Made by a program: the position numbers and the translations under genes. Below, in pieces: positions 1-64,000 of a stretch of DNA of 64,000 nt (position 1 is the stretch's first letter; each line of letters opens with the position of its first letter). The notes beneath the pieces were generated by a model, which was given only the letters and a program-made list of their open reading frames with translations, was not told the DNA's origin and did no database searches. Source of the DNA: Nemertoderma westbladi (lineage: Eukaryota; Animalia; Xenacoelomorpha); contig JAUCBJ010008093.1 of assembly GCA_032718475.1 (NCBI GenBank), positions 3,258-67,257 of the forward strand, written 5' to 3'.

Positions 1-3000
1 CTTTTACGACTCGCGGACGAAATAAAGAACGCTATAGGGACTTTACGGTCCATTGGACAACTCGAGTACGCAAACGCACCGACGGTTCTCATTCGAATAA
101 TCGGTCGACTTCATCATCGACTACGACGAGAATGGCGACGCATCGAGTACCAGCGCGAAGAGGCCGGAGGGTTATTAAAACTCACCGATGTCTATCAACT
201 TATTTCACGGGAGGCCGTGATCGAGACTCGATCGAACTATACCGATCACCATATCGCGGCGGAAGGGATAACTGTTTCTGCGCCGAATCGGACTAAACCG
301 TTTCCGACGAACGCGAAAGCCGTTACTTACGCCACCCCTACTGAGACTTCTAAAGTTCTGACGCCTATCGGCACCACGCAGCCACGACAACAGTTGCCGG
401 CGGACTTTGTGGGATGCTCATACTGCGAGCGGAACGGCAGAAACCATAGCGGACATAAACTACGTGCATGTCGCGCTTTTAAAGAGTTAGGGATCGAGGA
501 AAGGAGACTCCAAATCCGATCTCTAGATTCCTGTTGGAGATGTATGAAGCCAGGACACGTCCGGAAGGATTGCCCGAGCGACGATACATGTTCTTTGTGT
601 GGACGTAACCATGACGCGTTGCTTCACACGACCAGTCATACTCCGACCCGACGCTTTCGACGAGAGCATCCAGATAAAGCGGCTAGATGCGACGCGCTTT
701 ATAAGGAGCGTGCGCCGCGCGAGATCCGTACCTTTTATACCGACTGTATGGATCAGTCAGGATCATCGGACGAAGACGAGGAGGAAGACGACACTTTCTA
801 CGTGCATGCAGGTGAGGAACAACCTTCGATAACGCTCCTCACACAGAACCAATTGAAAGGGTTTAGCGTGATTCCTATAAAGATTACCGGAACCCGAGGG
901 AGCAAGCGTATATACGCCATCTTAGACTCTGCGTCATCGCATAGCTATGTCGACGAACAAGTAGCCGACGTAGTTACGGACTTGAGTCAAGGTAAGACTG
1001 CTCAGTATACTGTAAGCAGCATGCATGGTAAGAGAGCGATTCCTGTGACGAGAGTAAAACTAACTTTAGACACTCTTCTTTCCAAAGCGGAACACAGCAA
1101 GGAGGAGCGCTCATTACTTCCGGTAAGAAATTTGACCTTTGCAGCTACGAAGGACTTTAGTAACTTGCTCGGCCCTGTGCCAGAGCAATCACCGGAAGAT
1201 CGTAAGTATTTCCGACACCTTGGAATACCGGAATGTCCTGTTAATTATCGTTCTATTGCGATGTTAATTGGGACAGACCAGTTTAACTTACATCAGGTAT
1301 GGGAGACACGCCCATCTGTTATTACAGCGGGCAACCCCTACGCATGTAGAACTCCCATAGGTTGGTATACTAGAGCACCAATACGTTCACTAGAGGTAAG
1401 TGACCAGGAGGACGACGTTTTGAGTACGTGTAGTTTATTGACTAACACGATAGATAATTCTCCTTCACACTCCCGTGGTCCAATTGTACGGACGGCACTA
1501 CGACAGACTTGCGTCACTAACGCAGACGCCACCGATACTGACGTAACCGATCTGGACACGACCATACGGACCTCTGACTTACAACTACTTGCAGTAGACC
1601 AGGTTGTATTGACTACTGAAGACCTGAGGGTTGTTGCCGTGGATGACTCGATGAACGAGGATTTTGGAAGGCTTGCGAGCCTACCGAAAAATCCGAAGGT
1701 CATTGACCCCACCCACCAGGCTTCGACACCGGTCGTTGATCTTGGAAGGCTTGCGAGCCTACCGATAGATCAAGAGGTTGTCAAACCGCCGCACGACAAT
1801 TCGACGCTGACTAGTGACACCGGAAGGCTTGCGAGCCTACCAGACACATTGACACTAGCCACCGCAGCGGACGAAGACGTGGACGAGGACCATGGCGCAG
1901 TGCAAGCAGCGCTTGACCGACTGCTGACTGAACGGACCATACAATGGTTGGAACAGGACTCAGCAGAACCCGGTAGTTACGAGACCGCTATGTCAGAACA
2001 GGAAAAACGGTCATTAAATATTATGAGAGATACCATTCGCCAGACCGCGAATGGCCACTATGAGGTTGGTATGTTGTGGCGCAATGGACAACCTAAGCTC
2101 GTTAACAATTACCCGCTTGCTTTGAGGCGACTCAAATCAATAAGGCAGCGATTGTTGCGAGACGAGACGGCCCATATGCAATACAACACACAACTTCAGA
2201 CGTATCTCCAAAAGGGATACGCCATTAGGATGTTAAATCCTGAGGTAACTACAGACCAGACATATTACCTGCCACATCATTTTGTTCGACACCCGGACAA
2301 ACCTGGCAAGGTGCGTGTAGTCAACGACTGCGCCGCGCTTTACCAAGAGATGTCTATGAATAGCGAACTGATGGACGGGCCGAATATGAATAATTACCTC
2401 ATGGGAGTCCTAATGCGTTTTAGACAACGCAAAGTGGCTTTCACCTGTGACGTAGAGGCCATGTTTCACCAGGTTAAGGCTTTGGAGCGGGACAGGGACA
2501 GTTTGAGGTTTCTTTGGTATCCAGACGGAAACTTACAACTTCCGCCAGAAACTTACCAAATGCAGGTAAGAGTATTCGGAGCCAGGGACAGCCCCAACTG
2601 CACCATGTACGCCTTGAAGCAGACAGCATTAGACAGACGAGACCAATTTGACCCAGAAGTAGTTCGGACCGTGGAACGAGATTTCTACGTGGATGACGGC
2701 CTCAAGAGTTGTGACACCTTGGAGCGCGCTACGACCGTAGCACACCAACTCCAGGATTGTCTCGCTGAGGGCGGATTTCACCTGACGAAGTTCGCTTCCA
2801 ACGAACCCGAACTGGTGAACTCATTTGACCCGATGGATCGTAGCGGAGGTGACTTGGACTTAGACTTAGAACCTCTGCCGACGACCAAAGTATTAGGACT
2901 TAGTTGGGACCCTAACACCGACAATTTTAGGGTACGTGTAAGGTCCAACGACCAGACTAGACCTCTCACTAAGAGGACTTGCTTATCGACCATGAGTCGA

Positions 3001-6000
3001 TTGTATGACCCATTGTGTTTCATTAGTCCAGTGATCCTACATGCCAGGATCATACTCCGCAGCATTTGGCAAGCCGGACTGGAATGGGACGATCCCATCC
3101 CAGAAAAGTTAGCTGAGCGATGGAGGGACTGGGAAGCCCAACTGACGTTCCTACAAGACTATACCATACCGAGGGTATACTTTCCTTTGCAAACCACCTT
3201 TCCTGCCGATTTAGAGCTTCACAGCTTTAGTGACGCTAGCAAGGATGGATTGGGGGTTACCTTATACCTTAGACGACAAGTGACATCGGACAGCTACGAT
3301 GTATCTCTCGTTACTTCAAAGGCTAGAACAATGCCATTGAAGTATATGACTGTACCTCGTGGGGAGCTGCAAGCCGGGACGATATCCACCAATATTGTCA
3401 GTCTAGTTCAACGCGAGCTGGAGGCTAACTTGAAGGTCACATATTGGACGGATGCGACGTTGGTACTTTGGTACATAAACAACGAAACATTCGAGTTCAA
3501 GACTTTCGTAGCCAACAGACGGGCTGAAATACTAGACCGGTCGCTCAAACAAGATTGGCGTCACTGTCCAGGGAAGCTGAACCCAGCTGACATCGCGTCA
3601 CGGGGGATGCAACCACTTGACTTTTGTAAACCGGACAATAAATCCTTTTGGTTTAGAGGACCCGATTTCCTACAGCGACCATCAGACGAATGGCCACCGT
3701 TATTCGACGCGACAACCAACACCATACCAGAGGGTGCCGAGATAAAACTCGACAAGGTTGTCAAGTCTAAAGCGAAAGCCAACGCCAAGGTCAAGAGGAA
3801 AAAAGGACGGACGAAATCTGATGACCTGGACGCCAGACCTGACATTACGCCAGACGTCTCGCCAGACACTCGACCAGACGCTTGTACGAATCCTTCGCCG
3901 GATGTTCCGCGGGAGAATTCACCAGACGTTTCGCCGGATTGTTCACCAGATTACTCGCCAGATTATTCACCAGAAGAGACACCAGATTGTTCTCCGGATT
4001 GTTCGCCAGATTGTTTGATGGAACTCTCGACAGAATGTCTACCGGACGTCTCACCAGACTTTTCACCAGACATCTCGACCGACTGTCCACCAGACTTTGA
4101 ACCAGACTTTCTGACAGAAGTTATGCTAGACAGACTTTGGGACCGACGACCGGACATTTCGCCGGATGTTCCGCGCTATGTCTCACCAGACGTCTCACCA
4201 GACTGTTCACCAGACGCTTCACCAGACTGTCTACTAGACACTCCATTAGAAGACCCATTGGAGCGGACGTTTAGAGACTTACCAAATTTGACTTCTTTGG
4301 ACGACAGAGTTGTGGCCACAGGGATTACACTCCGCTCGAAGAAGGTACTTGACTTACCTACAGGTAAAGTGGTGACTAAGGTTAGGAAGCTTACAGGCTC
4401 ACAGGAACACACTGACGCTGTAGAGTTGAAACCATTACTGCCAGTCGACACATTAGGTGCGGACGGTAAAGGTAAGACCGTAGAGATTGACGTACTTGGG
4501 GACTCAGACAAACCTACCGGAAGGCCCGTGGGCCTACCAAGTCCAGACAAGTATCCACACTACGACTACACCTTACCCGATGACGTCACCAACACTTACG
4601 TTGACAGGATAGTGAACCTAACTAGATCATGGACTGACGCGTGCCGCAAGTTAGCATGGCTCAAACGATTGAGACAATATGCCAGAGGCAAACGCGACTT
4701 TCCTAGAAGACTTACCTTAAAGGAAATTGAACACTGTGAAGTTGATATCATTAGACATTATCAATTGCGATATTTCGCACGCGAATTCACAGCGATCAAA
4801 CAAGGTAAACAGATTAAGTCTTCACCGATTTTGAGTTGGAGTCCGATTATTTACCGGGGCTTACTTTGTCACAAGTCCAGACTCCAAAACATCGACTTTG
4901 CACTTGACTTTAGGTATCCTATCATCATACCGCAACACCATGAGTTACAGCGCGCTATGATACTGGACGCACATGTACAACTCAAACACGTAGGTAGACA
5001 CCACTGTCTATCACACTTACGCTCGAGGTTTGTACTGATTAGACCTAGTAAGGCACTGAGTTCAGTAACACGGAACTGTATTATTTGTAAGAAGGTGCAC
5101 GCGAGGATAGGACACCAAGAAATGAGTGAACTACCACTAGCTAGATTACAGGCGTTTAGACCCCCTTTCACTGAGACAGGGATAGACTGTTTTGGACCCA
5201 TAATCGCGAAACGCGGAAGGGTACAGGTAAAACGTTGGGGATTGATCTTCACTTGCATGGCCAGCAGAGCTGTCCATATAGAGCGAGTGACAGACTTGTC
5301 CACCAATGCCTTTATCCTAGCCTTACGGCGATTTATCGCTAGACGTGGATTGGTCAAATCCATATACTGCGACCAAGGGACAAACTTTGTGGGTGCACGG
5401 AACGAGATAACCAGAGCTTTGAGAAAATTGGACCAAAACCAGATTTCCGAGGAACTACGTCCTCACCGTATTGTTTGGTTTTTCAACACTCCAGACAGTC
5501 CGTGGAGAGGCGGCGTTTGGGAAAGGCTGATTGGCTCAATAAAGACAGCTATGGCTAAAGTAGTACCGACGCAACACATCTTGACAGACGACCAACTGAC
5601 GACGTTACTAATAGAAATCGAAGCAATCTTAAATACCAGACCGATCGCTTTGATCCCAGACAATAACGACGTACGGTTTGCCTTGACACCAGCGCACCTG
5701 CTTATGCAGGCGCCGACGACATTGTTGCCCATTTCGGTACCCGTTGATAGTGACGGATACGGCAACAAGGCTTGGAAAATCACTCAATTACTTGCAAATA
5801 AATTCTGGGAAATATGGCAGAAATATTATTTGCCCTCTATTTCGACCAGAACCTCTTGGTATCTAAATACCCGATGTTTAAGACGTGGTGACCATGTTTT
5901 ATTGGCTGAAGCTAATCTGAAAAGACGGTTTTGGCTGACTGGAGTCATTTTGACCACGCACCCTACATCTGGTGTAGTGAGGACAGTTACTGTACGGACT

Positions 6001-6105
6001 ATCGACGGACGTACCGTAGATAGGCCTGTACAACGTCTCGTACTCCTTGAGGAGACTAGAAACGAGACGGGAGACTACAAATCTCCACCCAATATTAGTA
6101 AATAG
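1..6105 (+). CDS. BEL/Pao LTR retrotransposon Gag-Pol polyprotein (element 1), 5'-truncated by the window edge
   Basis: The frame of ORF 217..6105 is open back to base 1 (LLRLADEIKNAIGTL...). It has three Gag Zn knuckles (CSYC..H..C, CWRC..GH..C, CSLC..H), protease LDSAS, RT (GPNM, DVEAMF, FYVDD), Pao RNase H (HSFSDAS, YWTD, NPADIASRG) and integrase (GIDCFGP, DQGTNF, GGVWERL). The order PR-RT-RH-IN and the motifs are BEL/Pao type. Confidence 0.96.
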   Translation, partial: LLRLADEIKNAIGTLRSIGQLEYANAPTVLIRIIGRLHHRLRREWRRIEYQREEAGGLLKLTDVYQLISREAVIETRSNYTDHHIAAEGITVSAPNRTKPFPTNAKAVTYATPTETSKVLTPIGTTQPRQQLPADFVGCSYCERNGRNHSGHKLRACRAFKELGIEERRLQIRSLDSCWRCMKPGHVRKDCPSDDTCSLCGRNHDALLHTTSHTPTRRFRREHPDKAARCDALYKERAPREIRTFYTDCMDQSGSSDEDEEEDDTFYVHAGEEQPSITLLTQNQLKGFSVIPIKITGTRGSKRIYAILDSASSHSYVDEQVADVVTDLSQGKTAQYTVSSMHGKRAIPVTRVKLTLDTLLSKAEHSKEERSLLPVRNLTFAATKDFSNLLGPVPEQSPEDRKYFRHLGIPECPVNYRSIAMLIGTDQFNLHQVWETRPSVITAGNPYACRTPIGWYTRAPIRSLEVSDQEDDVLSTCSLLTNTIDNSPSHSRGPIVRTALRQTCVTNADATDTDVTDLDTTIRTSDLQLLAVDQVVLTTEDLRVVAVDDSMNEDFGRLASLPKNPKVIDPTHQASTPVVDLGRLASLPIDQEVVKPPHDNSTLTSDTGRLASLPDTLTLATAADEDVDEDHGAVQAALDRLLTERTIQWLEQDSAEPGSYETAMSEQEKRSLNIMRDTIRQTANGHYEVGMLWRNGQPKLVNNYPLALRRLKSIRQRLLRDETAHMQYNTQLQTYLQKGYAIRMLNPEVTTDQTYYLPHHFVRHPDKPGKVRVVNDCAALYQEMSMNSELMDGPNMNNYLMGVLMRFRQRKVAFTCDVEAMFHQVKALERDRDSLRFLWYPDGNLQLPPETYQMQVRVFGARDSPNCTMYALKQTALDRRDQFDPEVVRTVERDFYVDDGLKSCDTLERATTVAHQLQDCLAEGGFHLTKFASNEPELVNSFDPMDRSGGDLDLDLEPLPTTKVLGLSWDPNTDNFRVRVRSNDQTRPLTKRTCLSTMSRLYDPLCFISPVILHARIILRSIWQAGLEWDDPIPEKLAERWRDWEAQLTFLQDYTIPRVYFPLQTTFPADLELHSFSDASKDGLGVTLYLRRQVTSDSYDVSLVTSKARTMPLKYMTVPRGELQAGTISTNIVSLVQRELEANLKVTYWTDATLVLWYINNETFEFKTFVANRRAEILDRSLKQDWRHCPGKLNPADIASRGMQPLDFCKPDNKSFWFRGPDFLQRPSDEWPPLFDATTNTIPEGAEIKLDKVVKSKAKANAKVKRKKGRTKSDDLDARPDITPDVSPDTRPDACTNPSPDVPRENSPDVSPDCSPDYSPDYSPEETPDCSPDCSPDCLMELSTECLPDVSPDFSPDISTDCPPDFEPDFLTEVMLDRLWDRRPDISPDVPRYVSPDVSPDCSPDASPDCLLDTPLEDPLERTFRDLPNLTSLDDRVVATGITLRSKKVLDLPTGKVVTKVRKLTGSQEHTDAVELKPLLPVDTLGADGKGKTVEIDVLGDSDKPTGRPVGLPSPDKYPHYDYTLPDDVTNTYVDRIVNLTRSWTDACRKLAWLKRLRQYARGKRDFPRRLTLKEIEHCEVDIIRHYQLRYFAREFTAIKQGKQIKSSPILSWSPIIYRGLLCHKSRLQNIDFALDFRYPIIIPQHHELQRAMILDAHVQLKHVGRHHCLSHLRSRFVLIRPSKALSSVTRNCIICKKVHARIGHQEMSELPLARLQAFRPPFTETGIDCFGPIIAKRGRVQVKRWGLIFTCMASRAVHIERVTDLSTNAFILALRRFIARRGLVKSIYCDQGTNFVGARNEITRALRKLDQNQISEELRPHRIVWFFNTPDSPWRGGVWERLIGSIKTAMAKVVPTQHILTDDQLTTLLIEIEAILNTRPIALIPDNNDVRFALTPAHLLMQAPTTLLPISVPVDSDGYGNKAWKITQLLANKFWEIWQKYYLPSISTRTSWYLNTRCLRRGDHVLLAEANLKRRFWLTGVILTTHPTSGVVRTVTVRTIDGRTVDRPVQRLVLLEETRNETGDYKSPPNISK
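1666..1841 (+). repeat. Three copies of 20-nt hairpin GGAAGGCTTGCGAGCCTACC at 78-nt spacing (encodes GRLASLP)
   Basis: Exact copies start at 1666, 1744 and 1822; further exact copies start at 6457 and 7388, downstream of the pol stop. Confidence 0.9.
3835..4235 (+). repeat. 12-nt coding tandem repeat (PDxS/PDCS tetrapeptides) between RNase H and integrase
   Basis: Translation reads PDITPDVSPD...SPDCSPDCSPDCL...; degenerate 12-mers such as CCAGATTGTTCT. Confidence 0.9.
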
Positions 6106-6887
6106 ATGTGGGACCTTCGTTGGCCGCCACATAGACCTACTGTATTTTAGTTATTTGTATTTGTATTACTGTACGTGCATTTGAAATCCTCTTCACTGTA
6201 GATAGAGACAGCGGTGGAATTCCATTGTCTTTATACGTGAACATGGAGGGTAGTACCCTTATGTATCACATAGGAGCGGGATTGTGTGTACAGTAGGAAT
6301 GGAATTCCACTTGGAACCCACAAGTGAGACAATTTTCAAAAATTATTAGACAAATCCATTTAGTTGGATTTAAATTTAAGAAAAACGATTCTCCAGTGAA
6401 AGCAAATTCTAGAATACAGCTAGAAAAAATTAAAATTGGGGAGGACAAGAGCGGATGGAAGGCTTGCGAGCCTACCGATAAATTTTTTTTTGGAAAAGAA
6501 AATCGGCCTTGTTCTACGTAGTCGTGTCTACTATTATTTTGACCAATTAATTCTCAACTGCACTATTTTTCTTGGGAAACGTAGTTTGGGAAATTAAAAG
6601 GTGAGTATTTTAGACTCGCGGCTAGTTTACCCGGAATTCGTTTTTTATCGGCACATTTTGGATTAGGAGCCAGTGCGAAATCACGCGAACCCGAAGTCAT
6701 TAGGCAAATGGGTTGGGGTTTAGAGCAAAGTTGAGCCAAAAGCCGACAAAAGTCTCCTCACATCTAACCTCTGTTTGTGCTTCCTCTAGTAGAAACACTA
6801 TTATCAGGAATCCACGCAGGAATAGGAGCACCAGGCGCCGTTCAACCGATATGGGGCCAAAACTTTAACCTGTTTGGAGTGGAGAGT

Positions 6888-7494
6888 ATGGCTAGGAGTA
6901 CAGCCAAGCTTGCTAAATCCAAGGCGGATCCAAACGTCACGCGACAGCGATTGGACGCTTATAACAAACAGCGGAGGAGTTACGCGCGGAGTTCAAAGCG
7001 TTGTACCCCTACGATGCGTTATGCGACGCCAGCGACGTTTGCAAGAACCCCGAGCTGATATTAGCGCGTTGCCCAAACCACCAAAGTCTGCGTTACCAAG
7101 AAGGCGGTCGTTTCATCTCCCGTCGTCCCCTTTCCTAGCGTTTTGGAACCACCGACAACTCGACGCCGAAGTCCGAGCCCAGTTCGACCTCGACCACCAC
7201 CCAATCGTATTAGAGGACGTGGACGAGCCCGGTCGGCCAAGGAATAGGAAAGCGAGAAGAAAGGATATTATATTCAGATATTATATTTGGATGTTATATT
7301 GGATAATATTGGATATTTTATATTTGGATATTATTATATTTGGGTATTTATATCGGACGTTGGGTTTGGAAGGACGAGATATGGAAAGGAAGGCTTGCGA
7401 GCCTACCGTTAGCAATTGGTGCTCAGGAGAAGACATCCAGACCAGTAGGACGAACCTTTCAGATCGTCAGGAGAACACTTTAAGACTTATTTGA
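6888..7494 (+). other. Possible frameshifted accessory ORF (basic, Arg/Lys-rich) in the 3' region of element 1
   Basis: GC-richer island. ATG at 6888 (MARSTAKLAKSKADPNVTRQRLDAYNKQRR...) appears to continue, after a frame change near 7050, into ORF 6874..7494 (ADISALPKPPK...HPIVLEDVDEPGRPRNRKARRK). A donor-like AAG/GTGAGT lies at 6601. Confidence 0.35.
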
Positions 7495-8020
7495 AGTTAT
7501 TAGCGCATATGTTTATATTATATTTGGACAGATTTAATTTGGTGAAGGTTTATTATGTATATTTACAATATATAAAGATTTATCGAAAGAGTTTGATTTA
7601 TTTGCTCGATTTGTTTGGTTTATTTGTTCTGATTTGTTTAATTTGCTTACCTTGATAACCGAAAGCCTTTTTTTGTATTTTAGGCACTAAAGTTAATTCG
7701 TAAATTTGTATTTGTATGAACGATCGATTGTATTTACGCCGTATCTGCAATATTAAGTATGCAATAGTTAGATAGTGATTATATTTTATATTTTAGGCCC
7801 TACCAGTAAATTTAGAAATAGTTTGTAGATATTTTATATTTTGATTGGTGAAAACAGTCTTACTTACTGTTTTCATGGAGCGGTGATGAATTATTTCACT
7901 ATAAGGTAGCATTTGTAGTTTAACTTTAACGTAAAAACTTTTGAAAATCCGACGTATTTTGATTAAGTTACAGTAATGTAATATGCCTATTCATATTTGT
8001 ACACATAAAACCCTTAGGTA

Positions 8021-8096
8021 CTCTCGTGGCGTAGTGGTCAGATGGTTAAGGCGTTGGTTACATTACGTAGGTTACGAGTTCGAATCCCAGTCGGGA
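8021..8096 (+). promoter_or_regulatory. tRNA-derived sequence with Pol III A and B boxes inside the LTR
   Basis: A-box TGGCGTAGTGG (8027-8037) and B-box GAGTTCGAATCC (8076-8087). The anticodon arm does not fold cleanly, so it is not a functional tRNA gene. Confidence 0.6.
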
Positions 8097-8144
8097 AATT
8101 TGTATTTTGGGGCCATTTATTTTCGTGTGGTGCTAATTGGTAGG

Positions 8145-8389
8145 CCAATGAGAAGCGTACAGCGTAGCGAATAATGAGCCAGGCCAATCATAGGGCATAA
8201 ATTATCTTATTGCTCAAATGTGAGGCAGTGGAAAATTCTGTTAGGATTCCATGTCCCAGATTAGTGTAAGGGCCGGACTGCGTTGAACGATGAGCTGGGC
8301 CAATCATAGAGCACGAAGCACTTCATTGCTCAATGGTGAAGCTGTGGAAAATTCTGTTTAGTTTCCATGTGCAATTTCTAGTATAAAAA
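8145..8389 (+). promoter_or_regulatory. Putative LTR U3 promoter (three CCAAT boxes plus TATA)
   Basis: GCCAAT at about 8144, 8183 and 8299; TATAAAAA at 8382-8389. Confidence 0.5.
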
Positions 8390-10146
8390 GGCCGGTTTGC
8401 CTTCGGTTACCACCTTATACTTCGTTACCCCTTTTCTCCACCTTATAGTTTATTCTTGTAAATTTAGTTAATTTCGGTTTCTTGTTGAAACTTATTTTGA
8501 TAAATCCTTTTGTAAAACTGTAAATATACTGCAATTTCCTGACATGTTTTCTTTTGGTCCGACTTCGGGACAGCCGAACACCAGGGAGATGGCAGCCTAG
8601 ACCGTTAGGCCGTAAGCAACGCAGGGAAGGGATGTCCACAACACGCTAGCGCCCACATTGGATCGACCGCACCCCCTTTGCCCTTCGAAATACTCCACTT
8701 GCTATGCAGCGCCCGCTTTGTGAGAAGGTAAGACTTTGTTCGACGCCCTTGCCCGCCGTAAGACCTATAGATCAGGGTAAGCGTGACACCGCACTGGACG
8801 CCGCAAATTTAGGATCAAATAATTATATCCAGACAACCCCCCCTTTCTTGTCAGTCCTACGAACCCCTGGGTTAACCTGTACTTCCTACAGGTGCGAACT
8901 ATTGCCATTCGTCAGTACGCGAGTACATATTAGGTACGGACAGCATATGTTCCATAATTTAGTGATTCGTAGCACTGACTGTTTGGTACCGGTTCGCTTT
9001 GTAGAACGTACATTAGTACCCCCCCCCCCTGTCTGGAGTTAGCTATTTGATCAGGCAAGGAGCATTTCTGCTACCGGCACACTGCTTGGCCTAGGGAGGT
9101 TTATTAATATCCTACCGCGCCTTGCCACGTACTGATAGGTATTGCTGCTAACTACCGCAGCAACAAAGTTCTAGAATTAAATTAGTATACCAGATCAGCT
9201 AACGTACGGTAGCGATTAACCCCTATTCTTATCTTACAACCAGAATCTGGTATTAGTGCCGATCACGGGTGTAGTTACTAACACTGTGGTTGCCCATTGG
9301 GTTGTGGATAGGAAGGAGAGAGCTTTGACGTCATTCGTGAGTATAAAGTTCTACAAACGCGACTAGTTTATTTTAGTAGCTAGCGCACGGTATCATTTTA
9401 GTCAGAAAATCACTAAAACCTAGTAAAAGGAATTACACGAAATTGTTTTATTTTTAACACACCCACACACACGCCCTAAAACATACCGCCCTTAAAGTTC
9501 TACTAGCTATAGCGTACTATACATTACTTTAGGTGGAAATTATTTGTATTTGTAAAATTAGGATCTGATTTGATTGCGGCAAGATAAGGAGTATTTCACT
9601 TTCGTTATTAAACTGTTGTTTGTCTGGACAACGGTATTGTTACATTTAGGCCTGACCCTTTAGACTGATTTCGTACAGGGGGATCAGTTATCGTTACATT
9701 TAGGTACGACCCCTTTTCGACTGATTTAGGACTGTCAGTGTTGTTACGCTAGGTCTGTTAACCCACTAGCTCGTATATAAACCATATAAATCACACCGCG
9801 GCAAGTTACTGTATTTAGGACTGTCAGTGATAGTTAGGATTCGCTGCGCGGGGATTGTTTTCCCGTGAGTTTGGTCTGTTACGGTAACTGTACATCTGCC
9901 TCACCGGTTAGAGGACAGGTATCCTTCTGTCTAGTACGTAGGCATTAGACCCGCTCACGTACATAGAATAGATACAAGGCTCTGTTCCTCGCCAGTAGTC
10001 GTTTGTGTACTATATCTGTTTGTTTAGATATCCTGGACTGGGATTTGTTGTCAGATACTGTACAAGCCCGTATACATTACTAGAGTCTCATAGTAAGATA
10101 CATCGTTACTAGGATCTGGTAAGCGGTATACTACTGGACCCTTACA

Positions 10147-10607
10147 ATAACTATCAGGCGAAATTTTGTGAAAATAATTCTGCACTGCTAGGTGGCGCTG
10201 CAAATTTATGCCAAATTTTTAGGTTTGTTATAAATAGTATTAAATTTTATTTACAGATAATTTCGAAAAGTTGTCTGATACTTTTATGCAGGGTGGCTAT
10301 GTAGACAACCACAGAAAGTTTCAGACTAATTCCTCAAAAGATGTAGAAGTAGTTGGGTTTTGAAGTTAACAATTTCATAAAAAAAATATTTTGAGATAAT
10401 CGACCTTTCATTATACATAGTAATAGTAATTTCAATTGGAATCCCTAAATGGAAATTGTTATAACTTAAAAACTAAAAGAGCTATTAAATAGCGGTTTTC
10501 AGATTTAGAAACACCATTCAATGGTGCATTATAATAGATCATTAAAAAAAATTGACATATTTTTGACCAAAATGGTGTACCCCCCCCCCCCCCCCCCCCC
10601 CCCTTAA
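10147..10607. mobile_element. Truncated TTAA-flanked MITE (Kolobok-like), right end only
   Basis: Ends GTAC(C)n-TTAA like the complete element at 51594-52468 and shares internal motifs with it (GCTAGG..GCT.CAAATT; AGCGGTTTTCAGATTT). Confidence 0.5.
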
Positions 10608-11160
10608 GATTCAGTGGGCACTGCTCGAGAAGTAAACAGGAGGTCATACTAGGTTACTTTGTGTTATAGTTAAATAGAACCATTTTATGGTAATCAGCCA
10701 ATGTCCGGAAATCCAAATAATAGCCTCCAAGTAAACCAAAGTGATACATATTTTATTTCACTAACCAAACACTATTCAGCATCTACTATACCCATCTATT
10801 CACTCATTCTTTATTAATGAACGTGGCCTTTCCATCGAACTGATTCTCTATAATAATTAACCCCTTTTGTGCTTTTAATGGATCCATGAGTTATTTATAA
10901 CAACCAGTTAGTAAATCCATTATCGTCTATTATTCGTGTGTCTTTCCAGATCTATTTAGGATTCAGAATGTGTTGCATGGAAATGGAAGCTCTATTCCTA
11001 GAATACATCAAAATTGATTAAATACGTTTGTGCTGATACAAACATTTCAATGTGTAACAGATACCCAGATACATACTCAAATATTTTCGATTTATTTAAT
11101 GACTTCACCGACCGTCGCCCATCTTTGACAACGGTATAATACACAATAACCCTTAATACA

Positions 11161-12602
11161 ACACGAAGTGGGGCCTTCGCGCAGCACGTGAAATGAGTTA
11201 ATGCTAAGTATCAACTCGAAAGGATTATAAAAACATAGGAGAAGATTTTCCCGGAAAACGTTAACCCTCTAGCGGGAGACTGGGTAACTGAAGAAGGAAG
11301 GATTAGTTTCCCTACAAAGCCACAGCCTATGGTCTATTACATATCTACCAAGTTTCCGATTGACGGATCATAAATAACGAAATGTTGGAAGGTTTTCACT
11401 TTCATACATTTAGCCCTCTAGCGGCATATTAAAGAACTACGGATCGATCACCTTCCTCACAAAGACGAGGCATGTGGTCTAGTACATACCGGTACTGTAT
11501 ATTCCAAAATTCAGCTTAAATAGATTAAGATCAAGGAATTCGCGAAGGTTATCACTTTCCTACATTTCGCCCTCTAGCGGCAGACTCGAAAACTCCGGAC
11601 CGATTACTGTCCACACAAAGACTTAGGATGTCTTCTAGTACATATATGACAAGTTTCAGCGTAATCAGATCATAAACAACTAAATGGAAGAATAATTTCA
11701 CATTCGGGACATTTCGCCCTCTAGCGGCAGACTGGAGAACTGCAGACAGATTAGCCTCCTTTGACATTTACAGCTAATGGTCTAGTACATACTTCCCAAG
11801 TTTCAGCTTAAACGGATTAAAAGCAAAGAAATGGGTGGCCATTTAATGTTTAGACATGTGGCCCTCTAGCGGGAGACTGGAAAACTTCGGACCGATTACA
11901 ATCCACACAAAGACTCAGGATGTCATCTAGTACATATATGACAAGTTTCAGCGTAATCAGATCATAAACAACTAAATGGAAGAATAATTTCACATTCGGG
12001 ACATTTCGCCCTCTAGCGGCAGACTGGAGAACTGCAGACAGATTAGCCTCCTTTGAAATTTACAGCTAATGGTCTAGTACATACTTCCCAAGTTTCAGCT
12101 TAAACGGATTAAAAGCAAAGAAATGGGTGGCCATTTAATGTTTAGACATGTGGCCCTCTAGCGGGAGACTGGAAAACTTCGGACCGATTACAATCCACAC
12201 AAAGACTCAGGATGTCATCTAGTACATATATGACAAGTTTCAGCGTAATCAGATCATAAACAACTAAATGGAAGAATAATTTCACATTCGGGACATTTCG
12301 CCCTCTAGCGGCAGACTGGAGAACTGCAGACAGATTAGCCTCCTTTGAAATTTACAGCTAATGGTCTAGTACATACTTCCCAAGTTTCAGCTTAAACGGA
12401 TTAAAAGCAAAGAAATGGGTGGCCATTTAATGTTTAGACATGTGGCCCTCTAGCGGGAGACCATTGCACTGATGGTGTCTGAAAGTCTCTCAAAAATCTC
12501 AACTTTTGGTCATATTGATACCTACAAATTTTCAACTTGGCAGCTTTAAATCCGACAAAGTTATTAGCATGTCAAAATCGTAACGACGACGACAACGACG
12601 AC

Positions 12603-12634
<32 letters not shown>

Positions 12635-12710
12635 CAACTATTTGCATAAATTGACCCACCCCCTAACAGTGTCAATTCGCTAAGGCTCCGCCAACTTCGT
12701 GGCTCGCCCC
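11161..12710 (-). mobile_element. Helentron-associated non-autonomous element (DINE-1/pearl/DTC84-like) with internal tandem array
   Basis: Subterminal inverted CACGAAGT/ACTTCGTG, (GAC)n microsatellite at 12583-12637 near one end, a central tandem array, and insertion at an AA/TT site without a TSD. Confidence 0.65.
11260..12462. repeat. Tandem array with 294-bp period, built of two related ~147-bp subunits each containing CCCTCTAGCGG
   Basis: Near-identical units recur at 11712, 12005 and 12299; more diverged units lie toward 11260. Confidence 0.9.
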
Positions 12711-13768
12711 ACAACCATTTTTAGGGGGTCGGAGCCCCCCCCCCCCCCTAATTTTTTTCAAATTTCAATAAAATGCTACGAAATTTGGTATGATGATAGA
12801 AAGACACACTTTCTTACTGGTGGCCTGGCCGGATTTTTAAATTTCTCAGTTATTTCAATACAACAATCCCTTAAAAAATGTCTATTTAGCAATGTTTAAC
12901 CACCTCCATAGACTTTATTTTATGACTTTTAAATGTAATCTAGATATCTTTCGAAGCGCCTTCGTCTGTAGATTCCGAATCTGAAAACCGTAATATGTTA
13001 ACTCTCAACCAAAAATTGGTAAAGATATTATCAAAATACTAATGTGTAAATTCAGAGACGTAAATCGCTATAATTCTGATGTTTTGATGTCTTTATTCTA
13101 GAATATTAATTATTATTTAGCTGAGCGTTTAAAACTCTCCATCTTGTTTTTTCATTACCCATAATTAATATTCTAGAATTGAGTAAAGAAACATTAGAAT
13201 TAAAGCGATTTACGTCACAAAAATTTACACCTTAGTATTTTGATAATATCTCCGGAAGTTCTTGGTGAAATTTACAACGGGTTTCTGATTCAGAATCTGC
13301 AGATGAAGGCGGTTCTAATGATATCTAGATCTCATTCCAAAGACGAAAAATAAAGCCGACGGAGGTGGCTAAACATTGCGAAATAGACGATATTTAATTT
13401 TTAATTTAATTTTAATTTAATTTATTATCGAAATAGCTCATAAAATAAAAAGTCCGGCCAGGCCACCAGTAAGAAAAGGTGTCGATCTATCATCATACCA
13501 AATTTCGTAGCATTTTATTGAAATTTGAAAAAAATTAGGGGGGGGGGGGGGGGGGCTCCGACCCCCTAAAAATGGTTGTTGTATTAAGGGTTTTATGGTG
13601 TATGTTAAAATGCAAAGTAGTGTGACAACAATTACACTGAATCCAGCAGAATCAATCTACAAACAACGAAACTCGATTTAATGATGGTGATTCAAGTAGC
13701 ATAATGGATAAAGGTAGTGAGTGACACCTCACAGTGAGCGTGAACAGTCACTTAGAGATTATCTGTGA

Positions 13769-14166
13769 TAGGGAAATAGGATAATTGCCACCCTGGACAA
13801 TTTCCCCACAGAATAATACTTTTAAACCTTGTAATCGTTTGAAAGGTACTACTGGCTTAGCTATATAAAAGATGTATTTATTGTTGCAACAAGTTACAAC
13901 TTAGGAACTTGACTAAGTTGCTTTTTAGGGGACTAACTCTCCATCCACGGAACAAAAAGGACCCTGGTTGTTAGTTGCTAGTCAGTTGGTCGACCTCATT
14001 TATTTTAAAATTATCCTCGGGGTCATTTGTTTGTTGGGTGTATATCATTGGGTTCAATTACCCTCGGAGGCATATGACCGCGAACAATTATTGTCTGCGA
14101 GAAATTGTCCTCGGGGGGCAATTGACCTTGTGGGGCAATTGACCGGGGGAAATTGTCCTGTCACGC
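13769..14166. mobile_element. Degenerate MITE with GGACAATT-type subterminal repeats
   Basis: GGATAATTGCC/GGACAATTTCCCC on the left; inverted GGGGCAATTG/GGGGAAATTGTCC repeats on the right. Confidence 0.4.
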
Positions 14167-14254
14167 TGCATGATAGATGCATTACTGATCTGCAGTATCA
14201 TGTTGCCCTTTCCGTTAGCGACAATTCAAGCTTCTCCTAATGAGAGTGCTAGCA

Positions 14255-15052
14255 CCGTAATACCTGCCCGTTTTCTTAAGGATGGTGCTGAAGTACTTAA
14301 AGTGCCTATTAGTTTTATTATTAATTACTCTATCGTAGATAATACAAACCTAGGCACCACCTAACTCCAGATGACTTTTCTGAATCTGGACTACTTAACT
14401 TAGATAGTAGTGTTAAGCAGCTATGCCTTAACCATGTGCATAAAGTGTATAATGATAAATGTCCCAATTACCTAAAACAAAAATTCAACAGAGTACGCGA
14501 TACACACTCTTACAGTACCAGAGCTAGTGCTTCAAACTTCTACCTCCCGAATTGTAAATCCTTTGAATCTGATACTTTCTTTTTTAACGGCATTAAAAAT
14601 TGGAACGCTCTGCCTAATGAAATTAAAAACCTAGATAATCAACATTATTTTAAATGCAGTTAAATCTCACCTCCGTGTACAATGTAAAAATAGGTACAAT
14701 AGTCCTACAGTAAGTTATTAGTTTATTAATTATTTACTATTTATACTGTAATTACGGTTTATATTAAATTGTTCTGTACATTACATCTTTATCGTTGAGT
14801 CGGGCATTGTCACGCTCTCGGTAAAGTTGTACATGTACATAGTGTAATTACGTTTTATATTGGTTTTAGGTTAGCGTGGTGTAATATTGTATTTGTAACC
14901 AAGTAACATAAAGGACCCCCTTGGAAATAAGCTGCAAAGCTTTAGGGGTAATCCTATATGTTATGTTGGACAATACCTTTATACCGGTACATTGTTTGGT
15001 GTATTTGTTATTGTTTTTACATAATGTATAAATAAATCTATCTATCTATCTA
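14255..15052 (+). mobile_element. Non-LTR retrotransposon 3' fragment (CR1-group, Crack/L2-like), internally deleted
   Basis: IPARFLKDGAEVLKVPISFIIN (pre-RT region) is joined to a C-terminal piece (HSYSTR...TFFFNGIKNWNALPNEIK). The 3' end is AATAAA(TCTA)n. Confidence 0.7.
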
Positions 15053-15163
15053 GCAAAGGAATTCTTATGTTGAAATTGTTTTTACATTGTTACAGTGTTT
15101 ACAGTAAATATATTTCCTGTTTGAGGTAGTTCCCCAGTCATACTGTCTCAGACAGTTTCAAAG

Positions 15164-18100
15164 TTATTGATGCTTCTTCCTACAGGATATGATTTTCTCC
15201 AATGCTCTTCTTGATCTCTTATTTGTCAGGAAATATACCAAAGGATCCAACGTGAGGTTCATGTACCAGAAGCAATATGTGACCACTTTAAATGATTTGT
15301 TGATATATTCATCGTCGTGAAATATCTGAAAATAAAATCAGTTTACAAAAGTTCACAATTATGGATATGGAAAATTAAGCAGGTATTAATCGGAAAATTA
15401 ATAAATTGGACTGACAAAAGAAGATGACATAAAATGACATATACCTGTAGTATTTGTATATATATGACATATACCTGTAGTATTTGTATATATATGACAT
15501 ATACCTGTAGTATTTGTATATATATGACATATACCTGTAGTATTTGTATATATATGACATATACCTGTAGTATTTGTATATATATGACATATATCTGTAG
15601 TATTTGTATATATATATATGAAAGGTTTACCGTTTCGATTGTGAATACAACAACCCATGGTGTGCTTGATATAATAAACGAAGCAGCAGCTCCAACCAAT
15701 TGTATAATCATCTTCCTGTTCCGAGCAAGCGATCTGTCACGTGATGTTGATTTTGTTTCACTTTTGATAATTACATGAACTGTGGCAGGATTGTATGGGT
15801 TGTTAGGAATTTCCTGAATATTTGATTCTACTAACCCACTTTTATCTTGGACGGTGATTTTACTCTCATCAGTTATTGTTTGATTACTTGACTGGTCAGC
15901 GATTGGTCTATCCTGTACTACATTATTAACAGATTCATCAGTGTTTGGATTGATATTGAGTTGAGGAGTAATAGACTCAGCTGTGATTGGTCTATTCTGT
16001 ACTACGTTATTAACGCATTCATCAGTGATTGGATTGAAATTGGTTTTCGGAGTAATAGACTCAGCTATGATTGGTCTATCCTGTACTACATTATTAACAG
16101 ATTCATCAGTGATTGGATTGACATTGATTTTAGAAGTAATAGACTCAGCTGTGATTGGTCTATTCTGTACTACGTTATTAACGCATTCATCAGTGTTTGG
16201 ATTGACATTGATTTTAGGAGTAATAGACTCAGCTGTGATTGGTCTATTCTGTACTACGTTATTAACGCATTCATCAGTGATTGGATTGAAATTGGTTTTC
16301 GGAGTAATAGACTCAGCTATGATTGGTCTATCCTGTACTACATTATTAACAGATTCATCAGTGATTGGATTGACATTGATTTTAGAAGTAATAGACTCAG
16401 CTGTGATTGGTCTATCCTGTACTACGTTATTAACGCATTCATCAGTGATTGGATTGAAATTGGTTTTCGGAGTAATAGACTCAGCTGTGATTGGTCTATC
16501 CTGTACTACATTATTAACAGATTCATCAGAGACGGGATTGACATTGATTTTAGGAATAATTGACTCAGCTGTGATTGGTCTATCCTGAACTACGTTATTA
16601 ACGCATTCATCAGTGATTGGATTGAAATTGGTTTTCGGAGTAATAGACTCAGCTATGATTGGTCTATCCTGTACTACATTATTAACAGATTCATCAGAGA
16701 CGGGATTGACATTGATTTTAGGAGTAATAGTCTCAGCTGTGATTGGTCTATCCTGTACTACGTTATTAACGCATTCATCAGTGTTTGGATTGACATTGAT
16801 TTTAGGAGTAATAGACTCAGCTGTGATTGGTCTATCCTGTACTACGTTATTAACGCATTCATCAGTGATTGGATTGAAATTGGTTTTCGGAGTAATAGAC
16901 TCAGCTATGATTGGTCTATCCTGTACTACATTATTAACAGATTCAGCAGTGATTGGATTGACATTGATTTTAGGAATAATTGACTCAGCTTTGATTGGTC
17001 TATCCTGTACTACGTTATTAACGCATTCATCAGTGATTGGATTGAAATTGGTTTTCGGAGTAATAGACTCAGCTATGATTGGTCTATCCTGTACTACATT
17101 ATTAACAGATTCATCAGAGACGGGATTGACATTGATTTTAGGAGTAATAGTCTCAGCTGTGATTGGTCTATCCTGTACTACGTTATTAACGCATTCATCA
17201 GTGATTGGATTGAAATTGGTTTTCGGAGTAATAGACTCAGCTATGATTGGTCTATCCTGTACTACATTATTAACAGATTCATCAGTGATGGAATTTATAT
17301 TGATTTTTGGAGTAATAGACTCAGCTGTGATTGGTCTATCCTGGACTACATTATTAACAGATTCAGCAGTGATGGGATTGACATTGAGTTGAGGAGTAAT
17401 AGACTCAGCTATGATTGGTCTATCCTGGACTACATTATTAACAGATTCATCAGTGATGGGATTTTCATTGATTTTAGGAGTAACAGACTCAGCTGTGATT
17501 GGTCTATCCTGTATTTCATTATTAACAGATTCAGCAGTGATTGGATTGACATTGATTTTAGGAATAATTGACTCAGCTTTGATTGGTCTATCCTGTACTA
17601 CGTTATTAACGCATTCATCAGTGATTGGATTGAAATTGGTTTTCGGAGTAATAGACTCAGCTATGATTGGTCTATCCTGTACTACATTATTAACAGATTC
17701 ATCAGAGACGGGATTGACATTGATTTTAGGAGTAATAGTCTCAGCTGTGATTGGTCGATCCTGTACTACGTTATTAACGCATTCATCAGTGATTGGATTG
17801 AAATTGGTTTTCGGAGTAATAGACTCAGCTATGATTGGTCTATCCTGTACTACATTATTAACAGATTCATCAGTGATGGAATTTATATTGATTTTTGGAG
17901 TAATAGACTCAGCTGTGATTGGTCTATCCTGGACTACATTATTAACAGATTCAGCAGTGATGGGATTGACATTGAGTTGAGGAGTAATAGACTCAGCTAT
18001 GATTGGTCTATCCTGGACTACATTATTAACAGATTCATCAGTGATGGGATTGACATTGAGTTGAGGAGTAATAGACTCAGCTGTGATTGGTTTATCCTGT

Positions 18101-19140
18101 ACTACATTATTAACAGATTCATCAGTGATTGGATTGACATTGAGTTGAGGAGTAATAGACTCAGCTGTGATTGGTCTATCCTGTACTACATTATTAACAG
18201 ATTCATCAGTGACGGGATTGACATTGATTTTAGGAGTAATCGACTCAGCTGTGATTGGTATATCTTGGAATACATTATTAACTGATTTATCAGTCATTTG
18301 CCACTTGACCTTAAGGTTTGTGGGTTTAACTGACTCAACAGTTATTGGTCTATTGTGGATCGCTTGTTTAACGAACCCTCTAGTAATTGGTTTATTCTGC
18401 ATTGGTTCATTAACTATCCCTTCAGTTATTGGTCTTCTTTTGTTTGAAGAAGAAAACTTAACGATTTCCCAGAAGGTTATTCCTTTGTGTTTTGCTTGGT
18501 TTCTAAGCCATATAAGCAGATCAATGGTTACGAGCATTACAAATACAATTGAGATATGATATGTGAGTACAATGGCAATACGTAGAAATGTTTTGTTGAA
18601 AAATTTATCTATGTCACATTCTGTACTGTAAACATCAGATGTTGTTGTTGTAATATATGTGAAAAGTATAGGAGCCATATATATTGAACAGCTTAGAATC
18701 CATGGGAGGCCTACTAGAATGGTAATGTAATAGCGCGATCGTTTCATATAGAATATAGGGAAGTGGACTGCAACAAATCTATCAAAAGCGATGGCGTCAA
18801 CAGTTAAACTGGTGGAACTGCTTAAGGTCCAATCCGTTATGCTGTACAAAATGCAGAAGCCATGTCCATGCGGTAGACTATTCAACATCACATTCTGTAG
18901 AAATGATGGAGCCATTCCAAATATTGTATTTATCATATCAGACACAATGAGAGAAATTATTAAGTAGTTATTCTTTGTGCGAAGAGATTTATCCAACATA
19001 TATGTGATTAAAGCGGCGAGATTTATTAATATCGTTGCTAAGGTTACAACCCCATAGAAGCTGCCGACAACTATCCAGTTTTGCAAAGTTAATTGGAATG
19101 GTCCATATAAGGCGATTTCTCCAGATAGATTCTTATTCAT
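15164..19140 (-). CDS. Class A (rhodopsin-like) GPCR, two exons (19140-15631, 15325-15164), about 1223 aa, with giant repetitive ICL3
   Basis: TM1-5 with NNYLIISLIVSD, a TM3 Cys and AFDRF; TM6 FIISSTPW. Phase-0 intron ACG/GTAAAC...TTTTCAG/ATA. Exon 2 encodes TM7 and helix 8 (IFHDDEYINKSFKVVTYCFWYMNLTLDPLVYFLTNKRSRRALEKII...), with DPLVY in place of NPxxY. Confidence 0.88.
15434..15615. repeat. Intronic 30-bp minisatellite (six copies)
   Basis: ATGACATATACCTGTAGTATTTGTATATAT repeated in tandem. Confidence 0.95.
15895..18440 (-). repeat. Coding tandem repeat of alternating 42-nt units (PITAESITPKINVN / PITDESVNNVVQDR), roughly 60 units
   Basis: Visible in DNA and translation; a higher-order 588-bp duplication is marked by the ININSITDES variant occurring twice, 588 bp apart. 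Confidence 0.95.
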
Positions 19141-20086
19141 TTTATTGAAATTTAGGTCAATGCAATTAATTATAAGTTAAAAAGTAGCATTTGCGTTACT
19201 AACTAAGAAATTGCCCACATCCTCAATAATAACGGCGTAAATAAATGGAAAATTAATGGAATAAAATATAATAAAATTCTGCAATGTAGCAGTACTTAAA
19301 ATCGGAAGATATCAGGTACTTCCGTATTTGCACATGTACCGGATTTAAGATCGTAGATTACAGGATATGGGCCGAGTAACTCAAAAAATCTTGAGATTGA
19401 CCTTGAAATCAACTTCAAGTTAACCTTGAAACTCAAGTTTCACCTTGACTACGATATTCTTGAGATTAAGTCAAGCGGGTAATCTAAAGCAATACTTAGT
19501 TAAGGTGAAACTTGAAATTTCAAGGCTCACCTTGAGAATTAAAGATGGGCGACATAATTTATTTATTTCAGCAGTTGCCTTGGTTATGCTAGCAGTGAAA
19601 CCCACTGCAACACTTTGGCAATGGTAATTTCGATAACACCACGGACCTTCTAAACAGTTTTTTAGAAGACTGTAGTTAGTTAGTTTACAGACTACAGTAG
19701 TATTTCGAAGGCATGAAAAATCGATCACAATAATTATCCAATAAATACCTATTTAGACTTAAATACCAGTTGCTATGGTAACTTTAAGTAAAACTTATAC
19801 CGCCGCGCGCGCGCAAAGGAATGACAAAAAGGTAATAATTTATTGATCAAGATATTGAATTTCCAACAAAGAATAAAGCGAACTTTTTTTTATCGGAAAT
19901 AAAGGAGAAAAGTGTATATTTTACATCTTAGCGGCTGGTTGCTATGGTATCTAGGTGACGTTAAAATCTTCACAGAAGAATGGCAACTAACCATACTGTA
20001 CTACTGTATGAAAACTTGATTCAAGTTCTAACTAAATATATCGTCAGTTATAAAATGTAAAATATACGTTTATATTTAAATAATAT

Positions 20087-20665
20087 TGTGACGGGATCCG
20101 AGAATCTCGACCGGTTGTTTATTTACGCATCCTCGCCGTGTGTGAAAAGTGTTTGTTGTTAGATTGAGAGTTCCGATGTTGTTGGCAGATATGTATAAAT
20201 ATAATAATAGATGAATAATATAAACACAGTTAATAGGTTGTAGGATTAAGTTAACCGGTAGAATAATATATATGAGATGGTGGTGGCGACGACGGTAATA
20301 AAGTCACCATTCTGCCCTAACTGTACTGACTGAGATAACTGAATAATATGAGAACACCAACTGGTTATATTGCACTGTTGGCCTTGCTACCCAGATGATG
20401 CCTCCCCTGTTCCCCCATTGGCTGATAACCTAATTCTCACCTTTGCTACTGCGGGAGTGTTTCCCCCCCGCTGCTGTTACTTTCCTTCTCCCCGGAGGCG
20501 TAACCTCTGACCCCCATTGTGTGCGGCCCTTTGGGGTTTGTCGTCCCCGTTTATTGGGGGTGATACGAGGTTGATTGGCAATCAACCTCGTACTCCCCAA
20601 TATTGCTTAAAGGCGCCCTTTCCAACTTTATCGGGGTTGGTGAGGCGGAATTGAATCCGCTCACA
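20087..20665 (-). repeat. 3' LTR of element C
   Basis: Minus-strand termini TGTGAGCGG...CCCGTCACA directly follow the polypurine tract. Confidence 0.75.
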
Positions 20666-21222
20666 CTCCCCCCCCATGCTATCTTCCCGGTGAGAATATA
20701 GCATCAACCTCTAAGTGCGCTTCAATTCTGCTGGAAACTCGATCTACTATCGGGTGTGGGGTGGAGTTATTTTTTTTCTTTGGAGCCGGCTTTCCAGGCC
20801 GCTCCCTATGGGTATGATAACGCTACCCAGTCTTGGTGCAACTTCCTATCTTGCACCAAGACATCTGACGTCTCGTGTCGAGCCAATTGTGGACTCTCAC
20901 ACAATTTTAAAAGCTCTCACTCTGCTCTAAACTTTCACTCTAACTCCGCTCTTACTCTCTCCCCACTCTTACTCTCTCCCCACACCTGAATCGCACTGTA
21001 ACTTCTCTCTCGCCAACAGCTCCTCTCACTATCTCTGTGCTCCTGTACTTGTGCTATCATACTATCTACCTTATCTAAATCTAACTTACTACTTACTCTC
21101 TCATCTAAATCTTACTTACTACTTACTACTTACTCTACTAACTCTAACTCTACTGACTCTAACTCCAACTCTATTAGCTTTCTAACTAGAACTCTCTGCT
21201 AAATCTACTCCGCTTACTACTT

Positions 21223-21395
21223 TCTACGTGGCGCTTTCGGTGCCCACAACCACCCTCTACTACTACCTCCATCTACGTGGCGCTTGCGGTGCCCACAACC
21301 ACTCTCTGCTACTACCTCCATCTACGTGGCGCTTCCGGTGCCCACAACCTCTCTACTACTACTTTCTACGTGGCGCTTCCGGTGCCCACAACCCT
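21223..21395. repeat. Four ~50-bp tandem repeats in the 3' UTR of element C
   Basis: CTACGTGGCGCTT(C/T/G)CGGTGCCCACAACC occurs four times. Confidence 0.85.
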
Positions 21396-21769
21396 TCTGC
21401 TACTCGTGGCATGTTAATATACCAAACTCCCTTACCCACCGACTTCTAACCTAACCCGGTACTACGTACCCTCTACTCCCGTGGTATGTTTATACCACAC
21501 TCCCTATACCCGCCGACTTCTAACCTAACGGTACTAGCTTCTAACTAACTTTCTGATTACTTACTAAATTTCTACTTACTATCTTCTACTAACTACTATC
21601 TAACAATCTGACTACTAACTTCTTACTATCTTCTACTAACTATTACTTTCTACCTTCTACTTATTTATTATTTAATTATTTATTTTAATTAAATAATTAT
21701 TTGTGCGTGGGAAGGGCGTCTCACCCTCATTCCCACCCCCCTCAGTCCAACATATTGGACGACTAAACT

Positions 21770-23359
21770 CTAAAGGTGCCCCTCGATCTTCCATCGATTC
21801 TTCCATGAGGCACTGTCCCGCTGCCCCCCTGTAACTCCTCTTATCTTTCGACCCACTTTCCTCGCCAATTCCAACTCACCAGGAATTGGTTCTCCCTCTT
21901 CCGCCACCCTAAAATCGGGTCTCTCCGCCGCCTTCTTAACTTCCTCGTCTCTTGGCATCAAAATGCCACCTCCCACCTTGTTGACTCCCGGCGGCAGAAT
22001 GAGAAGAAAGTGAAAGAACAGACAAAACAGAACGTACAATAGTAGTCCTATCCCTTTCGATCCTGTCTTCTTACTCGACCTCCCCCTTGTCGGTATGCCT
22101 CTCAACCGGACCGGCGTCTCTTCCAGACACTCCTCTGGACACTCCTCCGGACACTCCTCCGGACACTCCTTCGGACAGTCCTCCGGACATCTCGCCATCC
22201 GCTCCTCTCCATCCCCATACCGATACTTGCTGGGAAATCCATTCTCCTCCGCCCACTCTCTTACTTTTACTTCCCCGTCTGGTTTATCTGCTGTGTCCTG
22301 TTTCTCCTCTTCGTCCTCAACGTCTTCGGTGCCTGGTAACATGCACCCTGATGTCTCCATCACCCTGGATGGAATCTTGGTTTTAACTGGGCCGCTAAGC
22401 GTCCATCCGAACGGCGTGAGGATTGCCGTCAGATCCCGCTGTCTGTCTTCGCCGAAGACCGTCTTAATTCTCTCGTGGGCCGCCGGGCAGTCCATTCCTA
22501 CTATAATGGATACCTTCCTAACGTCCACCTCTAGGATTGAGAAATCGATACCGTCCAGGAATCTATATCGTTCGACCTCAATGTTGGTTGGTCGCCTGGC
22601 GTTGATATTTATCGATTCTATCACGTGGATGGGGTCGATCGTCGCCCCATAATCGCATCCCGGTGCAATCGCTGATATCTTACACCGCCCCGTCCTCATC
22701 TCCAGGACCTCATCCTTACTTGAGACGGTAGTTACCGCCATTCTATTCGGCCTCGTCTTTAGCCCTATCTCTTCGGCCACCCAGTTCTCCACCAGCGTGA
22801 AGGCTGCTCCGCTGTCGACCAGCATTAATGTCGTTACTGATCGACCGCCCTCTCCTGATATCTTCACTGGTACCACCCCGAGTAGTACTTTTCTCTTCTT
22901 TCTTGCCATTGTCGTGCTTGTAGCCATTGTTTGGCCCCCAGTCTCGGACTCTCTAACTGCTGTTTCTCTACACTCTCTGGATCTGTGTCCTTCTACCACA
23001 CACCGATGACATAGTCCGTTTGCGTCTGTGTAGGCTACACGATCTTGTTTGGGCAACGCTTGCCAGTGCTTACAACTCATGGTCTTATGGGTTCCGTCCC
23101 GATGTAATTGACATTCGAATCCTGGATTATAGCGTTCCCTGTATAGTCCTTCACGTATCGCGCGTAGGTTTATATCTACCAATTTAGTGTTTTGGTTATC
23201 TGTACTTGGCCTACTGGGTGTATTGGGATTATGTTTCTTTGTGTTGTTATTTTCTTTCTGTCCCTGCCACGGTGTGGCCCTGCTCCCAGCTAACTGTGGG
23301 CTTGTAGCCCCCTGTGTGGCCGCGTGTGATAGCGACTGTCTTACTCTCGGGAATGGATC
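21770..23359 (-). CDS. Element C ORF: Gag Zn knuckles, aspartic protease, CPEE repeat and hydrophobic segment (5' end lost)
   Basis: CQLH..H..C and CHRC..GH..EC knuckles, LVDSGA, LTPFGWTLSGP, (CPEE)n, IGLLLYVLFCLFFHFLLILPP. The frame stays open upstream of 23182 up to the element A junction. Confidence 0.75.
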   Translation of the reverse strand, partial: DPFPRVRQSLSHAATQGATSPQLAGSRATPWQGQKENNNTKKHNPNTPSRPSTDNQNTKLVDINLRAIREGLYRERYNPGFECQLHRDGTHKTMSCKHWQALPKQDRVAYTDANGLCHRCVVEGHRSRECRETAVRESETGGQTMATSTTMARKKRKVLLGVVPVKISGEGGRSVTTLMLVDSGAAFTLVENWVAEEIGLKTRPNRMAVTTVSSKDEVLEMRTGRCKISAIAPGCDYGATIDPIHVIESININARRPTNIEVERYRFLDGIDFSILEVDVRKVSIIVGMDCPAAHERIKTVFGEDRQRDLTAILTPFGWTLSGPVKTKIPSRVMETSGCMLPGTEDVEDEEEKQDTADKPDGEVKVREWAEENGFPSKYRYGDGEERMARCPEDCPKECPEECPEECPEECLEETPVRLRGIPTRGRSSKKTGSKGIGLLLYVLFCLFFHFLLILPPGVNKVGGGILMPRDEEVKKAAERPDFRVAEEGEPIPGELELARKVGRKIRGVTGGQRDSASWKNRWKIEGHL

Positions 23360-23360
23360 T

Positions 23361-24546
23361 TGTAAAAGCTTTTGCGGAATTAGCTGGTTATTTTTCCCGC
23401 AAAGTACTCTGTAGGTGTTTTAACGGACATCAAAAGCCGTTTCCTTACTGTACCGGTGTTTTAGTGGACATAAAAAGCCATTTCTTCTGTATGTGTAATT
23501 TAGCGGACATAACTAGCAATTCTATGTCGCAATACGCTAAAATCCTCTTGAAGCAGTGTAGTTACTATGACGACAGCTAACAGCTGATCTGTACACGTGG
23601 AGCTTTTTCTTTGTTCTCTGTCGTTTCTTTGTTCGGTCGACCAATCAGAGCGTTTTTTGACTCTGTGTTGGAGGTTGTATACAGAAACTCATGAATTAAG
23701 TCAGTATGTGTATTTTGTCCACAGCCAGAAGACCGGCTTTGGAACCTCTGTGTTTTCAGGCTTTAGCCAAACATTAGTAGGCTTAATCATAGAAACGTAT
23801 ATCTGTTATCAATTCTTAACAAATCAATCATAACATAACTCACCTAATCATATTGTCAACTACAAACACCGCATTTTTACTGCTATTTACTGTCGGTCAT
23901 TAATTATATCGGTTGATGGAATATTATTATATTTGGATAATATCGATCAATAATCAGAAACCCCAATCTTCTTGATATACTGAAGGTTAGAGAGACCGGT
24001 TACATATAACAATTGCGACTTACATTAAAGTGGTTTTGGAGTGAATCTAATGCTATTTCATAGGCACTACATGAGTCGGTTGTTGTTCTCTTTATATGTG
24101 ACTAAAATTAGTGAAAGTCGGCAGATCGGTGTGCAGCATTGTGCAGTAGTGTGTATGATTGTGACTGATAACAAAGCATCTCCTAAGGAATGCGCTATAT
24201 ACGTGAATCCATAGCCATCCCGTTGTGTCTAGTTTAAGTCATAACTCTGTTTACATATTTAGAGCGCCACGTCCTAAAGGAACTGTTAATATTTCCAAAA
24301 AGTGAATAATATTTGTCAGAAATTATATATTACGATCAGTCGAATAATACAGTAGGCCTACACCGCAATAAGGTTAGGCTTCCGAATCCAGTCTCCCGGG
24401 TATATCCAGCGGGTGAATGGTCGCGCATAGACTGGCTTCGGCTAATGTAGTGTATCAAATACTCGTCATAGGCTAAAGTCGATTTATAATCTAGAAGACA
24501 TCCAAATTTGGCAGGTTAAACTGCTAAAGGTCTGAAAGCGCGAACA
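23361..24546 (+). repeat. 5' LTR of element A (minimum extent)
   Basis: Homologous in inverted orientation to 39262-40525. Both start TGTAAAAGCT and the match ends at GCGCG(A/T)ACA. Confidence 0.7.
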
Positions 24547-24825
24547 ATAACATATATTGCTTCTTTATTGCAACGTAGGCAATAAAGCTGAAGTACCGGT
24601 CAACCGGTACCCCATAGGCCTAACTACCTAACCACCCGAACCGGTACTTACAGCAGTACAGGTACAGCAGTATTATTTCGATTGTGATATTGTATACCGG
24701 TAGGCTGTTTAAGAGATTAGGGACTGTACACCCCTTGTTTCTTTTGGAGCTTACTTATTTCTGTCAGTTTTATTTACTTGTAGGTTAATATTGAGCAGAA
24801 GACGTGTAAGCCTGCCCAGATTGTA

Positions 24826-25407
24826 CAGATAATTTGTAGGCTGGACTGTTGTCTGACTGTTGTTGAGTCTGAGGAGATTGTAGTGTGTGTAGAGCGTATG
24901 TCCGAAAAAGTACTAGTTAGGAAAGTAGGGGCTTCCAGTGCTGTGAGGTAAACCCCCTCGAAAGAATAAGTCGTACTACTCGGTTAGAACGCATACTAAC
25001 TAACCATTTCGGAGTCTGCATATACTGTAGTTTGTTTAGGCTTGATAGTAGTCTGCCAGCGTTTTGTCTGTATTTTGTATGTGTAGTCTGTACGGGTAGC
25101 GTAATATTTCTTATTCAGATAATTTGTAGGCTGGATTGTTGTCTGGCTGTTGTTAGGTCTGAAGAGATTGCGGTGTGTGTAGAGTGTATGTCCGATAAAG
25201 TACTAGTTAGGAAAGTAGGGGCTTCCAGTGCTGTGAGGTAAACCCCCTCGAAAGAATAAGTGTACTACTCGGTTAGAACGCATACTAACTAACCATTTCG
25301 GAGTCTGCATATACTGTAGTTTGTTTAGGCTTGATAGTAGTCTACCAGCGTTTGGTCTGTATTTTGTTTGAGTAGACTGTACGCGTAGCGCAATATTTAT
25401 TATTCAG
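24826..25407 (+). repeat. Tandem duplication with 290-bp period in the leader of element A
   Basis: CAGATAATTTGTAGGCTGG begins at both 24826 and 25116. Confidence 0.9.
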
Positions 25408-28400
25408 AGTTTATGCGATTATTCGCAACATTCACAACCCCAAGTTTATTCCTACAGTAATTGTGCTTGTTATACATACCGTTATAGTTAAATTAACCCC
25501 GGTACTACATCAGGGCTGCTTGGCGTAGGTAAAGACTGGTGATTTTGTGCCCCGGTCACTCCAGCAGATACCGTGGTTCCTTTAGCTGTACAAGTATTTC
25601 TAACTACTGATTATTTGTTGTATAAGTACTTGTACCTAATTTAGGGTTTAGTGTACAATACTTTCCGAAGGTAATTAGTGTGTAGGCAGTATATTTGTGT
25701 TGTAAAGTGGTTAATAGGCACATTGGTTCTGGTAGACCGCGGTAATTAACTTCTAGGTAGGAACACTCCGTGATACATAACGTAGTACTTATAGCGATAC
25801 GGCTATAAGTCGTCAGACGGTGGTATTTTTCCTATCTGGACAACGCAGTATATTTACTACTACTTGTTATTTTCACAATACCGTAGTATCCTGTCCGTTG
25901 TAATAACCAGATATTCTAACCCTTTGTTAGGCTGGTTTGTAGACTTCTTGTAAAATTACCCTAAAAAATTCGTACGTGTAATTTTTGTGTTTATTTAGAG
26001 ATTGTAATCTCACCCCGAATTGTACGTAATTTGTAGTAATAAGTAACTTAGGTAAATTAGAATTATTTGTTTTAGTGTCCAACAAGTAGCACTTCACTCA
26101 GAGCGTACAGCTTCTGTGTAGTGACTCTTTCCCAGAAATAATAACATTTATTTCAAATATTGACAAAAACCCATTAAAACGGGTATATATATTATAAATC
26201 AACTCAAACCGATTTATATAATAGTAGGCCTGTCTTACAACAATTAGGTCTTAATGTCAGTTGGACTACTGCTTAAATAACGGTAATCAAGTAAAGTAAA
26301 GTAACCAAGTAACCCCTAAAATTCAGAAATTAAATTATTCTAAAATAATTGACATACCAGTATTTACAATAGGCTTATTATATTTATTTCTATAAATTTA
26401 GGCTGAAATTATACCGGTATTCTGTAATTAATTCTAGTCTGTAATTATACTTATATATATACTATAAGTTTAAGCTATATACCGGTATTCTGTAATTAAT
26501 TCTAGTCCATAATTATACTTATATATACTATAAGTGTAAGCTGTATACCGGTATTCACGATAGGCTTATTATATATTGCTATATATTTGCGCTGAAATTA
26601 CATACCGGTATTCTGTGACAAACCTAGTCTGTAATAATACTTATATATATACTATAAGTGTATACCGGTACTCTAATATATTATATATATATCACGTTAC
26701 ACTGAGTAACAATATCGGTAATTAATTACTAGGCTAACAGTTGATACTGAATTACTAGACTTGCTTTAACTGTAATACAGCAGTAGGCATCCAACTGTAC
26801 AAACAAACATGTCTGACACAAAACAAACACTGTCAGATAGTCTCTTAGAAAGTGTTAGAATGAGTATTAGACTTAGACAGCGTATTAAAAGGATCTGTGA
26901 CCAAGATCAAAGTATAGAACATCCCAGACCAAAGTCTAAGTCCCCTCCTACTGTGCGAAAGATCATCCCTCCAGTAGTAGTATCAGACCCTAGGCTAGTC
27001 CAACACCGTAGGTCTATCATAGGCACTCGGGCTCAAGTCAAGCGGGACCAAGAAGCAGCTGTTCAACAGCAGCAACACTCGAGCCAAGAACTTAGTTTCC
27101 AGCGGCCCGACAGCTCCAGTAGTGCTGATACTGTAGAGCTGACACCCAAGCGCGGAGCAAAGATGGCAGATGCGGTTTATTCGGATCCCCTTCTCATCCT
27201 TCCTGCAGCCGTACTCACTAGGGTATTGATTGCGGTGGAGGAACACCAAATTGATTGGGCGAGAAGTAAGCGATCGACCAAGGATAGTTATGCGGGATAC
27301 ACAAGGGAAGAACTGAAGTCTATTGTCAAGTCGCAATGGAACTTCCCCGGACCCGGACTCCCGTTTGACTTATCGGAAGCTGCCTGGGAAGACATACACA
27401 GGATGGGAGTGACAAAAGAAACATGCGATCCAGCTGTGTGGAAGAGGTCAGCAGCAGGATACGTACAGGGATTCTTCAGCTCTATGGAGCGATTAGAAGA
27501 ACAACTGTTTCGACAACCCCAAGGACCTCAAGAGCAGGGAGAGCTGCTTTATCAAGTTCGAGAAAGAACTCTACGAATCAGACTAATCCTATCGGCCTTT
27601 GAGGAAGCTTCGAAAAGAACTCAAGACACGTCGTTGCAAGTGGCCGTCAAGACTTGGTTCCAACGGGTGAGTCTCAAGGTTCAAGAAACGACCCAGAGGA
27701 AATCTCAGCCGGCTGAGCGCTCAACCCATGGAGAATCAACAGACGCTACCTTTTCCCAAGTGGAAAGTGAAGTGACAGCAGAAAAACCGCATAAGAGGGA
27801 TGCTATTGACATCTATCTGTCAGACTATCAACGATTTGTAGGTGACGAAGAGTTGAGGAGACGGCTGTCTGGACTTCGCCCTAATAGTGAAGGAGCCAAG
27901 CTTGTGTTGGACGCAATCGATGCGGATATGATAGCTGCGAACCAAGCTAAATTTGATGAAAGCAGCCGCATCACTAGGGTCCAAGAAGAACAAGTAAAGA
28001 AATGTATAGAAGACGTATAGAAGACAGAAAGACAGCAGCAGCGGCAATGGCAGCGGCAGAAGCGGAAAGAAAGGCGGCAGTGGCAGCGGCAGCGGCAGAA
28101 GCGGAAAGAAAGATCGCAGTGGCAGAAGCAGAACGGAGGGCATCTGAAGAGATCGCCCAACTAGAGTTGGAAAATATTCAAGAGAATCAAGACTGCATAA
28201 ATAAACAGTTAACAGCTAGTCAAATGCAGATGATGAGTCGATCTACTCCCACAAGACAGGGATATACATCATCTGAGGAAGGCGATACCACCGATCCTGA
28301 AGGTGGAGGAAATCGATCTCGTCTCAGCAGACGTAGAAGAATGTCCCACCGTCAGAAATTGCCTGATTTGCCCCCAGCTGTTCGAAAACAACTAGCTAGC

Positions 28401-30870
28401 ACAGACTTAGGTAGTACAGAACCCACAGACCAAATTAATAAAATAGACAGACTCCCTACTATAGTAGATGAGCCTGAAATAATTAGGCCTGTTCTCGAAG
28501 CCACCCCTTCGGTGATAGAGACACCTGTACTCCCAGAACCTACCTCTAAATTCCCTTTGCATAGCACTAAGCTACCTGTGCCCAGCAGAACAGCCCATGA
28601 GACAGTTCATGTCCTGGACTCCGAGCGAAATATTAATGATTTGTCGCCCGTTGTCCCTCGTCCGCCCGCTACAACGTTGGCGGCTCCCGCTTCGGCGGTC
28701 GAGTGGGCAGATGAGAGATGGCGGGTGATGGATCTCCTGCTCGGGCAGATGCAGGAGACTGTTAAGCAGTTCAAGGGCACAGTAAGGGATAGTAGGTTAG
28801 AGTTGCAAGAAGTGCAGCAAAGTATCGCGTTAGAACGCGATAAATTAGTAAATACACAAAAGGGTATACCACCACCCCCGGTAACAATGTGTCAACCTGT
28901 TAGGTCTGAAGTATCTCATGCGCAAGGTGTGGAGCCTACACGCATCTATACTGCTAGTGAAGTAGAAACTCCTATAGTGAACCCTATTAAGGGTAATTAT
29001 AAACCTGTTGACAATGATATTCCCTATAGACCTGATCATAATCCGAGAAATTTATATACCGATAACTCGATATTAAATAACACGATGGCCCAAGAAAGTT
29101 TTACGCGTCAAATGGCTAGAACCGAAGCCCGTCAAGCGGTAAAGGTGGGAGAGATAGTCAAGTTCAATGGAGATGAGATGAAATGGTTACCTTTTAATGA
29201 ATATTACAAAGATAACATACAGAACTCTGTGCTATCTAATGGAGAGAAACTTAGATTCCTCATTGAGTGCTTGGAAGGATCTCCCAAGTTAATGGCGTTA
29301 AAGTTTATTGGACATCCAGATGGATTAAGACAAGTTTGGGATACACTAAACCGGTATGGTAATAGGAATAACATAGCTAAATATTTGTATGCAAAATTAG
29401 TAGCGCCCCAAAAGTTCATTAGCAGCGGGATAATAGAGTTTTCCGATGAGATTCAAGAGATCTGTAGACAATTAGATTGCTTAGGTAAGTCTCATGAATA
29501 TCAGAGTTCTATGGTCATTGGAGCCGTGGCTTCTACTTTACCGAAGGGTGGAGTAGGTACACGCTGGGATAAAAAAGTGCTATATATGATGGAACAACAA
29601 CGACGAGACCCTACCATGGCTGATCTCATGTCATTCTTAGATGGAGAAGTGAAATTACAGCTCCTAAAACAGTCCAGAGAGAAGACACCGGAAAACAAGG
29701 TAAGTGAGAAACCCGTTTCTAGGAGAAAGGTAACACCAGTGTGTTATACAGACGACAGCGAAAGCCAGACTTCTCAAGGAGAAGATAGCGGGAAAGACAC
29801 TGAAAGATCTTATTAAGTCAATAAAATGCCTAAAGAACAGGTAAGTAAACTCAAGTCTCGAACCAATGACAGGAGAGAACAGGTAAGAAAAACTCCTCCT
29901 ACGTCTCCTAAGAGAATTCAGGTGAGAAAGCCCGAAGAAAGAACGAGTGTGCACAATGTTATTCAAAATAAGGTAAGTAACATCAAACCGAAATGTGCGC
30001 TATGTGATGGGACCCACCGTTTGAATATGTGTGATGAATTCCTGAAGAAATCATTAGCGGAGAGACGGGAAGTCATGTGGGATAAGCGGTTGTGTTATAA
30101 TTGCCTCAGACAAGGACACCAACGGCGAACCTGTTACTCAGACACAAGGTGTGCAAAGTGCGGTGCGAAACATCATATCTTGTTGCACACTGAATTTGAG
30201 CGAAACAGCCAGAGTCAGGTAAGTGATTCCGAACTACATGTCCAATTCAGTGATGTGAACGACACTGACCAAAGTTCTGAGATGGAAGGATTCTATACAG
30301 ATGAATTCTCCGACGAAGGTGAATCCTGTTACATGATAAATACCGCAGTGTATCGAGCACTTACGTATGAAAAAGACACAGACAGCGACCTCACCCTAAC
30401 CACTTCTGATCGACAACCATCTTGGAAAGCGCCACCTTCCAATGTAGGAATCCGAGAATTTCCTGTAGTACAGGTAAGGGTCCACGGACCTAAAAGGAGT
30501 TATGTAGTGAACGCCCTCCTTGACAGTAACAGAGAGTACAGGAACATTCATCGACAAAGAACTAGCCGAAGACATCTTTGCTGGACAACCCAAGTTCCGA
30601 ACTAAGCTAAACATGTCAGGAATTATGCAGGTTTGGAAATCTACAGTAATAGCGGATTATTATGTAGGTGCGTTGTCCACCCCCCAGGATGAACTAGGAG
30701 AACATAGTATAAGGTCAGTAAAAATGGTGGCGATAAAGAACTTCGCTACCACACAAGTGGAACCTTATAACTGGGATGAGGACGATTTCACCCAGCAGCT
30801 GGAAATACCTAGATTCAACACCGATTACCCTGGAGTACAAATACTCATCGGTCAAAACGCGCATGAAGCG

Positions 30871-31018
30871 AAGAAGTAATATTTACTGCACCCTCATGGT
30901 AACATGATAAACTGTAACAAACTGTAATGTTTACCACCATGTATGTATATAGCATAAAGTGATTTCCTCTCATGAGAGCCCATTGTTATAGATGTGTACA
31001 TACAGGTCCCATATAATT
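30871..31018. mobile_element. 148-bp insertion with 14-bp target-site duplication
   Basis: ACGCGCATGAAGCG at 30857-30870 and 31019-31032. Removing the insert restores ILIGQNAHEALETLEKRP. Confidence 0.8.
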
Positions 31019-32495
31019 ACGCGCATGAAGCGCTCGAGACATTGGAGAAACGGCCCGCTCAACCGCAACCACTACAAGCTTATGCGGGAAGAACTAGAGT
31101 GGGTTGGTACTTTACTGGCCCTTCCCGCAGAACTCTCATGGAAAGATTACCGAAAGACCAAGTATGTCAAGTGAGAGAATGGGAAATCGAGGGCAGTGAG
31201 TTAGATGATCTAACTGAGGGAACACCATACTCCTCAGATAATGACGATGTCCACCAACTTTTCGATGAGGAGAATACCATCGATCTCCTTAAGGAAAACG
31301 AGACTTGGCAAAACCAAGTGAACTTATGTCAGCTCCTTCTTCCATCAGAACGAGACGACTATAACGACGAACTTAATGACGTCATTGAACGATATAATGC
31401 CAAGACTCGGGATGAACATGCCGTACGATTCTTTACTCAAGAGGCTGTAGAGCCCAATTCCTACGATAAGGCCCTATCGGTAGAAGAAGAAAGAGCCAAG
31501 CAGATCGAAGAGACAACTACACGTTTTCTTAAAGATCAAGGTAGATATGAAATCGGTCTACCTTTCCGAAAGCGAGAACCAAAGTTCATAAACAACAGAC
31601 CCTTGGCGGAGAAAAGAATTGCTCAACTAATATCGACGTCTTACGGCAAATTCTTCAGCTAAAGAAATGTAGCAGACGCAGTTGAAGAAATTTATTAACA
31701 AAGGATATGCGGAGCGAGTACCGGAAGGAACACCTATAACTGAGAGAACGTATTATTTAACACATCATTACGTTCCCAAACCCGGTAAACCTCATGAGGT
31801 ACGAGTGGTGTTTGACGGCTCCGCCCTTTACATGGGCCAATCCCTTAATTCCGAGTTGTTACCAGGACCCAACTTACTCCAATCCTTGTTGGGAATACTC
31901 TTAAGATTACGACAATATTCAATCGCTTTCGCCTCCGATATAGAAGGCATGTTCTTACAAGTCAAGGCACTGGATAGGGATCGAGATAGCCTACGATTTC
32001 TGTGGTGGCCTGAAGGAGACCTCAACCAGAAACCGGTGGAATATTGGATGACCATCCAGGCTTTTGGGATAATCACGAGCCCTTCAAACGCCTGTTCAGT
32101 GGTGCGCACCACTGCTGATGACAACCGGGAAGCCTTCTCTAAAGAGGTGATCGACAACATCAAACGGGATATATACATGGACGACAATTTAAAGTCCCTT
32201 CCATCAGTCGAAGAAGCCATTGACGTCGCCAAAGGAACGGTAGAGTGCTTAAAAAGAGGTGGATTTCGATTAACTAAATTCACCAGCAACTCCCGTGAGT
32301 TTCTGGAATCGATCCCGGTAGAAGATCGAGGAGCGAAAGACCTAGACCTAATCAAAGATGATCTTCCAGAAACCAAGACACTTGGTTTGAAATGGGACAC
32401 AGAGAGAGATATCCTGTTTTTCCAGCTAAAACAGCGAGATAATCCAGTTCGGACTAAATGGATTTGTTTAAGTATCCTGAGCACTTATTTCGATC

Positions 32496-32736
32496 GGATG
32501 TAGGACAATTCGGTCCCGGACAATTCGGTCCCGGACAATTCGGTCCGGACAATTCGGTCCCGGACAATTCGGTCCCGGACAATTCGGTCCCAAAACACTA
32601 AATAAATGGGACCGAATTGTCCGGGACCGAATTGTCCTAGGACCGAATTGTCCTAGGACCGAATTGTCCGGGACCGAATTGTCCGGGACCGAATTGTCCG
32701 GGACCGAATTGTCCGGGACCGAATTGTCCTGCTTCC
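32496..32736. mobile_element. Fold-back MITE of GGACAATTCGGTCCC 15-mers with 9-bp TSD (Mutator-like)
   Basis: TSD ATTTCGATC at 32487-32495 and 32737-32745; inverted 15-mer arrays. Excision restores STYFDPLGF. Confidence 0.9.
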
Positions 32737-34528
32737 ATTTCGATCCATTGGGATTTATTAGCCCAGTTATATTGATTGCTCGGAGTTTAGTACAACAAAT
32801 GTGGCTTGAAAACCACTCATGGGACGATCCACTTAAGGGAGAATTATTAAAGAAGTGAATGAAATGGGAAGATTCTCTACCAGCCATCGAGAACTTTATA
32901 ATTTCCCGTTCATATTTTGGTCATGTTCTCCCTACGTATTCCTATCAACTCCATGTGTTTGGAGACGCCAGCGATATGGGAATAGGTATAGTAGCCTACC
33001 TAAGAGTGGAAACTCCGGATGGAATCAAAGTCGCCTTGGTTACCTCTAAGGCATTGATAAACAACAAGTTGAAATTCCTCGAGCGGAGTTAAAAGCGGCT
33101 CTATATGCTACAGCCATCGGCCGGAATGTAACAGAACAGATCGATTATCCGTTGGAGAAAACTGTCTATTGGACCGATGCTTTACTCGTGTTGGAGTATA
33201 TAACCAATGAAGTCTGTCAGTTCAGCGTCTTCGTTACCAACAGAGTAGCCATTATACTTAGTCGCACGAAGATGGATCAATGGAGACATTGCCCCGGAAC
33301 GATTAATCCAGCAGACATCGCCTCCAGGGGAGCAACTCCACAAGAACTGATAGATACTCCAGACTGGTTAGGTGGACCCGACTTCCTCTACAAAGAAGAA
33401 GAAGAATGGCCTCCTCATCTTACTACGGCAGAGATTAGACAGGCCAAGGGAGCGGAGAAAGTCAAACCTAAAACTCGGGCGAGTAAATCGAAGTTATTTA
33501 AACCTATGGTAGATCTGTCTGTACTACATACTTCCGGAGACGACGCTTTGGATCAGAAACCCACAGCCACAAATAAGTCTATAGTGGAAATCCGTGAGAA
33601 GGATTGGAAATCTGGAATACCAGACGTCTCGCAAGGACTCTCACCTCTCCTGCAGAGAGCGATACATCACTACAGTTCCTGGAATCGGCTCTGGAAGGCC
33701 GTTACATATTTAAGACGATGTTTTCATCATCACTACTCCGGGACGAAGACCAATAGTGATACTGCTCCACTGACATCTGTGCAGGTCCATGTTGTTAAAG
33801 ATCTTCCCAAATATAAGATATCCGACAGGTTTCTGAAGGAGAAGATCAGTTATCAGGAGCATGAAGAAACCAACAAGCAGATGTTGAGACTCCTGCAATG
33901 CTATGAGGATTCCGATAAGTATTTCCTGTTGTTGAGAAATCCACAGATGCGCTTAAGGGATCGTTTCTCTAGCACAATGATAGATGGGTTGATACGTGTT
34001 GGAGGAAGATTAACGAATGCTCCATTATCCTTTGACACTAAGTTTCCCATACTCATTAGAAATCTTGAAATACAAGTCAAGATGATGATTGTAGATGTTC
34101 ACAGCAAACTTTATCATGCTGGTAGAGAACGAGTTCTTAGCAAAATTCGAACTCGCTATTATTTTTATAAACCCCGTAGAGCTCTGAACCAAGTTCTTAG
34201 GAACTGCATACCCTGTAGGAAAGCATTCAGTAGGCCTTTAACACAGCGAGAGGCAGAATTACCTAGGGAACGAGAAAGCTTCTATGAACCACCCTTTACT
34301 AATACCGGTGTAGATTTATTTGGCCCTATTGAAGTATATCGTGCGAGGACTATAGTCAAGAGATGGTGTGTCATCTTTGTTTGTATGACTTGTAGAGCTA
34401 TCCATCTCGATATGGTGAACGATTTATCTACCAACAGCTTCCTATTAAGCTTACGACGACAGATCGCTCGCTTTGGAACTAGTAACACGATGAGATCTGA
34501 TAAGGGAACGAACTTCATTGGTGCCAAC

Positions 34529-36094
34529 TAGGGTTCAACAGAAGCCACTTTATGTGGCCGAACCGAACCGAACCGAAGCAGGGCCAACTTCGGGCCGAAC
34601 CGAACCGAATCCAAACCGAAGTTCAGAAAGTTAGCAAGTTATGGTCATAAATTCGTATTTACGTCACTATACTGGCTGACTGGCAGTGGCAGACTGGCAC
34701 CTATTTGGTCTGCGGACTTAGCGAGAAAGCTATGATTAATGAAAAAAATAAATACTACAAAATAAAAATGGCAATATTTACATTTCTGTACATTACTAAC
34801 CTAAACTACTGTATACTTACCGTACTGTATGCATGCACTTACTGTATGCACCACATTTTCACCCGTAGTAAGCCGTACAGTAGTGATATCAAATTTAGAA
34901 AACCTCACTAAAAGTACAGGTAGTCTTTGTAATACTATTTATATGAGGTAGTAGGTATATTTGGTATTATGTATCAAACAGTCAAAGTTATGATTAATTA
35001 AAAAATAGGGTACTACAAAGTAAAATGGCAATATTTAGCCTAACCTAAACTACTGTATAGGTAATTAAGCTAATTTTGAAACTACCCAAGTAATCTGGAA
35101 ACAATTAAAAAAATAATGCCATTTAAATGGAAGTTCAGTCCAAAATTAAGGGTGTAAACGTTAAGTAGACAGTGGTGCAGACACCTGGTGCGGCCAGTGG
35201 TGCAGACACTGGTGCAGACAGTGGTGCAGACACCAGGTGCAGACACGTGGTGTCAGACAGTGGTGCAGACACCTGGTGAAAATACTGAAATACCAGAGTA
35301 CCACAAAACATAATACCACCAGGCACTATTATATTACTGTATTATATTTTATCATAGACTTTATTATCATTTATTATCATAGCACATTAAGTTATTGTCT
35401 CATGCTGGGGATATACATTCACTAACTACAGTAAGGTCTCAGGAATTCTTAGCCCGCGAGTATTCTTAGCCTGCGAGTATTCTTGGCCCTTGGGTATTCT
35501 TAGCCCGCAAAACAATAACGTTTATTGTTTTGGTTCCCCCAATACTCCTCTGAAACCTGCTCCTTTACTAAACTGCTTCTTTACTAACCTGCTCGCCCCT
35601 TTACTGTCTGCACCAGTGTCTGCACCACTGCCTGCACCACTGTCTGCACCACTGTCTGCACCAGTGTCTGCACCACTGTCTGCACCAGGTGTCTGCACCA
35701 CATGTCTGCACCAGTGTCTGCACCACTGTCTGCACCAATGTCTGCACCACTGTCTGCACCAGTGCGTGCACCACTGTCTGCACCAGGTGTCTGCACCACT
35801 GTCTGCACCAGGTATCTGCACCACTGTCTGCATCACTGTCTGCACCACTGTCTGCTCTGCACCAGTGTCTGCTTAACGTTTACACTCCAAAATTAATTAG
35901 TACAATGATGGACAGATTGATTAGTCTTACTGTCTTCTGGTCTTAGCTCAATCAGTCAATGTAGCCTAATACTTGGAATATTTAGCAAAGTTTGCTCCGG
36001 GCTTCTGCAGTATCAATTGCAGAAGCCGAACCGAACCGAAATTTCCAAACTTCGGCCCGAACCGAACCGAAGCCGAAGCTTCTGTTGAGCCCTA
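34529..36094. mobile_element. Non-autonomous hAT-like element with 8-bp TSD
   Basis: TSD GTGCCAAC on both sides, TIR TAGGG(T/C)TCAACAGAAGC, subterminal (CCGAA)n. Excision restores GTNFIGANNEI. Confidence 0.9.
35150..35887. mobile_element. Nested MITE with 9-bp TSD and inverted 12-mer arrays (Mutator-like)
   Basis: TSD CAAAATTAA, TIR G(G/A)GTGTAAACGTTAAG, and (TGTCTGCACCAC)n arrays in opposite orientations. Confidence 0.85.
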
Positions 36095-38448
36095 GTGCCA
36101 ACAATGAAATCAAAGCTTACGTCAAGGATTGGAACCAAAGACAGGTGGACGATCAGCTAAGGGTAACAGCGTCTAGCTGGACCTTCAACGCCGCCGACGC
36201 CCCTTGGTGGGGAGGAAGTTGGGAGAGATTAATCAGGAGCGTGAAGACCGCATTTCACTTTATAGTGTCGTACCGCTTATGCCAGTCTCATCGAGTCCCG
36301 ATTCCCTGGAAGCGCTAACACCCGCGCACTTCCTACTGAAGAAACCTGTAGCCATGCTCCCACAATCGGAAATCACAGACGGAGACGAATACTGCCGGCA
36401 AACTTGGCAACTTATGCAGTTGTTATCCCGTCGTTTCGCTGACCATTTCGAAAAACATTATCTGCCCACGCTACAACTTCGAACTAAGTGGTTTGCGCAG
36501 CAAGAAAACGTCAGCGCTGGAGACATGGTCCTTATTGTGGATTCAGATCTTCCACGTAAGCGGTGGCAGACAGGTCGTATCATCGAGACTCACATCTCGG
36601 ATGACGGTTTGGTGCGATCGGTAGAACTCGTTGTCATGCGACGTAACTTCAAGAAACCGGGAATTGTCTTCGAGACACAGCAGCTCAATCGCCCAGTTGG
36701 TCGTTTATGTTTACTGGAAAGAGACAGAGAACTCTCCGGAAACTATGGAAGAGAAGATACTCTTCCCACGACCACCTCCCTAATCCAACAAACATCTAGG
36801 GACTCCCCAGCTTAGTAGCGTATGGAATGGGTGTGTGACCATATTATTTTATATTCTTATCATTTTATATTTATGTATGTATTATTATGTAATTTTATTA
36901 TAATCATTTTCTTTAATTTTATTTAGTAGAATGTTATTTTAGCGATTATTTAGTAGATTAGTGCAATATATATTCTCGTTTATTACTTAATTACTTATAT
37001 ATTATATATTTAGTGCGACGGCGAGAAATAATTCTTTTTCTCTTTCCTTACTGTCCGTATTACATTACAAATACGTAACTACAGTAATATGAAATATCCG
37101 TACTTATTAAAGTACAATAAAGCTCCTACTATATTCAAGTATTATTGGTAAAGTAGAGTATTAGGAATGCAAAATTCAGATCCTCGTGTCTCGGCTAAAC
37201 AAGCTCTGGGTAGACCTTGGAAACGACTTGCCTCTTCTCACTGACATTGCTTCGTGCGATATTGCTCTCATACCGTATATTAAATAATACATATAGTAGC
37301 GTGATGTCCCTTTAACAGTAGCGTACAACGCAAAATAAATCTGTTAAACCCTTTGACCATCTGTAATTCTAGTCGATTAAGATATCGCGGCACCCACCGA
37401 TATACTTAAAAGACAAAATTCTAGAATCAATGGTTAACGTCCCCAGACATGTTCTGGAATAAACCGGTGCCCATCCTAAATATTAATTATTAATATTTAC
37501 AAAATCTGTCAAATTTTAGATCCTTTAAAATTCTAGTCTATTAAGATATCGTAGCACTTACCGATATTCTTAAAAAGACCAATTTCCTAGAATCAAGGAT
37601 CCTAGTCCCCAGACATGTTCTGGAATAAAATTGTGTCTATTTAATATTAAATAATAAAATTTACGGGAATAAATTTAAATTCATATTTAATGAATTTGAT
37701 AAATTGTCATTTTTATACAATTTATAACATTCTCAAAATTCCATTAATTAATAGATCATGGGAGCGGAGGTTCACCCTATTAAGTGTATTAGTGTGCGAG
37801 AATCTCTGATATATAGTAAATAGCCGATAAAATTCATAAAATCATGTATAAAGAGGAATATTGACAATTAAAGAATTACTATTAAATAGCATCCCAGATC
37901 TGTATGCATGAGAATTACCCTAATTCTACCGCTAGCTTTCCATAATGTCACCATGGCAACAACCACGCTAGAATTAGAAGTGAGTTTAAAGAACAATAAA
38001 GGCTTGCCCCATTGAATAGCATAAGGAATAAATAGCACACTGCTAGTATCCAAAGATACCCAATAATAACGTGACATTCTGGAAGGCACTTGACTAACGT
38101 ACAAATGGCCCGAATGTGTGAGGTTTGTGACAGTTGTGTGGAATTTGTGCGTTTATAGGTGAATGTTACTACTAAAGTGTGTTTACAGTAGCGAGTCGCA
38201 ATTGTGAAAGTAGCCCTAACTCTCCAGTAAGAACCTGAAGTAAATCTAAGCCTTTGGGACGGACGGTGGAGTGACTCGCGCTGGTTGTTGTGGTCGTTGT
38301 GCAGCTACTACGTTGGCGATAGGCACATCGGCGAAAGTACACCAGCGCTGAGGATCTTGCGCTGTCCGGGGGCCGAGAGGGGTAGGCAGCGACGCCCGCT
38401 AGCCTAAATATCAACTCATTATAATATTGATAAACTCATATAGCAGCT

Positions 38449-38895
38449 ATGACTCAGTTGATAGAAGATGATCTTGGTATCAGGGAGAAATATACTCTAC
38501 CGTTGCAAGCGTTTGTTGATAGCTTGATACGCAGCGACGCTAGTCCAACTACTATGGAGGACGATGGTCGTTATATCGAACCGCCGATGTCCCAGGAGCA
38601 ACTTACGCGTGAATTGGACTATCGAAAATTCACTGCTAGCTATACGCATTGTAATGGTACGTATATGGACTTCTTAACTACTGGCCATCCTATCGATTTA
38701 TACGATACGGACGATATCGACACTGAAAGGGAAATGGTCCTGTTTAAATATCATACCCAGCGGAGTCGGAACGATAAATTGAGAATCGAATGCGAAAAGT
38801 CTATTCGAAATCGACTCGAAAGAGAAGACGTTAAAGAACCGGATAAACGCGGTAACTCCAACGTATATTTGGAATTCTTGAGAGAAACATTGTAA
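38449..38895 (+). CDS. Accessory ORF of element A (unknown function; 3' part degenerate)
   Basis: Its first ~125 aa closely match ORF 41655..42053 of element B (M T[Q/E]LIEDDLGIRE[K/R]YTLPLQAFVDSLIR...). Confidence 0.6.
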   Translation: MTQLIEDDLGIREKYTLPLQAFVDSLIRSDASPTTMEDDGRYIEPPMSQEQLTRELDYRKFTASYTHCNGTYMDFLTTGHPIDLYDTDDIDTEREMVLFKYHTQRSRNDKLRIECEKSIRNRLEREDVKEPDKRGNSNVYLEFLRETL

Positions 38896-39261
38896 AACCG
38901 AATAAATATCACCCGCGTTTCCCATACAAGACGTGCGTCTTTGGTATTATTGCAATGAATGCCCAAGACCCAACCAACAAACGGAAAGACATAAACATCC
39001 GTAGAGACGTTGCTTTAAACACGGTTTTACTCGCTATATTTACGGGAGTTTCGAGCGAAACTTGTTCGATGTATCATCTACGCTCGCTCGATTCATACAA
39101 TCCTTAAATAAACCTATGATCAGAGTTCCGGAATACTCGGTCAGACCTCCTCATTCCCTAGTTAGACCTCAGACTCTTGATCCTAATAGCATCATGGATC
39201 CTCCCGAACTGTACTCACTGTTCAAAGATCTAGTGCTACCTGAACAGTTAGTCGGTGGCAC

Positions 39262-40525
39262 TGTACGCGCTTTTGAAGACCTTTAGCAGTTTAACCTGCC
39301 AAAATTTAGATGTCTTTTGATTTATAAATATACTTTAGAAGATGACAAATATTTAATACCAATAAACACAACATTAGCAGAAGCCAGCCTAGTGCGCGTC
39401 CATTCACCCGCTGGATAATCCCGGGAGACTGGATTCTGTCGGCTTAGATTATTATTGCAGTGAAGCTTATTGTACTGTATTATTCGATTGATCGTTAATA
39501 ATTAATTTCTGACTAATATTATTCACTTTCGGGAAATATTAACAGTTCCTTTAGGACGTGGCGCTCTATCTAAGTAAACAGAGATATGACTTATACTAAT
39601 CACAACGGTAAGTCGGTAAGGCTTATGATTCACGTATGAGGCGCATTCTTTAGGAAATGCTTAGTTATCAATCACAATCATGCACACTACCGGTAACACA
39701 CAATACTGCCCACTAATTTGCCGACCGTCAATGATTTTTATCATATATAAAGAGAACAGCAACGGACCAATGTAGTGCTTATCAAATAGCATTAAATTCA
39801 CTACAAACCACAACAATATAAGTCGCAATCGCTATATATAACCCGTCTCTCTAACCTGTAGTGTATCAAGAAAATTGGGAAATTTGGGTTCTTTAGATAT
39901 GTTCTCCAAATAATATTCAACCAAAACACAACAGTAAACAGCATTAAGACGGTAAGTTAAGATATGATATGACAAGATGTGAACAAAGTATTGTTATGCA
40001 TTGATATGAATCGATAACAGTCATACGCTCTATAATTTAAGCCTACTAATGTTTCTTCTAAAGTATGAAAACGAATTGACTCTAGAGCCGTTGTTCCTGG
40101 CCTAGATAGCAACAACACAAAGTATCAAGTAAAAACAGTAAGACTGAACACTCTCCTTATGATCGGCCGAAAAGCTACACGTCGACAGGAAAAATCGCTC
40201 TGATTGGCTCAAGCCAAACAAAGAACCATGCGTCCAATGGCTGTTTCCATGTCAGCAACCAGCTGTTAGATGTCGTAATATGAATCATCACGGCTAAGCT
40301 GTGAAAGGTATTTGGTGCATTGCAGGTTTTTTGCCTTACCATGTCCGCTAAAACACGTATATAGCAGAATGACTTTTATGTCCGTTAAAACACCTGTAAC
40401 GGTACCTTGCGGGCGAGGGGAATATATGTACAGTTAGAGAACCTTTTTAGAGTATTCCAGCGCCTGGGGGGAAACTGGATTGCGAAGCAAAAAGGGGCCA
40501 GTTATATCCCACAGAAGCTTTTACA
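39262..40525 (-). repeat. 3' LTR of element B
   Basis: Minus-strand TGTAAAAGCTTC...GCGCGTACA, homologous to 23361-24546. Confidence 0.75.
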
Positions 40526-40646
40526 CCGCTCCCAGAAAATGGGATTTGAGTCTATAAAATATACAAAATCACAGTTTCTAATATACGTAAATACTCTAAA
40601 CAGTTAGTCTTTCTTGCGCGGACGGTGTTTACGCAGTTTTTTAAAG

Positions 40647-42053
40647 CTAGCCAGAGTCCTTTTCTCTTTGGGGGCGAGCCACTATACAAGGAGGGCTATA
40701 ACTCCTGGGTGAAGGGTGCAATATGATTGCATCAGAGGGTGTAGGATTATGGTCGGTGTATCCGCCAGTCGAAGTACCGGGTTGATTGACATCAACGTCC
40801 GGGGAGAGGGGTCTAACGGCTTTGAGAGCTCGTTTCAAGACAGCCGCTCTTACGGGTCCTTTACGAGTGGTCTGAACGAGGGCCGTGGGTGGACCATAGG
40901 CAGTTAGAAACCTCCAGGGTTTAATGGTCCTTTCCAACTCGCGTTCGCGGGCTCGGTATTCGTAAGGCCGTCGATGTACTTCCTGTAACTCGGGGTGTGA
41001 GTTAACAAACAAGTCTCCATAGTCCGGATCCTGACGGATATAATTGATTAAGTTATAGGAATGAAGGTCGCTAGGATTAACACTCCTGAGAAATTTGCGT
41101 ACGAATTTAGTTGAAATACATTCTCCGACGCGCTTCAGTAGTTCGTAACTCGATATGCGTGATTTCTGTTCGACAGAAGCGAATAGATAAGGATGGAACG
41201 CATAAATTCCTTCATAAGCGCGTCCAGGATAATAACGATGGCGCGAATCACAATGTAAATCAGCGTTCGCTTCCCAAGCTCTGATGTAACGTAGTGTGAT
41301 CATTTCATCTACGCTTTTCAAATCGTGATTAAAAGGGCAATCGAAACTGGCGCGTCCCTTTAGTTGACAATGGTGACATTGAGTCATAAATTGAGGGCAA
41401 ACCGCAAAAATGTGCAAGTTATTGAGTCTGCAATACGCACAATAAATTTCCATCACCGGTTGTTCGTGGAAATAGGAACAGCGGACGTTTGTGTCCATGG
41501 GCGTAACATGGTCTCTCGATGCGCATAACCGACAACGTTGCCGAGAAACATAGTTGGCATGGCGATAATTGGACGCAGTGAGACACTGTGGACCTTGATA
41601 CCATTCTAGGATGTAATCGTTGTCGCTGTTCCGGGCGCGATAGGCTGAATCTCCTCAGATTCTAGGCATATTGGTTCGTCTTCCCAGTCTGTTACGAATA
41701 GAATTTTCGTGATCTATTCTCGGTTTATCGTTCCGACTCTGCTGGGTATGATATTTAAATAGAACCATTTCCCTTTCGGTGTCTACATCGTCCGTATCAT
41801 GTAAATCGATAGGATGGCCGGTAGTTAGGAAGTCCATATACGTACTATTACGATGCGTGTAGCGAGCGGTGGATTTTCGATAGTCCAATTCACGCGCAAG
41901 TTGCTCTTGGGACATCGGCGGTTCGATATAACGACCATCGTCCTCCGTAATGGTTGGATCGGCTTCACCGCGTATTAAGCTATCCACAAATGCTTGCAAA
42001 GGTAGAGTATATCGCTCCCTAATACCAAGATCATCTTCTATCAACTCCGTCAT
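40647..42053 (-). CDS. Accessory ORF of element B, about 468 codons with one in-frame TGA (41655-41657) and three Zn-knuckle-like motifs
   Basis: ORFs 41655..42053 and 40647..41498 share a frame, and the sequence between them is open (GDSAYRARNSDNDYILEWYQG...CRLCASRDHVTPMDTNVRC). Further motifs: CAYCRLNNLHIFAVC and CHHCQLKGRASFDC. Confidence 0.65.
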
Positions 42054-43676
42054 ATCTGCTATCTGAGTTTATAAATATCAAATGAGTTTATATTTAGGCG
42101 AGCGGGCGTTGCTGCCTACTTCTCTTTGCCCCCGGGCAGTGGGATTCTCAGCGCCGATGTACCGTCGTCGCGGTGTTTACGCCAACATGTAGCAACATCA
42201 CGACAACGATAACCGGCACAAGTCACTCCACTGTCCATCCCAAAGGCTTGAATCAACTTTAGGTTCTTTCTATAGGAGAGTTGGGCTACTTTCACAATTG
42301 CGACTAGCTACTGTAAACACACCTTAGCAGTAACATTCACCTATAAACGCACAAATTCCACACAACTGTCACCAATTGTACACATACAGGCCATTTGTCC
42401 GTTAGTCAGTGCCTTCCAGAATGTCACGTTATTACTGTGTATCCTTGGATACTAGCAGTGTGCTATATTCTCTATGCTATGCAATGGGACAAGCTTTCTA
42501 TTGTTCTTTTAACTTGCTTCTAATTCTAGCGTGGGTGTTGCTATGGTGACATTATGGAATGCTAGCGGTAGAATTAGGGTAATTCTCATGCATACAGATC
42601 TGGGATGCTATTTAATAATAATTCTTTAATTGTCAATATCCTCTTTATGCATGATTTTATTAATTTTATTGGCTATTGACTATATGTCGGAGATTCTCGC
42701 ACTCTAATACACTCAATAGGATGAATCTCCGCTCCCATGATCTATTAATTAATGGAATTTTGGGAATGTTATAAATTGTACAAAATGACAATTTATGAAA
42801 TTCATTTAAAATATGAATTTAAATTTATTCCCGTGAATTTTATTATTTGATGTTAAAATTGACACAATTTGATTCCAGAGCAGGTCTGGGGACATAGGAT
42901 CCTTAATTCTATGAAATTTGTCTTTTAAGAGTATCGGTAAGTGCTACGATATCTTAATCGACTAGAATTGTTAACGGATCTGAATTTTACAGATTTTAAT
43001 AAATATTAAATTAATATTTAAGATGGGCACCGATTTATTCCAGAACTTGTCTGGGGACGTTAACCACTGATTCTAGAATTTGTCTTTCAAGTATATCGGT
43101 GGGTGCCACGATATCTTAATCGACTAGAATTACAGATGGTCAAAAAGTTTAACAGATTTATTTGCGATTTACGCTACTGTTAGAGGGACATCACGCTACT
43201 ATATGTATTATTTGTTATAAGGTAGAAGAGCAATATCGCACGAAGCAATGTCAGTGTGAAGAGGCAAGTCGTTTCCAAGGTCTACCCAGAGCTTGGTTTA
43301 GCCGAGACCCGAGGATCTGAACTTTGCATTCCTAATACTCTGCCTACCAATAATACTTGAATATAGTAGTGGCTTTATTGTACTTTAAGAAGTACGGACA
43401 TTTCATCTTACTGTAGTCACGTATTTATAATATGATACGGACAGTAAGGGAAGAGAAAAATAATTATTTCTCGCCGTCGCACTAAATATATATTATAGTA
43501 ATTATGTACGTAATAAACACTAATATATTGCACTAATCTACTAAATAATCCCTAAAATAACATTCTACTAAATAAAAATTGAATAAAAACGATTATAATA
43601 AAGTACATAATAAAGTTCGCATATAAAATGTAATAAAATAGATAAATAACATAGTCATACACCCACTCCAGACGTA

Positions 43677-45453
43677 TCACGTTTGGGAGTCCCTAGATGT
43701 TTGAGGAATTAGGGAGGTGGTCGTGGGAAGAGTGTCTTGTCTTCCATAGTTTCCAGAGAGTTCTCTGTCTCTTTCCAGTAAACATAAACGACCAACTGGG
43801 CGATTGAGTTGTTGCGTCTCAAAGATTATACCGGGCTTCTTGAAGTTACGCCGCATAACAATGAGTTCTACTGAACGCACTAAACCATCCTCCGAGATAT
43901 GGGTCTCGATGATACGACCTGTCTGCCACCGTTTACGTGGGAGGTCTGGATCCACAATAAGTACCATATCTCCGGCGCTGACGTTTTCCTGCTGCGCAAA
44001 CCACTTAGTTCGAAGTTGTAGCGTGGGCAGGTAATGTTTCTCGAAATGGTCAGCGAAACGACGGGATAGCAACTGCATAAGTTGCCAAGTTCGACGGCAG
44101 TATTCGTCTCCGTCGGCAATCTCCGATCGTGGGAGCATGGCTACCGGTTTCTTCAGTAGAAAGTGCGCAGGTGTTAGCGCTTCCAGGGAATCGGGACTCG
44201 ATGAGACTGGCATAAGCGGTCTCTCGTTGAGATAGGCAGCTATTTCCTCCATTAACGTCCGCAAAAGTTCGTCGGTGAGATACGCACGGCATGGCACTAT
44301 AAAGTGAAATGCGGTCTTAACACTTCTAATTAATCTCTCCCAACTTCCTCCCCACCAAGGGGCGTCGGCGGCGTTGAAGGTCCAGCTAGACGCTGTTATC
44401 CTTAGCTGGTCATCCACCTGTCTTTGGTTCCAGTCCTTTACGTAAGCCTGTATTTCGTTGTTGGCACCAATGAAGTTCGTTCCCTTGTCCGATCTCATGG
44501 TATTACTCGTACCGAAGCGAGCGATCTGTCGTCGTAAACTTAAGACGAAACTGTTGGTAGATAGATCGTTCACCATATCGAGATGGATGGCTCTACAAGT
44601 CATGCACACGAAGATGACACACCATCTCTTGACTATAGTCCTCGCACGATATACTTCAATAGGGCCAAATAAATCTACACCAGTATTAGTAAAAGTTGGT
44701 TCATAGAAGCTTACTCGTTCCCTAGGTAATTCTGCCTCTCGCTGTGTTAAAGGCCTACTGAATGCTTTCCTACAGGGTATGCAGTTCCTAAGAACTTGGT
44801 TCAGAGCCCTACGGGGTTTATCAAAATAATAGCGAGTTCGAATTTCGCTAAGAACTCGTTCTCTTCCAGCATGATAAAGCTTACTGTGAACATCTACAAT
44901 CAACTTGATTTGTACTTCAAGATTTCTAATGAGTATGGGGAATTTAGTGTCAAAGGATAAGGGTGCATTGGTTAGCCTTCCTCCAACACGTATTAACCCA
45001 TCTATCATTGTGCTAGAGAATCGATCCCTTAAGCGCATCTGCGGATTTCTCAACAACAGGAAATACTTTTCGGAATCCTCATAGCATTGCAGGAGTCTCA
45101 GTATCTGTTTATTAGTCTCTTCATGCTCCTGGTGACTAATTTTCTCCTTTAGAAAACTGTCAGACACCTTGTATTTAGGTAAGTTTTTAATAACATGAAC
45201 TTGTGCAGATGTCAATGGAGCGTTATCACTAGTGGTCTTCGCCCTGGAGTATTGATGATGAAAGCATCTCTTTAAATATGTGACGGCTTTACAGAGCCGA
45301 TTCCAGGAACTGTAGTGATGCATCGCTCTCTGCAGCAGGGGTGAGATTCCTTGCGAGACGTCTGGTATTCCAGATTTCCAATCTCTATCTCGAATTTCCG
45401 CAACAGACTTATTTATAGCGAGGGATTGTGGATCCAAATCATTGTTTCCGGAA
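43677..45453 (-). CDS. BEL/Pao integrase region of element B (5'-truncated pol)
   Basis: H..H..CIPC, GVDLFGP, SDKGTNF, WWGGSWERL, YLNERPL; uninterrupted frame. Homology to A stops near 45453. Confidence 0.9.
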
Positions 45454-45801
45454 ACCGGTCCCACCCCCGTTTGGACACAGACGGTAACCTGGTGTTTGCA
45501 CTATTGCCAAGTTCCAATAGCGTGAAGCTGCACTAAGTTTATAACGACTTTGACTTTAATCTATTTTATTAGAGTTTTCAGTCTAACTAAAACCCTATTT
45601 TCAGACTTTTTATTTTTTGTTTAAATATTTTAGTACAAGAAAACGACTAAAATACCGTATTTTATGTACTGCACTATTTTCGGTTACAATTATTTTGGAT
45701 TATTTTTCGAGGCTATACTTTGGATCCTAATGGACCCAAAGCACCCCTCACCCCCGGTTTCTCTTTTTCCCTCTTCCCAGAGGTTTTTCTATGGTGTTAC
45801 A
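45454..45801 (-). repeat. Possible LTR fragment of an unrelated element
   Basis: Minus strand starts TGTAACACC at 45801 and contains AATAAA; it replaces the 5' part of B. No second copy is present to confirm it. Confidence 0.3.
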
Positions 45802-46078
45802 TAACGTACGATAGATTACTATCTATCTTACATATGGATATTATCAAGCTGTTGATTTTCACCAGGTCGGTAACTAACTCGTGAAGGATTGCCATCGTCT
45901 TGGTGGTGATATCATTTGAATTATCGGGTGAAGTCTGCAGTCAGAGTTGAGAAACTGGGTGTTGTTGCAGGTTAATCACATCACTTGGGAAACAATAATT
46001 AATTAATTAATCAAATAGAATTAATAGATACATATAATAAACAATGTTACCACCACCAACTTAGTATTCGTCTACTTG

Positions 46079-47386
46079 TCAATGAATACTGCATTTGAAA
46101 GCGAACACAGCGATCAGAGAGAAAATAAATGGCAATCCCAAAAGACTAAGAAGCGAACAAGCGATTTCCATTCCAAAATAATCATTGAGAAAGCCGCCAA
46201 AAATGGGTCCAATAATAGCCCCAAGAGAGAATGCAATTCGCATCAGTTGTTGGATAAGAGCCCTCGTGTCAACATTATCAGGATAACCACAAACTTTGAC
46301 AGCCAGTTGTGTTTGTGTTTCCAGTGCAGGAGTTACGTATAATCCACCCGCGAATCCAAGGAGAGCACATCCAGCAATGGAGATACCGAGATAATGGGGT
46401 AAACCCAGGAGTTCCGTAGGTCCTATTAATTGCATTGATACTGCAAATAACATTGCCCCAAATGCAGTTGGTATGATATTCTTCAATTTCTTCATCATTA
46501 GGGATATTGTTAGTCCAGAGGACACTAAGACACTCGGGAATACCATGTAAATACGACCAATATTGTACTGGTTTACATTGTAGTTGTGGTAAATGTAGGC
46601 GGCATAGTTCGTAATCGTGAAGGCTGCAACTACTCTCCAATAAGTGTTTAAAATAAATATAAGTGTGATTGCTGGATTCTTCAGGACTCCAAGATAAGTT
46701 GGTCTGTTTGATTCACATCTGTCATGAATATAAGCTGGCGACTCCATCCAGCAGTAAAGGATGATAATAAGAAACATCAAACCTGATATTATAAATGGGA
46801 ACTCAAAGCCCAATGAAGCGAAAATAGTTGACCCAAAAACTGGTGAAATCATAACTCCCACGCTGTCACAAACAAATGCTAAACTAGTTAATAAGGTCCT
46901 TTGGTGTGGCCACACCTCCATCAATAGACTGTATGAAAACATGAAACTGATATTGAGTCCAACAGCTTCAATGATGCGCAGTGAAAAACATGTCAATATA
47001 TATAAAAATCCATTGCTGTTGTTTGGAATATATTCTACAAATCCAAATGCCAATTGGGAGACAGCCCCAATAATGCCAAATAAGCCCAAAGAGATACGAA
47101 TTCCCCAATTGTTGATAGAATGGGGAAAATTAATGTATATTATTAATCGAACAATTGAAAACGTTGCCAGTAATGCACCAATCAGAGTCTTCGACCAACC
47201 ACGTTCTTCTACAACTATTGGGAAGAATGACTCCAATAGATTCTGACACCAACCTGGTATCATTTGATACATTAGCAACATGGTCACCAACATGTAAAGT
47301 CTCCAGCCCTTTTGATAGACATTCTGATTTGTCCCAAATATATTTCTTTCACATGAGATAGTAGTGGGAGCCACTTCCTCTGGCAT
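46079..47386 (-). CDS. MFS transporter, SLC18B1-like, intronless (435 aa)
   Basis: About 12 hydrophobic segments; SLC18B1-type motifs FFPIVVEERG, LRIIEAVG, GFEFPFIISG, LIGPTELLGLP and FSLGAIIGPIFGGFLNDYFG. Confidence 0.82.
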   Translation of the reverse strand: MPEEVAPTTISCERNIFGTNQNVYQKGWRLYMLVTMLLMYQMIPGWCQNLLESFFPIVVEERGWSKTLIGALLATFSIVRLIIYINFPHSINNWGIRISLGLFGIIGAVSQLAFGFVEYIPNNSNGFLYILTCFSLRIIEAVGLNISFMFSYSLLMEVWPHQRTLLTSLAFVCDSVGVMISPVFGSTIFASLGFEFPFIISGLMFLIIILYCWMESPAYIHDRCESNRPTYLGVLKNPAITLIFILNTYWRVVAAFTITNYAAYIYHNYNVNQYNIGRIYMVFPSVLVSSGLTISLMMKKLKNIIPTAFGAMLFAVSMQLIGPTELLGLPHYLGISIAGCALLGFAGGLYVTPALETQTQLAVKVCGYPDNVDTRALIQQLMRIAFSLGAIIGPIFGGFLNDYFGMEIACSLLSLLGLPFIFSLIAVFAFKCSIH

Positions 47387-49610
47387 CTTGTAAACCTAGC
47401 AGCCAAAATATTGATAGTTAATAATTACTTTAACCAACAACAAAAATATAAAACATAAATGGTATAAAAATATCTGATTTATATAATATGCTTTATGTTG
47501 TGCTAATAACTTTGGAGGTCTGCACTTTCGAGTTCAAAATTTGTACTTGAGTACTGTAGGCTAAGACCGAAATTTGAGATATTATTACGTCAGTTCAACA
47601 GACGCTCGCAAGAGGGCTACATGACTAAACAATAAATGTCCTCCCATTCCTTTGTTACTATTCCGTTTAAATTCAACATTGGCAGAAATGTAATAGTCCA
47701 GTAGCTCTATTTTTGTAAGGAGGCTAAAGTGAAAACCTTTTAACTCAGATTTCATCTTTTAAAATCTACAAAATCTTGTGCGTCGTTCAGGCGCACTGAT
47801 ACTTCTGCAGTGACCCAGAACGTCGTTAGAGAATAAAATTGAATCTGTACAGGAAATTCTGGAAATCTGTTCAGGGTAGTTCATAGTATGTTTATAATCG
47901 TTACGAGTGTAAATTATCGAGTCGTTCTGCTCAATATCTCACGTGCTGCACGAATCGCCTCCAAGTACCTTATTACATCAAGAGGAAAATTTATTCGACA
48001 CCGAGAAACGAATCCCAACAGATAGGAAACCCTGATGATGGAACAAGACAGGAAGGGACCATTCTCAACCTGGTAAAGTTGAGTGAGAGAGTTGGTGGTA
48101 TTGGTAAACTGTACTAGAGAGATATAACATTTGGTCGCTAACGGCAGTGGGAAAGAACATAGTGGGGATAGGGGGGAGGGGGGGGGGGGGGGGGGGTAAG
48201 AAATGGACAAGAAAATTAATCAACTGACACAGGACAGGGCTTAATAGCAGTCTATAAAATGTTCTTTTTCGGTCTTATTACATTACATCTTATTACCAGT
48301 ATTACCTTTACCCCTAAAGAAAGTGAAATTTTCTCGAAAATGTACAGAATTTTCAACTCTGTAAAGCAATACTTTTTAGAACATGACTCCAGATGAATGA
48401 CTCGGGGTAGTAATGCTGATGGCCCAGCTACCAAGAAGTGCTTTGCTTGCCAAATTTAGGTAAGGCCGTGTTTGTTCTGTCACTACCTCTCAGACTCTTA
48501 GCAAAATGAATTGGGCATTATTGTAATCTATACAGCTGTAATCTAATACTGTAGCTGTTGTATTTAATTAAATCGTCATTGACCAATAATGGATTTACAT
48601 TTTTGGGGTAGCAAATCTGCACAGATTTTGGCAATTTATGGGCAGATTTTGTCGATAAATTGGCGTTAAAAAGAACAAAATGCAGTTAAATTTCTGGAAA
48701 ATAGTGTTGCAACCCCCGGAGTGGTGCTGTTTCCGAAACACCAAAAAACTTCGAGGAAAGTTGCAACATGTCGATTTCTATAGCTGTACAAACAAACTGA
48801 CAAACAGACAGACAATACGAACTGAGCATTTTTATATATATTAGATTAATATTAATATAACATAATTTATAAGATAGTTTATTACGTAGATTCATTCGCA
48901 TGTATTGTCTCCCATTTATAGCATTGCAGCTGTTGTTTGTTGGTATGTTTCAGTGTTCAGAGGGGCGTCCCTTAGCTCAAACTACAGTATTTTATTGGTA
49001 TTATATCTATATCTCTATTTCAAATAGAGAATAAATTTACTTTTTCATTAAATATTACGTTGCAATGCGAATAGAAACTGGTATCTGAAGAATTTATTAA
49101 CTCCCTAACAGTTTTTCTAGAAATAGACCACTGGACTCTGTAGTTGCACAACAGATTGTCAGCTTAGTAGCGCTGTAAAGATAGACTTTGTTGTCATGCG
49201 GGGTTCCAGCAGAATTACATTGTTCTCTAAAAGTTTGAGTTTCTGGTAATGGCTCAATAACTATAAACAATCTTCGGTTTTTAAACTGATAAATTACAAC
49301 GTATATTTGAACTAGAGCGCTGAAAATGAATGCCTGATCTTCCATTTCAATTGCCAGACGAACAGTCTGGGCTGTCGTTTTCCCGTTTTTCAACAATAAA
49401 CGATTCTCCAGATGGTTCATAAGAAATATCTTCGTCATCTAAAACAAGGACACAGTCTACTCCACCGAATAAATTGTTTCAATCTTCACTTCAATGGAAA
49501 ATTATATGTAAAAGTAGTTCTCTCGTTTAACATCAAGGGAATATGGGACGACATCCAGGGCAGCTGATTACACGCAAAAACAAAACTGTATACCTCCTGT
49601 TCTTCTATTG

Positions 49611-49820
49611 AGTCTCGTTTATTGTTTTGTTTAGAATAACGTCGCCGCTGTAACCTGCTCCTGTGAGCCGATATATGTATTCGCCGAGATAGGATTAATG
49701 GCGAAAAATAACCACAAACGCAATGTTTAGTTAGACGGTTTAAAAAAGTAATTAATTTTGATTGACATTAAGGGGAAAGGAGCAGGTTACAAATTTCTAA
49801 CCAAAACAATAAACGAAACT
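49611..49820. mobile_element. Small inverted-repeat element (MITE-like)
   Basis: CGTTTATTGTTTTG...TGTAACCTGCTCC is mirrored by GGAGCAGGTTACA...CAAAACAATAAACG. Confidence 0.55.
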
Positions 49821-50160
49821 TTATTTGACTTGCGGCCAATTTGCGCTGGGGATCACTTTTTTCACTTGCGATAAATTTTCGCAATAATTTGAAACATATA
49901 CTTTATAAAGTAACTATCAGGAACCGACTTCCAACTATTCAGTAGATTGTACAAAATTCGTAAATGTGTGGGTTGCTTAATAATATACTGTACAAACATC
50001 ATGGTGTTATTTTTTTTATTGGTGTGATAGCAAAGAATTAAGTTTTTAATACTATATTGTCCAGATAGAGAATACTGATAATTTGAAGAGTTACAATTTT
50101 CTACACAAAATTACCCAATTCCCGGTTCCGGAATAAAAAAGAAAACCATAATTATATAAA

Positions 50161-52953
50161 CCTTGGGATCTCTTCCGAGACCGCAAACCCACAGTGGCCC
50201 CCATCGAAGCTGGTCAACTAGAAACACATTTCGAAGATCTCCTAGGCTGCGCCAATGATCCCCCGGACTGCCCAAATATACCTTACACTACAGAGCAGGA
50301 AAGGACTGAACAGGAATGGTTTAACGAACCAATCACAGGGGCTGAAATTAAATCAGTAATCAATGAGGCTGCAAACAATAAAGCCAGTGGACCCGATCGA
50401 CTATTTTACGAGCATCTGAAGCAAGGGCTGCCTATCATCCTAACTTTCCTCACTCTGATCTACAACGCCTGTTTAAATGTAGGAACTCTGCCTTGTATTT
50501 GGCTCGAAAGCTTTATCATTATACTCTACAAGGGAAAAGGAACCATAACAAATCCTGACAATTACCGAGGGATCGCACTTCTATGTGTACTTCTTAAGAC
50601 CCTGACATCCATAATAAATAAGAGAATTCGTTTTAATATCCCGCCGACCTCGATACCTCAGGAGCAATTCGGGTTCACTCCTGGAAGGTCTACAATGGGA
50701 GCCATTAGTCAGTTAATAAGCGATATCGCAGAAGCTCTGAAAAGCCCTAACCCTAAGAACCGAAATACTTATGTTTTGTTTGTCGATTTCCGAAAGGCCT
50801 TTGATTCAATCAGCAGGTCAGTGCTACTATGGAAACTACACAATTTTGGCATCAGAGGTAAGATTTACGACCTAATAAAGGCGTTGACTCATAACAAAAT
50901 CCGAATATTTGATGGCCTCAGACTATCGAATATAATAAATCAATTACGTGGAGTTTTACAAGGGGACTGCCTATCACCAACCTGCTTCATTTTATACATC
51001 GCAAACCTTGCCAATGCTATTCGAAACGCCGTCGCCCTCATAAAGTTTATATTTTATGCCGATGACTTGGCAATCTATGCAAGTAACCGCGAAGACATTC
51101 AACTTGTATTAGACATTTTGTATAAATGGTGTGTAGCCAATGGAATGAGTGTAAATCTAGTCAAAACAAAGGTTGTAAAGTTCAGAAGGGGTGGCCGATT
51201 GGCCGCTACCGATATGTTCCACTACGACAATAAACCGGTGATTATTGCTAATCAATATGAATATCTTGGGGTCACTCTTCAGTCGTCCTTGAGTTTCACC
51301 GAGCACATAAAGGCAAAAAAGAAATCAGCCTGTAGCGTCATCGGCTCCCTTAACAATCTACCTCTACTGTCTACTGAAACTGGCATAAATGTGTTCCAAA
51401 TGAAAATCTCCCCCATAGCTTCATACGCAATTAAGGAAATTGGTAAATATCTACGGCTACAGCATCTTAAAGATTTGGATATTATTAAAACAACCCACCT
51501 CAAACGAATGCTAGGGCTTCACACATCTGCCTCCTCGACACTTTGCCTGCGCCTCCTCAACGAGAATTCGTTTGTAGAGGACCTCGCCGTTAAGGGGGGG
51601 GTATACCCCCCCCTAAGGTAAAATTTTCAAATTATTGTTTCTATATTTCACCTAGAGCAGAATTTAATGAGGATTACAAATCTGAAAACCGCTTAGTGAG
51701 GCCTCTTTCAGTTCTCGAGTTATCACTGTTTTTCCGTATGATGGTCTGTCCGTCAAATTGTAAGAAAGACAGAAGACCGACAGACTGACAAATAGACTAG
51801 ATTCTACCAAAAATTAAAACTGACATCGGAAATGAAATCAGCGACCCCGAAAACCCAAGTAACGAACATTTTAGCTTGTTGGTGTGCATCCTTCGTGCCA
51901 GAAATAATTAACCAACCAGAACACAGACAGCCAATTTTGGCGGGACGGTTTAAACTTTGAAGGGCATTTTCTCGGAATGACTTTTTTCATTTTCAAATTA
52001 CTACTCCTCCGTCATTTTTCAACCAATTTTCTTCGTTTATGGCTCATTCGAACGAGCTTAGGAAGCTCTTTAAAAGTTATCTTATGGAATTTTGATAAAT
52101 ATTAAAATTTTTTCTAATTAGCCATTTTTAATTAAAAATATGATAATTAATTAATTAAATTAATTAATTAAAATAAAATTGGCTAATTAAAAATTCTATA
52201 AGATAACTTTTGTAGAGTCGATCACGCTGAGTCCAAAAAAGTTGGTTTCAAGAAATTTGGACCAAAATTGAGGGACTAGTAGCAATTTTAGTGAAATCTT
52301 TAATTCCGCCGCCAGCCGCTAGGGGGAGGCTACAAATTTTCAAATTTTCCTATAAAGGCTATTTGGCCTTCCATACAGTGGTTGACCTTGACAAAATAGC
52401 AATATTATCATTTAACAGTAATTGACAGCCATTTTAAAAAAAGGTTCATGGGGGGGTATACCCCCCCCTTAAGTTCCCAGGAGCATTTAACGTGGAGACT
52501 CTCTCTGCATACAGAGAGTTTCGCGCCGAGAGAGATGCAAACTTTGTCGCCGAACAATACTCCGATGGCCCAGCTTTCTCCTCGGCAACGTGGAAGAAGC
52601 CTGGTCAGAAGAACCGGCACCTGGTCGCGCGAGCGACAGCCCACGGATTTCACCACAAGCTGTGTCTGAACAACCGGGGGTTCCATGAACTCTCCTCTAG
52701 CTGCGTCTGCAGATTCTGTATGGAATCGTCCCAGTCGCGTTACCATGCGCTTCATTGCCCTCAATGTCCTCCTCTCTCGGTGCTGTCACTCTCATAAATT
52801 AGTTTCCTTCACAACACGGCTCGCCCCACAAACAGACAATACTTAACTGGTATTATCTTTTATCATGCGGTTTTTTTTTTTTTTTACTAATAATCACTAT
52901 TTAATCAAATTTTACAATTTTTACCCCGGCTGGGGGTGTATCTTTAAATATAT
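50161..52953 (+). mobile_element. 5'-truncated LINE (RT plus C-terminal Cys/His motif), interrupted by a MITE
   Basis: RT motifs NYRGIALL, QFGF, FVDFRKAFDS, GVLQGDCLSP, FYADDL and YEYLG. After removing the MITE the frame continues (DLAVK|FPGAFNVE...CVCRFC...HALHC) to 52797. TSD ATAATTATATAAA at 50148-50160 and 52954-52966; the empty site is in the paralog at ~61858. Confidence 0.92.
51594..52468. mobile_element. MITE with TTAA TSD and G-initiated palindromic TIRs (Kolobok-like)
   Basis: TTAA|GGGGGGGGTATACCCCCCC ... GGGGGGGTATACCCCCCCC|TTAA. Confidence 0.88.
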
Positions 52954-53378
52954 ATAATTATATAAAGAAAAAACAATAATAAGATTCTCCAAATTTAATT
53001 GACGAACTTTATATGAATCTATTTACTTTATCATACATCAATATATTAATATACTTGAATTACAAAATATAGTTTGAGGGACGAAGGATTACTGTATGTA
53101 CATATAATAATATACATTGTATATGAATATTGCGTGTTCAGTTAATTAATTACTACTTAAATACTTAATAACAAATTACTAACAAATACTAGTAATGTAA
53201 TAAAATATAATGAATTATTATTGTTCCTAACATCAACAGGGGAGATTTGTTTTTGAACTTTATCAAGTTCGGCTTCAGTATTGTGGTTCAACAAATTGAT
53301 TATTATTACTAGTAGTACAGTATAAACGACTAGACAACCTGATTATGACACATCCCAGTGATTTTATACACAGAAACA

Positions 53379-56105
53379 TCAGGAAATATTAAAGGAATCG
53401 GTTTCTTTGCAATACGACACCGCATTACTCCCACTCACGTGGCAACCCTCCAGCAACTCTCGAGGTATCGGCAACCCCCGCGTACTAAAGTACCACTCCA
53501 AGTAACTCGCCTGCCAGTCTTTATACAGAGGATGATCCGTACCGTGGGTGGACACAAACATTCTACCGCACTCCTCCAGGAAGCCACCCGCCGCGCTCAT
53601 ATTACCGGCGTACAACTCCAACGTAGCAACACGGAACAACTGCACGGATAACTGAGGGTAAACCTTCGGGTAATAATGTCTGTAACCAGACAGATTGCGC
53701 TTGGCGTACTCTAAAGCTTCGCTCCAATACTTTAAACCTACGCAAGCGTCAGTGGCTTTATCACAAATCTTTAAGTAAACTAGGCTGATCGGAGCGACAA
53801 TTCCTTCGCAACTGTTAATAAACTCTTTCGTTATTTCGTAAAGATTTCTTTCTGACTCAGAATTAGTTAGTTCTTTTAAGATTACTTCACCTTTCTCTAA
53901 CAGAGATGCTCCTTTTTCTTTTTGCGCCGCTATCGCTCCCACAATGCAATCGCATCCATCGCAAGTAATCGTTGTATCGTTAGGAATCATGGGTAACTTA
54001 CACGTAGTGCAAGGACACACTACGTAGCTATCTCTTTCATCAATTTGAGAACAAAGCGTGCAGCTACAACGGAATAAAAACTGTTTACTTAACCGTCTCT
54101 GGATCTCTTTACGACTCGAGAGAAGATCTACGTAGGATATCGAGATTTCGGCATTCATATCCAGGTCTTCAATGGCGCGCAGGTCGGCCTTCAATCCGTT
54201 GTAAACGACGGCGCAGTTGGGTTGACAGTCGTGGTTCACTAAAGACAATTCGGGGTAGACGCCGTAAGCAATATTCACTGCCATTTCGAGGTCTGTGATG
54301 GTGAAGGTGTTGCAGAGGACAGAACCCGCCAGTCGCTTTATCTCATTGTCCGAACGGTCCGTGGAAGCCATGGATTTTACTAACTCCAGTATCATCTGTA
54401 GATCCATAGAGGACAAGGGTTGGGAGCATAGACCGATGGGGGAGTTTGGGATAGCGGATTGGTTAGCGGTGGGTTGTTCCTTGGATGCATCGAGTTTCCG
54501 CAGAAGACGACTGACCAATCGGATGGTCTCGGGTGGTTGGCTGGGTTGATGGGTCGGTTGATAGAGGTGACGAAGAGCACGACACTCCCCACGGTGCTGG
54601 GAATGCCAATCTCGCGTTTGACACTCAGTACTGCAGTACCACGACAATTTGCAACCCGTGCAGCGTTGCAGTTTATGAGATGTTGAACCTTGCCGCAAAC
54701 AACAGTCGCATCGTTGGCCCTTGAACTTATTAAGGATGACGTATGCGTATGGTTTGCTACTAAGCAACACGGTCCCCATAGATACATTATCTGTGGTACG
54801 AATACCACGTCCCCGTCCTGGGATAGAAAATACATTGCACAAATGTGGATCCATACTGCTATTACCCCCTTTTGAAGATCCTGACCGACTTGTGCTCCTC
54901 AGCCACTTTGGATAAATCTTAGGAATAGTAGGAACAGTTACATTTTCTGTTTTATTGTCCTTTGATCCCCCTCTACTTTTGCTTCTTTTACCCCTTTTCG
55001 AAGATCCTCCTCGACTGTTGCTTCTTTTACCCCTTTTCGAAGATCCTCCTCTACTTTTGCTTCTTTTACCCCTTTTCGAAGATCCTCGTCGACTTCTGCT
55101 TCTTTTACCCCTTTTCGAAGTTCCTCCTCGAGTTTTGCTTCTTTTACCCCTTTTTGAAGATCCTCCTCGACTTTTGCTTCTTTTACCCCGTTTCGAAGAT
55201 CCCGATCGACTTGTGATCTTCAACCAATTCTTTGGATAAATCTTAGGAATAGTAGGAACAGTTACATTTTCTGTTTTATTGTTCTTTGATCCCTCACGAC
55301 TTTTGCTTCTTTTACCCCTTTTTGAGGATCCTCCCTTTTTGCTTCTTTTTACCTGTTTTGGAGATCCTCCTCGACATTGGCTTCTTTTACCTTTTTTCGG
55401 AGAGCCACCTTGACTTTTGCTTCTTTTACCCCTTTTTGAGGATCCTCCCTTTTTGCTTCTTTTTACCTGTTTTGGAGATCCTCCTTGACATTGGCTTCTT
55501 CTACCCTTTTTCGCAGAGCCACCTTGACTTTTGCTTCTCTTACCCTTTTTAGGAGAACCTCCTCGACTTTTATTTCTTTTACCTATTTTTGGAGATCCTC
55601 CTAGACTATTGCTTCTGTTATCCCTTTTCGGAGATTCACCTTGAGATTTGCTTCTTTTACCCTTTTTCGGAGATCCACCTTGGGTTTTGCTTCTTTTAAC
55701 CTTTTTTGGAGATCCTCCTCGACTTTTGTTTCTTTTACCTATTTTTGGAGATCCACCTTCAGTTGCTTGTTGTAGATCAACATCACCTAAGTAATAAGTT
55801 AAATAATAAATAAACAATAATTACGTCATCATATTATTCGTTTAATATTTTATTAATTGATGAGGTAATATTGATCTACTACTACATTCGTGACTCATAC
55901 CTTGTTGCCCTTGTATAGCAACACATCCTTGATTTAGTTGCCACCCTTCGGGTGTTGGCATTGCGATTGGTCCTGATAATAGCCTCCAATCGTCGCCATC
56001 TTGCAAAAGTGGAAGGCCATTCCTTTGTCCTGTGGCTGGGCTCATAACGCTTACAGACTCTCCAGCAACCGTTGTCCCTTTAGTTTTTGTTTGATTCTTA
56101 GACAT
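53379..56105 (-). CDS. SMYD2/3-like SET-MYND lysine methyltransferase with N-terminal basic SPKK-like repeat domain; two exons (56105-55901, 55786-53379), about 870 aa
   Basis: GRGRGI, MYND (CDCC..CTGC..YCSTECQ..H..EC), SET (NHDCQPNC, EISISYVD), post-SET FRCSCTLC and a helical C-terminal domain. The phase-1 intron CAAG/GTATGA...TTAG/GT joins ORF 55842..56105 in frame. Confidence 0.85.
54865..55760 (-). repeat. 39-nt coding repeat (KSRGGS[P/S]K[K/R]GKRS), about 20 copies, with two NKTENVTVPTIPKIYPK spacers
   Basis: Seen directly in the translation of ORF 53379..55817. Confidence 0.92.
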
Positions 56106-56566
56106 CCTTGTTAGAATTTATATCATATGTATGTAAAATCATCTATAAAATCATCTGTCATTTATATGTAAAATATCATATAAATTATCTCTACTCTAAT
56201 TAATGTCTGTCAAAACACATATTTTTTATTACATTAGTCAGAAAGATAAATTATAGCACCGATTCTTACATTACTACTGTAGCTACCGGTACCGGTACCT
56301 TAAAAACAACAACTATCATTAAAAAATGATAGCTAACATCTCCCAAAAGGTGAAACGTATGTTTTAGAACAAAAGACCTCATGAAAATAGCCAAAATGAT
56401 CAAAATTTTGGGTACCGGTAACTGGTGTATTGTAGCCTAATGCCCCTATTTCATGCAGCCAGCTTGGTATGTTTATTTTTTATAGCTAGTTTTTTTTAGA
56501 AATTCTTCTAAGACATATTAAATATTTCTTAAAATTGAAAATTATCCATGACCGGGTACTTCTTAT

Positions 56567-57321
56567 GGTACTAGTGTGTTATAGCTACACCCCCCTCAAA
56601 ATTTTTATTACGAGCTAGTTTTTGCTATTTCTTTTTTTTGAAATGTTCTAGAACATGAAATACATTTGAAAAAAAATAATAAAATGTTCTAGAACAAATA
56701 TTTTTTGTTCTAGAACAAAAAATTAAAAAATCATACAAATTTTATTTTTTGTTACACTAATGCCGCCACGCCAAACTCCACATTCTAAGGCGAAACATAG
56801 GTATCAAGAGGTCAACTTTCGCCCAACAGCTAGCAGAGTTTAGGTGGAAGATGTTACACAAAGAACATCCATTTTCTGATCTATTGCATTTGATTAGAAA
56901 ATAATACCCGCTGCGCGACGTCTGCTAAATAATAAATATTACACAGTATATGTATTCTAAGCATTAATCATTAATTTATCTATGTAACTAACTACCTGTA
57001 TCATTAATTTCTGAATATAAGGACCTCAATAAAGTGAATTTTTAATTTTAATCAGCTATTAAAAAAATACTAGCTCTTTCTAGCTTTTCTAGTTCTGAAT
57101 AGCTAACATGTTCTAGAACATTATTAAAAAAGAAAAATAGTACATTAATTTTTTAAATTTTTTTAAATATTGTTCTAGAACAAAAAATATTTGTTCTAGA
57201 ACATTTTATTATTTTTTTTAAAATGTATTTCATGTTCTAGAACATTTCAAAAAAAAGAAATAGCAAAAACTAGCTAGTAATAAAAATTTTGAGGGGGGTG
57301 TAGCTATAACACACTAGTGCC
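56567..57321. mobile_element. MITE with long TIRs and 8-bp TSD (GG termini, Merlin-like)
   Basis: TSD CTTCTTAT on both sides; TIR GG(T/C)ACTAGTGTGTTATAGCTACACCCCCC... Confidence 0.85.
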
Positions 57322-57329
57322 CTTCTTAT

Positions 57330-57466
57330 CCCGGTAGTGTACAAATTTTGCAATTTTTATCAGGCAAGGTACGATGTCTGGCTTACTAGGTTTCCTCAGT
57401 GTGGTATCGGATTCGAACCTGGGACCTCGAGGTGTGAGCTGAAACAACAACCTCTATGGCACAGGA
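57330..57466 (-). mobile_element. tRNA-derived SINE head fragment
   Basis: Minus-strand B-box GGTTCGAATCC preceded by a degenerate A-box region. Confidence 0.4.
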
Positions 57467-57726
57467 CTAATATGAATTTTAAAGCCAGCTAAAATGTGTT
57501 AACATAGGCCTACGCTGTGTTTTTAAGGTGTTTGGAGACAGAGATGGTATTTACACCAACAAACTAGCTATGAGATCAACATTTATATCAACAGTATTTA
57601 GCATTTTAGTGATTCTCTGGAAACATTATTCTCTTTTATAAAATCGACAGTAGGCCTAGGTATTCATATTCATGCACTACATATGTGCCACTTTGTGCGT
57701 AGAAATCGTTGTGGGGTAGGACTACC

Positions 57727-58181
57727 GGTACTAGTAGCATAGGCCCTTGTGTTTCTGTTTGTCTTCTGTGCTATTTGACCTTCTGACAGTAAGATGATGG
57801 TAGCTAGTAATTTTGATTTTGTGTTAGCTAGTACTTTATATTATAGTTTTTGACTAATTTTTATCTGGTAAAAATTGATTTATTATATATTACCTCCCAT
57901 AAATTTTACTAGCTATCATCATAATTTAATTGAAAATTTCAAAATATTAAAGGATATTATTTTATTTATTTTATACTCGTTTTATAACAATCCCATTCTT
58001 TTTAAATACAAACCTGGCTTTTGTCTATAAAATTTTTAGAACAAAAAAACATTTTTTAGAACATTAATCTTTTCCAAATAAAATAGCTAACATGTTCTGG
58101 TACATTTCAAAAAAAGAAATTCACAAAAACTATCTAGTAGATAAAATTTGGTGAGGGGTGTACGCATACTGCACCAGTACC
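57727..58181. mobile_element. Older relative of the 56567-57321 MITE
   Basis: Termini GGTACTAGT / ACCAGTACC; the right arm resembles 57240-57320. Confidence 0.45.
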
Positions 58182-58691
58182 CAGTCGAATGGATGAAGAT
58201 GATTGCGTCGAATTCCCCCCCCCCCCCCCTCCCCCTCCCCCTATCTGGGTGTTTCTTATTATCATTTATTATTGGAGCTGTTCAAGGTGTCTTAACCTCA
58301 ACTGATAGTTTATTTTATCGAAAATAACTTATCTCTCTGTTGTAGAGACAAGTTATGATAGTGCAATGCATACTTTTTAACATGGTAGTTTGCAAATTTT
58401 TGGAATTGCGAAATTCTTATGATGAAATTAATATCTCATATTCGTTAACAACACAACCTCTAGGACACAGGTATGTACTTGAGATATGGAGTAGGACCTG
58501 TTAATTTTAAAGCCAGCTGCCATTTTATTGTCTCTAATTTATATTAATGTATTTTTTAAGGTGTGGGGAGGATTACTCCTATGTTTGCGCCAGTTATTTT
58601 CGGTAAAATAAACTTATCATTCGAGGTTAAGAGCCCTCTAGAACAGAAGGGCATGAGGGGGGACATGTTAAAACGGGGAGATTAATTATTA

Positions 58692-58840
58692 CAGATGTTG
58701 AAGACCGACACCCGCTGGTAAAGTTCCAATAGAACCATATGGTTTGAATCCCGGTCCCAGCGATAATTTTTCAACAAGTCAATATCTCTCAATATGATTC
58801 TATTTGAATTTTACCAGCGGGTGTCGGCCTTAAACATCTT
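58692..58840. repeat. Short inverted-repeat element
   Basis: CCGACACCCGCTGGTAAA ... TTTACCAGCGGGTGTCGG. Confidence 0.6.
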
Positions 58841-61349
58841 TAATACCCCTAGAACAGTTGTTATAATAAAACTGTATAGCAACAAGCACCACGAATATAC
58901 AGCTATATGTTAACATGCTTTGTTAAAGAAATCCAATAAAAATGTAGGCCTACCTACCTAAGGACAAATTATAAATGGTTATTTCCTAACTTTGTTGAAT
59001 ATTCTGGAATTGCTATTTTTCCAGTTGGTATGATAACTAATTAAATGGCGAATAATAATAATACAGTTATTACATCACCTCCTGTGCCGTAGGCCTATAT
59101 TCAATCAATTCAACAACAACTTCCCTTAAACAAATGGCAACCGACATAGACGAAGAGCGTGACAAAACCATAATGTCTTACGGCGATCTCATACTGTAGC
59201 TACTGTAGTATTATCCAGACACTGTTGTGTTTTTATAAGAAAATATTTATGGAAATTAAAGTATTTTTCAAGTTAATGTGCTAGAATATAGCATTTTCTA
59301 CGAAATTTTGGAGAAAAAAAATTTTTGGAGAAATTTAGGCTTAACACTTTTGGAAAACTTAATATTTGGCAAAACGTCAACCTGTTAAACCATTAAATTG
59401 TCAAAAGTTGTCATACTTGCAAAAAGATGTCAAAAGATGTCAAGCCACACAATTATTATGTGGATTAAATCTTTTTTGCAATATTATGTGTGTTTTAACA
59501 CTCTTTGACTTATTACAAATCCGGATTGTGGCTTAACTTTCTTGTATTTTTAAGGCATTTTTTCGTATTATTGGGCAATAGGATCTCATAAATTAGGTAG
59601 CTTACACTTTCCTCTATCGAATGATACCAAAAACTCAATTTCGACAAAATGTGGGATAACACCCTATTATTGCATAACACCGTCCAGTTGGTCTAAATAC
59701 CACCTCAGTTGCCTTACCTCATACAGGAATAAACACCGTAGATTTTATATATTCACGATGATTTAAGTACAACTGACATGTTGTTATTTAAATTAGAAAG
59801 TGTACATGTAAATGTTAATTAATGTAAATATTAAGCCTAATAGGAAAGTGCTACAACATAAATATGCAAATGCCCATTGCTATGGTAACAATAAGGACTT
59901 CACTGGTGATCATAACGGTAAACTACTGTATGTATACTAACCAACCGAGATATAAACACATGGACGCAGTTGAAGTATGCAGGCCTACAATATGACTTTT
60001 TCGAGATTTTTTGCAGATTTCCAATAGTTTTCAAGTGTCATGGCAACAGAGTCAGACCTACTTGGTCTTTACTTAATTGTCTGGAATTAACAATATTCAA
60101 GGTATTTGACCCTCAATGGATTTTATTTTACTTTCATGGTAACAACTGCATTTCACATGACGAAACATTTCAGAAGGTCATAATTTTCTTGCTTCCATGG
60201 TTACGGGGAGGCTGCCAATTAGTTTCAATGGAGCCACTGCTAGAAAATGAAGAGTGTGACATGCACAATATATTTATAGTTTTTCATGATTTTGAACACG
60301 TATTGGGTAACGGTTTAAGAAATTCCTGATATTTACCGTAAAAGGACGTTTTATGAAGTAGTTGCCATGGCAACCGGGTTTTGAAAATACCACAATCGAT
60401 TCTCTGATGGCGATTTAGTGGGGAGTAGGTAAGGGTTATTATTCTGTAGGAGTCTTGGAAAATTATGCTTTATAAATGACCCCCTGTAGCCATGGTAATT
60501 GGGACTCTTTCTTATTAATATGCGGATTTTTCGTGGAACCATTGATTTTGATATTCACATAACTTTTGCGCTTCGTAGTAGCAATTTTCTTGCTTTTGTA
60601 AATTTTTTGCATATTTGCCATTTTAATAGCATAACAGACTCAACTAGTATGCAATATATTGTATACCCTATGGTAATACAGATCAGCTAGGGGTAAATGT
60701 GAAGTTAATTACCGCAGATTTATAATAATACTACAATATTTCCCTCAACTCGAAGTAGCGGTAAAACCCCATGGAATATGTCATGTGCGAATTATCGTAG
60801 GCCCAACCCGGACACTCCCTGCAGTGCAGTGCCTAAGGGGGGATGTGTTCATTTATCACTCATGTACTGTATATAAATTATTGGGGGGTAATGTAATCGA
60901 AGTTGGTACAATCCGGCATGTAATAAAGTTCTTTATTGCGTGGTCAATAATGTACAGTGCAATGTTATTTTCCCTATACTCGATAAATTCTATGTACTGT
61001 AGGGGATCTACCGAGCCAAGAGAGATTGATAAAGAATTGAAACCCTAGTTAAAATATGGTCCACGTTATTTAATCCGTGAACCGGGATTAAAGGGTTGGG
61101 GGGGGGGGGGGGGGGGGGGAAACTGGCTTTCAAATGTGAGTCTCGTTTATTGTTTTGTTTAGAATAACGTCGCCTTTGTAAATAAATTTTCGCAATAATT
61201 TGAAACATAAACTTTATAAAGTAACTATCAGGAACCGACTTCCAACTATTCAATAGATTGTACAAAATTCGTAAATGTGTGGGTTGCTTAATAATATACT
61301 GTACAAACATCATGGTGTTATTTTTTTTATTGGTGTGATAGCAAAGAAT

Positions 61350-61736
61350 GCTACGCCGGGTTCATTGTGTCAAGTACAATGCACACATCTCCAACCAGAC
61401 ACTATATAACATTGGAGGTGTCTCATTGGTTCCCCCAAGCTTGACACTAGAACAAAATCGCCTCCGCTTTGCAGGACATTGCTTTCGCCGTGAGGACCAG
61501 CCAGTGCATAATCTTGTACTTTGGCAGCCTCATGGAGTGAATAAGCATGGTGGACAGCCCATGACTTTCTTGAGACGCATCTTAAAGGACACTGGCCTTA
61601 AAGATGCGGATGATCTAGCAAATGTCATGGGTGATAGGGAGTTGTGGCGGTGCAATTTTGTTGACAAGCCGGCACAGTATTCGTAAAAATGCAGCTGCAA
61701 TGCAGCATGCCGATCCTAGTAGTAGTAGTAGTAGTA
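61350..61736 (+). mobile_element. RTE-like LINE 3' fragment with (TAG)n tail
   Basis: RLRFAGHCFR...LVLWQP...DRELWR; TSD GATAGCAAAGAAT at 61337-61349 and 61737-61749; the empty site is at ~50026. Confidence 0.88.
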
Positions 61737-62206
61737 GATAGCAAAGAATTAAGTTTTTAATACTATAATGTCCAGATAGAGAATACTGATAATTTGACTA
61801 GTTAAAATTTTCTACACAAAATTACCCAATTCCCGGTTCCGGAATAAAAAAAAAACATAATTATATAAAGAAAAAACAATAATAAGATTCTCCAAATTTA
61901 ATTGACTAACTTTATATGAATTTATTTACTTTATCATACATCAATATATTTATATACTTGAATTACAAAATATAGTTTGAAGGACGAAGGTTTACTGTAT
62001 GAACATATAATAATATACATTGTATATGAATATTGCGTGTTCAGTTAATTAATGAACAAATTACTAACAAATAATAATAATAATGTAATATATGTTCAAG
62101 TTCGGCTTCAGTATTGTGGTTCAACAAATTGATTATTATTACTAGTAGTATAAACGACTAGACAACCTGATTAGGACACATCCCAGTGTTTTTATACACA
62201 GAAACA

Positions 62207-63688
62207 TCAGGAAATATTAAAGGAATCGGTATCTTTGCAATACGACACCGCATTACTCCCACTCACGTGGCAACCCTCCAGCAACTCTCGAGGTATCGGC
62301 AACCCCCGCGTACTAAAGTACCACTCCAAGTAACTCGCCTGCCAGTCTTTATACAGAGGATGATCCGTACCGTGGGTGGACACAAACATTCTACCGCACT
62401 CCTCCAGGAAGCCACCCGCCGCGCTCATATTACCGGCGTACAACTCCAACGTAGCAACACGGAACAACTGCACGGATAACTGAGGGTAAACCTTCGGGTA
62501 ATAATGTCTGTAACCAGACAGATTGCGCTTGGCGTACTCTAAAGCTTCGCTCCAATACTTTAAACCTACGCAAGCGTCAGTGGCTTTATCACAAATCTTT
62601 AAGTAAACTACGCTGATCGGAGCGACAATTCCTTCGCAACTGTTAATAAACTCTTTCGTTATTTCGTAAAGATTTCTTTCAGACTCAGAATTAGTTAGTT
62701 CTTTTAAGATTACTTCACCTTTCTCTAACAGAGATGCTCCTTTTTCTTTTTGCGACGCTATCGCTCCCACAATGCAATCGCATCCATCGCAAGTAATCGT
62801 TGTATCGTTAGGAATCATGGGTAACTTACACGTAGTGCAAGGACACACTACGTAGCTATCTCTCTCATCAATTTGAGAACAAAGCGTGCAGCTACAACGG
62901 AATAAAAACTCTTTACTTAACTGTCTCTGGATCTCTTTACGACTCGAGAGAAGATCTACGTAGGATATCGAGATTTCGGCATTCATATCCAGGTCTTCAA
63001 TGGCGCGCAGCTCGGCCTTCAATCCGTTGTAAACGACGGCGCAGTTGGGTTGACAGTCGTGGTTCACTAAAGACAATTCGGGGTAGACGCCGTAAGCAAT
63101 ATTCACTGCCATCTCGAGGTCCGTGATGGTGAAGGTGTTGCAGAGGACAGAACCCGCCAGTCGCTTTATCTCATTGTCCGAACGGTCCGTGGAAGTCATG
63201 GATTTTACTAACTCCAGTATCATCTGTAGATCCATAGAGGACAGCGGTTGGGAGCATAGACCGATGGGGGAGTTTGGGATAGCGGATTGGTTAGCGGTGG
63301 GTTGTTCCTTGGATGCGTCGAGTTTCCGCAGAAGACGACTGACCAATCGGATGGTCTCGGGTGGTTGGCTGGGTTGATGATGGTCGGTTGATGAAGGTGA
63401 CGAAGAGCACGACACTCCCCACGGTGCTGGGAACGCCAATCTCGCGTTTGACACTCAGTACCGCAGTACCACGACAATTTGCAACCCGTGCAGCGTTGCA
63501 GTTTATGAGATGTCGAACCTTGCCGCCTGCAAACAACAGTCGCATCGTTGGCCCTTGAACTTATTAAGGATGACGTATGCGTATGGTTTGCTACTAAGCA
63601 ACACGGTCCCCATAGATACATTATCTGTGGTACGAATACCACGTCCCCGTCCTGGGATAGAAAATACATTGCACAAATGTTGATCCAT
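62207..63688 (-). pseudogene. SMYD2/3-like paralog without the basic extension, frameshifted
   Basis: Starts MDQHLCNVFSIPGRGRG. Relative to copy 1 it has +4 nt (~63527) and +2 nt (~63380), with a stop at 63503 between them. Confidence 0.78.
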
Positions 63689-64000
63689 ACCGGTAGCCTA
63701 CCGTCAGACCGTAGTTGATGGTGTAAAAATATAACAAACCAACTCTCTCTACTCCACTACATAAATACAGAAATAGGCCTAGTACTGTAGTACTTTAGTT
63801 AAGCTGTTCAGTTACTGGTAGTCAGCTTCTCAGCTACCTGGCTACACTAGTTACTTAATTCTGTAATTAAAGTACAGAAGTAAATACAGAAATATGGTAG
63901 GCCACCAAGCAGGGATGTCTGCATGTTGTCCTTGACGAACTTCAGCCAAGTCAATCTGTCAATGTTGTACAGTCGTAGGCGAAGCAACAAGTACAAAGTA

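What the first reader, a model, noticed from the sequence alone, without database searches (positions are those of the whole stretch)
53379..56105. Chimeric gene: sperm-histone/protamine-like basic repeat domain fused in frame to a SMYD lysine methyltransferase
Seen: a 68-codon first exon splices in phase to about 300 aa of 13-aa K/R/S/G repeats (GGSPKKGKRSKS, later GGSSKRGKRSKS), which run without a stop into MDPHLCNVF..., a complete SMYD. The neighbouring paralog begins at this same Met (MDQHLCNVF), and homology between the copies stops 2 nt upstream of that ATG. Established: SPKK motifs are phospho-regulated minor-groove DNA-binding units of sea-urchin sperm H1/H2B, K/R/S-rich repeats typify protamine-like proteins, and SMYD2/3 lack such an extension. 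Inference: a young fusion that tethers a methyltransferase to DNA/chromatin (possibly in the germline), or supplies a cis array of lysine substrate/decoy sites. The fused copy is intact while the unfused copy is broken.
Basis: partly seen in the sequence, partly recalled or inferred. Interest (0 to 1): 0.8.

Follow-up and report, generated by a model that had tools for sequence, protein, structure and literature searches.

The report
Methyltransferase pasted into basic-repeat gene
In an unidentified animal, an intact copy of a lysine-methyltransferase gene (SMYD3 type) sits in frame at the end of a 310-residue, strongly basic repeat exon, flanked by a short direct repeat that likely marks a recent insertion into another gene, while the neighbouring copy is frameshifted; if the joined gene is expressed, which is untested, it would give the enzyme a long arm predicted to hold it on DNA.

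Summary
In detail: a 205-nt exon, a 114-nt GT-AG intron and a 2.4-kb exon give one 870-aa frame: 68 orphan residues, 310 basic residues (19 repeat units, net +98), then a complete SMYD3-class domain. The SMYD block (about 2.15 kb, ATG-2 to 9 nt past an AATAAA) is a 97-99% copy of the paralog next door, is flanked by an 8-nt direct repeat (7/8; chance 0.3-1%), and the interrupted host gene appears to resume after it (donor 49593, acceptor 49439). So a SMYD copy was likely inserted into exon 2 of a basic-repeat gene. The repeats are constrained as protein (pN/pS 0.43); the SMYD copies show purifying selection (omega 0.35-0.48); the donor copy is frameshifted. Against: no RNA was examined; only 5 units carry SP(K/R)(K/R); a weak new GT could splice the insert out in frame; sperm function is unsupported. 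Chimeras of this kind are known (jingwei, TRIMCyp); I found no SMYD with such an arm in protein searches or ten literature searches, and the scan had not noted it elsewhere. New variant of a known kind; interest 0.45.

The parts
55901..56105 (-). Exon 1 of the host/fusion gene (68 codons + 1 nt), orphan sequence
   Evidence: no Pfam hit; 0 hits among 1.84 billion representatives
55787..55900 (-). Intron 1, 114 nt, GT-AG, phase 1 (inferred)
54857..55786 (-). Basic repeat arm: 310 aa, 19 units of 12-13 aa, K+R 34.5%, S 21%, G 17%, net +98, pI 12; two copies of a ~30-aa spacer
54856..54863 (-). Left copy of the 8-nt direct repeat (likely target-site duplication); its last base is the first of the duplicated block
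54851..54856 (-). New weak GT donor (GCA|GTATGG, 4 of 9 consensus positions), phase 1, in frame with host exon 3
53379..54854 (-). Intact, intronless SMYD3-class ORF (491 aa): SET split by MYND, post-SET, extra CxxC pair, helical C-terminal domain
49609..53378 (-). 3' part of the duplicated block (about 670 aligned nt) with two later insertions; ends 9 nt after an AATAAA
50161..52945 (+). About 2.8-kb insertion with a reverse-transcriptase ORF (50152-51621, PF00078) and ~13-nt target-site duplication; absent from the paralog
49654..49870 (.). 217-bp insertion absent from the paralog
49602..49609 (-). Right copy of the 8-nt direct repeat (7/8 identical to the left copy)
49439..49593 (-). Likely intron 2 of the host gene (GAG|GTATAC ... 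TTTTAG, 155 nt, phase 1)
   Evidence: inferred from consensus only
49347..49438 (-). Likely host exon 3 coding part (30-aa acidic tail in phase 1), AATAAA at 49098; a 113-aa ORF in another frame (49438-49097) overlaps it
   Evidence: no homologs
61137..63690 (-). Paralog, likely the donor: SMYD copy 98.6% identical in the CDS, +4 and +2 insertions, stop at codon 62; 388-bp insertion at 61350-61736 with 13-nt duplication

Best explanation
A 2.15-kb copy of the neighbouring SMYD3-class gene lies in frame at the end of exon 2 of a basic-repeat gene, where it was likely inserted in one recent event, and the joined gene is likely transcribed from the host promoter into an 870-aa protein whose +98 arm is predicted to hold the methyltransferase on DNA or chromatin. 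Shown: the frame, the block boundaries, the flanking 8-nt repeat, protein-level constraint on the repeats, a deficit of amino-acid changes between the SMYD copies, the two frameshifts in the paralog. Inferred: (1) direction, paralog to fused locus, since only the fused block has a flanking direct repeat and it cuts a repeat unit; (2) route, a DNA template switch to a locus 6 kb away (about 0.6) or retroposition (about 0.4); (3) expression from the host promoter, since the block carries only 2 nt of the donor's 5' flank, with polyadenylation in the copied 3' UTR so that host exon 3 is dropped; (4) the fused copy now supplies the SMYD activity of this pair; (5) the disordered arm binds nucleic acid by charge and through 5 SP(K/R)(K/R) motifs, switchable by serine phosphorylation, so the enzyme is concentrated on chromatin in whatever cells used the host gene.
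For: Open 870-aa frame. Block ends are sharp: 642 matches, 28 mismatches over 670 non-coding nt after removing three inserts. Direct repeat abuts both ends; chance 0.06% with exact abutment, 0.3-1% allowing shifts of 1-2 nt (200,000 random pairs). Removing the block and one repeat copy gives an open host frame and a phase-1 GT-AG intron to a 30-aa exon. Repeats pN/pS 0.43-0.44. SMYD copies: 11 non-synonymous changes in 1146 sites, 9 synonymous in 327, against 15 of 614 in hand-picked well-aligned non-coding blocks; Fisher p 0.025 and 0.021. Both frameshifts are in the paralog, none in the fused copy. Catalytic positions kept relative to human SMYD3: R14, F184, N207/H208, Y241, F261, 8 of 8 MYND and 4 of 4 post-SET zinc ligands (roles). 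SP(K/R)(K/R) binds AT-rich minor grooves and phosphorylation blocks it (PMC9903204). A purine-rich, out-of-frame context before the SMYD ATG makes skipping of the repeats unlikely (sequence).
Against: No transcript was examined, so intron 1, the junction and the tissue are all unshown. With a transition bias of 2-4 the omega rises to 0.41-0.48 and p to 0.04-0.08, which is also what one neutral and one constrained lineage would give, and the changes cannot be polarised: by eye 3 of 11 favour the fused copy as ancestral, 2 the paralog, 6 neither. Zero frameshifts in the fused copy has probability 0.05-0.38 under neutrality. The sequence after the block resembles the repeat unit only weakly (14 of 27; 2% of window positions do as well). 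14 of 19 units lack SP(K/R)(K/R). Human SMYD3 Y124 and N132, which matter for activity, align with Q132 and P139 in a poorly aligned stretch, and Y257 with F259. Other SMYD3 copies elsewhere in the genome cannot be excluded. The paralog's indels could be assembly errors.
Confidence: 0.45

Rival explanations
1. The fusion is made, but the arm is a passenger: the copy survives because it replaced the frameshifted donor and borrowed a promoter; the arm is tolerated or clipped off.
For: Donor broken, fused copy intact; constraint on the repeats could predate the insertion, since unit divergence (pS 0.3) is ten times the copy divergence (dS 0.03); SMYD Met1 is kept as the native start.
Against: 930 nt of slippage-prone repeat are still in frame; a +98 arm is unlikely to be neutral for localisation (inference).
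Confidence: 0.2
2. The insertion knocked out the host gene or landed in a silent one; the long frame is open only because the event is young and in frame by a 1-in-3 chance, and the working SMYD3 is the paralog (indels recent or assembly errors) or lies elsewhere.
For: Divergence is only 2-3%; omega 0.35-0.48 fits one neutral lineage; P(no frameshift) up to 0.38.
Against: Insertion spans exactly a complete CDS from ATG-2; both frameshifts hit the paralog while the fused CDS has none, though its non-coding part took several indels and two insertions.
Confidence: 0.15
3. The insert is spliced out. The GT two bases before the SMYD ATG acts as a new phase-1 donor and joins host exon 3 in frame, restoring a 408-aa basic protein; SMYD sits in an intron and is made rarely or never.
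For: The join 54857 to 49438 is in frame with the acidic exon; the GTAT start matches the two other donors.
Against: The donor matches 4 of 9 consensus positions; 17 GT sites inside the repeats score 6 or more and must already be ignored; 4 AATAAA and 7 ATTAAA lie within the block on the coding strand; it does not explain the intact SMYD frame.
Confidence: 0.12
4. The arm works as a built-in substrate or decoy: its 64 lysines, or the basic chain itself, occupy the enzyme's cleft and damp activity until phosphorylated or cleaved.
For: Protamine binds SMYD2 and SMYD5 and destabilises SMYD2 (PMC13362160); the spacers carry a P-x-I-x-P motif at fusion residues 249 and 357 like the PXLXP ligand of MYND; the -2 pocket has Tyr197 where human SMYD3 has Val195, so specificity may differ.
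Against: 7 of 64 lysines have a hydrophobic -2 residue, 5 of them in spacers; the SMYD part has net charge -1; the motif predates the fusion.
Confidence: 0.08

Closest known systems
Smyd3 class (human SMYD3; PDB 5ccm, 3pdn; class defined in PMC4521844, passages)
   Same: SET split by MYND, post-SET, helical C-terminal domain; Met1 aligns; E 5e-53 to SMYD3 against 1e-42 to SMYD1 and 1e-41 to SMYD2.
   Different: The class has SET-MYND at the N terminus; N-terminal additions in the passages read are TPR repeats or a second MYND. Here 379 residues precede Met1, and there is an extra CxxC pair after post-SET.
Chimeric genes made by insertion of a gene copy into a host gene: jingwei (Adh into yande), TRIM5-cyclophilin A (PMC5470649, passages and first part of section 12)
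   Same: A whole enzyme CDS lands in a host gene, takes its 5' exons and promoter and displaces its 3' end (inferred here).
   Different: Those are retrocopies; here no poly(A) remnant and no intron loss can be shown, the donor is 6 kb away, the junction is inside an exon, and the donor copy is the broken one.
Sperm-specific SPKK histones H2B/H1 of sea urchins and hydrozoans (PMC9903204, passages)
   Same: An N-terminal extension with 5 SP(K/R)(K/R) motifs in front of a folded domain.
   Different: No histone fold; the folded partner is an enzyme; motifs are spaced 13 or more residues apart in a longer unit; most units lack the proline.
Protamine-like sperm nuclear basic proteins (PMC11607694, passages)
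   Same: K+R-rich, repetitive; host model 44 kDa, K+R 28%, pI 11.8, just above the 6-40 kDa range given.
   Different: No winged-helix domain detected; neutral N-terminal exon and acidic tail; sperm location not shown.
SETMAR and PRDM9 (recalled, no call)
   Same: A SET-type methyltransferase joined to a DNA-binding part.
   Different: Their DNA-binding parts are folded and sequence-specific; this arm is predicted disordered and unspecific.

Membership tests
Smyd3 class | SET domain split by a MYND finger | tested here: met
   PF00856 residues 15-241 and PF01753 residues 49-91, both above cut-off
Smyd3 class | C-terminal TPR-fold domain | tested here: met
   Second aligned stretch 345-446 to SMYD3 312-413, E 1e-9
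Smyd3 class | Catalytic Tyr, NH motif, post-SET zinc ligands | tested here: met
   Y241, N207/H208, C210/C263/C265/C268; SET-I residues Y124 and N132 have no clear counterpart
Smyd3 class | SET-MYND at the N terminus, nothing before it | tested here: not met
   Met for the 491-aa module, not for the 870-aa model
Smyd3 class | Placement in the Smyd3 clade of a tree | not tested
   Only scores against solved SMYD1-3; too few homologs were returned (3)
Smyd3 class | Lysine methyltransferase activity | not testable with these tools
   needs assay
SPKK sperm histones | Repeated SP(K/R)(K/R) motifs in an N-terminal extension | tested here: met
   5 motifs in 19 units
SPKK sperm histones | Histone fold or H1 globular domain | tested here: not met
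   No Pfam family up to E 0.1 for exon 1 or the arm, none up to E 1 for either exon-3 frame
Protamine-like proteins | K+R-rich composition, 6-40 kDa | tested here: inconclusive
   Arm K+R 34.5%; host model 44 kDa, 28%
Protamine-like proteins | Major protein of sperm chromatin | not testable with these tools
   needs expression and proteomics
Chimeric retrogene | Target-site duplication | tested here: met
   8 nt, 7/8, chance 0.3-1%
Chimeric retrogene | Poly(A) remnant at the 3' end | tested here: not met
   None at 49609; an AATAAA ends 9 nt before, which 8.5% of points in this flank would show
Chimeric retrogene | Loss of the parent's introns | tested here: inconclusive
   The paralog is itself intronless over the block
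Chimeric retrogene | Chimeric transcript | not testable with these tools
   No run was available to lay on the locus

The most novel reading that the evidence does not exclude
A sperm-chromatin protein has captured a lysine methyltransferase: an SPKK-type basic protein expressed in spermatids now carries the only working SMYD3 of its locus, so the enzyme is loaded onto DNA with the packaging protein and released by serine phosphorylation at fertilisation; a weak new donor lets the same gene also make the old basic protein. Both parents, the scar and the decaying donor lie within 15 kb.
Probability: 0.15. Interest if true: 0.8.

Novelty: new variant of a known kind. Interest (0 to 1): 0.45.

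Why it matters
If expressed, it is a gene birth caught with all its parts in 15 kb: host gene, inserted copy, insertion scar and broken donor. It would also be a natural test of whether tethering by a plain basic arm redirects a SMYD enzyme, whose human counterpart has both histone and cytoplasmic kinase substrates (PMC8267938), onto chromatin; one protein with and without its arm answers that. If not expressed it is an ordinary local duplication that broke a gene.

Tried and rejected
Sequencing runs: no RNA holder listed for 53000-56400; this is no evidence, and no reads could be laid. Homologs: SMYD part 3 hits among 7,993 candidates scored, 25-34% identity; arm region 0 among 7,988 candidates of 440-1402 aa (low-complexity query, weak test); exon 1 0 hits; arm no usable Atlas hit; 20 metagenome loci gave only distant SMYD/MYND matches and none matched the arm or exon 1. 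Structure predictions were too poor to use (pLDDT 45 for SMYD; 41 for the 113-aa ORF); no fold search and no complex prediction were run. The idea that the 113-aa ORF at 49438-49097 is an OTU protease fragment (recalled resemblance) found no support. The idea that Tyr197 equals the SMYD1 V214Y gain-of-function site is wrong: V214 maps to V216 here. My first repeat test (pN/pS 0.36, p 0.003) dropped 4 of 19 units by an amino-acid filter and is biased; one search replaces it. A false duplication of two haplotypes was rejected because the shared block has sharp ends, different flanks and three copy-specific insertions. Pack-type DNA transposon rejected by eye: no inverted ends on the block. Searches of this scan's notes by place, sequence and words found nothing on this gene.

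Full report
1. The observation. On the minus strand an ATG at 56105 opens 205 nt that end in a GT donor; an AT-rich 114-nt intron ends at 55787; the next 2,408 nt are open to a stop at 53379. Joined, they encode 870 residues. Residues 70-379 are 19 units of 12-13 residues with two copies of a ~30-residue spacer, K+R 34.5%, net +98. Residue 380 is a Met that aligns with Met1 of human SMYD3; the following 491 residues match SMYD3 at E 5e-53 and carry MYND and SET above Pfam cut-offs. The window is animal DNA by its content (retrotransposons, a GPCR); no genome is held.

2. The repeats are protein, not a minisatellite that happens to be open. The other two frames of the strand have 9 and 31 stops. 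Over all 19 units pairwise pN/pS is 0.44 in the coding frame (0.50-1.53 in the other five) and 12 of 22 possible synonymous variants occur against 17 of 68 others (p 0.017; units share ancestry, so this is approximate). An earlier count on 15 units was biased by my filter and is set aside. Only 5 units have SP(K/R)(K/R); the units nearest the enzyme read SSK(K/R).

3. How the fusion arose. The shared block continues: 52946-54856 matches 61849-63690, and 49609-50160 matches 61137-61869 once a 2.8-kb reverse-transcriptase-bearing insertion and a 217-bp insertion in the fused copy and a 388-bp insertion in the paralog are removed. The non-coding part then aligns with 642 matches, 28 mismatches and 4 gaps. 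In the fused locus the block begins inside a repeat unit and is flanked by an 8-nt direct repeat, 7 of 8 identical, each copy touching a breakpoint; random breakpoint pairs show this in 0.06% of 200,000 draws, 0.3-1% with 1-2 nt of slack. Taking out the block and one repeat copy leaves an open frame that meets a phase-1 GT at 49593; an AG at 49439 leads in frame to 30 mostly acidic codons and an AATAAA at 49098, giving a 411-aa, 44-kDa host protein. This exon 3 is inferred; the bases after the block resemble the repeat only weakly, and a 113-codon frame overlaps the exon. The reading: a three-exon basic-repeat gene received a copy of the SMYD gene next door. The end 9 nt after an AATAAA and the flanking repeat suggest retroposition, but there is no poly(A), the donor is intronless over the block, 8.5% of points in this flank lie that near a signal, and the donor is only 6 kb away; a DNA template switch is somewhat more likely (inference).

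4. Is the fused SMYD alive? The copies differ at 20 CDS positions: 9 synonymous in 327 sites and 11 non-synonymous in 1,146, against 2.4% in well-aligned non-coding blocks chosen by hand (15 of 614; 4.2% if all aligned columns are counted). Protein-level selection acted after the copy was made (p about 0.02; 0.04-0.08 with transition bias), but omega 0.35-0.48 cannot say on which copy, and outgroups split 3 to 2 with 6 undecided (by eye). The paralog took +4 and +2 insertions and stops at codon 62; the fused copy has none, which neutrality would allow with probability 0.05-0.38. Catalytic and zinc-binding residues are kept; the SET-I residues Y124 and N132 of human SMYD3 have no clear match and Y257 is Phe; SET-I changes had modest effects in SMYD1. 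The block holds only 2 nt of the donor's 5' flank, so any expression would come from the host promoter and scanning would start at exon 1.

5. Mechanism. Most likely (0.45) the gene makes the fusion and the arm holds the enzyme on nucleic acid: SP(K/R)(K/R) motifs bind AT-rich minor grooves and are switched off by serine phosphorylation (PMC9903204), and the rest adds charge. Rivals: arm as passenger on a replacement gene (0.2); silent young insertion (0.15); splicing-out through the weak GT two bases before the SMYD ATG, which is in frame with exon 3 (0.12); arm as cis substrate or inhibitor (0.08). Nothing here shows sperm expression; lysine-rich repeats also occur in non-chromatin sperm proteins such as cylicins (PMC10684152).

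6. Comparison and novelty. The enzyme module belongs by domain order and score to the Smyd3 class; in the passages of the family survey that I read, N-terminal additions are TPR repeats or a second MYND (PMC4521844). The arm works like an SPKK tail or protamine-like protein but fails membership (no histone fold or winged helix detected). The event is of the jingwei/TRIMCyp kind (PMC5470649) without proof of an RNA route. Searches for SPKK with SMYD (1 paper), SPKK with SET domain and methyltransferase (2 papers), SMYD with retrocopy or chimeric gene (52 papers, 20 listed) and SMYD with protamine terms (28 papers, 15 listed) showed no such fusion in the listings; I did not open those papers except PMC5470649, PMC11607694, PMC13362160 and PMC10684152, and the library lacks most subscription journals. 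Protein searches found no relative of exon 1 or of the arm, with limited sensitivity for low-complexity queries.

7. What was read. Passages: PMC9903204, PMC8267938, PMC4521844, PMC11607694, PMC13362160, PMC10684152; passages and sections 2.4 and 2.6: PMC4307310; passages and part 1 of 2 of section 12: PMC5470649. No supplements were opened; the sequence lists of PMC4521844 could hold a Smyd3 with a basic extension. SETMAR, PRDM9, splice consensus, CaaX and OTU motifs are recalled, not from calls.

8. Verdict. Real, well-preserved young chimera by insertion; expression and function untested. New variant of a known kind; interest 0.45, up to 0.8 if it proves to be a spermatid chromatin protein.

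Noticed in passing
window 15343-19176 (-): Intronless rhodopsin-family GPCR frame (PF00001) of about 1,265 aa with 28.5 copies of an 84-bp unit after the fifth helix and six copies of a 30-bp hydrophobic unit near its end.
   Followed up: no
window 49097-49438 (-): 113-codon ORF starting right at the likely exon-3 acceptor in phase 0, overlapping the 30-codon phase-1 reading; its stop overlaps the AATAAA. No homolog in four searches.
   Followed up: partly
window 49570-49609 (-): If host intron 2 were not spliced, the reconstructed host would end after 389 aa in C-F-C-V, like a CaaX box (recalled motif) behind a polybasic region.
   Followed up: no
window 46079-47395 (-): Intronless MFS transporter (PF07690) just downstream of the host gene.
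   Followed up: no
window 26776-36815 (+), 43677-45500 (-), 21770-23419 (-): Broken LTR-retrotransposon frames resembling BEL/Pao (recalled resemblance), with 15-bp and 12-bp tandem arrays inserted at 32503-32729 and 35167-35855.
   Followed up: no
window 38434-38895 (+) and 41655-42068 (-): Two similar ORFs in inverted orientation with a 335-aa Cys/His-rich ORF (40647-41654) between them; no Pfam hit for the two tested.
   Followed up: no
window 56567-56731 and 57157-57321: 165-bp inverted repeat, 95.8% identical, about 460 bp upstream of exon 1; likely a young MITE in the host promoter region.
   Followed up: no
window 53950-54020 (-): Both SMYD copies carry an extra CxxC...CxxC segment after post-SET (residues 280-301) that human SMYD3 and the two fish-like hits lack.
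   Followed up: no
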